This document shows positions 1 to 59,793 of a DNA stretch of 59,793 nt, piece after piece (position 1 is the stretch's first letter; the number at the start of each line of letters is the position of its first letter). The stretch covers positions 1 through 59,793 of the forward strand of contig CAYPWV010000006.1 in the NCBI GenBank assembly GCA_964414795.1. Direction: 5' to 3'. The notes under the pieces were generated by a model that saw nothing but the letters and a program-made list of their open reading frames with translations, was not told the DNA's origin and did no database searches. Made by a program: the position numbers and the translations under genes. Source of the stretch: an uncultured Gammaproteobacteria bacterium (GTDB lineage Bacteria > Patescibacteriota > Patescibacteriia > UBA9934).

Positions 1-69
1 GACTTTCTACAAAGGTGAATGGATAGGGGGTGTTGTTATGGAGTTTGAATTCGGGTAGAACGTAAAAAC

Positions 70-98
70 TTGCATTATTTCAAAAAATGGCGTAGTAT
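70..98 (+). promoter_or_regulatory. candidate sigma70-type promoter of the RGG/zinc-ribbon gene
   Basis: TTGCAT (70-75), 17-nt spacer, TAGTAT (93-98), 12 nt before the ATG at 111. No SD seen, so the mRNA would be near-leaderless. Confidence 0.3.
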
Positions 99-110
99 AA
101 ACAAATTCTT

Positions 111-683
111 ATGAATACATTCTCTCGGGGCGGTAATTTTGGTGGCGGTTTTGGTGGAAATAAAGGCGGAAATCGCTTTGGCAGCGGATCTCAAGGGGGA
201 TCCCGTGGTGGATTTGGCGGTGGTAACCGTGGCGGTTTTAGCTCCGGACCCCGGGAAGATCGCGAAATGTTTGATGCGACCTGCGGCGAATGTGGCAATA
301 ATTGCCAAGTTCCCTTCCGTCCTAATGGTCGCAAGCCGGTTCTTTGCTCCAACTGCTTTCGTAAAGACGAAGGGGGCAATGATCGTGCTCCTCGCAGCTT
401 TGGAAACGATCGCCCCTCTTTCAACCGTCCATCGTATGGCGACCGTCCTTCTTATGGTGAAAAGCGCTCCTTCGGTGGAGATCGCTTTAACAAAGGATCC
501 GAAGGAAAGCCAAATGATGAGCGCCTGCAGTCTATTGAAGCAAAACTCGACGTCATCCTTTCTCAATTGCGTCGCCTAAACCGCGACAGCAAGTCTGAGG
601 ACTTCACTCCAGAACCAAAAAAGCAAAAACCAACGGAAACCTTTGATCTTCCAGAAATTGAAAACCTTGATCTTAGCGAGTAG
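111..683 (+). CDS. CxxC-x17-CxxC zinc-ribbon protein with RGG/GGF-rich N-terminus
   Basis: 190-aa ORF. It has GGNFGGGFGG/RGGFGGGNRGG repeats followed by CGECGNNCQVPFRPNGRKPVLCSNC (CxxC-x17-CxxC), and is followed by a strong terminator. Confidence 0.75.
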   Translation: MNTFSRGGNFGGGFGGNKGGNRFGSGSQGGSRGGFGGGNRGGFSSGPREDREMFDATCGECGNNCQVPFRPNGRKPVLCSNCFRKDEGGNDRAPRSFGNDRPSFNRPSYGDRPSYGEKRSFGGDRFNKGSEGKPNDERLQSIEAKLDVILSQLRRLNRDSKSEDFTPEPKKQKPTETFDLPEIENLDLSE

Positions 684-688
684 TTCAT

Positions 689-722
689 AAAAAATACCCT
701 GCAGAAATGCAGGGTATTTTTA
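689..722. terminator. bidirectional intrinsic terminator between convergent genes
   Basis: ATACCCTGCA-GAAA-TGCAGGGTAT, a perfect 10-bp stem flanked by an A-tract and a T-tract. Confidence 0.8.
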
Positions 723-725
723 CAT

Positions 726-1163
726 TTATTTTCCTAACGTCTCAATAAACTTTCGCGCCTCTTGCTGCAAGCTCTTCATGTCAATACGCGCAGCAAGCGT
801 TTTACGCGCAAGGGCTTCAAGCGCCTCGTTGCCATGTTCTCGCGCAAGCTCAATAACAAACGCTCGCAATTGCTCAAAGTCACGTGAGTTTTTTAAATCT
901 TTTACCAAAAGAGCACCTCGATCAAGCCTAATCTCTTTCAATGTTCGTTCTGGAGGAAGACCTCGTCCAGGGAGCTTATCACCCTTTTGAAAGACGGAAG
1001 AATTAGGGACGGAAGGCTGATCAGCCCATGCCGATTGTTGCGCCCTTCTTGCACGATCAGGTGCCAAATTTGCATCAAGTCTTCTCGACGCTCCCTCTTG
1101 CACGCCAAATGGATTGTTCATATAGGGCAATGATACAAATACGTACCTACAATCATCAAACAT
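726..1163 (-). CDS. hypothetical protein
   Basis: 145-aa ORF. The ATG at 1163 is preceded by AAGGGGG about 6 nt upstream. No recognisable motif. Confidence 0.5.
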   Translation of the reverse strand: MFDDCRYVFVSLPYMNNPFGVQEGASRRLDANLAPDRARRAQQSAWADQPSVPNSSVFQKGDKLPGRGLPPERTLKEIRLDRGALLVKDLKNSRDFEQLRAFVIELAREHGNEALEALARKTLAARIDMKSLQQEARKFIETLGK

Positions 1164-1247
1164 CTTATCCCCCTTCTCTTTTCATACCAAGGTGGTCGAC
1201 ATTTTACTTCTCTCTCCTTTAAAAAAATCACGTCAGGAATCACTTCT

Positions 1248-1290
1248 GGAAGTTCCTTCGGTCGGCTTAATATCTCCCTCAGGATGACAC
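1248..1290. repeat. family-2 palindromic element copy (GGAAGTTCCTTCGGTCGGCTT..TCCCTCAGGATGAC)
   Basis: Near-identical copies at 18602-18645, 32928-32970 (inverted) and 33661-33703. Confidence 0.85.
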
Positions 1291-1303
1291 ACGCTTCACA
1301 ACT

Positions 1304-1732
1304 TCACAACTTCAAAACTCTTCCCCTACACTTCTCACATCGGCATCCATACGGCTTAATGTATTCGTTGAAATACTCTTTTCCGTAATCGTAATGCAAT
1401 TCTTCTCCTGACTTGATGTTCTTTTTTGCGTGAATGTACACGCGACCCGACCGAATGGTTACCTCGCAATTCGGTCTACAGGAATGGTTGATATAACGTG
1501 CAAGATTTTTTCGCGATGAACCGTCGATGGTTTTATTTTTTCCTACTTCAAACAAATACTTCCCTGCTTTCTTTTGTGTTTGTTCGTCATTTAATATCGG
1601 ACCCCAATACTCAACAATAAACGTGCCTTTCTTAATAGACTCGCTTGCAAAGATACCAAAACCCGACAAACCTCGACGGAGCTTGATGCCGGAAAAAGGA
1701 GGACGAGGAAAAGGAGAAGTGATCTTTTTCAT
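1304..1732 (-). CDS. SET-domain protein (putative protein-lysine methyltransferase)
   Basis: NHSCRPNCEV, GEELHYDYG and a C-terminal CRCEKC post-SET-like Cys cluster. Confidence 0.85.
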   Translation of the reverse strand: MKKITSPFPRPPFSGIKLRRGLSGFGIFASESIKKGTFIVEYWGPILNDEQTQKKAGKYLFEVGKNKTIDGSSRKNLARYINHSCRPNCEVTIRSGRVYIHAKKNIKSGEELHYDYGKEYFNEYIKPYGCRCEKCRGRVLKL

Positions 1733-1747
1733 AGTCGCAAAGTCTGA

Positions 1748-2521
1748 CTAAGACCTCAAACCCGTTCCCTTCTTAAGCAAGATCATATTCACTCCAAATA
1801 ATACCGCACATAATAACGTCAACGCAGCTGCTGATGCAAAGGGATTGGTGCTTGAGATGCCAAAGAATCCATAGCGCAACCCATCAACCATGTACACGAT
1901 GGGATTAAAGAGTGACACCGAGCGCCAAGGCTCCGGCAAGTGATCGATGGTGTAAAAGACACCTCCCAGATACGTTAAAGGAACAATAAGAAACGTAGTA
2001 AAAATTCCCACGTCATCAAATGACTTCGCGAAAAGCGAATTCATAAATCCAAGAAGCGAGAAGATCAGTGCCGTGAGGAAGGTGAATACTGCAATTGCCC
2101 ACAAGTGCTCTATTCCTGGATGTGCGAAGAAAAGCGAAACGAGAAATACTAAAAACCCGGTAATAATTCCTCGTAACACACCACCGATAACGTACCCCGA
2201 AAGCATAATGCTATTTGGCGTAGGAGAAACAAGAATTTCATCGATATTGTGCATGAACTTTGCACCGAAAAACGAGCTGACCGTATTTGCAAACGCGTTC
2301 TGAATAACCACCATCATCACCAAACCCGGAATGATAAACGCCACATACGGCTGTCCGTCTATCTCGGAAATACGCGAACCAATGAAAGTGCCGAACACGA
2401 GAAAATACAATGTTTGCGTAATAACAGGCGGCAAAAGTGTTTGCTTCCAAATACGAAAGATGCGCACCACTTCTTTACGAACAATGGTGTAAAACGCAAT
2501 CCAAAGAGCGGAGGAGGTCAT
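1748..2521 (-). CDS. ABC-2 type exporter permease
   Basis: 257 aa with about 6 hydrophobic spans. Its start overlaps the stop of the upstream ABC ATPase. Confidence 0.8.
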   Translation of the reverse strand: MTSSALWIAFYTIVRKEVVRIFRIWKQTLLPPVITQTLYFLVFGTFIGSRISEIDGQPYVAFIIPGLVMMVVIQNAFANTVSSFFGAKFMHNIDEILVSPTPNSIMLSGYVIGGVLRGIITGFLVFLVSLFFAHPGIEHLWAIAVFTFLTALIFSLLGFMNSLFAKSFDDVGIFTTFLIVPLTYLGGVFYTIDHLPEPWRSVSLFNPIVYMVDGLRYGFFGISSTNPFASAAALTLLCAVLFGVNMILLKKGTGLRS

Positions 2522-3417
2522 ACGGAAGAAGAAGTTACTTTAAGCAAAAGCTCTTCGAGGCGATTGGTTTGCTGACGCACATCAAGTACATGCATGCCTG
2601 CGGCAAGAATCTTGTTGAGTACCGGATCAAGTCCGAGCTTTTCATCGCTCTCCACAAGAAGCGTTCGTTCGTCTTGCGTCGTCCATGCCGCATCGGGAAG
2701 GGCTTTGTCGACGGTGACGGTGTAATGCTCTTTTCCTATAGCCTGAAGCACATTTTGCACGCTATCTTCACGCAACACTTTGCCCTCTTTAATAATCGCC
2801 ATGCGTGAGCAGAGTGCTTCTACATCCTCGAGATAATGTGAGGTGAGGATGATGGTTGTACCGGATGCGTTGAGCTTTTTGAGATAGTCCCACATGCCTC
2901 GACGAGATTCAACATCAACTCCTGCCGTTGGCTCATCGAGAATAAGCATTTTTGGCTGATGGCATAATGCGCGCGCAATCATCAACCTTCGCTTCATTCC
3001 TCCCGAAAGCGTCATCGACTTTGCAGAACGCTTCTCCCAAAGTCCAAGATCTTTGAGAAGCTGATCCACACGCGGGCGAGCAATAGCCGGAGGAACACCG
3101 TAATAACCCGCCTGACTGAGAATAATATCCTGCACCGTTTCAAAGATGTTGAAATTAAACTCTTGAGGAACCACGCCAATGCACGATTTTGCCTCCGAAG
3201 GATGCCGCATTGCATCAATACCAAAAACCTTCACTTCTCCCGAAGTGGGGTTTACAAGACCCGTCAAAATTCCAATAACCGTAGTTTTTCCGGCACCGTT
3301 TGGGCCAAGAAGCGCGAAACATTCACCCTCGGGAACAGAAAGCGATACACCCTGGAGGGCTTTTACGCCCGTTTTATATGTTTTCTGAAGATTGGTTATT
3401 TCGAGTGCGAGGGGCAT
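2518..3417 (-). CDS. ABC transporter ATP-binding protein
   Basis: Walker A GPNGAGKTT, signature LSGGMKRR, Walker B LILDEPT. Confidence 0.9.
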   Translation of the reverse strand: MPLALEITNLQKTYKTGVKALQGVSLSVPEGECFALLGPNGAGKTTVIGILTGLVNPTSGEVKVFGIDAMRHPSEAKSCIGVVPQEFNFNIFETVQDIILSQAGYYGVPPAIARPRVDQLLKDLGLWEKRSAKSMTLSGGMKRRLMIARALCHQPKMLILDEPTAGVDVESRRGMWDYLKKLNASGTTIILTSHYLEDVEALCSRMAIIKEGKVLREDSVQNVLQAIGKEHYTVTVDKALPDAAWTTQDERTLLVESDEKLGLDPVLNKILAAGMHVLDVRQQTNRLEELLLKVTSSSV

Positions 3418-3432
3418 AGAAGATATAACTCG

Positions 3433-3513
3433 TGGTTTAAATGGTTAAATTGGTTAAATGGTTTCTATGATTTTCAAGACATAACATCTTAACCACTTTA
3501 ACCAACTTAACCC
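3433..3513. repeat. long imperfect hairpin built from GGTTAAA-type words
   Basis: The left arm GGTTTAAATGGTTAAATTGGTTAAATGGTT pairs with the right arm CTTAACCACTTTAACCAACTTAACCC. It lies between the ABC ATPase start and the ABC-F stop. Confidence 0.7.
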
Positions 3514-5297
3514 TTCAGCACATCAAGATCTTTCTGAAGCTCCAACCATAATGCCTCAAAATCAGATAAAAGAACATCAATTTCGCGTAATCGTTGCGCC
3601 CGTTCAGGAGAATAGTCGGTTGGATACTCAAAAAAGTAAGCGAGAATTGCACTTTTTTCTTTATCAAGCTTTTCAATTTCTGTATGTGCCTTTTCCTGTG
3701 CACGCTGCTTTTCTTTCAAAAGATTCTTGCGTTCGGTATGAGAAATAACGCGCGCAGAAGGCTCTTTTTCATTTTGCTCACGCAGTGCACGGAGCGCCTC
3801 ATCACTCGCTCGCGTTTCAAGATCTTGCACATACGCTTCGTACGAACCAGGAAATTCGCGCACCGTACCATCACGCAATTCGAGCGTACGATCTACAAGC
3901 GCATTTACAAACGTACGTGCGTGCGAAACGATAATAACCGTTCCTCCATAATTCTTTAATGCTTCTGCAAGATTTTCTGCAGTTTCAACATCGAGATGGT
4001 TGGTGGGTTCATCGAGAATAAGCACGTTATACTCGTGGAGCAAAATCCCCGCTAAACACAAACGCGCACGCTCACCTCCCGACAAAACGCTCGTTGGCTT
4101 TTCAAGATCATCATTTCTAAACAAAAAGTTTCCCGCCATCATGAGCAATCGCTCACCAGAAATATCCATAGGCGCAAGGCGAGTGAGATACGCCAGGACC
4201 GTTTCGTGCGGGATAAGCGTTGCATCGGTTTTTTGGTCGTAATACCCAATGTGCGCATGATGCCACCACTTGATGACTCCGGATACTTGCTCGTGTTTTC
4301 CCGCAAGCGCACGCAGTAACGTTGTTTTTCCTTTTCCATTTTCTCCTGCAATGACTATTTTTTCTCCCCGTTTAATTTCAAACGAAATATCTGTTGCGAG
4401 AATATGTTCTCCATAGCCTACCGCAACTTTTTCCACACGCACCGCAGTACCCGAGGTGATATGCGGCGTAGGAATCACGATACGCGCAGATGACAAATCT
4501 TTCCGCATTGCGGTAAGTTGATTACGCAACTTTGCAATATGCTTAATTTTATTTTGCGCACGCGATGCCAAACTCGCCTTAAAACGAAAACGATCAACAA
4601 ACTCTTGATGATGTGCAATTTCTCGTGATAACCGCTTATTATTTTTTCGCTGATACTCTTTCTGTTCTTCTTTCCAGGCTAAATACTCCTCCACGCCGCC
4701 AGAATATTCGACCAGTGCGCCACGCTCAATTTCAAACGTATCCGTACAGGTGTTTTGCAAGAATTCTCGATCATGTGCGGTAAGCAAAAAACTTCCTTTA
4801 TAATCGGCGAGAAACTTTTCTAAAAGCAACAGCGTTTGCAAGTCGAGATAGTTTACCGGTTCATCGAGAATGAGGAGCGTAGGATCTTGCAAAAGCATCG
4901 CCACGATTTTTACACGCATTTGATATCCTCCCGAAAGCTCGGTGGGCTTTTTTGCGAGGTGCGATGCAAGCAATCCAAAACGCGCCGCAAGCTTTTGTAC
5001 TTCCCACGCAAGTTTTCCGCTTCCCTCTTCTAAAAACATTTGCACCGAAACATCCCCTGGAAGCACTTCGTGTTGGCGAACAATACCCAGCTTGGTCCAC
5101 GGCAACAGCTCAATTTCTCCCCCATCACGCTCCTCTTCACCCGTTAAAATCTTTAACAGCGTAGATTTTCCTGCACCATTTCTTCCGAGCAAAGCTACTT
5201 TTTGCCCTTCGGCAACCATAAAAGAAACATCTTGCAAAACCACCTGCTTTCCGTAGGTTTTGGTGATGTTCTTTGCGTAAAGAAGGGGTCTTTCCAT
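3507..5297 (-). CDS. ABC-F family ATPase (two ABC domains, no membrane domain)
   Basis: Two Walker A motifs (GRNGAGKST, GENGKGKTT), two LSGG signatures and a charged C-terminal coiled tail. Start set at MERPLLYAKNITK; the longer track ORF begins with TTG at 5333. Confidence 0.9.
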   Translation of the reverse strand: MERPLLYAKNITKTYGKQVVLQDVSFMVAEGQKVALLGRNGAGKSTLLKILTGEEERDGGEIELLPWTKLGIVRQHEVLPGDVSVQMFLEEGSGKLAWEVQKLAARFGLLASHLAKKPTELSGGYQMRVKIVAMLLQDPTLLILDEPVNYLDLQTLLLLEKFLADYKGSFLLTAHDREFLQNTCTDTFEIERGALVEYSGGVEEYLAWKEEQKEYQRKNNKRLSREIAHHQEFVDRFRFKASLASRAQNKIKHIAKLRNQLTAMRKDLSSARIVIPTPHITSGTAVRVEKVAVGYGEHILATDISFEIKRGEKIVIAGENGKGKTTLLRALAGKHEQVSGVIKWWHHAHIGYYDQKTDATLIPHETVLAYLTRLAPMDISGERLLMMAGNFLFRNDDLEKPTSVLSGGERARLCLAGILLHEYNVLILDEPTNHLDVETAENLAEALKNYGGTVIIVSHARTFVNALVDRTLELRDGTVREFPGSYEAYVQDLETRASDEALRALREQNEKEPSARVISHTERKNLLKEKQRAQEKAHTEIEKLDKEKSAILAYFFEYPTDYSPERAQRLREIDVLLSDFEALWLELQKDLDVLKG

Positions 5298-5365
5298 GGC
5301 ATACAGCATACGCCAGCCGTAGACACTTCGCAATGCATTCGCTACGCTCGTGCGGGAGGAAAACC

Positions 5366-6073
5366 ATGAAGAAAGAACGGTATCGCTTAAGTCCGAGAAA
5401 AATAGGAACGGGTATTGAAATCATCGTGCCATCGGAGTACACTGCGCTCCTTGACCGGTGCACGCAATCAGCACCGATCGTGCGGGAGGGGGAATGCGAA
5501 GGCGGAGCGGCATTTGTAAGTAGCGAAAATCGCTGGGGTTTTGGCGGGATTCTCGCAAAAAAGTATCGCAGAAGAGATCTCGTCTTCACTGTGAACTTCT
5601 TGGGAAGTTCGCTCAATGGAGCCGTGCCCCGCTCGCTCAATCTCCTCATTGCCGGTCTTTACCCACCTGAAGGTGATCCTGATACGTCGGCACCACTCGT
5701 CGACTTGAGCAACCTCGGAACCGGCGGAAGAAGGGGTGGATATGGCTTGAGCGTCACGCTCTCGCCGCATATGATTGCGCTCTTGGGGCGGTTCAGCCAC
5801 GACCACCAAGTTCGTATTCAGCATGCGATGCAGACGACGATGCGCGAAATGGGAGACGCGCGACAGCACGGCTTCTGCTGTCACACGAGGCACATTCTCA
5901 CGCTCGGTGTTCCGGGCGAAGAGGCGTGGCTCGCATGTGATGGCGGAAGAAAGAGCGACGGATCCGCTCAAATGGGCGATCACAACATCGACTATCCTTC
6001 GCAGCAATTCGCGCTGCTTGCCGGACTTGCGAAAGCACAGGAAATCGCGGAAAGAATCGCCGCAGCATCGTGA
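5366..6073 (+). CDS. hypothetical protein, G+C-rich orphan gene
   Basis: GGGAGG lies 6 nt before the ATG at 5366. The 235-aa frame shows coding-like codon structure and an intrinsic terminator follows directly. It is a plus-strand gene within a long minus-strand run. Confidence 0.6.
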   Translation: MKKERYRLSPRKIGTGIEIIVPSEYTALLDRCTQSAPIVREGECEGGAAFVSSENRWGFGGILAKKYRRRDLVFTVNFLGSSLNGAVPRSLNLLIAGLYPPEGDPDTSAPLVDLSNLGTGGRRGGYGLSVTLSPHMIALLGRFSHDHQVRIQHAMQTTMREMGDARQHGFCCHTRHILTLGVPGEEAWLACDGGRKSDGSAQMGDHNIDYPSQQFALLAGLAKAQEIAERIAAAS

Positions 6074-6102
6074 GTCATGAGTGATGGGACTATCCGTACC
6101 CT

Positions 6103-6131
6103 GCGCCCCGTGGCGTGGGGCGTTGTTTTTT
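6103..6131 (+). terminator. intrinsic terminator
   Basis: CGCCCCG-TGGC-GTGGGGCG followed by TTGTTTTTT. Confidence 0.75.
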
Positions 6132-7140
6132 AAATTGTATAAGAACCATTTTCAAAAACGATGATGTCATCAATGGTCACTTTTTGCACATCTACAAACA
6201 CGTCGACATGATATTTGCTTGAACGTTTTGGCATGCCTGCTTTTGCATAAATAGTGTGCTTTTGCCCAAGCGAAAGGTGGATGCCGCACATGCGTTCGTA
6301 GCTGCCGATATCGGTGAGGATGCGATGGCGCGTAAGGGCGCGATTCATACCAAAGCCTAGTTCGCGTACCCATACCTGTTCATCGGCCTTAATTTGATCG
6401 AGCACTTTAACAAACGACTCGGGCGCGTTTGGCGCATCAACAAGAATGCCGTGCTCAATGCACACAAGAACCGGTTCACTCGGAACCATAACGTGAAAAT
6501 CCGCATCGGCAAATGCGAATAGTTTTGCCGTACCGTTTACTTGGAATACGTCTTTAGGCTCGGTAAATACTTCGCCAATGGGAAATTGGCCTCCCACATT
6601 TTTCATGCCGGTATAATCACCAATGTTCAGTTTTGCATCTTCAAGCGGAGTATCATACACGAGCTCAGCGCCTTCACATGAGACAACGACGCGTTTTGCC
6701 CGATCGATCAGTTTCTTGAGTTTTCTACCGACGGTTTGATAATAGTCAACGTCATACGCAAGCGAATCAATGTAGATCTCATGCTCTTCTTGCGGCATGC
6801 GACCCAAATGAGGATGTTCAATAACGGCTAAACCTCTATTAAAAAGCTCTAACCGAAAACGAAATTCGTTGAGACGAAAACTCGATGATTGCACCAGTGC
6901 AACCAAATCTCCCGGCGCTAATACCTCCATCGCGGCGCGAATTTCTTGAGGACTTGTGGCATTAAAATCAATTGCGCGCGCATGCGGAAGAACGGCAATA
7001 TATGCATCCGCAAGGAGTGATGACAACACCGATTGACGATCAAAAACAATCATTGCTTGCGCGGAAGGTTGATGCTTCATTGCACTGGTGATAGTTGCTT
7101 CTACATTTTGTATTGCTTTTTCTAGAAGAGAAGATGACAT
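6130..7140 (-). CDS. putative aminopeptidase (M29/aminopeptidase T-like)
   Basis: The 336-aa ORF is clearly coding. The family assignment rests only on overall resemblance and His/Asp-containing C-terminal segments (GIHLSLG, KYHVDVF). Confidence 0.45.
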   Translation of the reverse strand: MSSSLLEKAIQNVEATITSAMKHQPSAQAMIVFDRQSVLSSLLADAYIAVLPHARAIDFNATSPQEIRAAMEVLAPGDLVALVQSSSFRLNEFRFRLELFNRGLAVIEHPHLGRMPQEEHEIYIDSLAYDVDYYQTVGRKLKKLIDRAKRVVVSCEGAELVYDTPLEDAKLNIGDYTGMKNVGGQFPIGEVFTEPKDVFQVNGTAKLFAFADADFHVMVPSEPVLVCIEHGILVDAPNAPESFVKVLDQIKADEQVWVRELGFGMNRALTRHRILTDIGSYERMCGIHLSLGQKHTIYAKAGMPKRSSKYHVDVFVDVQKVTIDDIIVFENGSYTI

Positions 7141-7170
7141 AGAAATGTGACGCAGTGTACCTGGTTTTGC

Positions 7171-7202
7171 AAAAAATCACCACTTTTACATGGTGATTTT
7201 TT
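7171..7202 (-). terminator. intrinsic terminator after the DEAD-box helicase gene
   Basis: AAAAAATCACCA..TGGTGATTTTTT stem-loop with flanking A and T tracts. Confidence 0.75.
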
Positions 7203-7208
7203 CTTATC

Positions 7209-8480
7209 TTATCGTGCGGTTGGTGCGTAATGCACGGCGCGACCGGAGCCTTGATGACCCGTGGCACGAGGAGCAAATCCTCCTGAACGAGATCCACCGC
7301 GTCCCCTAAAACCTCCGCGCTGCGGACGAGAGGAACCACCGCTTGAGAAACCTCCCCCACGGCGAAGTTCGGGAGATCCTGCACGTTCAGGAATAACTTT
7401 TTTAATAAGACGTTCAATAAGCATAACATCTCTTGCTTGAGCAGGCTCCACAAACGTGATCGCCAAACCTTCACGTCCTGCACGACCTGTACGACCAATG
7501 CGGTGCACGTAATCTTCTGGATTATCAGGAAGATCGTAGTTCACCACAAGCGTAATACTCGAAACATCGATACCACGAGCCGCAATATCGGTTGCAACAA
7601 GAACGCGGTGTTGACCACGCTTAAATCCATCAAGCGCACGCTGACGTTGAGATTGCGAACGATCAGAATGCATTTCTGCAGCAGAAACACCCGCATCATT
7701 TAAATTGCGCGCAATACGACTTGCACCGTGCTTCGTACGAGAAAATACGAGCGCTACACCGGTGTGTTCACGAAGAACCTGCTCAAGCATTGCTTGCTTA
7801 GAACTTTTATCGGTAACAATTAGTTCTTGTGCAATTTTATCAGCGGTTAATCCTGCAGCAGCAACTTCAATACGCACCGGTTGATGCATGTACGTCGCAG
7901 CAATGCGGGCAATTTCTGCAGGCATCGTTGCAGAAAAAAGCAATGTTTGACGACTTTTAGGAACGGTTTGCAAAATGCGTTCAATTTGCGGAGCGAATCC
8001 CATATCGAGCATACGATCAGCTTCGTCAAAAACAAGCACTTCTACTTTATCGAGCGTTACCGTTTTTTGTTGCAAATGATCAAGCAAGCGACCTGGAGTA
8101 GCGATGATAATGTGCGGATTGGTACGCAACGCCTTCTCTTGTGGCCACATCGCAACGCCTCCAATAAGAAGCGTGGTGCGTGCACCAAATTTAGATGCAA
8201 TTTTACGCATGGTTTCCTCAACCTGCACCGCAAGTTCACGCGTAGGCAAAAGCACCAATCCTCGACCCTTTGTTTTTGCTAGGCGTTCAATCATCGGAAT
8301 AGCAAACGCAAGCGTTTTACCGGTTCCGGTTTGTGCAATACCCAAAACATCAACACCAGTAAGAGCAACAGGAATAGCCTGCGCCTGAATAGGTGTGGGG
8401 GTAACAAAGCCCATGGAAGTAAGGTGTGTAAGAAGGGACGGGTGCATGCCGAGCATGTCGAACGTAGTTTCTGTAGACAT
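7209..8480 (-). CDS. DEAD-box ATP-dependent RNA helicase with RGG-rich C-terminal tail
   Basis: AQTGTGKT, DEAD, SAT and HRIGRTGRAG motifs. The tail reads RRGGGFSSGGSSRPQRGGFRGRGGSRSGGF. Confidence 0.95.
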   Translation of the reverse strand: MSTETTFDMLGMHPSLLTHLTSMGFVTPTPIQAQAIPVALTGVDVLGIAQTGTGKTLAFAIPMIERLAKTKGRGLVLLPTRELAVQVEETMRKIASKFGARTTLLIGGVAMWPQEKALRTNPHIIIATPGRLLDHLQQKTVTLDKVEVLVFDEADRMLDMGFAPQIERILQTVPKSRQTLLFSATMPAEIARIAATYMHQPVRIEVAAAGLTADKIAQELIVTDKSSKQAMLEQVLREHTGVALVFSRTKHGASRIARNLNDAGVSAAEMHSDRSQSQRQRALDGFKRGQHRVLVATDIAARGIDVSSITLVVNYDLPDNPEDYVHRIGRTGRAGREGLAITFVEPAQARDVMLIERLIKKVIPERAGSPELRRGGGFSSGGSSRPQRGGFRGRGGSRSGGFAPRATGHQGSGRAVHYAPTAR

Positions 8481-8585
8481 AATAAAAAGACGCCTTATAA
8501 AAATGATGGTCCGTTTCCTGCACCACCATATAAAAGCGTCGGGTCTGCTGGAACGGTAACTTGAGATAGTCCCAAGATTGGCTCC

Positions 8586-8614
8586 AGTATAGCGGATTTT
8601 TGCAAAAGAAGCAA
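8586..8614 (-). promoter_or_regulatory. candidate sigma70-type promoter of the DEAD-box helicase gene
   Basis: On the minus strand: TTGCTT, 17-nt spacer, TATACT. It implies a 5' UTR of about 100 nt. Confidence 0.5.
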
Positions 8615-8630
8615 GTTCTCGTCATGCTGT

Positions 8631-8736
8631 GTCGTCATGCCGGACACCGATCCGGCATCCATCGTCATAAGCTGAGTAAATAGCGATGGATCCCGGGTCC
8701 CCGCCTCGCCGGCAGGCAGGAAGCCCGGGATGACGA
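8631..8736. repeat. family-1 double-hairpin MITE-like element, copy A
   Basis: GTCATGCCGGACACCGATCCGGCATCC ... GATCCCGGG..CCCGGGATGACGAA. The termini are inverted (TTCGTCAT-S-CCGG). The second hairpin is expanded in this copy. Confidence 0.85.
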
Positions 8737-8742
8737 AAAAAC

Positions 8743-9249
8743 TTAAATTACTGAAATAATCTCGTATATTATAATGCGATCCGCAAGACGGACATCTACA
8801 TTCTCCCCCACTTTATGCCCCAAAAGCGCATTTCCTACAGGGGAATGATAAGAAATTTGGCCCAAACCTGGACGAACTTCCCGTTCTCCAAGAATTTTCC
8901 ATGTATATTCTTTGCCCTCTAATCGTACCGTCACCATACTTCCCAAACGAATGACGCCATCGGGAGAAGCATTTGCGGGAATGATGATTGCGTGCGCAAG
9001 GGCGAGCTCAAGTCGGGTAATGCGACTTAATATACTCCGCAAATGCTGCTTGGCGTATTGATACGCCGCGTTTTCAGACAAATCGCCCATTGCTCCCGTA
9101 CGTGCCACCTCTTCTGCCGCAGAAATGCGCTCTTTTTGTAAACGTGCAAAATCACGCGTCATTTTATCAAACGACGCCTGAGTAACATGCGGATCATCTT
9201 GCCGTTGTTCATCACGTTCTTTCTCTGCTTTTCGTGTAGGAAGTCGCAT
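8743..9249 (-). CDS. greA: transcription elongation factor GreA
   Basis: 168 aa with GDLSENAAYQYAKQ and a C-terminal SPVGNALLGHKVGE motif. Confidence 0.9.
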   Translation of the reverse strand: MRLPTRKAEKERDEQRQDDPHVTQASFDKMTRDFARLQKERISAAEEVARTGAMGDLSENAAYQYAKQHLRSILSRITRLELALAHAIIIPANASPDGVIRLGSMVTVRLEGKEYTWKILGEREVRPGLGQISYHSPVGNALLGHKVGENVDVRLADRIIIYEIISVI

Positions 9250-9255
9250 AATGTA

Positions 9256-11268
9256 CTAGCGCGTAGGTTGAACGTTGTAATACTTCAACAAAAAATCCGC
9301 AATTTCTCCAAACAACGGAGCTGCAGTGCTCTCTGCATAAATAACTCCCGACTTTGGATATTCAATTTTTACCACCATCGCAAACTTTGGATTTTCTGCA
9401 GGACCAAAACCCGCAAACGAACCATTAAATGCTGTTTCTGAATATACGCCGTTGATCGCAATTTGTGCCGTGCCTGTTTTTCCTGCAATGTAATATCCCG
9501 GAACACCTGCACGTTTGCCATGACCATACTCCACAACCGCCACCAGCATTCCCACAATCTTTTCCGCAGTTTCTGGCGTAATCACCTGACGTAAAAATGT
9601 TGGCGCAATATCTTCTACCGTGCCGTCCGCATATTCTTTTCGCTCAACGATGTACGGTTTCATGTATTGGCCTTTATTCGCCATTGCCGCATATGCTGCC
9701 GCAATTTGCAAAGGCGTGGTGGTGATACCCTGCCCGAATGCTGCCGTTGCAGAATATACTTCTGCGCTACTTTCGAGCGACGCAATAGTACCCGGAGCTT
9801 CGGTATTTAATTCAATGCCCGTAAGCGTTCCAAAACCGAATTTTTCAATATATGACTTTAGCTTTTCTTGACCGGTTTGGCGCATCACCCACACCATCGC
9901 CGTATTCACCGACTCCTCAAGTGCTTCAATCATATCTACCGTTCCAAATACTTTTCTTGCGGCATTATAAATAGGACGCGTCCAGCCTACATCAACAGAG
10001 CCAGTGTCAGTATACGTAGAATTTGGCGTTACCGCTCCCGTATCAATACCCGCTGCCATGGTAATAGGCTTGAAAATAGAACCCGGTTCGTACGGCGTAA
10101 AAATGGTGGGGTTGGTGTACACCGATAAGTCCTCCTCATTGCCGTATTCTTCAGGATAAAAATCAGGAGCGCCACACATCGCGAGCACTTTGCCGGTTGA
10201 AGGCTCAAGAATAACCAATGCTCCCCCGTCTGCATCATATTTTTTTACAGCATCTGCAAGTTTGCCGCATGCCACAATTTGGAGTGTACGATCAATGGTA
10301 AGATATAAATTTCCTCCATCAACCGCAGGAGTAAACGTACGGTTTCCCACGCCTACCCAACTTCCTCCATCATCCACTTCGGCATACAGCGATCCTGGAA
10401 TTCCAGAAAGGAAATCATCAAAATAGCCTTCGAGACCATAATTGCCATGCGGATTCCCTTCTGCATCTTGCCCAAAAAAACCAATAACCTGGCCACCAAA
10501 TGTAGGCTCGGGATACGAACGCGCATTTTCAAGAACAGAATAAATACCCTTAATCTTCAGCGCTTCAATAAGACGCAATTGCTCCTCAGTAACATTTTGC
10601 GCTACCGGCTCGTACGGATCATCGGTTTTGGATAGTCGAGCAATGAGCTTTGCAACCGGATTGTCGTCAAGGGAAGGAGGTTCAGAAACCTCATTGAAAA
10701 TCTCTCCGGGATTGATCGTTTCTTCAGGAAGAGTTGTGACGTCAGAAGTATCGTCGCTCGTTGCACCGGTGACAGACTCATTCGTTCCTTGAACGACTGG
10801 CACTTCGTCATCTTGTGTTTCTTCGTCACGATCAGCAAGTACCAATGCTTCGAGTGCTTGCGCTTCTTGAATCCGACCCGCGGCACGCAGCTGCGCAGCG
10901 GCCGTGAGACGATCGTACTCATCGATGCCCTTCATATTTACAATGCTCGCAATTTCTCTTCCCACGGTTACCGGGTCTTCTATCTCGCGAGGATCGGAAT
11001 ACAATAACGCTCGAGGTTCTGTTGTTGCCACGGGATACCATGCAGGATCGTTAAAATCTTGCACAAAAAGTGAGCCGCGACGTGGCACCAGCTCTTGATA
11101 GAGTGCATGTTGCCCCTCAGCAATAGCTTGATAATATTTCGCATCAACAACTTGCAAAACACCGAGTCGCAGAATAATCGCAGAGCCAAAAAGTAAAAAG
11201 AAGAAACGGAACATGCGTAAACGCCGTCCGTTTCCTCGTTCTTGGTGACGCATTCCTCCAGTGAGCAT
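9256..11268 (-). CDS. penicillin-binding protein 2 / FtsI-type transpeptidase
   Basis: N-terminal TM segment, then SIFK (SxxK), SVN (SxN) and KTGT motifs. An acidic insert lies in the N-terminal module. Confidence 0.85.
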   Translation of the reverse strand: MLTGGMRHQERGNGRRLRMFRFFFLLFGSAIILRLGVLQVVDAKYYQAIAEGQHALYQELVPRRGSLFVQDFNDPAWYPVATTEPRALLYSDPREIEDPVTVGREIASIVNMKGIDEYDRLTAAAQLRAAGRIQEAQALEALVLADRDEETQDDEVPVVQGTNESVTGATSDDTSDVTTLPEETINPGEIFNEVSEPPSLDDNPVAKLIARLSKTDDPYEPVAQNVTEEQLRLIEALKIKGIYSVLENARSYPEPTFGGQVIGFFGQDAEGNPHGNYGLEGYFDDFLSGIPGSLYAEVDDGGSWVGVGNRTFTPAVDGGNLYLTIDRTLQIVACGKLADAVKKYDADGGALVILEPSTGKVLAMCGAPDFYPEEYGNEEDLSVYTNPTIFTPYEPGSIFKPITMAAGIDTGAVTPNSTYTDTGSVDVGWTRPIYNAARKVFGTVDMIEALEESVNTAMVWVMRQTGQEKLKSYIEKFGFGTLTGIELNTEAPGTIASLESSAEVYSATAAFGQGITTTPLQIAAAYAAMANKGQYMKPYIVERKEYADGTVEDIAPTFLRQVITPETAEKIVGMLVAVVEYGHGKRAGVPGYYIAGKTGTAQIAINGVYSETAFNGSFAGFGPAENPKFAMVVKIEYPKSGVIYAESTAAPLFGEIADFLLKYYNVQPTR

Positions 11269-11273
11269 AGGGA

Positions 11274-11353
11274 GTAGGCTAGTGGGGCTAGTTGGCTAGG
11301 TGAAAAAGCTGAAATTGTTCGTCATACCTAGCCCGCCTAGCCTTCTAGCCCAA
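11274..11353. repeat. long imperfect hairpin built from GGCTAG-type words
   Basis: GTAGGCTAGTGGGGCTAGTTGGCTAGGT ... ACCTAGCCCGCCTAGCCTTCTAGCCCAAC. The loop carries a TTCGTCAT fragment. Confidence 0.65.
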
Positions 11354-11359
11354 CTATGC

Positions 11360-11833
11360 TTATGCTTGTTGCAACTCTTCTTCATTCACTTTGCGACCGT
11401 AAGAAGCAATGGTATCTCCCGTACTTTCATCCTCAATTAAACGAATGATCGCCGAAGGGCCTTCAAATTCTTTCATCACCATCATCGTTCCCCCGTCGTC
11501 GGTAAGAAGAGTGATCTTACTTTCGTAAGAAAATTCGTAATCTTGTCCACCGTACACCACGATTTCATCTTCAGGAATCATCTCTTCGTCGATATCTTCA
11601 AAATGGATCACCTCTTCACCATCAGCATCAAGCGAAAGCCAGGTTCCATCTTTTGCGTGCACCCAAAAAACGGCTTCACCCGATTCAAGTACAATTTCGT
11701 CCACGCGCTGTGGCTCGAACGTTTTATCTCGCACAACGATAGGTTGTTCTTCTTGGAGTTTTTTTAATGCTTCTGCAATAGTCATATGGGGGCAGTTTAC
11801 CGCATCGGATATATTTCTGTGAAAACTATCCAC
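11360..11833 (-). CDS. hypothetical acidic protein
   Basis: 157-aa ORF, Asp/Glu-rich. An alternative ATG at 11785 is possible. Confidence 0.5.
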   Translation of the reverse strand: MDSFHRNISDAVNCPHMTIAEALKKLQEEQPIVVRDKTFEPQRVDEIVLESGEAVFWVHAKDGTWLSLDADGEEVIHFEDIDEEMIPEDEIVVYGGQDYEFSYESKITLLTDDGGTMMVMKEFEGPSAIIRLIEDESTGDTIASYGRKVNEEELQQA

Positions 11834-11842
11834 ATCCTAATC

Positions 11843-13750
11843 CTACTGACACACCGCACACTCTTCATTCGCTACATCGCGCTTTTGCGATGCGACACCA
11901 ATGGAATCCGCTTGAATAGGCGCACTCGAACGGAAATAATAGAGAGATTTAATACCACTCTTCCATGCAAGCATGTGCACTTCATTCATGTACTTTCCCG
12001 AAACAGGCGTTTGGAAGAACAGGTTAAGACTTTGCGCTTGGTCGATATATGGCTGACGATCAGCAGCTTGCTGTACAATTTCTCGCATGTTCATCTCATA
12101 ACCCGTACGGAAAATAGCCTTCTCTTCTTGCGAAAGAAAATCGAGATTAGCCACACTTCCTTTATCCGCAATAACCTTTTTCCATACCTCGGCTGTATTC
12201 TTTCCTTTGGTTTCAAGGAAATTTTCTAAGTGACGATTTTTTACGAGAAAACTTCCTGAAAGCGTTTTCTGGAGATACGCATTTCCTGCAATAGGTTCGA
12301 TTGCCGGCGTTGCTTCGCCACACAAGAATGCGGTTGAAGCTGTTGGTTGAATAGAGGTTACATAACTATTGCGCTGTGTTCCGCCATCAAGCGGCAACCC
12401 GCGCTCTTCACCCAAACGCACCGAAGCCTTGCGAGCCGCTTCGCCATACGTTTTAAAAATCATCTTGTTCATGGTGCGTGCGGCAACGCTTTCAAAAGGA
12501 ATACCTTTGCTCATGAGGTAACCGTGATATCCCATAGTCCCAAAACCAATGGAACGCTCACTCTTTACCGAAAAAATAGCTTTCTTATATTCTTTTTGAT
12601 CGGCCATGTCGCAGAACGTTTCGAGATTATTATCAAGCCCCTTTACCGCCGCATAACAAATCGCATCAATCTGATCCGCAAATTCATCCCACTTTTCAAG
12701 ATTAATAGACGCCAAACAGCAGACAGCAGTACGTTCATTATCGGTTGGTAACACAATTTCCGTACACAAATTCGACTGACGTACCTTTAATCCGAGCGCT
12801 TGATGATGGGGAGGAAGCGCCTTGTTCACGGTGTCGATGAAAAGCAAGTACGGTTCACCCGATTCCGCACGCATGGAAAGAATTTTTCTCCACATGGTAG
12901 TTGCATCAAGCTCTTTAACTACGGTTTTGAAATGCGGATCAATCAACTTGTACGTAGTACCCGCCTCAACTGCCTGCATAAACTCATCGGTAATGGTAAT
13001 GCCGATGTTAATGTTGAGCGTTTTACGATCTTGATCTCCTCCGGTTGGCTTACGCGTTTCCAAAAAGTCTTCAATATCCGGGTGATCAATCTTCAAATAC
13101 GCTGCAGCTGCACCTCTGCGCACACCGTTGCGCGCAATAGCCACGGTTTCAGAATCCATGATTTTGAGGAACGGAATAACGCCCGACGAACGAAGACCAG
13201 AAGAAATAAGCGGCGCATTTTGTCCGCGCAACTGCGACCAATCGGTGCCAATACCTCCGCCGTATTTTGCAAGAAATGCATTCTCGCGGAATACATCAAA
13301 AATACCTCCCAAATCATCAGGAACCGTATTGAGGAAACAAGAAATAGGAAGACCTTTTTTTGTACCAATGTTCATGAGCGTTGGTGAAGAAGGCAAGAAC
13401 CAATTTTTGCTCATGATGTCGTACAAAAATTGCGCGTGCTCTTTTTCTCCGCGTGCCATGCCTGTTGCAATACGGGCAAAAAACATCTGCGGATCTTCTA
13501 CCGCATTTCCAGCAACGTCACGTAGGGCATACCGATCGCGAAAATTTTCAAGCCCGAAATACGTAAAATTCGTATTGCGTTCTGGCGCAAGCACGAGCGA
13601 TTGCTGCACCTCTTTATACTGCTGCATGTAGTATTCCGAATCCCAACTTCCTTTGCCGGACGTATTGGCAAGAATTTCGGCAAGAAGCATGTCGCGAGCT
13701 GTAACGAGATCGTTTGCGGAGAGAGCGTCGATGACTGAAGCGTAAGACAT
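11843..13750 (-). CDS. nrdA: class I ribonucleoside-diphosphate reductase alpha subunit (no ATP-cone)
   Basis: SNLCTEI active-site loop, C-terminal CAVCQ Cys pair, and the beta subunit immediately upstream. Start set at MSYASV, because the longer ORF start lies inside repeat copy B. Confidence 0.85.
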   Translation of the reverse strand: MSYASVIDALSANDLVTARDMLLAEILANTSGKGSWDSEYYMQQYKEVQQSLVLAPERNTNFTYFGLENFRDRYALRDVAGNAVEDPQMFFARIATGMARGEKEHAQFLYDIMSKNWFLPSSPTLMNIGTKKGLPISCFLNTVPDDLGGIFDVFRENAFLAKYGGGIGTDWSQLRGQNAPLISSGLRSSGVIPFLKIMDSETVAIARNGVRRGAAAAYLKIDHPDIEDFLETRKPTGGDQDRKTLNINIGITITDEFMQAVEAGTTYKLIDPHFKTVVKELDATTMWRKILSMRAESGEPYLLFIDTVNKALPPHHQALGLKVRQSNLCTEIVLPTDNERTAVCCLASINLEKWDEFADQIDAICYAAVKGLDNNLETFCDMADQKEYKKAIFSVKSERSIGFGTMGYHGYLMSKGIPFESVAARTMNKMIFKTYGEAARKASVRLGEERGLPLDGGTQRNSYVTSIQPTASTAFLCGEATPAIEPIAGNAYLQKTLSGSFLVKNRHLENFLETKGKNTAEVWKKVIADKGSVANLDFLSQEEKAIFRTGYEMNMREIVQQAADRQPYIDQAQSLNLFFQTPVSGKYMNEVHMLAWKSGIKSLYYFRSSAPIQADSIGVASQKRDVANEECAVCQ

Positions 13751-13760
13751 AAAGGTTAGG

Positions 13761-13864
13761 TTCGTCATGCCGGACACCGATCCGGCATCCAGCGCTTATT
13801 CGTTGATCAAAATAATAAATAACTGCAGTCGATGGATCCCGGGTCAAGCCCGGGATGACGAACG
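13761..13864. repeat. family-1 double-hairpin MITE-like element, copy B
   Basis: Same termini and hairpins as copy A. It lies between nrdB and nrdA. Confidence 0.85.
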
Positions 13865-13870
13865 TCCTCA

Positions 13871-14872
13871 CTACACCCAATCTTCTACCACAGCTCCCTT
13901 CGAGTACTCCGTTGCGCGCGTTTCAAAGAAATTTGCGTGTTCTTTTGCGTTAATCATGGTATCGAGCCAGTCGAGCGGATTGGGAACATTGTACATGGCA
14001 TCGAGCCCGAGATCATTGAGCCGCCTATCAGCGATGTAACGGATGTACTGCTTCACATCTTCAGGCTTTAACCCAGGAACCGCACCCATGGAAAAACACG
14101 TATCAATGAATGCATCTTCCAGATTTACCATGTCGCTGCATGCACTTTTTATAGTGTCTTGAAACTGCGGCGTCCAGAGATACTTATTTTCATCGATAAG
14201 ATCGCGGAATAAATGACACACCGCTTTGCTATGAAGCGATTCGTCACGAATAGACCAGGTAACAATTTGCCCCACGCCCTTCATTTTCCCCATACGAGGA
14301 AAATTCATAAGAATAGCAAAGGATGAAAACAACGAAACACCTTCCAAAAATCCACCAAAAACCGCCAAATTCAAGGCAAGATCTTTAATATCGTGCACAT
14401 TAAATTTATGGAGGTAATTGTACTTTGCGCGCATGGAATCGTATTCAAGAAATGCCGAGTATTCCTTTTCGGGAAGACCAAGCGAATCGTTAAGATACGA
14501 ATACGCCCACACGTGCACCGCTTCCATTGCCGCAAATGACGAAAGCATCATTTTAATTTCTGGCTTGTGAAATGCGGGAATAAGGTGCTGGTTGTAGTTG
14601 TTATTTACCTCAATATCGCCCTGGGTAAAAAACCGAAGAATTTGAATAATAAGGTTCGACTCTTCAGGCGATAAGCGAAAGCGGTAATCTGCAATATCGG
14701 ATTCCATGGGAACTTCGGTAGGCAACCAGTGCGCCTGGTTCTGTTTTTGGAAGTATTCGTAAAAATGCGGATACTCAAAAGGACGAAAAACCGCTCGTGG
14801 CGTAAGCAAGCGTGACGTTCTCCGAGTGTCAACTTCGGTGGTAACAAAGGTTTGTAATGTCGTTTGATGCAT
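13871..14872 (-). CDS. nrdB: class I ribonucleotide reductase beta subunit
   Basis: Ferritin-like diiron motifs (EAVH.., RDESLH). GGAGGAG lies 5 nt before the ATG at 14872. Confidence 0.9.
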   Translation of the reverse strand: MHQTTLQTFVTTEVDTRRTSRLLTPRAVFRPFEYPHFYEYFQKQNQAHWLPTEVPMESDIADYRFRLSPEESNLIIQILRFFTQGDIEVNNNYNQHLIPAFHKPEIKMMLSSFAAMEAVHVWAYSYLNDSLGLPEKEYSAFLEYDSMRAKYNYLHKFNVHDIKDLALNLAVFGGFLEGVSLFSSFAILMNFPRMGKMKGVGQIVTWSIRDESLHSKAVCHLFRDLIDENKYLWTPQFQDTIKSACSDMVNLEDAFIDTCFSMGAVPGLKPEDVKQYIRYIADRRLNDLGLDAMYNVPNPLDWLDTMINAKEHANFFETRATEYSKGAVVEDWV

Positions 14873-14883
14873 AAGCTCCTCCA

Positions 14884-14932
14884 CACAACATATAGTGTAT
14901 AACCCCGAGAGCATACCACTAGGGCTAGTGGT
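14884..14932 (-). promoter_or_regulatory. candidate pair of NrdR boxes upstream of nrdB
   Basis: ACACTATATGTTGTGT (14884-14899, minus strand) and CCACTAGCCCTAGTGG (14917-14932) are both 16-bp palindromes. Their centres are 33 bp apart. Confidence 0.4.
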
Positions 14933-15004
14933 TACCAGACACGTGCTGTGGGAAAGTGCCTTTCGTTTTTAAGGTTCGCGGAATTTCGCTCTTGTGTCGT
15001 AAAT

Positions 15005-15083
15005 GTTCGTCATGCCGGACTTGATCCGGCATCCATCGCAACTAAAAAACGATAGATCCCGGGTCGGTGCCCGGGATGACAAA
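15005..15083. repeat. family-1 double-hairpin MITE-like element, copy C
   Basis: GTTCGTCATGCCGGACTTGATCCGGCATCC...GATCCCGGGTCGGTGCCCGGGATGAC. Confidence 0.85.
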
Positions 15084-15695
15084 TTAAAACCCCAATGTAA
15101 AATTTACCTGCGTTTTTTCCCCCTCAGGAGCAAAGGCGATATTCACCGCTTGACGCTCTCCGCGCTTCGTATCAAACAAAATAAAGCTATTTTTAAGCCC
15201 AAATTCGTACACTTCTTTCGTTACTTTTACATCCTGCAAACAATACTCTCGAATTTCATTAATCTTCCCCTCTTTCCACCATGCAACTGCCTGCAAACCG
15301 TGTGCCGACTTTTGCGTACCGAGCGTCGCCTTTGCCACATCATCCAGCTTAATACGATAGCCCAGTTCTCTCTCAATTTTCTGCAAAATATCCAGCTGTG
15401 GAAGATGAAGTAAATTTCCTGCGTAATAATTATTCAACACCGGCATATCAAAACCGATAGAGTTATACCCAATGATGCGACCGCTTTTTTCAAGTCGTGC
15501 AAACAACTGCGGAAGATCAGCCTCTAAAAATGATTCGTACGTATCCGTTTCATAAAAATAACATCCTACAAGAGATACTTTTAACTTATCCGTAAAGTAA
15601 CCACCCACTTCCTCAAAGGTATTTTGCGTTTCAATATCAAGCACAACCTCATTGTTCATATGCACGAGATTGTACGGGAAATACGAACGGTGCAA
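15084..15695 (-). CDS. DnaQ/RNase H-like 3'-5' exonuclease domain protein
   Basis: VVLDIETQ (ExoI), GYNSIGFDMPVL (ExoII), YCLQDVKVT (ExoIII-like). An alternative ATG at 15659 is possible. Confidence 0.65.
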   Translation of the reverse strand: MHRSYFPYNLVHMNNEVVLDIETQNTFEEVGGYFTDKLKVSLVGCYFYETDTYESFLEADLPQLFARLEKSGRIIGYNSIGFDMPVLNNYYAGNLLHLPQLDILQKIERELGYRIKLDDVAKATLGTQKSAHGLQAVAWWKEGKINEIREYCLQDVKVTKEVYEFGLKNSFILFDTKRGERQAVNIAFAPEGEKTQVNFTLGF

Positions 15696-15759
15696 AAAAA
15701 CACACTGTGGATAGTATTTTATGATACCCTGATACTAAAATAATGATTACTCTTTCACT

Positions 15760-16938
15760 ATGGGAAACGTTGCAAAAAGTGGCATCATGGCGATTTTACT
15801 CCTTGGATCATTCATAGGAGGAGGATTTATTGCATATAAAACCGTACAATCTCCATCAGATGATGAAAAATCATCAAAAACAAATGCCGAAGCACCCTCA
15901 CTTGAATCACCTGTCGCTTTTCTTTATCAATACGTTGGGATGATGCAAAACGGCATGGGGAAAAATGGCATCCGTATTGGAACAACAGAAAATGGATCAA
16001 CTATCGACAGCTCAACAACGGATGCTCTTGCGTGGAGCGTGGGAGGTGATATCAAATACACCTACGGCGATCCAGTATTCAGTTATTTACAAAATGGCAT
16101 GTGGGGAATGACGTCCTGGACCGCAAAATCCGATCCTCGTGGAGCAAATTTTCTTCTCTACCACGAAGCAAGCTGTCCTACGGTAAACGATGCTGATGTG
16201 ATCGCAATAGGCCCCTCCTCTGCAACAGGATGCGTTGCAGGATCAAACATTACCGGCGGAAAAACATCACAAATTTTTGCCGTAGGAAAAGATGAATACG
16301 TTTTTCACATGATCGGCGGAGAAATTTATCTTGCACATCTGAGTGACAAAACGCACCGCCCTACAGATCTTGACAGCATGTGTGTTCTTGAGGAAACCGT
16401 AAGCGATATCGACGATCTTGATTGGGGATCATCAACAAAAGTTCTTGCAAAAGCTGATATTGACGGATTATTACTCAGCGACACCGCCATGGGAAAACGT
16501 GCGGATGGTACGTGGGTACTTTTTGTAAAAGGCATTGAAAGCGATAACGGATGTAAGCCAAACACTACATGCGAACTCTGTGCTCGCGGCATTTATCGCA
16601 CCACAAGTACAGATCTTATCAATTGGTCATCACTCGAAAAAGTTGTTACGCACGCAAGCGTCCCCGAAGCAACCACCATGCCCGATGGTACGGTATGGGT
16701 ATATTGGCAGGATTTTAGTGCCGTATGTGAAGCCGATGATCAAAAACTCGCTTCTCGTGCTCCTATCTCTGGTGCATACGAAGAAGCAGATACTTACGAT
16801 CTCTCCGAGCCCATCACGCTCGAATTCCCGGATGAAGACTTTGAAACAAGCAGCAAATTCCACTACGCAACAAACGCTAACCCCGTCGCACTCCCCAATG
16901 ATGCCGCATACGAAAAGCTTGAAGCGTGCCTAGAGTAA
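15760..16938 (+). CDS. hypothetical membrane-anchored or exported protein
   Basis: 392 aa with an N-terminal hydrophobic anchor. The remainder is Trp/Gly/Asp-rich with no firm motif. Confidence 0.6.
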   Translation: MGNVAKSGIMAILLLGSFIGGGFIAYKTVQSPSDDEKSSKTNAEAPSLESPVAFLYQYVGMMQNGMGKNGIRIGTTENGSTIDSSTTDALAWSVGGDIKYTYGDPVFSYLQNGMWGMTSWTAKSDPRGANFLLYHEASCPTVNDADVIAIGPSSATGCVAGSNITGGKTSQIFAVGKDEYVFHMIGGEIYLAHLSDKTHRPTDLDSMCVLEETVSDIDDLDWGSSTKVLAKADIDGLLLSDTAMGKRADGTWVLFVKGIESDNGCKPNTTCELCARGIYRTTSTDLINWSSLEKVVTHASVPEATTMPDGTVWVYWQDFSAVCEADDQKLASRAPISGAYEEADTYDLSEPITLEFPDEDFETSSKFHYATNANPVALPNDAAYEKLEACLE

Positions 16939-16965
16939 AAACTACAAAAACATACGACGGTATCT

Positions 16966-16996
16966 GTACGGGCGGGTTTTAAACCCGCCCTTTTTT
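16966..16996. repeat. family-3 REP-like hairpin (GGGCGGGTTTTAAACCCGCCC) acting as a terminator
   Basis: GTACGGGCGGGTTTTAAACCCGCCC followed by TTTTTT, between convergent genes. Confidence 0.8.
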
Positions 16997-16997
16997 G

Positions 16998-18356
16998 TTA
17001 CATCCCCACAATCTCCGAATACGTAGGATAGGCGCGCAAAACAGAACGCATCGTTGACCACGGGATGTTCGCTTGCATGGCAAGAGCGTATTCGTGAATT
17101 ACTTCGCCTGCACGTTCACAAAACAAATGAGCTCCAAGAATCGTCTCTCCATCTCCCGCCAACACCACCTTTAGCACACCTTCTCGATGATTGTCGATCG
17201 CTGCACGGCTTAATGATCGAACAGGAACCGTGTAGGCAAACGCTTTTGCATCGGTATTTTTTGCCGATGCCAAAGTTTGCCCTACGCTTGCAAGCTCAGG
17301 AAGCACAAAAGTGACACGCGGCACTACACGGTTCGTAAACGACTCATACATACGCGTTTTGCCTACGTGTGCCGCATTCCAACCGGCAATGCCTCCCTCT
17401 GTTGCAGCAACGCTCGTAAATTGCAGATCTCCCGTCACATCTCCTGCAAAAAAGATATGTTTTCGATCTTTGATTTTCTCAAGCTGTAATCCTTCAACGT
17501 TAGGTACACGACCCGTAGCAACAAAAAGCTCTTCGGCGATAACCTGCTGACGAGGCAAATCTTTTTCTTGATACGTAACAAAAATATTTTTTCCTTTTTT
17601 CTTTGCCTCAAACACCACGGCATTACAAACAACCTCTACACCTCGCGCGCGAAGCGCAGCTTCTGCAAGAATCGCCAAATCGGCCTCTTCACGCAGCAAA
17701 ATCTGCGGTGCGTATTGCAAAAGCGTTACCCGAACGCCGAGTAAACTCCACAACGTTGCGAATTCACAACCAATAGGACCACCGCCCACAATAACTACCG
17801 ATTTTGGCACATGCGTTTGCGTAACCACATCGCGATACCGAAGCACACGAACTTTTTCATCACATGCAAAAGAAAGAGGCGCATCAACGGCTCCAGTCGC
17901 AATCACAAATGCTTTTGCAGAAATCTTTTTTGTGGTACCAACGATAATCGTATGCGCATCAAAAAATCTCCCTCTCCCTTTCACAACATTAATACCTTTA
18001 TTCATTAAAAAATGCTTTGCTGTTGTACCGTTTTCATACAACGTCTTCAGTAAAGCATCTTTTCTTTTGTGCATCTGCGCAAAATCATAACGAATATCTT
18101 TCGCAAAAATTCCCAGGTGTGCCGCGTCATGCTGAAAGGAATAGTACATTTTTGCGGCGTGGAGAAGCGCCTTGGTAGGAGTGCACGCAAAAAAAGAACA
18201 TTCACCGCCCAAGCGATCTTCCTCAACTACACACACCGAAGCTCCCGCCTCTGCAGCACGTTCCGCAGCCGCAATACCCGCAGATCCCCCACCGAGAATG
18301 ATAACGTCGTAAGTGTATAAAGGCATAGAAGGGGAAGGTTTGAAGGGGCGGAACAT
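16998..18356 (-). CDS. FAD-dependent pyridine nucleotide-disulfide oxidoreductase (dihydrolipoamide/glutathione reductase family)
   Basis: GGGSAGIAAA dinucleotide fold, GGECSFFACTPTK redox-disulfide region and a second GGGPIG fold. The probable true start is MPLYTYDV at 18326. Confidence 0.8.
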   Translation of the reverse strand: MFRPFKPSPSMPLYTYDVIILGGGSAGIAAAERAAEAGASVCVVEEDRLGGECSFFACTPTKALLHAAKMYYSFQHDAAHLGIFAKDIRYDFAQMHKRKDALLKTLYENGTTAKHFLMNKGINVVKGRGRFFDAHTIIVGTTKKISAKAFVIATGAVDAPLSFACDEKVRVLRYRDVVTQTHVPKSVVIVGGGPIGCEFATLWSLLGVRVTLLQYAPQILLREEADLAILAEAALRARGVEVVCNAVVFEAKKKGKNIFVTYQEKDLPRQQVIAEELFVATGRVPNVEGLQLEKIKDRKHIFFAGDVTGDLQFTSVAATEGGIAGWNAAHVGKTRMYESFTNRVVPRVTFVLPELASVGQTLASAKNTDAKAFAYTVPVRSLSRAAIDNHREGVLKVVLAGDGETILGAHLFCERAGEVIHEYALAMQANIPWSTMRSVLRAYPTYSEIVGM

Positions 18357-18669
18357 CTTCCGCCCTTAGTGAGGTTTGAAGTAATGAAGTTCTGAAGTTT
18401 GGAAGTCTGAAGTAAATGAAGTGTGTCATCCTGACCTGTCCCTCGTAGCTTTAGCGAAGAGGGAGATATTTTGTCGACCACAGTGCCCTGAGAACCCTCG
18501 AAGGGAAGGATCTTCAGAATAACAACCGGTTGTTAGTTGATAGTTAATAGTAGTGAGGTGAGTTCAGAAAACAATCAACCGTGAATTATAAACCATTAAA
18601 CGGGAAGTTCCTTCGGTCGGCTTGTTATCTCCCTCAGGATGACACCAACTTCCCATCTTCAGAACTTCC
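18357..18669. repeat. composite palindromic intergenic block
   Basis: Outer arms made of GAAGT words (18361-18420 versus 18646-18669), inner GTCATCCTGA.. / ..TCAGGATGAC family-2 termini, and further hairpins inside. Confidence 0.7.
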
Positions 18670-19650
18670 CTACTTCATCTCCTCCCTCATTCCCTCCCAC
18701 ACTTCCCCATAACCCTGCTGACGCAAATAATACCACCACTCTACACCCCAAAAACTTATTTCAGAAAATCCTACAGAACGTGCGTAGGTGAGGGTATTCA
18801 CGGCATCCTGTGCGGTAAAAAGCGATGCCACAGTGGCGTCTTCTAAAGAACGTGGATCTATAACAAACCAAGGCTCCATTTGCAATTCGGCAAGCACAAC
18901 ATCGTGCATTGGCAACAACGGAACGCGCATAAGTGCATACCACCACGAAGGAAGAGGGAAAGAAACCGATCCAAAAAATGCGCTGTGCGTCTTTCGATAC
19001 ATACTCACCCCAATACGATCCGTAAGTGATGCAACCGACGTCCACAGTTCCTGCTCGCCGCTCACCGTTAATTGAATCTGCGCATCAGGATCACCCTTAC
19101 GTACCGCCTCAATTTCTTCCTTAAGAAGATCAATGTCTGCTGCTGGACAGTTGCCAAAAGTAAAAAATGGCTCATTTTCAACCTGCCACACGTCAACTAC
19201 AGATGCATACCGCATTACCACGGCATCTACATACGCAAGAAGCTCTTGGCGATACACATCACGATCGACTACATCAACCCACGAAGGCACAAAACACTCC
19301 GGCCAACGCGGAACCTTCGCGCCCACAACAAGATGCACATCGGCGCCAGATTTACGAATACGCCCAATCGCGTCATCACTTTCGTCCCAAGAAAAGATAT
19401 TTGACTCTGCCTCTACACGCGTCCAGTAAAGCGGCAAACGTACAAATGCAGGATGAAAGTCTTGTAAACTCGCATCAAGGACCTCTTGCGGATGAAGTCC
19501 TAATGACTCTGCACGTTCAAAAGAAAACGTAAAACCATATATTGGATCTGATGCAAGCCTTTGCGGAAGATGCGACAAAAAGAACACCAGTGCGCTCAAA
19601 GCAATGAGGGCTATGCTACAAAATAAGATGCGTCCTCCACGCATGAACAA
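18670..19650 (-). CDS. membrane-anchored putative glycoside hydrolase (clan GH-A-like)
   Basis: N-terminal TM segment. WQVENEP resembles the acid/base NEP motif of (beta/alpha)8 glycosidases. Function is tentative. Confidence 0.4.
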   Translation of the reverse strand: MFMRGGRILFCSIALIALSALVFFLSHLPQRLASDPIYGFTFSFERAESLGLHPQEVLDASLQDFHPAFVRLPLYWTRVEAESNIFSWDESDDAIGRIRKSGADVHLVVGAKVPRWPECFVPSWVDVVDRDVYRQELLAYVDAVVMRYASVVDVWQVENEPFFTFGNCPAADIDLLKEEIEAVRKGDPDAQIQLTVSGEQELWTSVASLTDRIGVSMYRKTHSAFFGSVSFPLPSWWYALMRVPLLPMHDVVLAELQMEPWFVIDPRSLEDATVASLFTAQDAVNTLTYARSVGFSEISFWGVEWWYYLRQQGYGEVWEGMREEMK

Positions 19651-19653
19651 AGG

Positions 19654-21225
19654 TTAAATTTCTTCTTTCTTTTCTCGCACAAATGCCAACCATCCTTCTA
19701 CAAATTCAATAGCAACTTTTAACGGTGCTTCTACAATAAAGTCAAAGAAGTAAATGAAAACGTTAATTTTAGAAACTTTGGTTGAAAGCCACGAACCCGC
19801 CTGTACGATAGGAAGAAAGAGCACGTCGAAAAGTGATCCCAAAAATCCGGAGCGCGCATCAGAAAGAATAATGTCGCGTATCGACATGCGGATACGAATA
19901 CCAAAGAACGTTACCAGCGAAAGGAAGAAGAAGAAGAGTGCAATAGACAATCCGTGGAAGTTAAACGCATGCAAAACGTATCCAATAATACCGTACACTG
20001 CAATAAACAATACGCTATACATCACCGCAAAAACCGTTGTCCACGAGGTACGCTTTTTTGCTTTGATACGCATATGCAAAAGCGGATGATCGGCTCCCAC
20101 CGCAACCGCGCGTGCCGCAGCAATATAGTCTTTGGTATTACTTTCTCCAGGAAGGGAGAGGGAAAGGCCAATAATCGCAAGGAAAAGAGGATGGAAGAAA
20201 ATGTTTACAAATAAAGGATACATCGGCACGTCCCCATTATGCAAAAACAAGTCGTACGGCAATTCAATAAGCAATGCTAAAAACATCTTTGTCAAAAAGA
20301 GAAAGGCAACCGATCGCACAACCGTTCTCCGTAACCGAACCTGAAAATCTTCTATACGCTTTTGCAGGGCTTTTGCAACCGCCTTATCAAGTGCCGTAGG
20401 ATCGTTAAACAGTGGCGCATCGGGCTTTGCGGTTTGCAGCGCATCTGCCAACACACGGAAAAGACCTGCTTTTCTACGAATAAGCCGCATAATGCGATCA
20501 GCAAGCGGATTGGTAATGTCTGCTTCAATGGTTTTTACGATACGGGGAAGATGCAATGCAACATCTTGAATGCGCTCAGGCGAAGCAGTACACCAGTCGG
20601 GATAATAGAGCGTAAGCAAACGAAAGCGCATAATGCCCGGATTTGACTTCAGTAAAACACGGTGCACTGCGGTATACAGGCGCAAATCTTTTTCTTGTTC
20701 AGAAAGCGTAAGTGCAGGATCCCAATCGATACGCTTTTTCAGCGCATCGTACATAAAAGATGCAAGCGCCTCTTCGTGCGTGGTTGGTGCGAGCAGCTGA
20801 TCAATATCGGTCGCTAGCACTTCAAAAATCCATCGATACAAATCTTCGCGCTCCTGCGCAGGGCGCTCGGCAGCAGCTTGCAAAAGCACTTCATACTTTT
20901 CAATAGCTTTTTCAATAATTTTTGAAAACGCTAAAGGAATTGTTTTGTTGGGAAGATATTTTGCCCACACTAATTCACGAAGTAAATCAGATGCATGCGC
21001 TGACAAATCTTTCTCAGCTCCTGCGTACCGCTTCATGATGCGAAGAATGGCATTTCTGCGCAATAAATGATCTTCTTGGTAATCAAACGTATTACGAATT
21101 TTTTCGTACGCACTTGCCGCAGAAGATGCAGGAGCACTTACCTCGAGCAACTCCTCACCCGTGCCGTGCATAAAAGGCGTATGAACGTGGAGCTGGGGCG
21201 CAAGATTTTTTAAAATATCAGACAT
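19654..21225 (-). CDS. hypothetical polytopic membrane protein
   Basis: 523 aa with a soluble helical N-terminal half and a multi-TM C-terminal half. It vaguely recalls the so-called site-specific recombinase membrane family, unverified. Confidence 0.5.
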   Translation of the reverse strand: MSDILKNLAPQLHVHTPFMHGTGEELLEVSAPASSAASAYEKIRNTFDYQEDHLLRRNAILRIMKRYAGAEKDLSAHASDLLRELVWAKYLPNKTIPLAFSKIIEKAIEKYEVLLQAAAERPAQEREDLYRWIFEVLATDIDQLLAPTTHEEALASFMYDALKKRIDWDPALTLSEQEKDLRLYTAVHRVLLKSNPGIMRFRLLTLYYPDWCTASPERIQDVALHLPRIVKTIEADITNPLADRIMRLIRRKAGLFRVLADALQTAKPDAPLFNDPTALDKAVAKALQKRIEDFQVRLRRTVVRSVAFLFLTKMFLALLIELPYDLFLHNGDVPMYPLFVNIFFHPLFLAIIGLSLSLPGESNTKDYIAAARAVAVGADHPLLHMRIKAKKRTSWTTVFAVMYSVLFIAVYGIIGYVLHAFNFHGLSIALFFFFLSLVTFFGIRIRMSIRDIILSDARSGFLGSLFDVLFLPIVQAGSWLSTKVSKINVFIYFFDFIVEAPLKVAIEFVEGWLAFVREKKEEI

Positions 21226-21230
21226 ACAAG

Positions 21231-21998
21231 CTAAAACAATGAACGTTCTTTTGATTTATCCAAAAGCGCACACGCTTCTTCGGCGGAATTAACAAGGGTA
21301 AAAAGACGAATATCCATCCGATCAATAGCATCGTACCTGCCATAGACCGTTTCTTCAAGAAAATGTACAAGCGGCGCCCAATAGTCTTTACCTACTAATA
21401 CAATAGGAATGCGTTCGGATTTTTTTGTTTGAATAAGGGTTAAAATTTCAAAAAACTCATCAAGCGTGCCAAATCCTCCCGGAAAATACACATATGCTTG
21501 AGCACTCGCTGCAAACATCACCTTTCGCGTAAAAAAATAATGAAACGAAAGACTGTGCGTTACATATTTATTCATGTGCTGTTCTCGGGGAAGCTGAATA
21601 TTCAGCCCCACCGACTCTCCCCCACCTTCAAACGCTCCTTTATTTGCCGCCTCCATAATGCCAGGGCCCCCGCCCGTAATTACGGTAAAGCCATTTTGTG
21701 CAAGCATCTTGCCTAACTTTTCGGCCTCTTTATACCAAGGATTGGTAGACGGCAAACGTGCAGAACCAAAAAGCGATACCTCTTTTTTAAGCGTAGAAAG
21801 AAATTGAAAACCCTCCACGAACTCAGCCATCATGCGAAAAATCCTCCACGTAAGATCGGCCATGCGAGGCTGACGTGCGCCTTGTTCACATAAATTCCGC
21901 TCTTCGGGAGTAAGCGGCACTTTGCACACTCCTTCCTCATTTTCCCTCCGTGATGATTTTCCGCCAAACAACGTGCGCATATGACAATAGTGTACCAT
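21231..21998 (-). CDS. LOG-family (TIGR00730-type) nucleotide phosphoribohydrolase
   Basis: GGGPGIMEA and PGGFGTLDE motifs. Confidence 0.85.
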   Translation of the reverse strand: MVHYCHMRTLFGGKSSRRENEEGVCKVPLTPEERNLCEQGARQPRMADLTWRIFRMMAEFVEGFQFLSTLKKEVSLFGSARLPSTNPWYKEAEKLGKMLAQNGFTVITGGGPGIMEAANKGAFEGGGESVGLNIQLPREQHMNKYVTHSLSFHYFFTRKVMFAASAQAYVYFPGGFGTLDEFFEILTLIQTKKSERIPIVLVGKDYWAPLVHFLEETVYGRYDAIDRMDIRLFTLVNSAEEACALLDKSKERSLF

Positions 21999-22001
21999 TT
22001 T

Positions 22002-23189
22002 TTATCTCCCCCAAATAACTCGTTCTTGAGGAAGCATCTGCGCATACTCCATAATCTCTAGCCATGCGGTTGCAACAAAAACAACGGATGCACCTTCACA
22101 CGCTTCAACAAGACCCGCTGCTCGCTCCGCATCACCTTCGATCTTTAAAACCCGTGGATCAAACCAACGAAGGGGAATCTTTTTTTCTCGCAAAGAGTTG
22201 ATGATGGCAATCGCGGGAGAAGAACGAATATCATCTGTTCCTGGCTTATACGAAACGCCCAATACCGCAACATGCCCTTGAGATCCCGCTGCAACAAACG
22301 CCGTAATAATTCTTTCAATAAAACGCGCTCGCTGACGGATATTTCGCTGCTCAGCCTCGTGCACAATCGGAAGAGCAATTCCCAGTTCATGCGCAACCGC
22401 AAGAAGTGCTTGCGTGTCCTTAGGAAAACAACTTCCTCCATATCCCAACCCATGCGCCAAAAACCGCGACCCGATACGTAAATCAAACCCCATACTCTCT
22501 GAAATTGTGCGCATATCTGCATCTACTGCTTCTGAAAATTCGCTTATTTCATTTACAAAACTTATTTTCGTAGCAAGAAATGCATTTGCCGCATACTTTG
22601 CAAGTTCGGACGTAACACAGTTTGTTGCAATAATCGGCGTTCCACGTTCTTGCCAAGGTTTATAAACAGCAAACAAACGTTGACGAGCCTCCTCCTGTTG
22701 CGTGCCAAATACAATGCGAGAAGGCATAAGCGCATCGTGTACCGCCGTGCCTTCGGCGAGAAATTCGGGATTTGATGCGAAAAAAAGATGAGGAAATTGA
22801 GTAGCAAGTTTTGCGCATGTGCCCGGAGGAACCGTTGATTTAATCACGAATGAAGAAAGAGGAAACTGTTCCTCAGCCATTTTCGCCGACGCAATAACTG
22901 CAGAAAGATCCGCATGCCCGTCAGCGCCTTGCGGTGTTCCCACTGCACAAAAAATAATGTCTGGCGCAGATACAGATTCATCTACATGAGAAAACGAAAT
23001 GCGATTCGCAGCTACTCCTTCTTGTAGCAACGCAAGAAGTCCTTCTTCAAAAAAAGGAATCTCACCTCTGCGAAGGAGTGCAATGCGATCCTTATCAACA
23101 TCCCGCACGATCACCTCGTGACCATTGCACGCAAACGCCGCAGCCGTCACCAACCCCACCCATCCGGCACCGAGAATGTGAATCTGCAT
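22002..23189 (-). CDS. UDP-glucose/GDP-mannose dehydrogenase family protein
   Basis: N-terminal GAGWVG Rossmann motif and catalytic GGSCFPKD. Confidence 0.85.
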   Translation of the reverse strand: MQIHILGAGWVGLVTAAAFACNGHEVIVRDVDKDRIALLRRGEIPFFEEGLLALLQEGVAANRISFSHVDESVSAPDIIFCAVGTPQGADGHADLSAVIASAKMAEEQFPLSSFVIKSTVPPGTCAKLATQFPHLFFASNPEFLAEGTAVHDALMPSRIVFGTQQEEARQRLFAVYKPWQERGTPIIATNCVTSELAKYAANAFLATKISFVNEISEFSEAVDADMRTISESMGFDLRIGSRFLAHGLGYGGSCFPKDTQALLAVAHELGIALPIVHEAEQRNIRQRARFIERIITAFVAAGSQGHVAVLGVSYKPGTDDIRSSPAIAIINSLREKKIPLRWFDPRVLKIEGDAERAAGLVEACEGASVVFVATAWLEIMEYAQMLPQERVIWGR

Positions 23190-23240
23190 AGGAAGTTGTT
23201 TGGCAGGTTTAGCGGTTTAGATTTTTAGATGAAGGAACTA

Positions 23241-23279
23241 CCTTTCACTTCAAACTAACAACTTCATACTTCAAACTCT
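23241..23279. repeat. left copy of a perfect 39-bp inverted repeat
   Basis: CCTTTCACTTCAAACTAACAACTTCATACTTCAAACTCT is the exact reverse complement of 23824-23862. It overlaps the stop codon of the enclosed gene. Confidence 0.95.
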
Positions 23280-23818
23280 TACTGAAAACTTCCCTCTCCC
23301 ACCTTCACTCCCGACGGAGCCGGATTATCATCGCGAGGTTCGAGCATGATGACAACTTCAGAAAAAAGCTTAGGATCAATAACGCCCGTTGCAGGACCGG
23401 CTAAAAAAACACCCACCCATGTGCCGTCAGCACGAGGAGTAAGCGCACCCATATCTACCACATCCGCCAGTCCATCCTTTACCAACCACACATGATATTC
23501 CGAAGAAACGGTATCAATACCCGAAAGCGCAACAAGAATATCGAGCGTTGCAATGTCTCCGTTGATGACTCGGCTTACTCGTCCTATATCACCTCCACTT
23601 GCATACGAAAATACTGTCGCAAGCGCGGGTGCGTTCTCTACATCATTTTTTGCATTCTGGCTCTTTGACGCGACTGTGTCCGTATTTTTTTCCTGTTCCT
23701 CGGCATGTGCGCGGAATGCCCGTAATCCAAACCAAAAAGCACTAATTCCACCCACGAGCAATGCAAAAATCACGATCGCCGGACCAATGCGATGAACTTT
23801 TTTGCGAGCATGAATCAT
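23279..23818 (-). CDS. hypothetical single-pass membrane-anchored protein
   Basis: 179 aa with one N-terminal TM segment (IGPAIVIFALLVGGISAFWFGL). It is exactly bracketed by the 39-bp inverted repeat. Confidence 0.6.
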   Translation of the reverse strand: MIHARKKVHRIGPAIVIFALLVGGISAFWFGLRAFRAHAEEQEKNTDTVASKSQNAKNDVENAPALATVFSYASGGDIGRVSRVINGDIATLDILVALSGIDTVSSEYHVWLVKDGLADVVDMGALTPRADGTWVGVFLAGPATGVIDPKLFSEVVIMLEPRDDNPAPSGVKVGEGSFQ

Positions 23819-23823
23819 AGGTG

Positions 23824-23862
23824 AGAGTTTGAAGTATGAAGTTGTTAGTTTGAAGTGAAAGG
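23824..23862. repeat. right copy of the perfect 39-bp inverted repeat
   Basis: Reverse complement of 23241-23279, ending 6 nt upstream of the ATG at 23818. Confidence 0.95.
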
Positions 23863-23962
23863 ATGCTTTTTCCTGAGTAGATCCTTCGCAGACCTCAGGA
23901 TCTTGTGAATTCAGATCATTTCTCTTATCTGCCGTCTGCTGTCTATTATCTAAAAAGAGCTA

Positions 23963-23999
23963 CCTCTCACTTCAAACTCTTAACTAATAACTTCAAACT
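23963..23999. repeat. diverged third copy of the CACTTCAAACT-word arm
   Basis: CCTCTCACTTCAAACTCTTAACTAATAACTTCAAACT has the same orientation as the left copy and overlaps the malic enzyme stop codon. Confidence 0.7.
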
Positions 24000-25149
24000 T
24001 TTCCCTTTCCACTTCCTCCCCAACCGCCGCAGCCAACACCGGCGCAGGATTTACGGCGAGAATTGAAGGAATGATACACTCAGCGGTAGGCGAAGGAACC
24101 ATGCCGGCAAGCGCATACGCTGCGGCAAGCTTCATGCGCATGGTGAGCTTTTTTGCATGAGCGTCGAGAAGCCCACGAAAAATACCAGGATACACAAGCA
24201 CGTTATTCACTTGATTCGCAAAATCAGATCGACCCGTAGCGATCACCATCGCTCCTGCAGCACGTGCTTCATCGGGCATAATTTCAGGAACAGGATTTGC
24301 AAGTGCAAAAACAATTGCTCGGGGAGCCATGCTTTTTACCATTTCCCCGGTAATCACTCCCGGCCTACTCACCCCAATAATCACATCAGCACCCTGCATT
24401 GCATCAGCAAGTGTTCCTGTTTTTTGTTCGACATTGATGAGATCTGCAATACGCTCTTTTTCGGTATTCATCTTGTCACGACCTCGCGCAATAATACCCT
24501 GCGAATCAACCATTGCGAGATGCACAACTCCCGCCGCACGCAAAAGATCAATAATCGCAATTCCCGCCGCTCCCGCACCATTTACCACCACACGAATCGT
24601 ACCAATCTCTTTTTCTACAACGCGCAATGCGTTCACGAGTGCCGCCAATGTCACAATCGCCGTCGCATGTTGATCGTCATGCATCACGGGGATATCAAGT
24701 TCGGCAGACAAACGTTCTTCAATAGCAAAACACGCCGGTGCAGCAATATCTTCCAAATGAATACCGCCAAACGTGGGTGAAATCATCTTCACCGCCTGCA
24801 CAATGTCCTCAATATTCTTACTTGAAAGAACAATCGGCACCGCGTCAATGTTTGCATACTTTTTATACAGCACCGCCTTCCCTTCCATCACCGGCAAACT
24901 TGCCATCGGGCCAATATCGCCCAACCCCAGCACCGACGTTCCATCAGAAACAACGGCAACCGCACGACCCTTCATCGTATACACATACGCATCCTCAGGA
25001 TTTTTTGCAATTGCTTCACACGGCGCGGCAACACCCGGCGTGTACGCAATAGAAAGATCATCTTTCGTCTCAAGCGGCATGCGAGACGCAATCGCCCATT
25101 TGCCTTGATGAAGTTTGTGTTGTTTGAGTGACTCTTCGGAATAATTCAT
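23980..25149 (-). CDS. NAD(P)-dependent malic enzyme (short MaeB-type)
   Basis: LSIAYTPGVA, VVSDGTSVLGLGDIG..PVMEGKA and a GAGAAGIA Rossmann motif. Start set at MNYSEESL. Confidence 0.9.
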   Translation of the reverse strand: MNYSEESLKQHKLHQGKWAIASRMPLETKDDLSIAYTPGVAAPCEAIAKNPEDAYVYTMKGRAVAVVSDGTSVLGLGDIGPMASLPVMEGKAVLYKKYANIDAVPIVLSSKNIEDIVQAVKMISPTFGGIHLEDIAAPACFAIEERLSAELDIPVMHDDQHATAIVTLAALVNALRVVEKEIGTIRVVVNGAGAAGIAIIDLLRAAGVVHLAMVDSQGIIARGRDKMNTEKERIADLINVEQKTGTLADAMQGADVIIGVSRPGVITGEMVKSMAPRAIVFALANPVPEIMPDEARAAGAMVIATGRSDFANQVNNVLVYPGIFRGLLDAHAKKLTMRMKLAAAYALAGMVPSPTAECIIPSILAVNPAPVLAAAVGEEVEREKFEVIS

Positions 25150-25159
25150 AGAAAAAGGA

Positions 25160-27346
25160 TTACACATCTCTCAAAAACGAACTCGGGAACGCTTTCTTTT
25201 TTGCAGTAACCGCCTCGCCAGAATGATCGAGAACGATCGTGGGCTCGGAATATTCTTCATCCCATACGTTTTCGGAAATGGATTTCATATTCCCACCCCC
25301 TACCCCCCACCCCGTACGGGCGGGTTTAAAACCCGCCCGTACGCCCCGCCCTTCAGACCCCCACCCCGACGAATGCCGCAAATACACCTCCTCAATCAAA
25401 TCCTTGGGAATTTCATCAAGAAATGTGGATGGCTGGCGAAGGGTGACATTTTCATATCCTGCAGTAATACCGTAGCTCAAAAAAAGCCGACGCTTGGCGC
25501 GCGTGGTTGCAACGTAAAACAATCGTCGCTCCTCTTCAACTTCCTTGGGATTGGCAAAGGATTTATCACTCGGAAATGCACCCTCCGCAACGTTAATCAC
25601 AAACACACTATCCCACTCCAAGCCCTTTGCTTGATGAATAGTGGAAAGCACCATCTTTTCTTCGGTGTAGGCAGCGATGGTTTTATCTTGCTCGGTATCC
25701 ATCAATCCCCCAAAATCTCCGGTAAGCGTAACCGCATCCAAAAATGCTCCCAAATCCTGATATTGCTCGGCAAAAAGAGAAAATTGCTCTAAATCTTCTC
25801 GGCGTTCTCGTGCATTCTGATATTCTGCATCAAGATATTCACGATACATTTCACTTCCCGCAAATGCACGAAGCATGTGGGCCGGAAGTTGCTCAGACAC
25901 CATGGAACTTAGCAATTGCGCCGTACGCATCCAGCCTTGTTGCGCTTTATCGCCAAGCTTGGGAGATGAAGCAAGTGCATCAGCCACGCGATCACACAAG
26001 CTGACGTGATTCGCAACCTTCGCCGCAGTTGCAAGTCCCATTCCTGGCTGAATCTGGAGCGCACGCATCCATGCAACACCATCTTTTACATTTCTCAAAA
26101 TACGAATATGCGCAATCGCATCCTTAATATGCGCACGTTCAAAAAACTTCATGCCTCCACGATATTCATACGGCACCGCACGACGCATGAGCTCAAATTC
26201 AAGCGCTTGCGAATGAAATGCGGCACGAAAAAGCACCGCAATATCTCGTAAACGAACGCCTTCATTGATAAGCGCTAAAATTTGTTCCGCAACATACTGC
26301 GCCTCTTGACGTTCATCTGCTGCAGGAATAACCAGCGGTCGTTCACCATCTTTTGCAACAGAAACAAGCTCTTTTTGATATTGATCGAGATTATTTGCAA
26401 TAACCGCATTGGCAACCGCAAGAATTTGCGGCGTTGAACGATAATTTGTTACCAAACGATGCACCACCGCACCCGAATATCTTTCGCCAAACGCAAGAAT
26501 ATTTTGAATTTCTGCCGCACGAAAAGAATAAATACTCTGCGCATCATCTCCCACCGCTAAAATATTGCGATGATGCGAGGAAAGCATGTCAACCAAATCT
26601 GCCTGAATAAGATTGGTATCTTGAAACTCATCAACCATAAGATACCGAAAACGTCGTGCAAGCGCAGAACGCACCTGCTCATCGTCGCGAAGAAGGTTGT
26701 ATAGCTCAAGAAGCAAGTCATCAAAATCAAGCGCGCGCTGACGAATTTTCTCCTGCTTGTATCTTTGCAATACTCTTTCTATCTCTCCTGCAAGTGGCTC
26801 GTGCGTAGGCGCTCTTTTTTCTAAAGCTTCGCGCAATGACAATCGCGCATTTTCTGCAAAAGACGAAACCGATTTGATAATTGCCGCAGAAGGAAACTTA
26901 CGCCCAAAAGCGTTTGCTTTTACTTCTTTAATGCACAATTTAATAAGATCTTGCGCATCATCTTCATCTAAAATAGAAAAATTCCGCCCATACGGCGTGC
27001 GATCACCGTAAATTCGGAGCAATCGATTGGCAATGGAATGAAACGTTCCCGACCACAAGCCCGCAGGATACACTTTCAGCAACGACTCCACGCGGGTAAT
27101 CATTTCTTTTGCCGCTTTATTCGTAAACGTAAGCAAAAGAATTTCTTCGGGATGCACGCCGTGCTCCAACAACCACGCAACACGGTAGGTTACCACACGC
27201 GTTTTTCCACTTCCCGCTCCCGCTAAAACCAGATGCGGCCCCTCGCCGGAAGAAACAACTGCAAACTGTTCCTCATTCAGCTCCGCCTGATAATTGCGCA
27301 CGGGCGCCGCTTCTCCGGTTCTCCCGGTCAGGACAAAGTCTTTCAT
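25160..27346 (-). CDS. UvrD/PcrA-type superfamily 1 DNA helicase
   Basis: LNEEQ..AGAGSGKTRV, DEFQDTN, VGDDAQSIYSFRAA, TIHQAKGLEWD and YVATTRAK motifs. Start set at MKDF (27346). The upstream in-frame extension runs through repeat and hairpin DNA. Confidence 0.9.
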   Translation of the reverse strand: MKDFVLTGRTGEAAPVRNYQAELNEEQFAVVSSGEGPHLVLAGAGSGKTRVVTYRVAWLLEHGVHPEEILLLTFTNKAAKEMITRVESLLKVYPAGLWSGTFHSIANRLLRIYGDRTPYGRNFSILDEDDAQDLIKLCIKEVKANAFGRKFPSAAIIKSVSSFAENARLSLREALEKRAPTHEPLAGEIERVLQRYKQEKIRQRALDFDDLLLELYNLLRDDEQVRSALARRFRYLMVDEFQDTNLIQADLVDMLSSHHRNILAVGDDAQSIYSFRAAEIQNILAFGERYSGAVVHRLVTNYRSTPQILAVANAVIANNLDQYQKELVSVAKDGERPLVIPAADERQEAQYVAEQILALINEGVRLRDIAVLFRAAFHSQALEFELMRRAVPYEYRGGMKFFERAHIKDAIAHIRILRNVKDGVAWMRALQIQPGMGLATAAKVANHVSLCDRVADALASSPKLGDKAQQGWMRTAQLLSSMVSEQLPAHMLRAFAGSEMYREYLDAEYQNARERREDLEQFSLFAEQYQDLGAFLDAVTLTGDFGGLMDTEQDKTIAAYTEEKMVLSTIHQAKGLEWDSVFVINVAEGAFPSDKSFANPKEVEEERRLFYVATTRAKRRLFLSYGITAGYENVTLRQPSTFLDEIPKDLIEEVYLRHSSGWGSEGRGVRAGFKPARTGWGVGGGNMKSISENVWDEEYSEPTIVLDHSGEAVTAKKKAFPSSFLRDV
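25314..25342. repeat. family-3 REP-like hairpin inside the uvrD-type CDS
   Basis: GTACGGGCGGGTTTAAAACCCGCCCGTAC is translated in frame as RAGFKPART. It is adjacent to the C-tract block 25292-25313. Confidence 0.85.
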
Positions 27347-27410
27347 AGCTCTTGGGATTGTAGCAAGGAAAGACGGCAGATAACAGACGGCAGATGGGGA
27401 AAAAGAAGCA

Positions 27411-27801
27411 AAAAGAAAAACTCGGGGCGGCTCAGACGGGATAACATCCGTCGAACCATCTACCCGAGCTAAGCGAATCCCTTCATCAGCGAAGGGAAAA
27501 AAGGAGCTAGCCTTTGCAAGGAAAGAGAATTCCTCGCAAAGACTTTGATCGTATTTCTCCCAAAATACGATCTCGATCGTGCTGAGTGCCACGATCACGG
27601 TGTGTAGCTTCCTGTGCCACACCGTCTCGATTGCAACCCCTGCAGAGAAGATCTAAACAAATATAGACCTTCTAAACAGGGGTGCGCGCTCGAGCTGCGC
27701 TGCGTTCCCTGACGGATGCGGTGACCCCCCGGTCCCGCAACTCGCCAGGGAACACTCCGACCCCGACCACGGTCCCCACGCAAAAACTCATTTTTGTGAC
27801 A
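27411..27801 (-). ncRNA. candidate structured RNA or long structured uvrD leader, class unknown
   Basis: A consensus promoter lies upstream. The segment contains a chain of at least 8 near-perfect hairpins, for example GATCGTATTT/AAATACGATC, ACGGTGTG/CACACCGT and GTTCCCTG/CAGGGAAC. It ends in a CTCGGG..CCCGAG stem followed by TTTTTCTTTTT. Confidence 0.4.
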
Positions 27802-27807
27802 AAAGTA

Positions 27808-27836
27808 ATCATACCAAAAAAATCCTGTTTTGTCAA
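27808..27836 (-). promoter_or_regulatory. near-consensus sigma70-type promoter
   Basis: On the minus strand: TTGACA (27831-27836), exactly 17-nt spacer, TATGAT (27808-27813). Confidence 0.6.
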
Positions 27837-27846
27837 CAGGATTTTA
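27814..27846 (-). terminator. intrinsic terminator of mltG (overlaps the promoter above)
   Basis: AAATCCTGTTGACAAAACAGGATTTTTTT on the minus strand. Confidence 0.7.
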
Positions 27847-27863
27847 CAAATATAAAGGCTTTT

Positions 27864-28919
27864 TTAAAGGTATCGAGCCTTGTTCAAAGCGTGTTCATCG
27901 TTTGTGGATGCGTAATACACGATTCCTTGAGCATCGGTTAAAAAGTAGTAATAGTCGTTTGTTGCAGGATTCCACACGGCGCGCAGGGCGTTCATGCCAG
28001 GATTGCTAATGGGTCCCGGAGGAAGACCAGGATTTTGATAGGTGTTATAGGGAGATACTAAATCACGATCAGCAAAAGAAATGGAAGGATCATCTCCCCC
28101 CGTAACGTAATTCACCGTTGCGTCAGATTGCAGCGCCATGCCAATATCTAATCGCTTTAAAAAAATGTCGGATACTTGGCGCATGTCATCTGCCCCTCGC
28201 ACTTCGCGCTCGATAATAGAAGCAAGGGTGAGAAGCTCGTGCGTGGTCATGCCCTGCGCATCTCCGGTTACGGCGCCCAGCGACGTTACACGACTTTCCA
28301 TGGTACGTACCATGCGCCCTACCACATCTTCAGCGGTTGCATCCTTAAAAAAACGATACGTATCAGGAAAAAGATATCCCTCCAAGTCAACGTCAACAGG
28401 CTTTTGTGCGGCAAGTACAAAGGGATCACTTGCAAAAGGAGAAGACGGGCCGGTAACGCGCTGCCATTCTTCTTGCGTAATGCTTGGAAGGACCGAATGA
28501 ACTTTTTCACCTATTTGCGCAAGCGTATATCCCTCAGGAATGGTAATGCTTACTTCGGACGTTCCCGAAGGATACACAAGCGCTCCCAAAATATCCGCCG
28601 ATCGATCACCCGGAATAAGTACCGTAGTGCCAGCGTGGACTTTCGTGTCTAGACCCGCGAGCTTTGCCGCAACACGAAACCACCACGCACTTGGAATAGC
28701 ATCAAGATCCGCCAGCCTCTGCGAAACACTCGCAAAAGATTCGCCTTCATCGACGGTAAACGTCATTTCCTGCGCATCAGATGAACGAAAGAAATATTGA
28801 TTGATTTGCCGTACAGCCGCAACCACGCATATCATCAACAAAATAAAACCAAAAACCAAGGGCATGCGCGATGAGCGATGTTTAGCGAGATAGCTGTATT
28901 TTTGAGCGTGGAAGAGCAT
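27864..28919 (-). CDS. mltG: endolytic murein transglycosylase MltG (YceG family)
   Basis: N-terminal TM segment, LASIIEREV and NTYQNPGLPPGPISNPG motifs. Confidence 0.9.
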   Translation of the reverse strand: MLFHAQKYSYLAKHRSSRMPLVFGFILLMICVVAAVRQINQYFFRSSDAQEMTFTVDEGESFASVSQRLADLDAIPSAWWFRVAAKLAGLDTKVHAGTTVLIPGDRSADILGALVYPSGTSEVSITIPEGYTLAQIGEKVHSVLPSITQEEWQRVTGPSSPFASDPFVLAAQKPVDVDLEGYLFPDTYRFFKDATAEDVVGRMVRTMESRVTSLGAVTGDAQGMTTHELLTLASIIEREVRGADDMRQVSDIFLKRLDIGMALQSDATVNYVTGGDDPSISFADRDLVSPYNTYQNPGLPPGPISNPGMNALRAVWNPATNDYYYFLTDAQGIVYYASTNDEHALNKARYL

Positions 28920-28921
28920 GA

Positions 28922-29995
28922 TTACAAATACTTCTCCCCTGTCTTATCACGAATTTCAGCAAGAAGATCCTTGAGATGCTCAGCGGAACGCTTGTGACAC
29001 ACAAGGAGAGCATCCGGGGTGTCCACAATCATAACATCTTCTAAACCAAAAGCTGCAACAAGCCGTTCACCCGACGCATACACCAAGGATCCATGCGTAT
29101 TTTTTACAATTGCCGTGCCCTTCACGACGTTGTTTCCCTGGTCAGACAATCGATCATGGAGCGTATCCCACGTACCAATGTCGCTCCATCCAAAATCTCC
29201 CCGCAAAATACGCACGTCGTGGTGATCCATTTTTTCCGTCACGAGATAATCAAACGCCTTACTTGGCAAAACGCCATACAGCGATGCAATGCGTTCGCCG
29301 TCTTTTTCCGCATACGCATCACGAAGCGCAAAGAGCGTTTCGCTCATGTCGGGAGCGTATTTTTTAAATGCTTCTAAAAACTTTGCAGGCGTCCACACGT
29401 AATAACTTGCATGCCATAAATACGACCCATCTTCAAGATATCTTTTTGCAACATCATACGGCGGCTTTTCGGTATGCCCCGCAAACGCAAGTACAGAAAC
29501 CCCCTTGCGCTCAGCGATCACACTGCCCACTTTTGTATAACCAAGTGCAGTAGAAGGAAACGTAGGAGGCACACCAATGTCCACAAGCACGCCTTCTTCA
29601 CGAACAAGTTCTTCGGCGACATGGAGCAACGTCAAAAAACGATCGGTATCGCGAATGTAATGATCGGCGGGCATGAACACTGTTGGTTCATCGGGCTTGC
29701 TGAGCGATAGCACTGCAGCCGCAAATCCCATCGCAGGACCCGTGTCACGACGATCAGGTTCAATAATAATCTGCTCGTCAGTCAACTCGGGTAACACGTT
29801 TCGAACATGCTCAGCAAATGCCGGAGAAACAGACACAAAAATATCCTCAAGACGATACGCCTTTGCAACCCGATCATACGTATCCCGCAAAAGCGGCTGA
29901 TCCGATAACACATCAAAAAACTGCTTTGGCTTACTTGCCCTGCTCATAGGCCACAAACGCGTACCCACCCCTCCCGCCAAAATAACAATCCGCAT
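28922..29995 (-). CDS. mannose-1-phosphate guanylyltransferase-like sugar nucleotidyltransferase
   Basis: MRIVILAGGVGTRLWPMSR N-terminal signature. Confidence 0.8.
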   Translation of the reverse strand: MRIVILAGGVGTRLWPMSRASKPKQFFDVLSDQPLLRDTYDRVAKAYRLEDIFVSVSPAFAEHVRNVLPELTDEQIIIEPDRRDTGPAMGFAAAVLSLSKPDEPTVFMPADHYIRDTDRFLTLLHVAEELVREEGVLVDIGVPPTFPSTALGYTKVGSVIAERKGVSVLAFAGHTEKPPYDVAKRYLEDGSYLWHASYYVWTPAKFLEAFKKYAPDMSETLFALRDAYAEKDGERIASLYGVLPSKAFDYLVTEKMDHHDVRILRGDFGWSDIGTWDTLHDRLSDQGNNVVKGTAIVKNTHGSLVYASGERLVAAFGLEDVMIVDTPDALLVCHKRSAEHLKDLLAEIRDKTGEKYL

Positions 29996-30010
29996 ATCAG
30001 GCTATTATAG

Positions 30011-30042
30011 AAAAAAAGGGCCGACCCCGCAAAGGGTCGGCC
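30011..30042 (-). terminator. intrinsic terminator of microORF-2
   Basis: GGCCGACCC-TTTGCG-GGGTCGGCC, a 9-bp stem followed by CTTTTTTT on the minus strand. Confidence 0.8.
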
Positions 30043-30067
30043 GCGGAAGGAGCACCGTTGCCGAGCG

Positions 30068-30190
30068 CTACTTCGTGGGACCAGGAGTGCCGATGATGAT
30101 GAGACCGGCCTTGAGGCCCGTCCGAAAACGGGGCTTGTCACTCTTCTTCGGCTGGGTATGGTCGCCTGGCTTGAAAGTGAATTTGAGCAT
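30068..30190 (-). CDS. microORF-2, 40-aa Lys/Pro/Gly-rich peptide
   Basis: MLKFTFKPGDHTQPKKSDKPRFRTGLKAGLIIIGTPGPTK, with GAAGGGAAGG just upstream of the ATG at 30190. It has its own promoter-like block and terminator. Confidence 0.5.
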   Translation of the reverse strand: MLKFTFKPGDHTQPKKSDKPRFRTGLKAGLIIIGTPGPTK

Positions 30191-30261
30191 AACCTTCCCT
30201 TCTGACTTTTTTCCGAAAACCCAGCGATTGCGGATGATCCCGCCTCGTACTGGGTCAACAT

Positions 30262-30290
30262 ATAAAACCAGTTTTCCCCCAAAATGTAAA
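30262..30290 (-). promoter_or_regulatory. candidate promoter of microORF-2 (duplicated block)
   Basis: On the minus strand: TTTACA, 17-nt spacer, TTTTAT. It lies within CTTTACATTTTGGGGGAAAACTGGTTTTATATG, which is near-identical to the block at 30505-30537. Confidence 0.45.
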
Positions 30291-30321
30291 GAAAAACGGT
30301 CGACCCCTCCGAGGCCGACCG
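30289..30321 (-). terminator. intrinsic terminator of microORF-1
   Basis: CGGTCGGCCTCGGAGGGGTCGACCG followed by TTTTTCTTT on the minus strand. Confidence 0.7.
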
Positions 30322-30344
30322 TGAGTTGCACCTTTGCTGGTGCG

Positions 30345-30452
30345 CTAGCCGCGCGGGCGCAGATAGCCCCCGCCGTTGGTGGTCACGGGCCGGAGGCTCG
30401 AGGGGAACCCGTTGCTGATATCTCCAGCTTTCACATTGGTCTTGGTCTTCAT
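30345..30452 (-). CDS. microORF-1, 35-aa peptide (below the ORF-track cutoff)
   Basis: Hand translation gives MKTKTNVKAGDISNGFPSSLRPVTTNGGGYLRPRG followed by TAG. AAGGAG lies 10 nt upstream of the ATG at 30452. Confidence 0.5.
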   Translation of the reverse strand: MKTKTNVKAGDISNGFPSSLRPVTTNGGGYLRPRG

Positions 30453-30506
30453 GATCGTCTTGCTCCTTGTGTCCCAGCGGTCACGGAGAACTCTCCGTTA
30501 GGCGCC

Positions 30507-30535
30507 GAGTCGCCATATGAAACCAGTTTTTGTAC
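30507..30535 (-). promoter_or_regulatory. candidate promoter of microORF-1 (duplicated block)
   Basis: On the minus strand: TTTACA, 17-nt spacer, TTTCAT. It lies within CTTTACATTTTGTACAAAAACTGGTTTCATATG. Confidence 0.4.
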
Positions 30536-30562
30536 AAAATGTAAAGGACGCATCCAGAAAAT

Positions 30563-31063
30563 TTAGATGTTCACAAAAGCAACCGCATACAGTATTCCCA
30601 AGCAGCAACCCACCAGAACATCGCTCAAATAATGCACACCAACGGCGATACGCGAGTAGATAATGAGAAAACAGAGAACAGACGACAGACCGCAGATGGT
30701 GAGGAGAGAAAAAGTATCGGAAAATGTGGGATAGAGCATGAGTATAGTTGCAAAAGCGGCGCTCTCGGTTGCGTGACCGGAAGGAAAAGAATACGTACGC
30801 ACCCACATGGTGTACCCGGAAAGTTTTTCAAAATTGGGACGTTCGCGCTTGATGATTGCTTGAGCAACAAGCAAAGAAAGATAACTCAACACCAACGGAA
30901 TAAGAGGCTTCCACCACGCCATCCAATCCATAGCAGTAACAAAAATCCATAACAACACAAAACCCCACATGCCGTGTGCAGCAATCCATTTCCAAAAAGA
31001 CAACCGTTCTTCGCCAAAGGAACGAAGACGTTTAGTGAGGGTATGATCGAGGGAGAGAAGCAT
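30563..31063 (-). CDS. PAP2-family lipid phosphatase (undecaprenyl-diphosphatase/BcrC-like)
   Basis: KRERPNF, PSGH and SRIAVGVHYLSD motifs. Start set at MLLSLDH (31063), because the longer ORF start lies in GAAGT-word repeat DNA. Confidence 0.8.
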   Translation of the reverse strand: MLLSLDHTLTKRLRSFGEERLSFWKWIAAHGMWGFVLLWIFVTAMDWMAWWKPLIPLVLSYLSLLVAQAIIKRERPNFEKLSGYTMWVRTYSFPSGHATESAAFATILMLYPTFSDTFSLLTICGLSSVLCFLIIYSRIAVGVHYLSDVLVGCCLGILYAVAFVNI

Positions 31064-31242
31064 AGTGAAGTAGTGAAGTTCTGAAGAGGTGAAGTTGGGA
31101 AGTTGGGAAGTGAAAGACCCTGACGATAGGAAGGGTCCAGCGAATAAATAAGGAAATAATACTGACAAATGGGTTTCTCTGGACCCTTCGCAGAGCTCAG
31201 GGTCTCTCGCTCACGACATCCTCTTTTCCCATCTTCACATCT
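31064..31242. repeat. composite palindromic intergenic block (GAAGT/ACTTC word arms)
   Basis: GTGAAGTAGTGAAGTTCTGAAGAGGTGAAGTTGGGAAG.. pairs with ..CTTCACATCTTCAAAACTTCCGATCTTCATCACTTCC. Inner hairpins include GACCCTTCGCAGAGCTCAGGGTC. Confidence 0.7.
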
Positions 31243-32010
31243 TCAAAACTTCCGATCTTCATCACTTCCTATCTTCCCTACTTCCCCCTTCAATCTCTCA
31301 ATCTCTTTCCGTTGTTTTTCTATTTTCGCAAAAATTATTTCTGCGTTCGCAGGACGATTAAGATTCTTTTGCTGATATGCGCAGAGATCTGCAACAGGGC
31401 ATGCCCAACAACGCGGCTTCCCGGGAATGCAAATTGCGCGACCAAACGGAACCATCACCGTATTCACGACGGATTGTACGTCTTGCGGAACAATACGCAG
31501 CAATTTCTTCTCAAGCGCTCCCACGGATGACGCATACGCCCAGCCTAATCGCTGCGTAATGCGAAACACGTGCGTATCAACCGCAATCGCGGGCGTAGCA
31601 AATCGCGCAGCAAGAAGCACGCTCGCCGTTTTTCGCCCAACGCCCGGCAACGTCACCAGCCCTGCCATCGTGCGAGGAATATTGCCGTGATACGTATCTT
31701 GGATCTTTTGTGCAAGCGCAACGATGTGCTTTGCCTTACTGCGATAGAGTCCGATATTCGCAATATATTTTCCCACGTCTTCAGGCGTTGCTTGCGCACA
31801 TGCACGAGCATTGGGATAGGCGCGAAAAAGCTCAGGCAGTGCCTTGAGCACTTGCTCATCTCGCGTACGCGCAGAAAGCACAACAGCAACAAGCATCTGA
31901 AAATCACTTCCCCTATCAAGCGCACCCGACTCAGAAAAATGCGCACGAAGAATGGAGAGCGTTTTTCGAATACGGGTTTGACTCACCTTATTCGGTATAA
32001 CGGACTTCAC
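31243..32010 (-). CDS. nth: endonuclease III (Nth), HhH-GPD DNA glycosylase with 4Fe-4S cluster loop
   Basis: LPGVGRKTA HhH motif and the CIPGKPRCWACPVADLC cluster. It has an extended charged C-terminal tail. Confidence 0.9.
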   Translation of the reverse strand: MKSVIPNKVSQTRIRKTLSILRAHFSESGALDRGSDFQMLVAVVLSARTRDEQVLKALPELFRAYPNARACAQATPEDVGKYIANIGLYRSKAKHIVALAQKIQDTYHGNIPRTMAGLVTLPGVGRKTASVLLAARFATPAIAVDTHVFRITQRLGWAYASSVGALEKKLLRIVPQDVQSVVNTVMVPFGRAICIPGKPRCWACPVADLCAYQQKNLNRPANAEIIFAKIEKQRKEIERLKGEVGKIGSDEDRKF

Positions 32011-32866
32011 AGATAAGTTCGGGATTTTGAACTGGACTCACGGAACAACCCTCTAAAAAAGTAAGTGTTGGAACATTGTCTTGTATATCCAAACGCTGAT
32101 ACACCCAATCCATATACCCCGCATCACCATATCCCGTATAGAGAATAGCACTTCCATTCCAATCAGGAATAAACGTATACCCATCCATTGCACGATAAAT
32201 ACTAAGCGGATACACAATCCACGAACCTGCAACAGCATCCCACTCCAACACCTGAGGCAACCCCGAAACCATTTCTACTTCATCTGAAGGACCATACTCG
32301 TACTCTAACAACAAAAACTTTCTTCCATTTCCCGAACACATCGTATTTCCAAATTTAAAACGATCATCTTCATCTATGACGCTTTCAATGCCTGCAAAAA
32401 ATGTTTCTTGATTTTCAGTGCGAACGTTGAAGTATGCAACAAGTGCGGAACGAACTCCTGCATCAGTAAGCATCTCTTTTGCAGGAACACCAAATTGACG
32501 CATCGCATCACTTGTTGCGTAATTGCGCACATTTGCGCAGTAAGAAACCTGCGCATTTGCGTCACTCCAATTATCGAGTGTTGCCGAAAGAGCAGTTTTT
32601 CCTTCGGGAACATCGGTAACAAAAGGTACTTGTATAAGTTGTGCATCAGTACCCGTAAGAGGAGGATTTTCATGCTCATCTTCTGTTTTGATAATTGGCG
32701 GATCAATGGCGATAACGGTATTTTCTTTGTTGAAACGTTCCTGCACATCATTAGCCAACCACGCAAAATATCCTGCCGCAAGCATACTAATAAGTGTAAT
32801 GCAGCAAAGAAGTGCCATGAATATGACTCGTTTTGATGTGCGCTCTGTAGGGATGGAGTTGTACAT
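31988..32866 (-). CDS. hypothetical membrane-anchored protein
   Basis: 292 aa with an N-terminal TM segment and no recognised motif. Confidence 0.55.
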   Translation of the reverse strand: MYNSIPTERTSKRVIFMALLCCITLISMLAAGYFAWLANDVQERFNKENTVIAIDPPIIKTEDEHENPPLTGTDAQLIQVPFVTDVPEGKTALSATLDNWSDANAQVSYCANVRNYATSDAMRQFGVPAKEMLTDAGVRSALVAYFNVRTENQETFFAGIESVIDEDDRFKFGNTMCSGNGRKFLLLEYEYGPSDEVEMVSGLPQVLEWDAVAGSWIVYPLSIYRAMDGYTFIPDWNGSAILYTGYGDAGYMDWVYQRLDIQDNVPTLTFLEGCSVSPVQNPELICEVRYTE

Positions 32867-32927
32867 AGGAGTGAAGAGGTTTAGGATTTTGGTGTGAAGA
32901 TGAAAGACAGCAGATGGGGAAATAAGC

Positions 32928-33017
32928 GTGTCATCCTGAGGGAGATTTCAAGCCGACCGAAGGAACTTCCTGAATGGGAGATCCTTCGGTCGACGCGGCG
33001 CTCCCTCAGGATGACAC
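32928..33017. repeat. inverted pair of family-2 elements spanning the cca stop codon
   Basis: GTGTCATCCTGAGGGAGATTTCAAGCCGACCGAAGGAACTTCC / GGGAGATCCTTCGGTCGAC..TCCCTCAGGATGACAC. The last cca codons and its TGA lie in the GTGTCATCCTGA terminus. Confidence 0.85.
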
Positions 33018-34550
33018 AGAACCTACAAGACTCTTCTCAAGATACTCAATTGCTTCATTTCTCGTCACAATCTCGCCGCGATCACGGGCGGATTCGACGT
33101 TTGCAAGAAGCATACCAAATGCCTTGCCCGTGGAAAGGGAGATGTGCAGACGTGCAGCAATGTTTTGCAGATCGGTTCCCGAAAGAAGCGGTTCGGCAGC
33201 AGCGTGAAAAAGCGCGTAGCGACGAGAAAGCTCCTCTGCCCATACGCGTACCGGATACGGTCGATCATCAAGCGGCAAATCGCGTCCGCGGGCATTCGCT
33301 TCGCACACTGCCAAAAAAAGCGGCACACGATCAACACCCACATCACGCCAAAGCATACGCAGTGCATTGACGCTCTGCGCTTCCGTCAGTTCGTCGTTTT
33401 TCACTCGACGATAAAGCTCTGGCAATATTTCATGAAATTGGATACATGCGATTACGTCCTTTTCACACCGATCCCCAAACGTAAACCTATCAAAAAACGT
33501 TTTCGCAAGCGCAACGCCCGCCTGCGCATGTCCTTCGTCAGAAATTTTATTTTTTACTTTTTTTGTAACAACGCCCTTGCCGATGTCATGTAAAAGAAGT
33601 GCGAGACGAAATGTGATAAGAGATGTTGAGCTCAGCGAAACATCTTCGTGATCTGTCTCAGGAAGTTCCTTCGGTCGGCTTGGAATCTCCCTCAGGATGA
33701 CACCTTTCTCTTCACTCACAACACCCTCCCCCCTACCCCCCACACCCACACTCTTCACCACATGTTCCCACACCGATCCCTCCGGATGCCAGTTAGGATC
33801 TTGCGGGGTTGTACGCAAAATATCGAGCTCGGGATAGCGCGCAAGAAGTCCGGTTTGTTCTAAAAATCGCAATCCTTTTTCTGGATGTTCAGCACGTAAC
33901 ATCTTTTTCCATTCTTCGGTAACACGTTCGGGAGAAAGCGTAGCGAGCTCAGAAGACACTGCCATTCGTTGAAAAAGCCTCATGCTCTCTTCGTCGATCG
34001 TAAGATCAAAACGCGCAACAAACTGCATCCCGCGATAAATACGAAGCGGATCATCAACAAAGGTGCGTATATCGACAACACGTAAAACACCGTGCACAAT
34101 ATCGTCTTGCCCTTGATACGGATCAATGATCTCTTCGGTAAGTACATCACACAATATCGCATTCATGGTGAAATCGCGCCTGCGCAGCGCATCAATAAAC
34201 GATAGGTACGGATCTCCGGTAATTACAAATCCTTTATGCCCTTTGCCTTTTTTTGATTCCGCACGAGGAAGGGCAATATCAAGCACACCGTCGTCACACG
34301 TCAGCTTGTATACGCCAAATGCCGCACCCAACACATCAATAGGATGATCGGTGATTTCTTCAATAATCTCCTGTATGCGATCAGCAGGAACGCCATACAC
34401 CTCCAAATCAACATCGCGCATCTCCTCACTTCCTCGTATGCGATCACGCACCGTTCCGCCAACGTAAAAAACCCGCGGCGCTTGTGCTCCCGTCTGCGGT
34501 TCATTTGCGATATGTATCGCAAATTTTTGGATGAATTCCTGGGTTTGCAT
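33006..34550 (-). CDS. cca: CCA-adding tRNA nucleotidyltransferase with HD domain, carrying a repeat-derived insert
   Basis: N-terminal GGTVRD..DLE polymerase-beta-type motif and an HD motif LLHDIGKG. The insert GVGGRGEGVVSEEKGVILREIPSRPKELP lies between the His and HD elements. Confidence 0.85.
   Translation of the reverse strand: MQTQEFIQKFAIHIANEPQTGAQAPRVFYVGGTVRDRIRGSEEMRDVDLEVYGVPADRIQEIIEEITDHPIDVLGAAFGVYKLTCDDGVLDIALPRAESKKGKGHKGFVITGDPYLSFIDALRRRDFTMNAILCDVLTEEIIDPYQGQDDIVHGVLRVVDIRTFVDDPLRIYRGMQFVARFDLTIDEESMRLFQRMAVSSELATLSPERVTEEWKKMLRAEHPEKGLRFLEQTGLLARYPELDILRTTPQDPNWHPEGSVWEHVVKSVGVGGRGEGVVSEEKGVILREIPSRPKELPETDHEDVSLSSTSLITFRLALLLHDIGKGVVTKKVKNKISDEGHAQAGVALAKTFFDRFTFGDRCEKDVIACIQFHEILPELYRRVKNDELTEAQSVNALRMLWRDVGVDRVPLFLAVCEANARGRDLPLDDRPYPVRVWAEELSRRYALFHAAAEPLLSGTDLQNIAARLHISLSTGKAFGMLLANVESARDRGEIVTRNEAIEYLEKSLVGSVSS
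33661..33703. repeat. family-2 element copy inside the cca CDS
   Basis: GGAAGTTCCTTCGGTCGGCTTGGAATCTCCCTCAGGATGACAC is translated as GVILREIPSRPKELP. Confidence 0.9.
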
Positions 34551-34561
34551 GGGATTTGTAC

Positions 34562-34590
34562 GTAGAGACGGCCGGACCGGCCGTCTCTAC
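34562..34590 (-). terminator. perfect 14-bp-arm palindrome at the gpmI stop
   Basis: GTAGAGACGGCCGG-A-CCGGCCGTCTCTAC. No U-tract follows, so it may act as a stabilising hairpin rather than a terminator. Confidence 0.4.
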
Positions 34591-36197
34591 GGCAATAACG
34601 ACGTACCCGTCATGTCGGGCGGCGGGTCAATGCCGAGCAACGTTAAAAATGTTGGCGCAACATCGGCAAGCATGCCAATAGGCGGCAAAAGCGAAAGATC
34701 GTTTTCGGGAACATCACCCGCAATACCAGACTTTCCTTCAAGCTCGTTGGAAATGATCCATAACGGCACCGGATTCGTACTGTGTTCCTTGTCCATACCG
34801 TGTGTTTGTAAATTAAGCACCTCTTCTGCATTGCCGTGATCGGCCGTAATGCATACCACCCCATCTTCGGCCAGCACCGCATCAACAATTTTTCCTAAGC
34901 ATTCATCAATCACCTCAATACTTTTTATCGTTGCTGCAAGATTGCCAGTGTGCGCAACCATGTCCGCATTGGCAAAGTTTGCAATAATCACATCGTAATT
35001 CGCGTTGCGCACCTCTTGCATAATACGATCAGCAATAGCATACGCACTCATCTCTGGCTTTTCGTCGTATGACGCAACGTGCGGCGAAGGAATAAGCGCA
35101 CGATCTTCATGCGGAAAAGGATTTTCACGCGTGCCGTTTAAAAAAAAGGTAACGTGTGCGTATTTTTCTGTTTCTGCAATGTGCATTTGCACAAGTCCTG
35201 CGTCCGAAAGCGTTTCTGCAAGCGTGTGGGTAATAAGAACAGGAGGAAAAGCAACAAGCACCGGAAGGCCCTTCTCATATTCCGTCATCGCAACAAAGGT
35301 GATGTTGGGAATGTACTCCCGCACAAATGCATCAAATGCCGGAAGCACAAACGCTCGCGTAAGCTCACGCGCGCGATCCGGACGAAAATTGAAAAAAATC
35401 ACCGCATCACCTGAAACAACCGGAGCAACAGGTTTTCCTTTTTTTACAATGATGGTTGGGACAAACTCTTCGTCATACGTTTCTTTTGCGTACGATTGTG
35501 CAATCGCTTCATCAGGACTCTCTGCCGTAAGCACCGATTCGCCAAGCGCAATAGCCTTATATGCTTTTTCTACCCGATCCCAACGGTTATCACGATCCAT
35601 TGCATAAAATCGACCCGAAAGCGATGCAAAAAATCCAAGACCAATTTCTTTCATCTTTGCTTCAAACGATGCAACAAATTCTTTTCCCGAATTATAGAGC
35701 GTATCGCGACCATCCAAAATACCGTGCACTGCAACACGTTTTACACCTGCAGCTTTTGCAGCTTTAAGAAGTGCGATGCCATGCTCATCAAATCCATGCA
35801 CCTTTCCGGAAGAAATAATGCCGAGCAAATGAAGCGTTCCGCCACTTTTCTTTATTTGGTCAAATACTTGAGCAAATGCCGCATTCGTTGCAAACGATCC
35901 GTCGATCATCGCCTTATTAATACGCGGCAAAGTTTGGCTGTACACCCTTCCAGCACCAATGGCCAAATGCCCCACTTCAGAATTTCCCATCTCTCCCCAC
36001 GACAATCCCACCTCTTCGCCGGATGCTTTTAAGGTGACAACAGGATAACGCTGCGTCCACTTAGTGAGATTTGGCGTACGAGCAGACGTAATCGCGTTGC
36101 CCTCACCGTGCGGCGCAATGCCATAGCCATCTAAAATAAGCAAAACAGCCGGACGTGGCCGGCGAACGTTCTCAAGAGAACTCTTTCCTGAACTCAT
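34587..36197 (-). CDS. gpmI: 2,3-bisphosphoglycerate-independent phosphoglycerate mutase
   Basis: 536 aa with LLILDGYG, GNSEVGH and ITADHGNAE motifs. Confidence 0.95.
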   Translation of the reverse strand: MSSGKSSLENVRRPRPAVLLILDGYGIAPHGEGNAITSARTPNLTKWTQRYPVVTLKASGEEVGLSWGEMGNSEVGHLAIGAGRVYSQTLPRINKAMIDGSFATNAAFAQVFDQIKKSGGTLHLLGIISSGKVHGFDEHGIALLKAAKAAGVKRVAVHGILDGRDTLYNSGKEFVASFEAKMKEIGLGFFASLSGRFYAMDRDNRWDRVEKAYKAIALGESVLTAESPDEAIAQSYAKETYDEEFVPTIIVKKGKPVAPVVSGDAVIFFNFRPDRARELTRAFVLPAFDAFVREYIPNITFVAMTEYEKGLPVLVAFPPVLITHTLAETLSDAGLVQMHIAETEKYAHVTFFLNGTRENPFPHEDRALIPSPHVASYDEKPEMSAYAIADRIMQEVRNANYDVIIANFANADMVAHTGNLAATIKSIEVIDECLGKIVDAVLAEDGVVCITADHGNAEEVLNLQTHGMDKEHSTNPVPLWIISNELEGKSGIAGDVPENDLSLLPPIGMLADVAPTFLTLLGIDPPPDMTGTSLLP

Positions 36198-36224
36198 AGC
36201 TCGGGAAAGTATAGCAGAGCTTTC

Positions 36225-36536
36225 CTACTTCATCGCTAAAGTATCCAAATCGCTCACGGTAACATAAGAAATATTCTTCACCGGAACAAGATCAAGGAAT
36301 TCTTTGCGCTCCATAACACTTGAGAGCGAACGCAAACGATCAATTTCAGCAACAAGACGATCGTTTGCACGCAAAGTTTCTTCATGAAATGCCGCTGCAT
36401 CGCGCAAAGCATATGCTTTTTTAGAAGAAGCATTTACTTGCATGATGTATCCCGTGAGTAATAACAGAAACGCCGTACCTGCAAGAGTGAGCTGCACGGT
36501 AGAAGAGTGTTTGAAAAAGTTTTTAGCTTCAATCAT
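36225..36536 (-). CDS. FtsL-like small bitopic cell-division protein
   Basis: 103 aa with one TM segment followed by a coiled region. It lies directly downstream of rsmH with an ATGA start-stop overlap. Confidence 0.5.
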   Translation of the reverse strand: MIEAKNFFKHSSTVQLTLAGTAFLLLLTGYIMQVNASSKKAYALRDAAAFHEETLRANDRLVAEIDRLRSLSSVMERKEFLDLVPVKNISYVTVSDLDTLAMK

Positions 36537-37402
36537 AGAGTTTTATGCACCTTCTCAGCAATCCTCAGCTTAGCGCTCCGAGATCGCGGATTCTGTTGCT
36601 GTTCGTTGTGTGTTGCAACGATAGGTTTCTTGGTAAGAATTTTGATACGATCGCTGTGTAAAAAAGCTTGCTTCACGATGCGATCTTCGAGTGAATGAAA
36701 ACTGATAATCGCTAGCTTTCCTCCCGAATTCAGTACATCAATCGCTGCAGTAATTCCCTTCTCTACCGATCCCAGTTCATCATTTACCGCAATGCGTAAC
36801 GCTTGGAAAACGCGTGTTGCAGGATGAATTTTTCCCGTGCGAGGAACCACGGATGCAACAATGGTTGCAAGTTGCACGGTGCGCGTAATACGCATATCGC
36901 GACGTACATCAAAGATCGCTTTCGCAACCTGGGGCGCCCTACTCTCTTCGCCATACTGACGAAAGAGCGTTGTAAGATCATCACGCGACCAACCATTCAC
37001 AATTGCCTCGGCAGTAACGCCATCTTGCACGTCATAGCGCATATCAAGCGGACCATCGGCCTGAAAAGAAAACCCTCGTTCCGGATCATCCACATGTGCA
37101 GATGAGTAGCCAAGATCGAGCAGCACACCATCAACATGCGGTGCATATTCAGCAACATGCACATACGAATCGTGCACGAACTGAATGCGACTTCCGTAAG
37201 AAGCAAGGCGCTCGCGTGCAAGGGAAAGATTTCGCTCATCCTTATCAAACGCAATCACTTTTCCGCTTTCGCCAACCGCTTCTGCAAGCAGCTGCGTATG
37301 CCCGCCCAATCCACACGTTCCGTCCACAACCGTCATGCCCGGCGCAAGAGCAAAGCCTGCTAAAACTTCCGCAGCAAGAACGGGAATATGCGTTACGTTC
37401 AT
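36533..37402 (-). CDS. rsmH: 16S rRNA (cytosine1402-N4)-methyltransferase RsmH
   Basis: HIPVL, DGTCGLGGH, LLDLGYSS and SFHSLEDRIVK motifs. The start at 37402 overlaps the mraZ stop (ATGA). Confidence 0.95.
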   Translation of the reverse strand: MNVTHIPVLAAEVLAGFALAPGMTVVDGTCGLGGHTQLLAEAVGESGKVIAFDKDERNLSLARERLASYGSRIQFVHDSYVHVAEYAPHVDGVLLDLGYSSAHVDDPERGFSFQADGPLDMRYDVQDGVTAEAIVNGWSRDDLTTLFRQYGEESRAPQVAKAIFDVRRDMRITRTVQLATIVASVVPRTGKIHPATRVFQALRIAVNDELGSVEKGITAAIDVLNSGGKLAIISFHSLEDRIVKQAFLHSDRIKILTKKPIVATHNEQQQNPRSRSAKLRIAEKVHKTL

Positions 37403-37830
37403 ATACCCAAGTCGCCTAAAGATTCGGCGATAGCTTCGGCATTGTGCTCCGCTTCTTGCGTATATGCGGTCCACGTTGCCACATCCCACAGTTCCAAACG
37501 GTCGTTAACCCCCACAAGTACCGCGTCTTTTTGCAATTTCGCATGCAGTCGCAGGTACTCGGGAATCACAAATCGACCTTGCGCATCAAGCACCACGTCC
37601 ATCGCTCCCGCAAGCATAAAGCGAGAAAATGAACGCGATGCCGCAGACCCGAGCGGAAGATTGGCAATTTTTGCCGATAATCGTTGCCAGGCTTCTTGCG
37701 TTAACACAAACAATGACGTATCCAACCCCCGCGTCACAACCGCCCCCGTTGCGAGAGCAGAACGAAACTTCATTGGGACAGCGAATCGTCCCTTGTCGTC
37801 GATCGTAAGATGAAATTCGCCAATGAACAT
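37399..37830 (-). CDS. mraZ: transcriptional regulator MraZ
   Basis: MFIGEFHLTIDDKGRFAVP and a second DAQGRFVIP SpoVT/AbrB-like repeat. Confidence 0.9.
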   Translation of the reverse strand: MFIGEFHLTIDDKGRFAVPMKFRSALATGAVVTRGLDTSLFVLTQEAWQRLSAKIANLPLGSAASRSFSRFMLAGAMDVVLDAQGRFVIPEYLRLHAKLQKDAVLVGVNDRLELWDVATWTAYTQEAEHNAEAIAESLGDLGI

Positions 37831-37871
37831 GGTGATTGTGGTGGAGTTTTTGCAAAGGAAATGGCAATCCC

Positions 37872-37908
37872 CCACTTTTTGCCATTTGACACCACTTTAC
37901 ACCACTTT
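37872..37908 (-). promoter_or_regulatory. candidate MraZ operator: four direct repeats at 10-bp phase
   Basis: The minus strand reads AAGTGGTGTA AAGTGGTGTC AAATGGCAAA AAGTGGGGGA. The plus-strand CCACTTT/CCATTT units start at 37872, 37882, 37892 and 37902. Confidence 0.5.
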
Positions 37909-38023
37909 GCGCCTCTTCGGGAGGAAAAAGGAGAGAATCTGTGTATAAATAGTTGACAAGCTCGTGGATTGCGGTATTCTATAAATATATTGGTCTCGTG
38001 AGAGACTCCGAGATTTCCTCGAC

Positions 38024-38452
38024 TCACGTCGGGGATTTCGTTTTTATAAGATCTGTAAAGGAATTAATGAGATCGTAAAATTGTTTCTCGGAAAGAGTGG
38101 TCATTTTTCGAATCAATCGTTTTGTGCTTATCGTTCTCGCTTGTACGAAAACAACCTGCGTTTTTGTGCCATTATATTCAATATCGTAAAACCAACTCCC
38201 TGTTTTTGCTTTAGTTGTTGTTGGAAAAACAAAAACCATATCTTTACTAAATTTCTTTACAATTAATACGGGACGTTCGAAGTGCCAATTTTTTCCATTC
38301 ATTTCAAACCCAACATTTTCACCCAAGCTCGCCCACCACACTTCTCGTTCATAAAAATAGAAATCCGGACGATCCTGAAAATGAATAGAAATCTTTCTAT
38401 TCGTCCAGGCGATAAATCTTTGTACGGGATCGAGAATATCTCCAATATTCAT
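38024..38452 (-). CDS. MazF/PemK-like (CcdB/MazF-fold) protein, paralog 1
   Basis: EREVWWASLGENVGFEMNGKNWHFERPVLIVKKF. It is a clear paralog of 53743-54171. Confidence 0.55.
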   Translation of the reverse strand: MNIGDILDPVQRFIAWTNRKISIHFQDRPDFYFYEREVWWASLGENVGFEMNGKNWHFERPVLIVKKFSKDMVFVFPTTTKAKTGSWFYDIEYNGTKTQVVFVQARTISTKRLIRKMTTLSEKQFYDLINSFTDLIKTKSPT

Positions 38453-38645
38453 AGACTAAAAAAATTACTTTCACAGCCCCATAAAAACAAAAGCTCCCAC
38501 AATTCCAAAATAATGGAAAGGGGGAGATTTGCTGACGTCGAGGTTGGAAGTAATTCCACCCGAGTAATTCCAGATTACACTATCTTTTTGGCTATTGTCA
38601 AAAGTATCCACAACGTGGTACTCTGTGCTATTCTCTCCTTCATCT

Positions 38646-39101
38646 ATGACTCCTCCTCTCAAAATTTCCCTTATCGTTACTGCATGCATTGCGGGAATTT
38701 TGATGATTACGTATTTCGTTCATGCGCCTACAGCAGTAACGTTTTCTTTCACACTTGAAGATGCGAAAGACGACGAAGGTCTCCTGTCGACAATCATTCT
38801 GAAAGGCAACGGCAAAAACCTTCTCTTCCCCGATGTACCTGTCGGCACGGGTACCGGATGTTCAGTAACCGAAAAAACGAAATTCGACTTTGCAGATTCG
38901 CTTGCCGAGGTATACTGCTACTATGCCGGTGGAGGACAGCTTTTCCAAGCAAAAGAAACCGATGCAGGAGATCTTGAAGTATTCCGCTACACCGTTTCTG
39001 AAGTTCCTAAAAACGAAAACAAAACCTACAGTATCGATATCACTAATCCTCAATCAATCTACACGTTCGATCTCTCAAAAACGCAGCGTATCGCAAAGTA
39101 A
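38646..39101 (+). CDS. hypothetical exported or membrane-anchored protein
   Basis: MTPPLKISLIVTACIAGILMITYFVHA is a signal or anchor sequence, and a terminator follows. The longer ORF start at 38595 is possible. Confidence 0.55.
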   Translation: MTPPLKISLIVTACIAGILMITYFVHAPTAVTFSFTLEDAKDDEGLLSTIILKGNGKNLLFPDVPVGTGTGCSVTEKTKFDFADSLAEVYCYYAGGGQLFQAKETDAGDLEVFRYTVSEVPKNENKTYSIDITNPQSIYTFDLSKTQRIAK

Positions 39102-39135
39102 AAAAGAATGATCCCACCAAGGGGTCATTCTTTTT
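39102..39135 (+). terminator. intrinsic terminator
   Basis: AAAAAGAATGATCCC-ACCAA-GGGGTCATTCTTTTT. Confidence 0.8.
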
Positions 39136-39164
39136 AATGACAAAATACGTATTAATCTCATCTT

Positions 39165-40985
39165 ATGGAAACGAAAGAAATGCTCCTCGCTGAAGCTGAC
39201 GCCAACGTCCACAGCGCTCGGAAAGCGATCGAGCAAGAGGTACATACAACCACAAAAACCATCGAACGCTACCAACAACCGGGACAAAGCGATCCATTTG
39301 TAAAAGCAAAACTTCTTGCGCACTTTCATGAACGCCTTGATCAGCTCCATCATCTTTTTCCCAGTCCCTTTTTCTTTCGCGGTGACATTGTAAGCGACGA
39401 AGGCAAAGCGCAAACGATTCACTTTGCAAAATTTCCCCTTATCGAAAAAGGCATCTTTTCCTGGACTTCACCTGCAGCTCGACTGCGCTTTGCGGATATT
39501 GGCCCTGTTTCCTATGCTTTGCCAGATAATCCTGCATGGTCGGGAACGCTTTTGCGAAAAGATCAGTTGATGATTGCGGGAGGGGAAATTCGGTTTATGA
39601 CAAGCGAAACCGCAAGCGAAGGACGAACGCTCGTGTATCAAGAACAGCTCTCTCGCCGAAAAACCGACTTCATGCTTCCCGAAATTGTTGCACGCATGGA
39701 GCGCGCACAAGATGATGTGATTCGCGCACATTGGAAAGGATCATTTCTCATTTCTGGTCCTGCAGGATCAGGAAAAACCACCCTCGCTTTTCACCGCATT
39801 GCATTCCTCCTACAATCTCCCGAAACAGCACAGTATTTTTCTGATGAAAACATTATTGTCTTTGTGCAGGATGAAGGAACGCGAAAGTACTTCTCTCGCC
39901 TTCTTCCCGAACTCGGTATTCATAGCGTGACCGTAACTACCTTTGCGGCATGGGCTTTTGAGCAACTCGGCATACACCAAGAAACATTCGTACGTCGACA
40001 AAACGGAACGGATGCACGCATTGACGCGTACGAATATCACAAAATACAATCGCTGCAAGACGCAATACTTTCTCCATCAGCAAAAGATCCTTTCACATTC
40101 CTCGAAAACAGCTATAAAAATCACTTCACTCCCGATGATCTTATTTTATTTACCGAGCAACGATCAGCTCATACGCTTGATCGTTTCGATGTCAGTCTTC
40201 TCCTCAAACACTTTGTACAACAAAAAGGACCCCTCCAAAAAGAAGAAATCTATTTTCAACAGAAAAAAGGATTTGAAGTAGCACGCAAAAAGCGTCATGT
40301 TCCGCTCACCTATTCTTTTATCGTTGTTGATGAAGTACAAAACTATCTTCCCAAACAAATCTCTCTCTTGCGATCATGCATTGATCCCGAAACACAAGCT
40401 ATACTCTACGTAGGTGATCTTCGCCAGCAAGTACTTTTGGGTACGCTGAAAAAGTGGGAAGACGTCGGTGAGTTGTTCGAACAAGGAAGAAAAATAGAGC
40501 TCGATAAGGTGTATCGCAGCACCAAACAGATTCTCCACTACACACAATCACTTGGCTATGCTACACATATTCCCGATGAACTTCGCGAAGGAACGTCTGT
40601 CACTGAAGAAATCCATAAAGACGCCGTCTCAGAAATACAACGCATCAAGCAACTTGCACAAGTACAAGACAAAAAGATGCAAACGGGCGTTATTGGATTT
40701 TTAGAAACCTATCTCGAACTCTTCAAACAAGAGCTCGGATCTATCCCTAATCTTCACGTTCTTACCGTTAGCCAAGCACAAGGTGTTGAATTTGATCGCG
40801 TTTTTATCGTGGGAATTCATCATGATCTTTTCACGTCATCTGCAAAAGATAATAGGACAGATGCGGCATACCAAAAAGATCTCGCAGCTATCCGCAGAGA
40901 TCTTTTATATGTTGCGCTTACTCGTGCAATGGACGAACTCTTTGTCTTTGGAAAACAGACTCTCTCAAAACTATCTATTCGCTAA
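39165..40985 (+). CDS. HelD-like / UvrD-family superfamily 1 helicase
   Basis: An N-terminal module (IHFAKFPLIEKGIFSWTSPAARLRF) resembles HelD/helicase IV. It also has Walker A GPAGSGKTT, VVDEVQN and SQAQGVEFDRVFIVG. Confidence 0.7.
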   Translation: METKEMLLAEADANVHSARKAIEQEVHTTTKTIERYQQPGQSDPFVKAKLLAHFHERLDQLHHLFPSPFFFRGDIVSDEGKAQTIHFAKFPLIEKGIFSWTSPAARLRFADIGPVSYALPDNPAWSGTLLRKDQLMIAGGEIRFMTSETASEGRTLVYQEQLSRRKTDFMLPEIVARMERAQDDVIRAHWKGSFLISGPAGSGKTTLAFHRIAFLLQSPETAQYFSDENIIVFVQDEGTRKYFSRLLPELGIHSVTVTTFAAWAFEQLGIHQETFVRRQNGTDARIDAYEYHKIQSLQDAILSPSAKDPFTFLENSYKNHFTPDDLILFTEQRSAHTLDRFDVSLLLKHFVQQKGPLQKEEIYFQQKKGFEVARKKRHVPLTYSFIVVDEVQNYLPKQISLLRSCIDPETQAILYVGDLRQQVLLGTLKKWEDVGELFEQGRKIELDKVYRSTKQILHYTQSLGYATHIPDELREGTSVTEEIHKDAVSEIQRIKQLAQVQDKKMQTGVIGFLETYLELFKQELGSIPNLHVLTVSQAQGVEFDRVFIVGIHHDLFTSSAKDNRTDAAYQKDLAAIRRDLLYVALTRAMDELFVFGKQTLSKLSIR

Positions 40986-43900
40986 ATCTTCACGTGTGTA
41001 GAGATCGGTATTGCCCGTGTACGTTGTTGTGAGTGACGAACCAAAGCCAAATCGTATGAAGAACGCAGAAGATACGTCGATAACGGAAAGATCCCAATCG
41101 GTACCAAAGAGGGTTTGTGCGATTTCTTCGGTAGGAACCCAGCGAAGAGTAGCAATCGTTGAGTCATCATCAGAAGTTTCTACCGCGTACACCTCGGGCG
41201 TAGATTCGATTTTTACCAGCACCGTTTCTGGCTTGGGCGGCATAAGCAATCCCAAATGCGATGTGCTGAAATCTTCTACCGTAACAACCTCCACGGGCGA
41301 CCAATTATCTTCATACGTAAAGTATGCAGTTCCATTTACAAATGGTCTGCGTGCACATCCCTCATCGACATAGTACACCGTAGAAAGCCAATCAAGCTTG
41401 ATATACGAACCGGTTTCAAATGCACAGGTTCCCAACTCGTCTTCTATATCCGTATCCGTTTCATCATCGATATCTTCTTCGTCATCAGTCTCTTCGGCGG
41501 TATCATCTGCTTCGGCATTAATTCTTAGCAAAGAATCCTGTGAATCTTTTACAGAAGACCCATCTGCTATTGCATAACCAATAATGCGCACATCAAGAAC
41601 GGTATCTTCGTACCGTGCAGGAACTGTCCAATCATACGTTCCGGTCAATTCTTCCGTTTCAAACAGCGTTCTCCACGACGTCGTGCGATGCACACGTGCC
41701 TGGAGAGCCAAGTTCTCAATCGAGGTACTTGCATCCCAATAGAAAGAGACAACTTCCCCTACGTCATACGTCGCCGAAGATACCGGACTCAGCAAATACA
41801 CCAAAGGGGGAACGGGATCATCGTCACGACGACCTCCGTCATCATCAGTAACCGCAACGCTCACCGTTTGATCACTCAAGGCATCAAACGTATCATCAGA
41901 ACTTGCATCAACGATTGAGATCGTGATTATGGGTGTTTCCGACGTACTGTTGGCGTCAGAAACCGAGGAAACAGTAACCGTTTGCGGCGTAGACCAATTT
42001 CCCGACGTAAAGGTAAGTGTTGCGCTATCAACCGTAGCTGAAGTTGTATCAGATGAAGTAACAGAGAAAACAACGTTAGACGTAGGTTGAGAAGCGAGCA
42101 CTACCGTAAAGGTATCCGTATTACCTGTTGATCCTTCGTTTATTCTTGTGGTACCGCTGCTTTCTGCAACAACAAATGCCGCGGTATCATTATCGGTATT
42201 GGCAACAGAAACGTCCGATGGATTAATAGCGTCGTACACTGCATCGGCAGTATCAATCGCATCAATGGTGACAAGAATGGTGTACGCAATATTTCCATCA
42301 TCGACATCATCATCCTGTCCGGTCACCGTAACCGTTTGTGGCGTTGCCCAATTGACCGTGGTAAACGTAAGAATAGATCCGCCGGTCACCGACCCTTCAG
42401 TAGCATCACTCTCCGCGGAATCAACTTCTACATTTCCTGTGGGTTGAGTATTTAACACAACGGTAAACGTTGCGGTTGCGCCAGCCTCTGTCGTATTGCC
42501 AAAAATCGCAGAAACAGTAACTCCCGCAGTATCGTTGTCGGTATTCGTTACGGAGACATCGGAAGCATTCAGCGTGTTGTAATTGGAATCAACTGACGTC
42601 GCAGCAGCAGTGACAATCGAATACGCAATATCTCCATCGTCGACGTCATCATTTACACCGGTAACCGTGACGGTTTGTGCGCTGCTCCAGTTTCCCGAAG
42701 TAAAGGTAAGCGTTGAGACCGCTATCGTTCCTTCTGTTGTATCATTCGAACTTATTCCAAGAGAAACGTCAGCGGTAGGTTGCGCAGTAAGGACGATGGT
42801 AAATGTTGCGGTTACAAGTCCTTCCGTTGTATTTCCGGAAATCGTACCTACCGTAAAACCTGACGTATCATTGTCAGTATTTGTTACCGAGACATTAGAA
42901 GCATTGAGCGTATTGTAATCTCCGTCAGGTGAAGTAGCGGCTGCAGTAACAATAGAGTACGCAATATCGCCATCGTCGAGATCATCGTTAACGCCGGTAA
43001 CGGTTACCGTTTGTGGTGTAGACCAGTTGCCGTTCGTAAACACCACGGAAGAAACTGCAATCGTTCCTTCTGTGGTGTCACTTGAAGAAAGTCCGATCGT
43101 TACATCTGCACTGGGTTGCGTATCAAGTACGATGGTAAACGTTGCGGTTACAGCGGCTTCAGTGGTATTGCCAGAAATTGCAGAAACCGTGATACCCGGT
43201 GTTCCAATAGTCCAATTAGTATTATTCCCAGAAGAAACACAATCGGTAGAACAAGAAACCGCGGTAACATTTGCATTTAAATTGTCCTTTACATCCAAAT
43301 ACTGCACAGAACGCGAACCCTGCGGATCAATACTTGCTTGCGTATCCGTAATACTGCTACGCAAAGAAAGACGCTGACCTGACGCACCTTGGAGCGTTAG
43401 CGTTCCCACGAATGTTTGCGTTACTGATGCAGGGAATGTGAGTGTTGCTGCTGAGCTTACCGTTTTTGTAAAGTTATTGAACGTTGTTGCGCCGGAAATC
43501 GTCTGACTCGTTCCGTCAAGCGTAACCGTTCCGCTGTTATGCGTGAATGTTCCACTGGAATGCGTAAAACTTGCCGAAACGGTTAAGCTTGTTGGCGCAG
43601 TAAATACACCGGAAGAAAGCGTAAAAGTTCCATTCACATCAGCCGTACCCGAACTGCCGGTATAGGTTCCTCCGGAAACCGTAAGACCTGCATTGAAAGT
43701 TTGCGTTGCAGTGCTTGCGGTATAGGTTCCTCCCGAGACCGTTACAAGACCCGTTGATGTGGTCGTTTGCCCATTTGCGTCGTAAGCTCCAAGACTAATA
43801 GTAAACGTTCCCGCAATAACCTTTGCTCCAGCAGATTGATAAATATCCGCCGTATCTACGGAAGGAATGCTGAGATTGTAATAATCGGTACTGCCAAAAT

Positions 43901-46676
43901 CCTTCAGCGTAAACGTATCTGCAGCACTATCGCCATCACCCACATACTGGGTAAGACCAGAATCTGTATCCATGGTTAAGCTCACCGTTTCAGAACCGCG
44001 AAGGCGGAAAGTGTCATTATTTGAATATGTTCCTGTTACGGTAAGTCCATTCCCGGCAAGGGAAAAAATACCGGTGGTTATAGTCAAATTTCCATCAAGC
44101 GTCTCCGTTGCGCCCATCGAAAAGACACTCGAGGCAGCTCCTGCAATAACCAGATGATGATAATTATCGGTAAAATTCGCAATGGTATAGGCAGATGATG
44201 TGCCATCATACGTTACCGTGCTACCGCTTTGCAGATCGGGATAGGTGGCGCTGTCTGCTGTAATCGTTTCCCCTCCTTGCAACTGAAGATTTCCCCCAGA
44301 CTCAACGGTAATTGTTTCGGTACCAGCTCCTGTCACCGTAAGCGCAAAGCCGCTCAAGTCGAACGTTCCTTCTTGAATTGTTAAATCTTGACCGGAGGCA
44401 TCCATCACTAATGCGCTCAGTAAATCTACTTCACCCGCCGCCTTATTCACGGTAATGTCTGCATTGAAACCTCCTGTTATACCCGTGAGATCAAACGCCT
44501 GTGTAGCCGTTCCCGAAAAGTAAAGCGTACCCGTTCCCCCATCAAAAAGCGTTCCAACCGTCACATTTCCTCTCGCATCAAGGGTTCCTGTGGCAGGTTT
44601 TGTGGTTTGACTCACTAATCCATCAGTAAGTGTAAGGGTATTTGTGACAATAAATGAATCGCTGTTAGCTATGGTTTTTGTGGTTCCTCCCGTTGCACCA
44701 AACGTTAAGTTATAAAACGTTTCCGAGGTACTTACATCAATGGTAATAGAGCCACCGTCGAAGGTAACCAAACCGCTACTCGCAGTAAATGTTCCGCCTG
44801 CCGTATGGGTGAATGTACTTGCGATGGTCGTGGTTCCGGAAGTTGTAGTAAACGTTCCGCCGGAAAGTGACCAGGTGTTATTGAAATCTGAAGTTCCTGA
44901 TCCGCCAGAGAACGTTCCCCCTGTTTGACTAAAAGCACCGGAAAAACTAGTTGTTCCGCTTGAGGCGTTATAGATAGCAGTGCTGGAAATTGTACCTGTA
45001 CTGCTGCTCACTGAACCACTTCCTCCAGAAAAAGTTCCTGAGCTCTGTGCGAAAGTGGTGGTTGTTAAACTAGATTCTCCCTGGGTAAACGTTCCACTGG
45101 AAGCTATTGCAAATGTTGTTGTGTTTAAACTAAAGGTACTCATGTTCCAAGATCCACCATTCAGATCAAACGTGTTATTAAGTGTAACGTTTGAAAGTTG
45201 CGTAACAGTTCCCCCTGTTTTGTTAACGTTTACTTTTAACTGAAGGGTTGTTGTTCCGGTAATTGTTTGATTGCCCGATCCGGCAAATAACAGCGTTGTA
45301 GTACTTGCACCTGTATCCCAAGAAGATCCAATACTTACAGCAGTTGTATCGGCTTGGCCCGTCCTACCAACCTGAACTGTCTCACCACTCAATGCCCCGT
45401 TATCTAACGCTAACGTATTTATAACGATAAGAGTATCTCCAGCAGAAAGAGTTTTGGTACTTAAACTGGGAACATCAAAAGTTAAATTATAAAAAGTTTC
45501 ACTCGTTGTGACATTAATTGTGGTATTGCCACCGACAAACTTAAAGGTTCCATTATTATGTGCAAACGTTCCCCCAGCGGTATGAGTAAGATTGGTAACC
45601 GTTAAGGTATCTGAAGTTGAAGTAAATGTTCCACCGGAAAGGGTGTAGGTGCTACTCAGAGTAATAGCACCACTTCCGCCCGCAAACGTTCCCGAGCTTT
45701 GCGAAAAAGTGGAAGCAGTTATCGTTGATGCTCCTTGGGTAAACGTTCCGCTCGATGCCATGGTAAACGTTGTCGTGCTCAGGCTGAAAGAACTCATGTT
45801 CCATGAGGAAGCGCTGTTCATGGCAAACGTATTGTTAAGCGTAACGTTTGAAAGTTGCGTAACGGTTCCTGCGGATTTATTTACATTCACAATCATCTGC
45901 ACCGTTGCAGACGCAGTGATTGTTTGATCGCTTCCACCACCAAACAAAAGCGTGGTAGTACTCGCACCTGTATCCCAAGCTGCACCGACAGTTACCGTTC
46001 CATCCGCTTCAACCGTTCCACCTGATAATGCGCCGTTGGTAAACGTAACCGCATTCGTAGCAAGAAACGTGTCACCTGCAGTAATCGTATTGGTAACAGT
46101 GTCGGTTATACTAAATACTAAATTGTAAAATGTTTCCGTTGTGGCAACATCATATATTCTCGTTGCTGTGCCACTAAACGTAACAGTAGCAGTGCCTCCA
46201 TTAAACGTTCCCCCTGCAGTATGCGTCCATGGGCCCGTGTTCGTCATGCTCGGCGTGCCGCTTGAAGCAAGAGTGAATGTTCCGCTTGCTTGCGTATAGC
46301 CAGTTGTACGCAAGGCAACTACCGCGGCGCTGTTTGTCTGTGTAATGATCCCCGTATAGCCATTAATGTTAATTCCTGCAACATCAATGGATGCGGTAAT
46401 GTTGGCGTCTTTATTTCCCGTAACCGCAAACGCACCATCAAACGTCGCCACGTCAGCCGTTCCTGGAGCAACACCACCACTCCAGTTGGCACCGCAAGAC
46501 CACTTATTCCCGTCTCCCGCCGCTCCTCCACACGTTGCATCTATTCCACCACCTGTCCACGTAATTGTTGCTGCAGAAGCGGGGTGCGCAAAGAAAAGAA
46601 ATCCTACAAAAAGAAAACTGAGAAGAAAAAAGGAAGGGCGCAAATGAAGGAAGAAGGAAAGCATGCAAGACATCAA
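40971..46676 (-). CDS. giant (1901-aa) secreted repetitive surface or adhesin-like protein
   Basis: It has a signal or anchor sequence (..FFAHPASAATITW), long Thr/Gly/Ser-rich beta-helix-like modules, four repeats of about 112 aa, an acidic linker and a distinct C-terminal domain. Confidence 0.85.
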   Translation of the reverse strand: MMSCMLSFFLHLRPSFFLLSFLFVGFLFFAHPASAATITWTGGGIDATCGGAAGDGNKWSCGANWSGGVAPGTADVATFDGAFAVTGNKDANITASIDVAGININGYTGIITQTNSAAVVALRTTGYTQASGTFTLASSGTPSMTNTGPWTHTAGGTFNGGTATVTFSGTATRIYDVATTETFYNLVFSITDTVTNTITAGDTFLATNAVTFTNGALSGGTVEADGTVTVGAAWDTGASTTTLLFGGGSDQTITASATVQMIVNVNKSAGTVTQLSNVTLNNTFAMNSASSWNMSSFSLSTTTFTMASSGTFTQGASTITASTFSQSSGTFAGGSGAITLSSTYTLSGGTFTSTSDTLTVTNLTHTAGGTFAHNNGTFKFVGGNTTINVTTSETFYNLTFDVPSLSTKTLSAGDTLIVINTLALDNGALSGETVQVGRTGQADTTAVSIGSSWDTGASTTTLLFAGSGNQTITGTTTLQLKVNVNKTGGTVTQLSNVTLNNTFDLNGGSWNMSTFSLNTTTFAIASSGTFTQGESSLTTTTFAQSSGTFSGGSGSVSSSTGTISSTAIYNASSGTTSFSGAFSQTGGTFSGGSGTSDFNNTWSLSGGTFTTTSGTTTIASTFTHTAGGTFTASSGLVTFDGGSITIDVSTSETFYNLTFGATGGTTKTIANSDSFIVTNTLTLTDGLVSQTTKPATGTLDARGNVTVGTLFDGGTGTLYFSGTATQAFDLTGITGGFNADITVNKAAGEVDLLSALVMDASGQDLTIQEGTFDLSGFALTVTGAGTETITVESGGNLQLQGGETITADSATYPDLQSGSTVTYDGTSSAYTIANFTDNYHHLVIAGAASSVFSMGATETLDGNLTITTGIFSLAGNGLTVTGTYSNNDTFRLRGSETVSLTMDTDSGLTQYVGDGDSAADTFTLKDFGSTDYYNLSIPSVDTADIYQSAGAKVIAGTFTISLGAYDANGQTTTSTGLVTVSGGTYTASTATQTFNAGLTVSGGTYTGSSGTADVNGTFTLSSGVFTAPTSLTVSASFTHSSGTFTHNSGTVTLDGTSQTISGATTFNNFTKTVSSAATLTFPASVTQTFVGTLTLQGASGQRLSLRSSITDTQASIDPQGSRSVQYLDVKDNLNANVTAVSCSTDCVSSGNNTNWTIGTPGITVSAISGNTTEAAVTATFTIVLDTQPSADVTIGLSSSDTTEGTIAVSSVVFTNGNWSTPQTVTVTGVNDDLDDGDIAYSIVTAAATSPDGDYNTLNASNVSVTNTDNDTSGFTVGTISGNTTEGLVTATFTIVLTAQPTADVSLGISSNDTTEGTIAVSTLTFTSGNWSSAQTVTVTGVNDDVDDGDIAYSIVTAAATSVDSNYNTLNASDVSVTNTDNDTAGVTVSAIFGNTTEAGATATFTVVLNTQPTGNVEVDSAESDATEGSVTGGSILTFTTVNWATPQTVTVTGQDDDVDDGNIAYTILVTIDAIDTADAVYDAINPSDVSVANTDNDTAAFVVAESSGTTRINEGSTGNTDTFTVVLASQPTSNVVFSVTSSDTTSATVDSATLTFTSGNWSTPQTVTVSSVSDANSTSETPIITISIVDASSDDTFDALSDQTVSVAVTDDDGGRRDDDPVPPLVYLLSPVSSATYDVGEVVSFYWDASTSIENLALQARVHRTTSWRTLFETEELTGTYDWTVPARYEDTVLDVRIIGYAIADGSSVKDSQDSLLRINAEADDTAEETDDEEDIDDETDTDIEDELGTCAFETGSYIKLDWLSTVYYVDEGCARRPFVNGTAYFTYEDNWSPVEVVTVEDFSTSHLGLLMPPKPETVLVKIESTPEVYAVETSDDDSTIATLRWVPTEEIAQTLFGTDWDLSVIDVSSAFFIRFGFGSSLTTTYTGNTDLYTREDLANR
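41850..43195 (-). repeat. four tandem repeats of about 335 nt (about 112 aa, Calx-beta/cadherin-like) within the giant gene
   Basis: The recurring unit reads ..SGNTTE..ATFT(I/V)VL..QP(T/S)..V......SD(T/A)TEG......(L/V)TFT.GNWS(T/S).QTVTVTGVNDD(L/V)DDGDIAYSI..NTDNDT. Boundaries are approximate. Confidence 0.7.
43290..46230 (-). repeat. tandem beta-helix-like modules (about 200 aa) within the giant gene
   Basis: Landmarks recur three or more times: THTAGGTF.., SETFYNLTF, DTGASTTTLLF, VNVNK.GGTVTQLSNVTLNNTF. Boundaries are approximate. Confidence 0.6.
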
Positions 46677-46719
46677 AAATCTTTGTCTATGATATCATTT
46701 TTCCTTCTTTTTTTAGAGC

Positions 46720-48126
46720 TCACTTATCCCCATTTTTTGCACGAATCATCCCACTCTTTTTTCGCTGAAGAAGACGATGGTACGAACCGGCAAAACGATG
46801 CGCTTCATCTCGTGCACGTTGCAACACTTCTTTGTATTCATGTGCAATACGAAGCACGTCGGGTTGCGCAACAACGCTCACTAACCGATCCTGTTTTCGA
46901 TCAAAACCCTTTGCAATTCCAATAACCGGCACGTGTACACCAAAAGTATCAACCACTTTTTGCACCCTATGTACCTGCCCTTCTCCCCCATCAATAACAA
47001 ACAAATCCGGCAACGGCCACGCAAGCGGCTGGCGTTGCGCCCGAGTTAACCGACGACGAATCACCTCTTCCATCGACGCAACATCATCTCCTCCTTGTGC
47101 GGTTTTAATACGAAACCGTCGATACAACTCCTTGGCAGAACGCCCGCCTTTAAATACCACCATACTTGCAACGGCCGCAGATCCACTAATATGCGCAATA
47201 TCGTACGCCTCAATACGTCCCATAATATTTGCCCCTCCCACGCCTTGCACACGAGAAAAAGGAAGTGTCGGCACATCGTCCTCACGCATAATAAGCGCCA
47301 CATCGTTCATATGCTCAAGCGCCTGCACCTTATTGCGATAGCTTGCGGCGTCTTCAAAGTGCTCGTTGCGTGCCGCAGTTTTCATCTTTCTCTGCAATTC
47401 ATGCAAAACGCTTGTTTTCTTTCCTTCAAAAAAGCGCATGAGTTGCGCAATATTCCGCCGATACGCACGAACAGAAATGGCGCCCGTGCACACGCCCGGA
47501 CACTTTTTTATCTGCGCATCAAAACACGGCTTGCCATCCCTATGCCCTTTGCGAAAACCAAACGATCGCTGACCCGTAAACAACTCAAGAGGGAAAGAAG
47601 ATCCTCCCGGCGGCGCACAAACCGACCACGGCATAATGGGACGAAGCAAATCGAGCGCAAGTTTAATAGCACGACCATTGGTATACGGACCAAACACCGC
47701 TAAAAAATACCGTTTCGCCTTATCAGATAACGTACGAGAAAACGGCTGAATACCCAAACGTTCCAAATCCCTTCCCCGTAACAACAGCGGCCGAGGATAG
47801 ACCTCATTGGTTACACAAAAATACAAAAAACTCTTATCATCTTTCTCCAAAATATTGTACGGGGGTTGATGAACACGAATTTGATTCGCCTCCAAAACAA
47901 GCGCCTCAATGACCGTAGGCGTTTCAATATAGTCGATACGTGCGATGCTCCGCACCAAGGCCTCAATGCGTGCATCATGGGCTTTCGTAAAATACGATCC
48001 CACCCGCTTTTTTAAACTCGTCGCCTTGCCGATATACAGCAACTTCCCTTCCCCATCATAATAAAAATACACCCCCGGATTTTCGGGCAATTCGTTGTTT
48101 TTGATGACGATGTGCGAAGGGATCAT
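46720..48126 (-). CDS. uvrC: excinuclease ABC subunit C, short form lacking the C-terminal (HhH)2 domain
   Basis: GIY-YIG domain (VYFYYDGEGKLLYIGKATSLKKRV), UVR domain (FEDAASYRNKVQALE) and the DEAHRFA motif. The ORF ends about 20 aa after DEAHRFA. Confidence 0.85.
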   Translation of the reverse strand: MIPSHIVIKNNELPENPGVYFYYDGEGKLLYIGKATSLKKRVGSYFTKAHDARIEALVRSIARIDYIETPTVIEALVLEANQIRVHQPPYNILEKDDKSFLYFCVTNEVYPRPLLLRGRDLERLGIQPFSRTLSDKAKRYFLAVFGPYTNGRAIKLALDLLRPIMPWSVCAPPGGSSFPLELFTGQRSFGFRKGHRDGKPCFDAQIKKCPGVCTGAISVRAYRRNIAQLMRFFEGKKTSVLHELQRKMKTAARNEHFEDAASYRNKVQALEHMNDVALIMREDDVPTLPFSRVQGVGGANIMGRIEAYDIAHISGSAAVASMVVFKGGRSAKELYRRFRIKTAQGGDDVASMEEVIRRRLTRAQRQPLAWPLPDLFVIDGGEGQVHRVQKVVDTFGVHVPVIGIAKGFDRKQDRLVSVVAQPDVLRIAHEYKEVLQRARDEAHRFAGSYHRLLQRKKSGMIRAKNGDK

Positions 48127-48701
48127 ACAGCGAAGGCATCTTGCAACCAGTTTACCGGATTGTGCTGGATGTAGGAACGGATACGATCTAATTCACCAAT
48201 GTCACGAATGATACGTTCGTGAAACGATCTGTGCCAACAAAAATATCCTGATGCAACTGTTTTATTTATTTCACGTGATGAAAATGTTTTAAATCCCCGA
48301 ATAATTTCGGTCAACGGATGATTTTTGATATGAATCGTATCCGCGTTCGCATTTGTAGGGGCGGGTTGCAAGTCCGTGGCTGTAGGGGCGGGTTTTAAAC
48401 CCGCCCGTACGACCGCGTTCGTATATGCGTTATGCGAATCAAGAATTCGTATAATACCGTGAACGTGATTGGGCATGATAATAAATTCGTCCAGCGCAAT
48501 ATTTCCATAATGATTCGGTAAATCGAACCAAACCCGAGACACAATATCCCCCATTGCATTCAGAATCATTTTTCCATCCACCACCTCACCAAACATGTGT
48601 TCCCGGCGCGATACACACATCGTCACAAAATAAAGCCCCGGACGTGAATAATCATATCCAGGTAAACGCAACTGATCACGACCAAGAAATGTAATAGCCA
48701 T
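48123..48701 (-). CDS. REP-associated tyrosine transposase (RAYT)-like HUH/Y1 protein
   Basis: HUH motif IMPNHVHGII and a C-terminal WHRSFHERIIRD block. Its stop overlaps the uvrC start (ATGA). It contains family-3 hairpin copies translated as RAGLKPAPT. Confidence 0.7.
   Translation of the reverse strand: MAITFLGRDQLRLPGYDYSRPGLYFVTMCVSRREHMFGEVVDGKMILNAMGDIVSRVWFDLPNHYGNIALDEFIIMPNHVHGIIRILDSHNAYTNAVVRAGLKPAPTATDLQPAPTNANADTIHIKNHPLTEIIRGFKTFSSREINKTVASGYFCWHRSFHERIIRDIGELDRIRSYIQHNPVNWLQDAFAV
48355..48410. repeat. one degenerate plus one intact family-3 REP-like hairpin inside the RAYT-like CDS
   Basis: GTAGGGGCGGGTTGCAAGTCCGTGGC followed by TGTAGGGGCGGGTTTTAAACCCGCCCGTAC. Confidence 0.85.
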
Positions 48702-48741
48702 TTTCCCACATTACCATATTTTCATTCTCAAATAATTCCCC

Positions 48742-48786
48742 AAAAAGAAAAGGGCGAAGTGTGCAGCCAACCTGCATCACCCGCCC
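48742..48786 (-). terminator. intrinsic terminator of the 643-aa G+C-rich gene
   Basis: GGGCGGGTGATGCAG-GTTGG-CTGCACACTTCGCCC followed by TTTTCTTTTT on the minus strand. Confidence 0.65.
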
Positions 48787-48807
48787 CACGCCGATCTCTC
48801 CCGTCCC

Positions 48808-50739
48808 CTACGGCTTCTTCTCGAGCAACTTCTGGAGTTCGGTCTGTCTTGCTTGAAGCTTTTGTGCTTCCTGCAAGAGCAGCTCGACCTGAGACTGGAT
48901 ACTTCCCAGTTCCTCTACAGCAGCCGCCCGCGCAGCCTCAGCAGCCGCTCGTGCTTCCTCCTCCGCTGCCCGCCGCGCCTTCTCCGCCTCGATCAGGACG
49001 AGCTGATCTTGGTGAAGCGCCTCAGACGCACCGAGCTTACGGAAGTCCTCGGTAAGATCCCGTTGCCGCTCCTCGAGCTCCGCACGCCACCTTCTGTTTA
49101 TTTCGCCATGATAGTCGTCTTTGCGCTCGAACCTAACGAATTCCTCGGCAGACATGCCCTGCAGCACGTCGGCGGGGATGACGATCTCCCACTCGTCCTC
49201 ACCAGCGTCCGCGGGCGCGACCGTCACCGGAACCGGAGTAGTCGGAACCGACTGCAGCACCGCGAGCGGCACCACCAGCGATCCCGAAGCGTCAGCAGCA
49301 GGAATCTTCTCTTTCTCTTCGCCGGTCGCGGGCGGAGCGGCGTTGCCTCCGGTCTTCTTGTCATCGGCCTTCTTGACCTTGTCCTTCGCCTCCGCCGGGT
49401 CCGTACCCCCGGCGTGAGCGGGGTCAGGCTGCGCTTCGCCTTTGCCGCGCCGACGACGCGTCGGAGCAGATGCTTCAGAACGAGGAGGGCTCTTCACATG
49501 CACGCCCGACCCGTCCACTACGATGGTCTGGGCTTCAAACCCAGGCAGTGCAACGAGTGCGAACTTGCTGTTGACGGCCGGAACCGCCACAAGAATTCCA
49601 CGCCCACCGTACCGATCACCATCCTGGCGCTCGTCTGCGCTCCGAAACCCGCACATTACAATCTGAGCGGATACGGGTTTCATTGTTGCACCTTCGGGCA
49701 TACATGCCTCAATGATGCGACGCACCTCCTCGCCGACAAAACGCCCCTTCTCATCCAAAGGGAAACGCTCGCCCGAATTCTGCAGATTGACTGCCAGCCC
49801 CGCATAGGCCGGAGCAGTTACCCACGTTTCCCGCTTGCGAATGATCCGCACGGCGATGCGCGAAGGAGGAATGAGAAATTCGTAGGTGTTCTTCCCCTTA
49901 TCCTTACCGCTCTTCACTTCGATGAGCGTGATGACCCCCGCCTGAGTAAGACGGGTCAACGTTGAGCAAACCACCTCCTCCGTCACCGGATGCCGAGCGA
50001 TCGCGTTGATGGTCGCAACGAAATCGTCGAGAGACCCCTGAACTCTCGTTCGATCAACAGCAGCATGTCCACGAATGGGAAAAACGGGCTCCAAATCGGC
50101 CCGCAGGAGTTCCCATGCTTCAAACTCCCCCTCTTCCATGAAGGCGATCCAGACCGGGGGCTCGGACCCTTCGGGCCCGAAGGTCTTGACCTCGCCGATG
50201 CCCTTGGGAAGGGCGACCACGTCAACGCCGAGATCTTGCGCCGCCGGAGCAGACGTCGCGGACGACACTTCCGTCGCAACCGCAGCCGATTGCGGAGCCG
50301 CCTGCGCTACCGGGCTTGGTGGCAGCAGGCGAACGGTTGCTGCTACTGCCGATGAGGAAGATGCAGAACTTACTGTTGCCGGCGCGGGCTTTGATGATGG
50401 CATGGGACGCTCTTGACGAAGTTGTTGAGGGAGAGAGCTTGAGCGGGAATCGTTCTGCCGGCGGGGAGCCGGAGGGTTGACGAGAGAATACGCGGTCCCG
50501 TCTCTCAGAAGAAAATTTTCTGAGACGAGATAACGAAGACAGTCGTCGGCTGCTCCGATCTCCTTGGTATCCCTGCCTCCCGCGCCCTGGATCACGGACT
50601 GTAGGCGAGCTTTTTCCACCGGACCGTCCGCAAGCTCCTTCCCCAGAGCCCTTCTGATAGCGCCCTCTCCCGTGGGACGCTTCGAATGGCTGAATCGAGA
50701 GTTCTTAGGGGAGGAACCTTGTGTACCGTTGTCTAGCAT
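48808..50739 (-). CDS. hypothetical G+C-rich protein with winged-helix-like segments, low-complexity linkers and a C-terminal coiled coil
   Basis: AAGGAGG lies 5 nt before the ATG at 50739, and the gene has its own terminator. A wing-like segment reads ..TLTRLTQAGVITLIEVKSGKDKGKNTYEF. There are Ala/Ser/Pro-rich linkers and an EAEKARRAAEEEARAAAEAARAAA.. coiled coil. Confidence 0.7.
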   Translation of the reverse strand: MLDNGTQGSSPKNSRFSHSKRPTGEGAIRRALGKELADGPVEKARLQSVIQGAGGRDTKEIGAADDCLRYLVSENFLLRDGTAYSLVNPPAPRRQNDSRSSSLPQQLRQERPMPSSKPAPATVSSASSSSAVAATVRLLPPSPVAQAAPQSAAVATEVSSATSAPAAQDLGVDVVALPKGIGEVKTFGPEGSEPPVWIAFMEEGEFEAWELLRADLEPVFPIRGHAAVDRTRVQGSLDDFVATINAIARHPVTEEVVCSTLTRLTQAGVITLIEVKSGKDKGKNTYEFLIPPSRIAVRIIRKRETWVTAPAYAGLAVNLQNSGERFPLDEKGRFVGEEVRRIIEACMPEGATMKPVSAQIVMCGFRSADERQDGDRYGGRGILVAVPAVNSKFALVALPGFEAQTIVVDGSGVHVKSPPRSEASAPTRRRRGKGEAQPDPAHAGGTDPAEAKDKVKKADDKKTGGNAAPPATGEEKEKIPAADASGSLVVPLAVLQSVPTTPVPVTVAPADAGEDEWEIVIPADVLQGMSAEEFVRFERKDDYHGEINRRWRAELEERQRDLTEDFRKLGASEALHQDQLVLIEAEKARRAAEEEARAAAEAARAAAVEELGSIQSQVELLLQEAQKLQARQTELQKLLEKKP

Positions 50740-50809
50740 CGTAACCTCCTTTGCATGCAGTCTCAGCGGGAATCGCCAAGCTCAGCATGACGGCGAAGTA
50801 TAACAAAAT

Positions 50810-53368
50810 TTACGTTTTTCGCAAGTATTTCTTGAGATACTGGCCGGTGTAGCTCTTGGCGTGGCGAGCAACGTCTTCGGGAGTGCCCGCAACAACGAGC
50901 GTTCCACCCTCCGATCCGCCCTCCGGACCCATATCAATAATCCAATCGGCAGTCTTAATAACGTCGAGGTTATGCTCAATAACCACCATCGAATTTCCTT
51001 TATCTACCAACCGATGAAGCACTTCCAGCAACTTCTTTACATCATCAAAATGCAAACCCGTTGTTGGCTCATCGAGCAAATAGAGCGTCTTTCCCGTTTG
51101 GCGCTTGGAGAGCTCGGACGCGAGTTTTACACGCTGTGCCTCGCCTCCCGAAAGCGTCGTCGCGCTTTGTCCAAGTCGGATATACGCCAAACCCACTTCA
51201 TTCAGCGCACGAAGCTTTACGGCAATATCGGGAATCTCACTAAAGAAATCCGCCGCTTCTTCAATCGTCATCTCCAGCACCTGAGAAATATTCTTCTCTT
51301 TAAACATCACCTCAAGCGTTTCTCGGTTAAAGCGCTTTCCCTTACAGACTTCGCATGTTACGTAGACGGTCGGCAAAAAATGCATTTCAATCGCAATCAT
51401 GCCGTGGCCTTCGCAGTGCTCGCAGCGTCCGCCCGGAACGTTAAAGCTAAAACGACCTGGTTTGTATCCACGCACGCGCGCTTCTTCAGTTTGCGTAAAA
51501 AGTTCGCGAATCGGTCCCCATGCGCCGGTGTAGGTTGCGGGGTTTGAACGAGGCGTGCGGCCAATGGGCGATTGGTCGATAAGAATCGCTTTGTCGATAT
51601 ATTCCAAACCGGTAATGGATTTGTGCGGTTCGGGTTTTTCAGATCCGCCGTTAAGCCGTTTTGCAACCGCAACGTACATCGTGTCGTGGGCAAGTGTGGA
51701 TTTTCCACTTCCCGAAACACCGGTAACGCATACAAACTTTTTGAGCGGAAAATCTACATCGACATTTTTCAGATTATTCCCTGTTGCACCTCGTACTTTA
51801 ATAAACCCCGCATCGCGATGCCGACGCTCTTCGGGAACGGGAATTTTCAGATCTCCCCGCAAATACCCTGCCGTACGAGAATGTGTATCTTGAAATACGT
51901 CTGGAGTTTTTCCTGCGGCAACAACATTTCCGCCATGCACACCTGCGCCCGGACCAATCTCAACCATGTAGTCCGATCGACGAATAGTATCTTCGTCATG
52001 CTCAACCACAAGTACGGTGTTGCCAAGATCGCGCAAACTCTCGAGCGTACGAATCAATTTCTCATTATCGCGTTGATGCAAGCCAATCGTCGGCTCATCA
52101 AGCACATACATTGCGCCCACAAGATGCGATCCAATCTGCGACGCCAAACGAATGCGCTGCGCCTCGCCTCCCGAAAGCGTTCCTGCGGTTCGGTTGAGCG
52201 TAAGGTAATGCAGACCCACATCCAACATAAAACCCAAACGATTTTCTACTTCCTTAAAAATACCCGTAGCAATTTCTTGATCGCGCTCAGAAAGTTCGAT
52301 CGTTAAAAAGAACTTCACCGCCTCATCAACCGACATTTTCACCACGTCAACAATAGACTTTCCATCAACCAAAACGTACAACGCTTCTTTGCGCAAACGA
52401 TCGCCATGACACAACTCACACAGCTTGTCAGAAAATAAATCCTCGGTTCCCAAGCCAGAACATGCAGAACATGCGCCATACGGGCTATTAAATGAAAACA
52501 ACCGTGGCTCAATTTCGGGAAAAGAAAAACCATCATCCGCACAACTAAACTTTGAGGAAAGCGTGCGATCCTCCGTTGGAGTAATAACCTGTGCAACGCC
52601 TTCGCCTTTCCCGATCGCTTGCTCGAGTGCATCCGCCAAACGCTGACGACCATCTTTTGACGGCAATAAAAGTGCGGGGATCGTATCAACAACTACTTCG
52701 ATGGTGTGCTGTTTGTACCGAGAAAGTTCAATCTTATCGCTTAAACGATGCATGACGCCATCAACACGCACTTTTGCATATCCTGCATTATACAAATCGT
52801 AGAGCAATTGATAATACTCACCCTTTCGCCCACGAACCACAGGCGCAAGAACAATCACTTCACCTTTTGGTTCCGATGCACCTTCTAAAATACCCTTCTT
52901 ATTTGTACGGGCGGGTTTTAAACCCGCCCCTACGCCTAGCCCCCGCAACACCACATCAACCATCTCATCAATCGACAGCCTTTCAATCGGCTTATTGCAC
53001 ACGGGGCAATGCGGCTTTCCAATCCGCGCATACAGTACACGAAGATAATCGTAAATCTCCGTAATCGTTGCAATAGTAGAGCGCGGATTGCGACCATGTG
53101 CTTTTTGATCAATGGAAATAGCGGGAGAAAGCCCTTCGATCTCATCAACATCCGGCTTTTGCATATTCCCCAAAAACTGCCGCGCATATGCCGACAAAGA
53201 TTCCACATAGCGTCGCTGCCCTTCCGCAAAAATCGTATCAAACGCCAAACTCGACTTTCCGCTTCCTGACAATCCCGTAAAACAAACCAATTTATTCCGC
53301 GGAATCGTCAGCGAAATGTTTTTGAGATTATGCTCTCGGGCACCTTTGATGCTAATTTCGTCGCGCAT
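50810..53368 (-). CDS. uvrA: excinuclease ABC subunit A
   Basis: Two ABC modules ([18 protein letters not shown]; LSGGEAQR twice) and zinc modules (CPVCNK.., [14 protein letters not shown]). Confidence 0.95.
52905..52933. repeat. family-3 REP-like hairpin inside the uvrA CDS
   Basis: GTACGGGCGGGTTTTAAACCCGCCCCTAC is translated in frame as GAGLKPART. Confidence 0.9.
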
Positions 53369-53375
53369 AGAATGG

Positions 53376-53756
53376 TTATATAGATCTTCCCATGCTCATA
53401 CCAAGGACCATGAGTAATAGCCAAAAAAGATTAGAAAGAAACACGCATACCGAAAAAATCCGACGCTCTTTACGAAAAAAGAAAATACCGCTAACGATAA
53501 ATAGATATACGGGTATGAGTATAAGAGAAAAAATGAAATATACAGAAAAAATACCTAACAATATATTCGTGTATTCTGATGTACCACGAAAAGTATTGGT
53601 ATATGCTGCAGCAAAAAAACCTATATAAAGAAAAATGAGGGAAAAAAGGGGAAGGAATACTAATCGTGTGTACGTTTTTGAACTGGGGAGAACATTGAAT
53701 TTCATATTTTTGACGATAAGATCGCAATGTGGTATCATATATTTACAAATTGCCAT
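53376..53756 (-). CDS. small polytopic membrane protein
   Basis: Up to 126 aa with 3-4 hydrophobic spans. Alternative ATGs lie at 53738 and 53705. It ends 7 nt upstream of the uvrA start. Confidence 0.5.
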
Positions 53757-54171
53757 TTGGCACCTGAGGACCCCGCAAGGGGTCCGTTTTGTTTAATAGA
53801 CCTATCATCTTCTCAACAAGCTGCGTAAATACATGAGGATGTACTTTTAATATTTTTCTTGTAAGACGCTTAGAACTCATCGTTTTAACTTGCGAGAGAA
53901 TAACTGATCTTCGAATCCCGTGAACGTCCAATGAGAAATAAAATTTTCCTTCTTTGATCGTCGAAGTAAGCGGCACACCCCAAAAAAGATCTGCATTAAA
54001 TTTTCGTACAACAAGAATGGGGCGCTCAAAACGCTCATGCTTTCCATCTTGTTCAGTACCGATATTTTCACCCAGTGCACACCACCAAATCTCACGCTCA
54101 AGAAAAAGTATGTGACGAGATGAATTTTCTATCTCTTTTTTAAGGCAATGCCATTTTTGAAAATCTTTCAT
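53743..54171 (-). CDS. MazF/PemK-like (CcdB/MazF-fold) protein, paralog 2
   Basis: EREIWWCALGENIGTEQDGKHERFERPILVVRKF. It is a paralog of 38024-38452. Confidence 0.55.
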   Translation of the reverse strand: MKDFQKWHCLKKEIENSSRHILFLEREIWWCALGENIGTEQDGKHERFERPILVVRKFNADLFWGVPLTSTIKEGKFYFSLDVHGIRRSVILSQVKTMSSKRLTRKILKVHPHVFTQLVEKMIGLLNKTDPLRGPQVPNGNL

Positions 54172-54182
54172 AGAAATGTGAT

Positions 54183-54206
54183 GGATCCTTCGCTAAGCTC
54201 AGGATC
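54183..54206. repeat. short family-2b hairpin (GGATCCTTCGC..GCTCAGGATC)
   Basis: Related hairpins occur at 23880-23903 and 31181-31207. This one lies between the uvrB stop and the MazF-like start. Confidence 0.6.
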
Positions 54207-54213
54207 TTTCTCT

Positions 54214-56277
54214 TTATTTATGCTTTCTTTTTACCTTATCTGCCTTCACGAGCTTCTTTGCCGCAAGTTCAACGGACAAGACTTTGATCTCATCGCGGAG
54301 AATCGCCGCAGTTTCGAACATGAGGAGCTCCGCAGCTTTTTGCATTTCAATTTTCTTTTCTTTGATGACGTCGGCGAGTTCTTTTGGAGAAGCCGTAAGC
54401 TCAATCCGCAACACCTTCTTCATTTCTTCAGCTCGCGCACCATCGTCACCAAGCATGGCGCGAATATCAGTAATGTTCTTACTAATAGACTTCGGTGTAA
54501 TTCCCTCGGCGGTATTGTGTGCGATTTGAATTGCACGTCGACGTGCGGTTTCACTCAGCGCGCGATCAAGCGAACCAGTCATGTTATCGGCATAGAGCAC
54601 CACGAGACCATGCAGGTGACGCGCGGCACGACCAATCGTTTGAATGAGTGACGTTTCTGAACGCAAAAATCCTTCTTTATCAGCATCCAAAATTCCGATA
54701 AGCGAAACTTCGGGAAGGTCGAGACCTTCACGCAACAAGTTCACACCCACGATAACGTCGTACACGCCCTTACGAAGATCGGTGAGAATTGCGATGCGCT
54801 CAATCGTTTCTACATCAGAATGCAAAAAGGCAACTTTTACCCCTTCTTGCTTTAAATAATCCGTAAGATCTTCGGACATTTTTTTGGTAAGCGTGGTGAT
54901 AAGCGCTCGCTCGCCTTGTGCAATGCGTTCTTTTACGCGACGAATGATGTCCGGCACCTGGCCATCAAAAGGCTTTCCATCTAGCCCCTCTTCGGTAGCC
55001 GTTACCGGCATGATAAGGGTTTCTGGATCAATAAGACCGGTTGGGCGAATAATTTGCTCAACAATGCGTTCGGAATGTTGTTTTTCAAAAGGACCTGGCG
55101 TTGCAGAAACAAACACTACCTGATTGACTGTATGCATGAATTCATCAAAAGTTAACGGACGATTATCTTTTGCAGAAGGCAAACGGAAACCATGATCCAC
55201 AAGCGTTTGCTTGCGCGCCTGATCGCCTGCGTACATTCCCCCAATTTGCGGAATACTCACGTGACTCTCATCAATAACCGTTAAAAAATCTTTCGGGAAA
55301 TACGAAAGAAGGGTAAACGCAGGCTCGCCCGCAGAACGTCCATCAAAATGGCGAGAATAATTTTCGATTCCCGAACAAAAACCAATGTTCTTGATCATTT
55401 CCAAATCGTACTTCACGCGACGTTGCAAGCGCTCATATTCCAAAATCTTGCCTTCTTTATCGAGTTCAGCGAGACGGCGTTCAAGCTCAGATGCAATTGC
55501 TCGCACGGCACGATCGCGCTCTTCTTGCGACGACATAAAGTGCTTTGCGGGAAATACCCATGCATCGACAAGCGTTTTTTTGAGCGATCGCGTTACCGGA
55601 TCAAGCTGAAAAATTTCTTCAGCGCCTCCTGCACCAAAGACCACGCGATACAAAATTTCCTCGTTCGCAGGCATAAACTCAAGCACATCACCTCGCAAAC
55701 GGAACTGCCCACGAAACACATCAACATTCGTACGTTCAAAATGAAGCTCAATCAATCGACGCAAAATGTCTTCACGAGATTGCCCGTCTCCAATACGCAA
55801 ATGAATCACTTCTCGCTGATACGCCTCGGGCGAACCGAGTCCATACAAACACGAAACCGACGCAACAATAATCACATCACGACGCGACAACAATGCTTGC
55901 GTTGCCGCATGCCGCAATCGATCAATTTCATCATTAATAGTTGCCTCTTTTTCAATATACGTATCCGTTCGTGGCATGTATGCCTCTGGCTGATAGTAAT
56001 CGTAGTAGGAAACAAAATATTCAACCGCGTTATTAGGGAAAAATTCTCGAAACTCGTTACACAACTGCGCGGCAAGGGTTTTATTGTGGGCAACCACAAG
56101 CGTAGGACGTTGCACTTCTTGAATAACATTCGCCATAGTGAACGTTTTTCCCGAACCCGTAACACCAAGCAATGTTTGAAAACGCTCGTTTTGTTTTAAG
56201 CCATCACAAAGCCCTGCGATTGCTTTTGGCTGATCGCCCGCAGGCTTGTATGATGAGTGAAGATCGAAAGAGGACAT
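54214..56277 (-). CDS. uvrB: excinuclease ABC subunit B
   Basis: YKPAGDQPKAI, GVTGSGKT, DESH and a C-terminal UVR motif. Start set at MSSFDL (56277), because the upstream in-frame extension is encoded by repeat copy D. Confidence 0.95.
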   Translation of the reverse strand: MSSFDLHSSYKPAGDQPKAIAGLCDGLKQNERFQTLLGVTGSGKTFTMANVIQEVQRPTLVVAHNKTLAAQLCNEFREFFPNNAVEYFVSYYDYYQPEAYMPRTDTYIEKEATINDEIDRLRHAATQALLSRRDVIIVASVSCLYGLGSPEAYQREVIHLRIGDGQSREDILRRLIELHFERTNVDVFRGQFRLRGDVLEFMPANEEILYRVVFGAGGAEEIFQLDPVTRSLKKTLVDAWVFPAKHFMSSQEERDRAVRAIASELERRLAELDKEGKILEYERLQRRVKYDLEMIKNIGFCSGIENYSRHFDGRSAGEPAFTLLSYFPKDFLTVIDESHVSIPQIGGMYAGDQARKQTLVDHGFRLPSAKDNRPLTFDEFMHTVNQVVFVSATPGPFEKQHSERIVEQIIRPTGLIDPETLIMPVTATEEGLDGKPFDGQVPDIIRRVKERIAQGERALITTLTKKMSEDLTDYLKQEGVKVAFLHSDVETIERIAILTDLRKGVYDVIVGVNLLREGLDLPEVSLIGILDADKEGFLRSETSLIQTIGRAARHLHGLVVLYADNMTGSLDRALSETARRRAIQIAHNTAEGITPKSISKNITDIRAMLGDDGARAEEMKKVLRIELTASPKELADVIKEKKIEMQKAAELLMFETAAILRDEIKVLSVELAAKKLVKADKVKRKHK

Positions 56278-56283
56278 ATTGAG

Positions 56284-56393
56284 TTTGTCATCCCGGGCAC
56301 CGACCCGGGATCCATCGCATCTTAACTTAAGTACGATAGATGCCGGCCTGCCCATAGGCCAACGGCCGAGGGATCAAGTCCGGCATGACGAAA
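56284..56393. repeat. family-1 double-hairpin MITE-like element, copy D (inverted orientation)
   Basis: TTTGTCATCCCGGGCACCGACCCGGGATCC ... GATGCCGG..CCGGCATGACGAAA. The GCCGG hairpin is expanded in this copy. Confidence 0.85.
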
Positions 56394-56447
56394 TATAAAA
56401 GCAACTCTATCTTATCACATTGTATACCAAACAAAAAGCGAACACCT

Positions 56448-58235
56448 ATGTTTTCCCCAGAACTCCTCCAACACATTGCCCTTGCACGACTGGTTCTTTT
56501 GGGAACCGTAGGAATGCTCGTGATTCTCGCAATTATCACAACGCGACAAAAAAACAATCCTGCAAAAGACGCCATAAATAGCGTCTCTACGATCTGGTCG
56601 ATAGCAATTGGCGTTGCGTGGGCCGCAGGTGCAGCGATCATCCTCCTTCCCGCACACACTCTTCTTTGGGGAAATCAAGGAGATGAAGCATTTCAAATTG
56701 CGTTCATGGAAAAAGTGATCAGTGGACATCCTTTTACTGATTTTTTCTACGCACATCTTTCTCCTTTTTATCCGCCGCTGTATTTTTGGATTTTTGGAAC
56801 AATCGGACGACTCTTTAACTGGGACGGCATTGTTGCCGCACAATGGGGAACCATACTTACCTATGCCTTTCTCCCTCTTGCCGCACTCGTATTTGCAAAA
56901 CTTTGTCGATGGACAACGCAAGAACAGCGTACTGTTCTTTTTCTTTCGATAGCGACACTATTCTGCATCCCCGCAGAAGCACTTCTTTTAAAACCGTATG
57001 AGGCTGCGGCAGCACTCTTGAGCGTGCTTTGGATTGTTGCGTTTACAAAAGTGCTCCGCGAACCATCGTGGAGATTGCGCATTATTCTTGGAGTAACGGG
57101 AGGTGTGATTTTTTTAACGTATTATTTTTGGTTTGTGTTGTTGATTCCAGCGATGGTGGGGTTGATAGTGTTTCGTCATGCCGGACACCGATCCGGCATC
57201 CATCGCAATCAAGAAAATGATGGATCCCGGGTCGAGCCCAGGATGACACAGGACGCACTCTCTTTCATCACCATCGGCATCATCGTCACGACCATGGCAA
57301 TGCCCTTTCTTATTCCGTACATCATCGACTTTGCAAGATTTGGACATGAAAACTACCAAGCAACGTATTTCTTTCCTACCGATGCTGATCTGTATGCGCC
57401 GTGGCTTTCGCTGAGTCTTGCGGGATTGCTCGCCTTGGGAAGTCTCGTGACGTACATCGCAAAAAGAACATGGAGTGATGCACAAATTGCGTCGCTCGCA
57501 CTGTTGGGAAGTATTTTCGCGTGGCATGGAGTGCAGCTTATCGTTCTTGCTTTTGGAGGCAAGCCGATCATGCTGAGTAAACCATTTTTGTTTTTAGGGA
57601 GTATTGCGTTGTTTTTGCCGGCAGTTGAGTACATGAATGAAAAAATAGATAAGCAATTAGGTGCGCTAGGCCCTTCCTATCGTCAGGGTCTTCTACCCCG
57701 TATCCTCATCGCAACAATACTCATGATCTCACCCCTTCTTCCTAACGGACTTTTTCTCGATGATCCAAAAATACAAACACAACTTGAACAAAATCTTCTT
57801 CCGCAGACCAGTGCATTTGTTGCAGAAAATATTCGCATCTTTGTCCCAGATTACGCAGATCGAACGTGGCTCGTGAGCGGACTCCAAGATCTTAATGGCA
57901 CTCTCCCATTCACTCATTATCTCGCCTGGAATCCACATTTTAGCAATCCCGCTGCACATTGGGGATCACGACTCGAAGAGTTGCAACGCATCTCACATCT
58001 TTCGTCAGCAGCAGAAACAACACAGGCATTTGATGATCTGGGAATAAATGCACTTCTTTTCTATCGAGCAACCGATGAACAAGAAAACCCTTATTATCCT
58101 TTCTTTTACGAAGAGGATGCATGGCCAAATGGAACAGAAAGTAGAGAACTCAGATTTGACGAAAAGCTCATAAGTCTCGAAGATTGGCAGGTGGCACACG
58201 AAGATAACGAATGGAGAGTATTATTAAGGAAATAA
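56448..58235 (+). CDS. large polytopic membrane protein, possibly a GT-C-type glycosyltransferase
   Basis: About 12 or more TM segments. The segment GDEAFQIAFMEK..FYPPLYFWIFG resembles arabinofuranosyl/GT-C transferases (tentative). It carries repeat copy E in frame. Confidence 0.5.
   Translation: MFSPELLQHIALARLVLLGTVGMLVILAIITTRQKNNPAKDAINSVSTIWSIAIGVAWAAGAAIILLPAHTLLWGNQGDEAFQIAFMEKVISGHPFTDFFYAHLSPFYPPLYFWIFGTIGRLFNWDGIVAAQWGTILTYAFLPLAALVFAKLCRWTTQEQRTVLFLSIATLFCIPAEALLLKPYEAAAALLSVLWIVAFTKVLREPSWRLRIILGVTGGVIFLTYYFWFVLLIPAMVGLIVFRHAGHRSGIHRNQENDGSRVEPRMTQDALSFITIGIIVTTMAMPFLIPYIIDFARFGHENYQATYFFPTDADLYAPWLSLSLAGLLALGSLVTYIAKRTWSDAQIASLALLGSIFAWHGVQLIVLAFGGKPIMLSKPFLFLGSIALFLPAVEYMNEKIDKQLGALGPSYRQGLLPRILIATILMISPLLPNGLFLDDPKIQTQLEQNLLPQTSAFVAENIRIFVPDYADRTWLVSGLQDLNGTLPFTHYLAWNPHFSNPAAHWGSRLEELQRISHLSSAAETTQAFDDLGINALLFYRATDEQENPYYPFFYEEDAWPNGTESRELRFDEKLISLEDWQVAHEDNEWRVLLRK
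57171..57250. repeat. family-1 double-hairpin MITE-like element, copy E, inside a CDS
   Basis: TTTCGTCATGCCGGACACCGATCCGGCATCC..GATCCCGGGTCGAGCCCAGGATGAC is translated as FRHAGHRSGIHRNQENDGSRVEPRMT. Confidence 0.9.
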
Positions 58236-58243
58236 ATCTATTT

Positions 58244-59719
58244 ATGACTATTCATTTCTCACAACATAAGCTCATCGGGCTCACCGCTTTGTGTTCCGCA
58301 ATCGCACTCGATTATTTCGTGTTTGCCAGTATGTTTCATGAAGAGATACCCAATGGTCTTGCATTTCTTTTTGCAGAAGGCATCTTTCTCCTTGGACTTC
58401 TCATTGTAGCAAAAGTAACGGAAAAGACTCTTTTTCCTCTTTGGTACTTTTGTGCATTTTTTGCCCTCATCGGATCACTAGCACCCTTTGTGACAAATTC
58501 AGAAATAGGACTCTACATTGCTACTACAGAAATTCTTCTCGCTAACACACTCCTCATTATTTCTTTCCTCAATACAAAAAACGTTCCTTCACGATTCTTT
58601 GAGCTTATTAATTGGACAATTGTTCAGCCATTTGAAAAACTTGTAAAAGGCGTGGCGTGCGTCTTTGAAAAAATAGGGATGTTTTGGAAGCAAAGAAACA
58701 ATAAAGAGCGTGCGATTGTTATCGGCATTCCCGCAGCACTCGTCACCCTGCTTCTTCTTTCTCAAACAGATCCTCTTCTTGCGGAAATCGTAGACAGACT
58801 TGCCGAGTTTCTTCCTGACTTCTTCTTTGCGCATCTCTTTACAATCTTCTTTGTCGCACTAGGTCTCTTCATACTCCTTCTCGGACCAACTCTTCCAGAA
58901 GCCGACATTGCACCGTACCCACAACATCATCAATCTCCCATAGCCTGGTCTCTCGTTCTCGGACTGCTCAACGTTCCTTTGGCAATCTTTGTAGGATCTC
59001 AATTAGCAACCTATCTTTTGCAAAAAATGGGAACGATGGACTTCGCACTTACCTATTCAGAATACGCGACACGAGGAGTTGTCGAGGCATGCGTAGCAAC
59101 ACTTCTCTGTAGTACGGCGGTTGCGCTGGCTTGGTCAAAGGAAGAAAAGAATCAAGAAAAACTCATGGTACCCACGGGCATCATGGCATGCGCACTCATA
59201 CTCGTAACAATCGTCGCAGAAACAAGAGTTCTCAATTACATTCAAGAATTTGGCTTTACACCCACAAGAATCGTGGGAGCACTCGGAATTCTTACCCTTC
59301 TTGGTGCAATCATTCTCTCAAACATTTTGCTCCTCACAAAAAAGAATATCCATCAGCCTCTTTTTGCGAGCGGCGTCCTGATGATGATATTCATGGCACT
59401 TATTCCGCTCATGCAGCTCGATACACAGAGCATGCGTCTCAACATTGCACGAGCGACTGCAATAGAGCCTCTTGATTCAGATGACATCTCCGATCTCTCT
59501 TCAGAAGCCTATCCCGCATTCCTCAAGGCAATCGAAGAAAACGTTCCAATGGAAGGCATGATCACCGAATGTAGTAATAGTAAGTCCCGCGTATCATATA
59601 ACCGTTTCATTCGTAAAGCTGAAAAAAAAGAAGATGTTCGATGGATGAATATGACATTACCGGGAATTGCCATGAATCAATTCCTTGCAGCACATGATTT
59701 ACCGGAGGAATGCAAATAG
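58244..59719 (+). CDS. hypothetical polytopic membrane protein
   Basis: About 490 aa with many TM segments and a soluble C-terminal tail. The longer ORF start at 58211 overlaps the previous gene. Confidence 0.55.
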   Translation: MTIHFSQHKLIGLTALCSAIALDYFVFASMFHEEIPNGLAFLFAEGIFLLGLLIVAKVTEKTLFPLWYFCAFFALIGSLAPFVTNSEIGLYIATTEILLANTLLIISFLNTKNVPSRFFELINWTIVQPFEKLVKGVACVFEKIGMFWKQRNNKERAIVIGIPAALVTLLLLSQTDPLLAEIVDRLAEFLPDFFFAHLFTIFFVALGLFILLLGPTLPEADIAPYPQHHQSPIAWSLVLGLLNVPLAIFVGSQLATYLLQKMGTMDFALTYSEYATRGVVEACVATLLCSTAVALAWSKEEKNQEKLMVPTGIMACALILVTIVAETRVLNYIQEFGFTPTRIVGALGILTLLGAIILSNILLLTKKNIHQPLFASGVLMMIFMALIPLMQLDTQSMRLNIARATAIEPLDSDDISDLSSEAYPAFLKAIEENVPMEGMITECSNSKSRVSYNRFIRKAEKKEDVRWMNMTLPGIAMNQFLAAHDLPEECK

Positions 59720-59793
59720 AAGAGAGATCTTTTATTTGCTTCCTCTCCAGAATCTAACGCAACGAGTAGAATCCTACCCGTATGCCAGAATCC

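Follow-up and report, generated by a model that had tools for sequence, protein, structure and literature searches.

A tandem pair of putative promoter–micro-ORF–terminator cassettes in a G+C-rich islet of a Patescibacteria chromosome

Introduction

Small RNAs and small proteins are often encoded in compact, self-contained units. In OmrA/OmrB and PrrF1/PrrF2, two paralogous small RNAs of about 200 nt lie side by side, each with its own promoter and terminator; their ends are conserved and their centres diverge. Dual-function small RNAs, such as SgrS/SgrT, RNAIII/hld and SR1/SR1P, carry a translated micro-ORF alongside structured RNA modules. The ldr/rdl, ibs/sib and zor/orz loci consist of small-ORF cassettes, repeated and inserted between genes in a strain-specific manner, that have terminators and structured 5′ UTRs. 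The morons of phages and prophages are independent promoter–ORF–terminator units located between conserved genes, and are defined by their own promoter and terminator, a deviating GC content and their presence as extra DNA relative to related genomes (PMC3594210).

The locus described here is a G+C-rich insert of about 570 bases (the islet) within a 59,793-nt stretch of DNA, the whole of which was analysed and is referred to as the window (60 kb). It contains two minus-strand units, at 30546-30291 and 30291-30011. In both, a promoter-like block, a 5′ stem-loop and a Shine-Dalgarno (SD) or SD-like site precede an ORF of 35 or 40 codons, and a hairpin at the stop codon and an intrinsic terminator complete the unit (Table 1). 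The initial annotation of this DNA had proposed two tandem cassettes on one scaffold, and all the features that it listed were located in the sequence. We give about an even chance to the reading that the islet arrived by horizontal transfer and consists of two tandemly duplicated, autonomous, moron-like small-gene cassettes encoding orphan micro-proteins.

Table 1. Positions of the features of the islet and its borders within the window.
Feature	Position	Strand	Remarks
Unit 1 upstream block CTTTACATTTTGTACAAAAACTGGTTTCATATG	30514..30546	-	Exact pattern match; 28/33 positions shared with unit 2
Unit 1 5′ stem-loop	30473..30509	-	Outer 7-bp stem CUCGGCG/CGCUGGG, inner 6-bp hairpin; MFE -19.9 kcal/mol, z -2.9
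Unit 1 Shine-Dalgarno AAGGAG	30463..30468	-	10 nt ahead of ATG 30452
Micro-ORF 1, 35 aa (pep1) MKTKTNVKAGDISNGFPSSLRPVTTNGGGYLRPRG	30345..30452	-	TAG stop; pI 11.1; GC by codon position 0.51/0.57/0.83
Unit 1 post-stop hairpin GCACC/GGUGC	30328..30343	-	3′ UTR z -4.5
Unit 1 intrinsic terminator	30291..30322 (hairpin 30296-30322)	-	12-bp stem and UUUUUC
Unit 2 upstream block CTTTACATTTTGGGGGAAAACTGGTTTTATATG	30259..30291	-	Exact pattern match; starts right at the end of terminator 1
Unit 2 5′ stem-loop	30218..30256	-	Outer stem CCCAGUA/CGCUGGG, inner hairpin GCGG../..CCGC; MFE -19.6 kcal/mol, z -3.6
Unit 2 SD-like purine-rich site GAAGGGAAGG	30193..30202	-	Without GGAG, GAGG or AGGA core
Micro-ORF 2, 40 aa (pep2) MLKFTFKPGDHTQPKKSDKPRFRTGLKAGLIIIGTPGPTK	30068..30190	-	TAG stop; pI 10.7; GC by codon position 0.50/0.47/0.72
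Unit 2 post-stop hairpin	30047..30073	-	z -3.9; 3′ arm GGUGC common to unit 1
Unit 2 intrinsic terminator	30012..30042 (hairpin 30019-30042)	-	10-bp stem and U7
TATAAT box	30004..30009	-	8 nt upstream of ManC ATG 29995, right after terminator 2
Antisense ORF, 163 aa	30075..30566	+	Spans the whole islet; judged spurious
Hydrophobic ORF, 41 aa MVVTGRRLEGNPLLISPAFTLVLVFMIVLLLVSQRSRRTLR	30376-30501	+	TTG start; transmembrane-like core
PAP2-superfamily gene	30563-31168		PF01569, E 6.5e-19

Results

Insertion site and foreign composition

The islet lies in a chromosomal intergenic hotspot of a Candidatus Uhrbacteria-like lineage of the Patescibacteria, among housekeeping genes (PAP2, ManC, YceG, UvrD and EndoIII). 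The neighbouring gene, described in the initial annotation as a PAP2 lipid phosphatase, indeed matches the PAP2 family. PAP2 and ManC are separated by 567 nt here, by 36 nt in locus L002 (ManC 85% identical) and by about 97 nt in L031, and they adjoin with a short gap in L006 and L008. No islet separates PAP2 from ManC in the closest relatives (ManC 81-85% identical), where the two genes are direct neighbours, while the same junction holds 420 nt of unrelated DNA in L029 and a YebC gene in L030. To judge from this gene order, the islet is a lineage-specific insertion at the PAP2–ManC junction, which is itself evidently an insertion hotspot in this lineage. A suggested cell-envelope connection through PAP2 is contradicted by the synteny: since relatives keep PAP2–ManC without the islet and the DNA at the junction varies, the adjacency is incidental.

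The islet is known from one groundwater-type Patescibacteria lineage only. Its sequence recurs identically in an independent Logan assembly and is recorded in two samples. The contig is present in the groundwater sample SRR16481186 and in related ones. No third copy of a unit was found by nhmmer and BLAST in the 60-kb window or in the 31 loci L001-L031.

As the initial annotation had noted, the islet is rich in G+C (0.58-0.63 in 200-nt windows), compared with about 0.45-0.50 in its surroundings and about 0.47 in the genome. The micro-ORFs reach a third-position G+C content (GC3) of 0.72-0.83, whereas native genes have about 0.45. SD cores precede native genes at background frequency (4 of 31, versus a background of 10.6%). 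Canonical SDs precede pep1 and the two other G+C-rich orphan genes of the window. The deviant G+C content and the SD-led ORFs, set against this native background, make the islet look foreign and horizontally acquired. That SD use is not visible in native genes also makes efficient SD-led translation in the host less certain; the window does not include the 3′ end of the 16S rRNA.

Two paralogous units on one scaffold

Units 1 and 2 align end to end (nhmmer E ~5e-6). Identity is 85% in the upstream block, 73% in the stop and 3′ hairpin, 66% in the terminator, 56% in the 5′ hairpin and 54% in the ORF; the last value compares with 50 ± 2% for shuffled ORFs, and the difference between block and ORF is significant (Fisher p = 7e-4). 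The comparison supports two paralogous, self-contained expression scaffolds with strongly diverged small payloads.

The upstream block follows the pattern CTTTACATTTTG-N5-AAACTGGTTTYATATG, which has exactly two occurrences, one per unit, and none in 100 shuffles with three mismatches allowed. The initial annotation was right that both blocks exist, but its positions were about 9 nt off in unit 1 (30505-30537) and about 1 nt off in unit 2 (30260-30292). Both blocks contain a -35-like TTTACA and, at 17 nt, TGn followed by TTTYAT; in unit 1 the latter reads TGG and TTTCAT, and the block includes a 12-bp palindrome, TTTTGTACAAAA. A sigma-70 consensus scan did not call the blocks because, at the 17-nt spacing, they have no A at position 2 of the -10 element. 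A sigma-54 promoter was considered and rejected, the spacing being unsuited in both units. The 33-nt block is presumed to be a promoter/operator, and since it is common to both units, the two genes would be co-regulated.

It had been anticipated that the scaffold might recur with other payloads, but no such case was found in the databases or in the metagenome, viral, phage and plasmid sequences searched. A scan of metagenome contigs for the block pattern returned nine matches, all of them A+T-rich chance matches without the downstream features, and two block patterns scanned in viral contigs gave chance matches only. Two loci, L040 and L042, share AAACTGGTTTTATATGG, but the ATG there begins an ordinary phage gene.

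The conserved block of each cassette would drive its transcription on the minus strand, giving a transcript of about 215-250 nt that is predicted to start 1-2 nt ahead of the stable 5′ stem-loop. The leaders, estimated at about 65 nt in the initial annotation, measure about 58 nt in unit 1 and about 65 nt in unit 2, and each forms a two-tier stem-loop whose outer stem is preserved between the units via three one-sided changes. This stem-loop is probably a 5′ stabiliser or a protein-binding site. It would be followed by an unstructured body in which an SD-led ORF encodes a strongly basic peptide (pI ~11) of 35 or 40 residues, and the transcript would close with the conserved hairpin at the stop codon and the intrinsic terminator. 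Structured ends (z -2.9 to -4.5) and unstructured SD-plus-ORF bodies (z +1.2 and +0.1) are seen in the two RNAs. Of the strong SDs claimed for both units, that of unit 1 stands, while that of unit 2 is weaker and without an SD core; in the centroid fold it is partially paired with codons 4-6.

The G+C-rich terminators with the core GGGGTCG(A/G)CC were recovered as described, as GGGGTCGACC and GGGGTCGGCC, each followed by a T run; the core (GGGGTCGRCC) is not a dispersed REP-like repeat. Rfam 15 gave no match at gathering score in the window, and at E <= 10 the best match in the islet had E 1.6 and less than 35% of the gathering score. A scan for tRNA and tmRNA genes returned nothing. Integron attC sites were also considered and rejected, with no core/inverse-core pair and no integrase.

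Coding signal of the micro-ORFs

The translations of the two short ORFs closing with TAG agree with the initial annotation. The peptide that it reported as missing from the ORF track is the 40-aa ORF, which is listed only inside an 87-aa GTG-started ORF (30068-30331).

In dinucleotide shuffles, an ATG ORF no shorter than the one observed, together with an SD-like motif, arose in 2.9% (unit 1) and 1.9% (unit 2) of cases. Without the SD requirement, 9-13% of shuffles hold an ORF this long, 35-40 codons not being rare at 60% G+C. The excess of GC3 over the values of about 0.5 at positions 1 and 2 is significant in both ORFs (Fisher p = 0.003 for ORF 1 and 0.011 for ORF 2). A codon model trained on the other G+C-rich genes, which gives 7.9 ± 5.6 bits for true frames and -8.4 ± 6.6 bits for wrong ones, assigned +5.0 bits to ORF 1 and +11.9 bits to ORF 2, the top of six frames for the latter; another open minus-strand frame across ORF 1 also scores +5.2 bits. 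Both ORFs end at an aligned TAG within the conserved 3′ segment, and in the DNA alignment made by nhmmer, which has net indels of 21 and 3 nt, the N-termini and the central segment (SSLRPV/TGLKAG) fall into the same frame. Peptide-to-peptide similarity is non-significant (p = 0.06), and beyond its diverged paralogue neither ORF has a homologue. The rarity of the ORF-plus-SD combination in shuffles, the GC3 excess, the codon scores and the unstructured bodies between structured ends favour, but do not prove, a coding reading of both ORFs.

The main rival to the micro-protein reading, unlikely as we consider it, takes the two units for sibling small RNAs arranged in tandem, either non-coding or dual-function, whose variable single-stranded centres base-pair with different targets while the ORFs are incidental. 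Conserved, structured ends around divergent, unstructured centres are compatible with such RNAs, though not specific to them; each unit also has a separate terminator, the peptides have no homologues, and the ORF lengths are within reach of chance when no SD is required. Against this stand the codon-phase GC3 excess in both ORF frames with positive codon scores, plausibly spaced SD-like motifs although such motifs do not otherwise exceed background in this genome, the homologous position of both stops and the failure of Rfam to return a family even at the relaxed threshold. Within the window, the search for complementarity gave nothing significant (best match 13 nt, E 0.44).

It is distinctly unlikely that the islet is non-functional or decaying transferred debris, in which a G+C-rich donor fragment was inserted and tandemly duplicated and the gene-like features are relics. 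The islet is an orphan restricted to one lineage and lacking in all relatives, its composition is deviant and its junction is a variable hotspot, all of which would suit debris. However, although the ORFs are near-random in their mutual similarity, 28 of 33 block positions, the stem-loops, the terminators and open frames with start and SD have been kept. A scaffold kept while its ORFs diverged points to selection after duplication, or to very localised gene conversion.

Properties of the peptides

Both peptides (3.68 and 4.41 kDa) are basic, Gly/Pro-rich, Cys-free and hydrophilic (GRAVY -0.74 for pep1 and -0.68 for pep2), with maximum 11-residue hydropathies of -0.03 and 1.55, respectively; pep2 has an Ile-Ile-Ile run. 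The single-sequence AlphaFold model of pep1 has a pLDDT of 76 and a C-terminal beta-hairpin with a pLDDT of 84-88, whereas that of pep2 (pLDDT 66) has no secondary structure. Foldseek searches of these weak models against the PDB gave nothing at E < 2.

No family match was found in Pfam, NCBIfam, PHROGs, PADLOC or the PDB. An apparent PDB match was discarded as meaningless, being a sum of ~3-bit matches to 20-residue repeats of IgA1 protease. By exact look-up, neither peptide is on record as a called gene, a word-indexed search of 5.8 billion protein clusters with the two peptides joined gave no candidate, and a full HMMER search of 1.84 billion representatives gave no matches at E <= 1e-3. 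Searches of phage and plasmid collections by blastn and tblastn yielded nothing beyond two chance matches (E = 3) in Vibrio phages. A relic of ribosomal protein L34 was rejected, with no Pfam match, as was a graspetide-like TxKxxGD motif, which lies at the extreme N-terminus without a leader or an ATP-grasp enzyme.

The initial annotation had proposed secreted peptides, bacteriocins, RiPP precursors or small toxins, classes that find no support in hydrophilic, Cys-free peptides with no family match and no machinery in 60 kb. Secreted antimicrobials, bacteriocins or RiPP precursors, acting on competitors or on the host of a presumed episymbiont, are in our estimate quite improbable. Strong divergence between tandem paralogous micro-ORFs suits this class, as do the cationic, Pro/Gly-rich composition of the peptides and the cationic beta-hairpin modelled for pep1 from its single sequence. 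Reading of both peptide sequences, however, revealed neither a signal peptide nor a double-glycine leader, and neither Cys nor a plausibly placed Ser/Thr-Cys or acidic ring-forming pattern; NCBIfam, Pfam, PHROGs and PADLOC gave no match. The 60-kb window, with its housekeeping flanks, contains no maturation enzyme (YcaO, LanB/C/M, radical-SAM, lasso or ATP-grasp), no C39-peptidase or C39-ABC exporter and no immunity gene; its only ABC-2 pair is 27 kb from the islet.

A type I toxin-antitoxin-like system, in which an overlapping antisense RNA controls a small toxin mRNA that has a long, structured 5′ UTR, is very improbable. Lineage-specific tandem small-ORF cassettes with structured leaders recall ldr, ibs/sib and zor/orz, but pep1 and pep2 are hydrophilic, and neither PADLOC nor Pfam gave a match. 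One version would make the plus-strand ORF at 30376-30501, with its transmembrane-like core, the toxin and the unit 1 transcript its antitoxin; this ORF begins with TTG, has no SD, promoter, terminator or counterpart in unit 2, and is the expected by-product of purine-rich Lys/Thr codons read antisense.

Boundary with ManC and the plus strand

The T run of unit 2 ends at 30012, 16 nt ahead of the ManC start, and the TATAAT box in between is probably a new promoter of ManC or its own. The short distance and the Ile-Ile-Ile run of pep2 could be taken to indicate a cis-regulatory leader of the ManC operon, in the form of tandem riboswitch-like or leader-peptide attenuators. We regard this as highly unlikely: relatives express ManC without the islet, the bodies show neither structure nor conservation between the units, Rfam has no match, no convincing antiterminator was found, the TATAAT box follows the terminator, and the sensing of Ile to control GDP-mannose synthesis is physiologically senseless.

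On the plus strand, gene callers render the antisense ORF that spans the islet as 157 aa (Logan contig) and 110 aa (the window's own calls). This ORF, which also served as a proxy query for related islets, has no Pfam match and retrieves only itself among 5.8 billion clusters. Its high-GC codon position is 1 over unit 1 and 3 over unit 2, where its codon scores (-6.2 and -7.0 bits) resemble those of wrong frames. The plus strand has one chance-level promoter-like site (30135-30162) and no terminator. That this ORF is a real gene, and the repeated block an internal protein repeat, is extremely unlikely despite its long, annotated open frame and the 255-nt (85-codon) distance that keeps the blocks in the same frame, given the switch in codon position, the negative scores over unit 2, the lack of any homologue but itself, a GTG start without SD and the two opposite-strand hairpin and T-run terminators that it crosses.

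Discussion

Under the reading of the islet as a pair of micro-protein cassettes, the near-complete divergence of the peptides would mean that they either evolve fast or have split in function. Since they lack an export signal and nearby processing or export genes, they would act inside the cell, and their composition suggests that they are most likely small intracellular accessory proteins that bind nucleic acid or the ribosome. A broader proposal, which we hold to be improbable, is that the block, 5′ stem-loop and double 3′ hairpin form a reusable scaffold carrying fast-diversifying cationic micro-peptides, perhaps episymbiont effectors against host, competitors or phages. If true, it would offer a first glimpse of a class of CPR micro-proteins that standard gene callers would systematically miss, since the antisense ORF is annotated instead.

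If the ORFs are translated, two orphan micro-proteins would join the essentially uncharted small-protein repertoire of this phylum, and SD-led foreign genes could be said to settle where native genes show no visible SD use. At this locus, automatic annotation swaps two likely micro-genes for a spurious antisense ORF. The general importance of the islet is limited for now, with a single occurrence, no homologues and no known biology that hinges on it.

Among known systems, class II bacteriocin and RiPP precursor arrays also have small, diverged paralogous ORFs side by side, but unlike them the islet has no leader motif, Cys, family match, or processing, export or immunity genes in 60 kb. Unlike type I toxins, its peptides are hydrophilic and basic rather than membrane-active hydrophobic helices, and no antisense RNA gene is evident. 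The conserved ends and the divergent, accessible centre are shared with sibling small RNAs such as OmrA/OmrB and PrrF1/PrrF2, whereas the centres of the islet units hold SD-led ORFs with a third-position GC excess, and neither an Rfam match nor target complementarity was found. Predicted transcripts of about 200-250 nt with structured modules and a micro-ORF resemble dual-function small RNAs, without sign of a base-pairing function or a sequence relationship. The islet differs from morons in its housekeeping context without a prophage, in the lack of matches in phage collections, in being a tandem pair of paralogues and in payloads of only 35-40 codons; with no prophage context, the term moron is an analogy only. 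Like morons, the two units each have their own promoter-like element and their own intrinsic terminator, and together they form an accessory piece of extra DNA, with a G+C content unlike that of its neighbours, between genes that are adjacent in relatives.

Organisation of the two units

The islet spans 567 nt, from the PAP2 lipid phosphatase stop (30563) to the ManC start (29995), and its minus strand consists of two head-to-tail units in a region of 58–63% G+C, versus ~47% in the surroundings. Each unit runs from a shared 33-nt block through a 5′ stem-loop, a ribosome-binding region, a micro-ORF and a small hairpin to a strong intrinsic terminator; the coordinates are collected in the table. 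With up to 3 mismatches allowed, the block pattern has only two matches in the window and none in 100 shuffles. It contains TTTACA, a 17-nt spacer with TGG at its end, and then TTTYAT. The unit 1 block also holds a perfect palindrome, TTTTGTACAAAA, of which the TTTT/AAAA arms are kept in unit 2. The initial annotation had described these cassettes correctly part by part, with two reservations: it recognised both copies of the block but placed the first 9 nt off, and the “strong” Shine-Dalgarno (SD) sequence it credited to both units suits the AAGGAG of unit 1 and is over-generous for unit 2.

Coordinates and properties of features in and around the islet and elsewhere in the window
Feature	Position	Strand	Remarks
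33-nt block, unit 1	30514-30546	minus	CTTTACATTTTG-N5-AAACTGGTTTYATATG; pattern match
33-nt block, unit 2	30259-30291	minus	same pattern; pattern match
Two-tier 5′ stem-loop, unit 1	30473-30509	minus	
Two-tier 5′ stem-loop, unit 2	30218-30256	minus	
Purine-rich ribosome-binding region, unit 1		minus	AAGGAG; 3′ of stem-loop
Purine-rich ribosome-binding region, unit 2		minus	GAAGGGAAGG; 3′ of stem-loop
Micro-ORF 1 (pep1)	30345-30452	minus	35 codons; ATG start, TAG stop
Micro-ORF 2 (pep2)	30068-30190	minus	40 codons; ATG start, TAG stop
Small post-stop hairpin, both units		minus	3′ arm GGUGC common to both
Strong intrinsic terminator, unit 1	30296-30322	minus	
Strong intrinsic terminator, unit 2	30019-30042	minus	
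Antisense ORF across islet	30075-30566	plus	called as 157 aa (Logan contig), 110 aa (window's own calls)
41-aa hydrophobic ORF antisense to pep1	30376-30501	plus	MVVTGRRLEGNPLLISPAFTLVLVFMIVLLLVSQRSRRTLR; TTG start, no SD or promoter
TATAAT box	30004-30009		between terminator 2 and ManC ATG
Orphan 643-aa ORF	48808-50739	minus	61% G+C; perfect SD AAGGAGG; own terminator-like hairpin
Orphan 235-aa gene	5366-6073	plus	57% G+C; SD GGGAGGA; strong terminator 6099-6120 (+)
MazF/PemK-type toxin genes	38024-38452, 53743-54171	minus	Pfam scans
1901-aa ORF	40971-46676	minus	no Pfam domain
Bacterial SET-domain protein gene	1304-1732	minus	

Paralogy and RNA structure

The two units align end to end in nhmmer (E ~5e-6), and the program detected no further copy across the window and the 31 loci compared. 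Identity between them falls from 85% in the block through 73% in the stop and 3′ hairpin, 66% in the terminator and 56% in the 5′ hairpin to 54% in the ORF; shuffled ORFs under the same scoring give 50 ± 2% (block versus ORF, p = 7e-4). By this comparison the two units are paralogues whose scaffold has been conserved while the payload diverged. The outer 5′ stem has an invariant 3′ arm (CGCUGGG), and all three differences in its 5′ arm preserve pairing (U-G to C-G, G-U to A-U, C-G to U-G), a pattern that is suggestive of covariation but, with n=2 sequences, falls short of proof. The inner 5′ hairpins differ in sequence and both still form. Folding energies are significantly low at the 5′ ends (z = −2.9 and −3.6 for units 1 and 2) and at the 3′ ends (−4.5 and −3.9), and are not low in the SD-plus-ORF bodies (+1.2 and +0.1). 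Structured ends with an open body are what is expected of either an mRNA protected at its ends or an sRNA whose seed region lies open.

Insertion at the PAP2–ManC junction

Judged by its ManC protein, the window comes from a member of Patescibacteria; the relatives are MAGs labelled Candidatus Uhrbacteria or Patescibacteria group. In locus L002 (ManC 85% identical) the gene order is kept (hypothetical gene, EndoIII, PAP2, ManC, YceG) and PAP2 and ManC are 36 nt apart (3462-3500); the spacing is ~97 nt in L031 (81%; 2904-3000), and the two genes are also adjacent in L006 and L008. The junction is occupied by an unrelated 420-nt spacer with a different called 39-aa Cys-rich ORF in L029 (87%; 2582-3000), and by a YebC/TACO1-family gene in L030 (83%; 2193-3000). 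Neither BLAST nor nhmmer detected the islet in these six loci. On this comparative evidence, the islet is a lineage-specific insertion and the junction a hotspot whose content varies from one close relative to the next. The islet is no assembly artefact, since an independent Logan assembly contig (2 samples) is 100% identical across 6.2 kb. Because the relatives' junctions lack the islet, its adjacency to PAP2 is incidental, and the cell-envelope connection first proposed from this neighbour loses its basis. As a side-effect of the insertion, two strong terminators now stand between PAP2 and ManC; as these separate the two genes and a TATAAT box precedes the ManC ATG, we infer that ManC transcription has probably been rewired.

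SD cores (GGAG, GAGG or AGGA at −20 to −4) precede 4 of 31 native window genes, which is the background frequency (10.6% of random 17-mers). Upstream of native genes the sequence is poor in G and frequently pyrimidine-rich immediately 5′ of the ATG, and some genes have −10-like boxes just 8–12 nt upstream, which suggests that initiation in this lineage may be non-SD, possibly S1-dependent or leaderless. Window-wide, CTTCCT or CTCCT is common as the last stretch of these regions, next to the ATG, and some regions consist of repeated ACTTCA-like units, e.g., cttcatttacttcagacttccaaacttcagaacttcattacttcaaacctcac; examples of the native pattern lie upstream of 16998-18356(-), 23279-23818(-), 31988-32866(-) and 22002-23189(-).

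Canonical SDs are found on pep1 and on the window's only two other G+C-rich genes. By this contrast the islet has a foreign look and is one of a few accessory insertions in this genome that are G+C-rich and carry SDs. The 643-aa ORF has no Pfam, PHROGs or PADLOC match and no viral relative; the only other place it turned up was a Logan contig of this organism. It lies between UvrA and UvrC, adjoining an IS200-like Y1 transposase (listed with 48123-48701 (-)). The 235-aa gene has no family match, and an exact look-up as a called gene returned nothing on record. It is oriented opposite to its neighbours; the ORF listing of its frame begins further upstream (266 aa from a TTG at 5273).

Coding potential

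Both ORFs were assessed by alignment-free tests. Dinucleotide shuffling produced an ATG ORF of at least the observed length with an SD-like motif in 2.9% of cases for unit 1 and 1.9% for unit 2, or in 13% and 9% once the SD requirement was dropped. G+C at codon positions 1/2/3 is 0.51/0.57/0.83 in pep1 and 0.50/0.47/0.72 in pep2 (one-sided Fisher 0.003 and 0.011), the third-position excess being what the genes of a G+C-rich donor would be expected to show. Under a codon model built from the 643-aa and 235-aa genes, pep1 scored +5.0 bits and pep2 +11.9 bits (true frames 7.9 ± 5.6, wrong frames −8.4 ± 6.6); the pep2 frame ranked best of six, and the pep1 frame tied with another open minus-strand frame. 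The nhmmer DNA alignment keeps the reading frame across the N-termini (K..K.GD) and, further in, across a central SSLRPV/TGLKAG segment, the net indels being 21 and 3 nt, and both ORFs terminate at the same aligned TAG, which lies within the conserved stretch at the 3′ end. Two points count against coding: similarity between the peptides is not significant (p = 0.06), and open frames are common at the islet's composition. On balance, translation of the ORFs is somewhat more likely than not.

The long antisense ORF, which gene callers annotate in place of the two micro-ORFs, is spurious: its G+C-rich codon position switches from 1 in unit 1 to 3 in unit 2, which makes no sense within one gene. 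The 41-aa ORF antisense to pep1 is probably a by-product of Lys/Thr codons read antisense.

Peptides and gene neighbourhood

Both peptides are basic (pI 11.1 and 10.7; net charge ~+4.5 and +6.6 for pep1 and pep2), hydrophilic and Cys-free, with 25% Gly plus Pro, and reading the sequences by eye revealed no transmembrane segment or signal-like N-terminus. AlphaFold, run with no alignment, gave pep1 a C-terminal beta-hairpin (residues 20–33) at moderate confidence and pep2 no secondary structure; Foldseek returned nothing. No relatives were found in family libraries, a PDB sequence search or large protein databases. Pfam scans of essentially all sizeable window ORFs found housekeeping genes (including UvrABCD, ribonucleotide reductase, PBP, GreA, MraZ/MraW, CCA-adding enzyme and iPGM), an ABC-2 pair 27 kb from the islet and two MazF/PemK-type toxin genes, and no RiPP or bacteriocin machinery. 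The window also carries a giant 1901-aa ORF and a bacterial SET-domain protein gene. Two IMG/VR viral contigs (L040, ~8454-8487; L042, 3704-3737) contain a phage promoter-like TTGACATTTACA-N12-AAACTGGTTTTATATGG that has 17 contiguous bases in common with the block; this match was judged to be chance because the ATG there begins an ordinary gene.

Proposed mechanism and comparison with known systems

The islet is genuine and tidily built, an orphan pair of small-gene cassettes gained by horizontal transfer. Each unit would be an autonomous transcription unit with the conserved block as its promoter, and probably its operator as well. With TTTYAT as the −10 element, transcription would start 1–2 nt 5′ of the 5′ stem. 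Such a start is the geometry of 5′-terminal stabiliser hairpins, and the 5′ stem-loop may act as one. The open body would be translated from the SD, and the post-stop hairpin and terminator would set and shield the 3′ end. The best explanation, with about an even chance of being correct, is that these are moron-like cassettes, translated and active within the cell. Sibling sRNAs would account for units conserved at their ends and variable in between, but are unlikely, as the codon-phase signal does not fit them. Decaying debris is less probable still, since it leaves unexplained why block, hairpins, terminators and frames survived while the ORF bodies were randomised. The secreted, bacteriocin or RiPP peptides suggested initially are unsupported and very improbable, every defining feature open to test being missing. 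Specific tests contradict a type I toxin-antitoxin system and a ManC attenuator, both barely credible, and the annotated plus-strand ORF as a real gene, the least credible of all.

Lineage-specific, self-contained micro-gene insertions are already known, and this pair is another example. [quoted passage not shown] The cassettes resemble them in their deviating GC content, as extra DNA and in having their own terminators and, as predicted, their own promoters, but differ in lacking a phage context, and the islet is therefore moron-like in its working and no moron itself.
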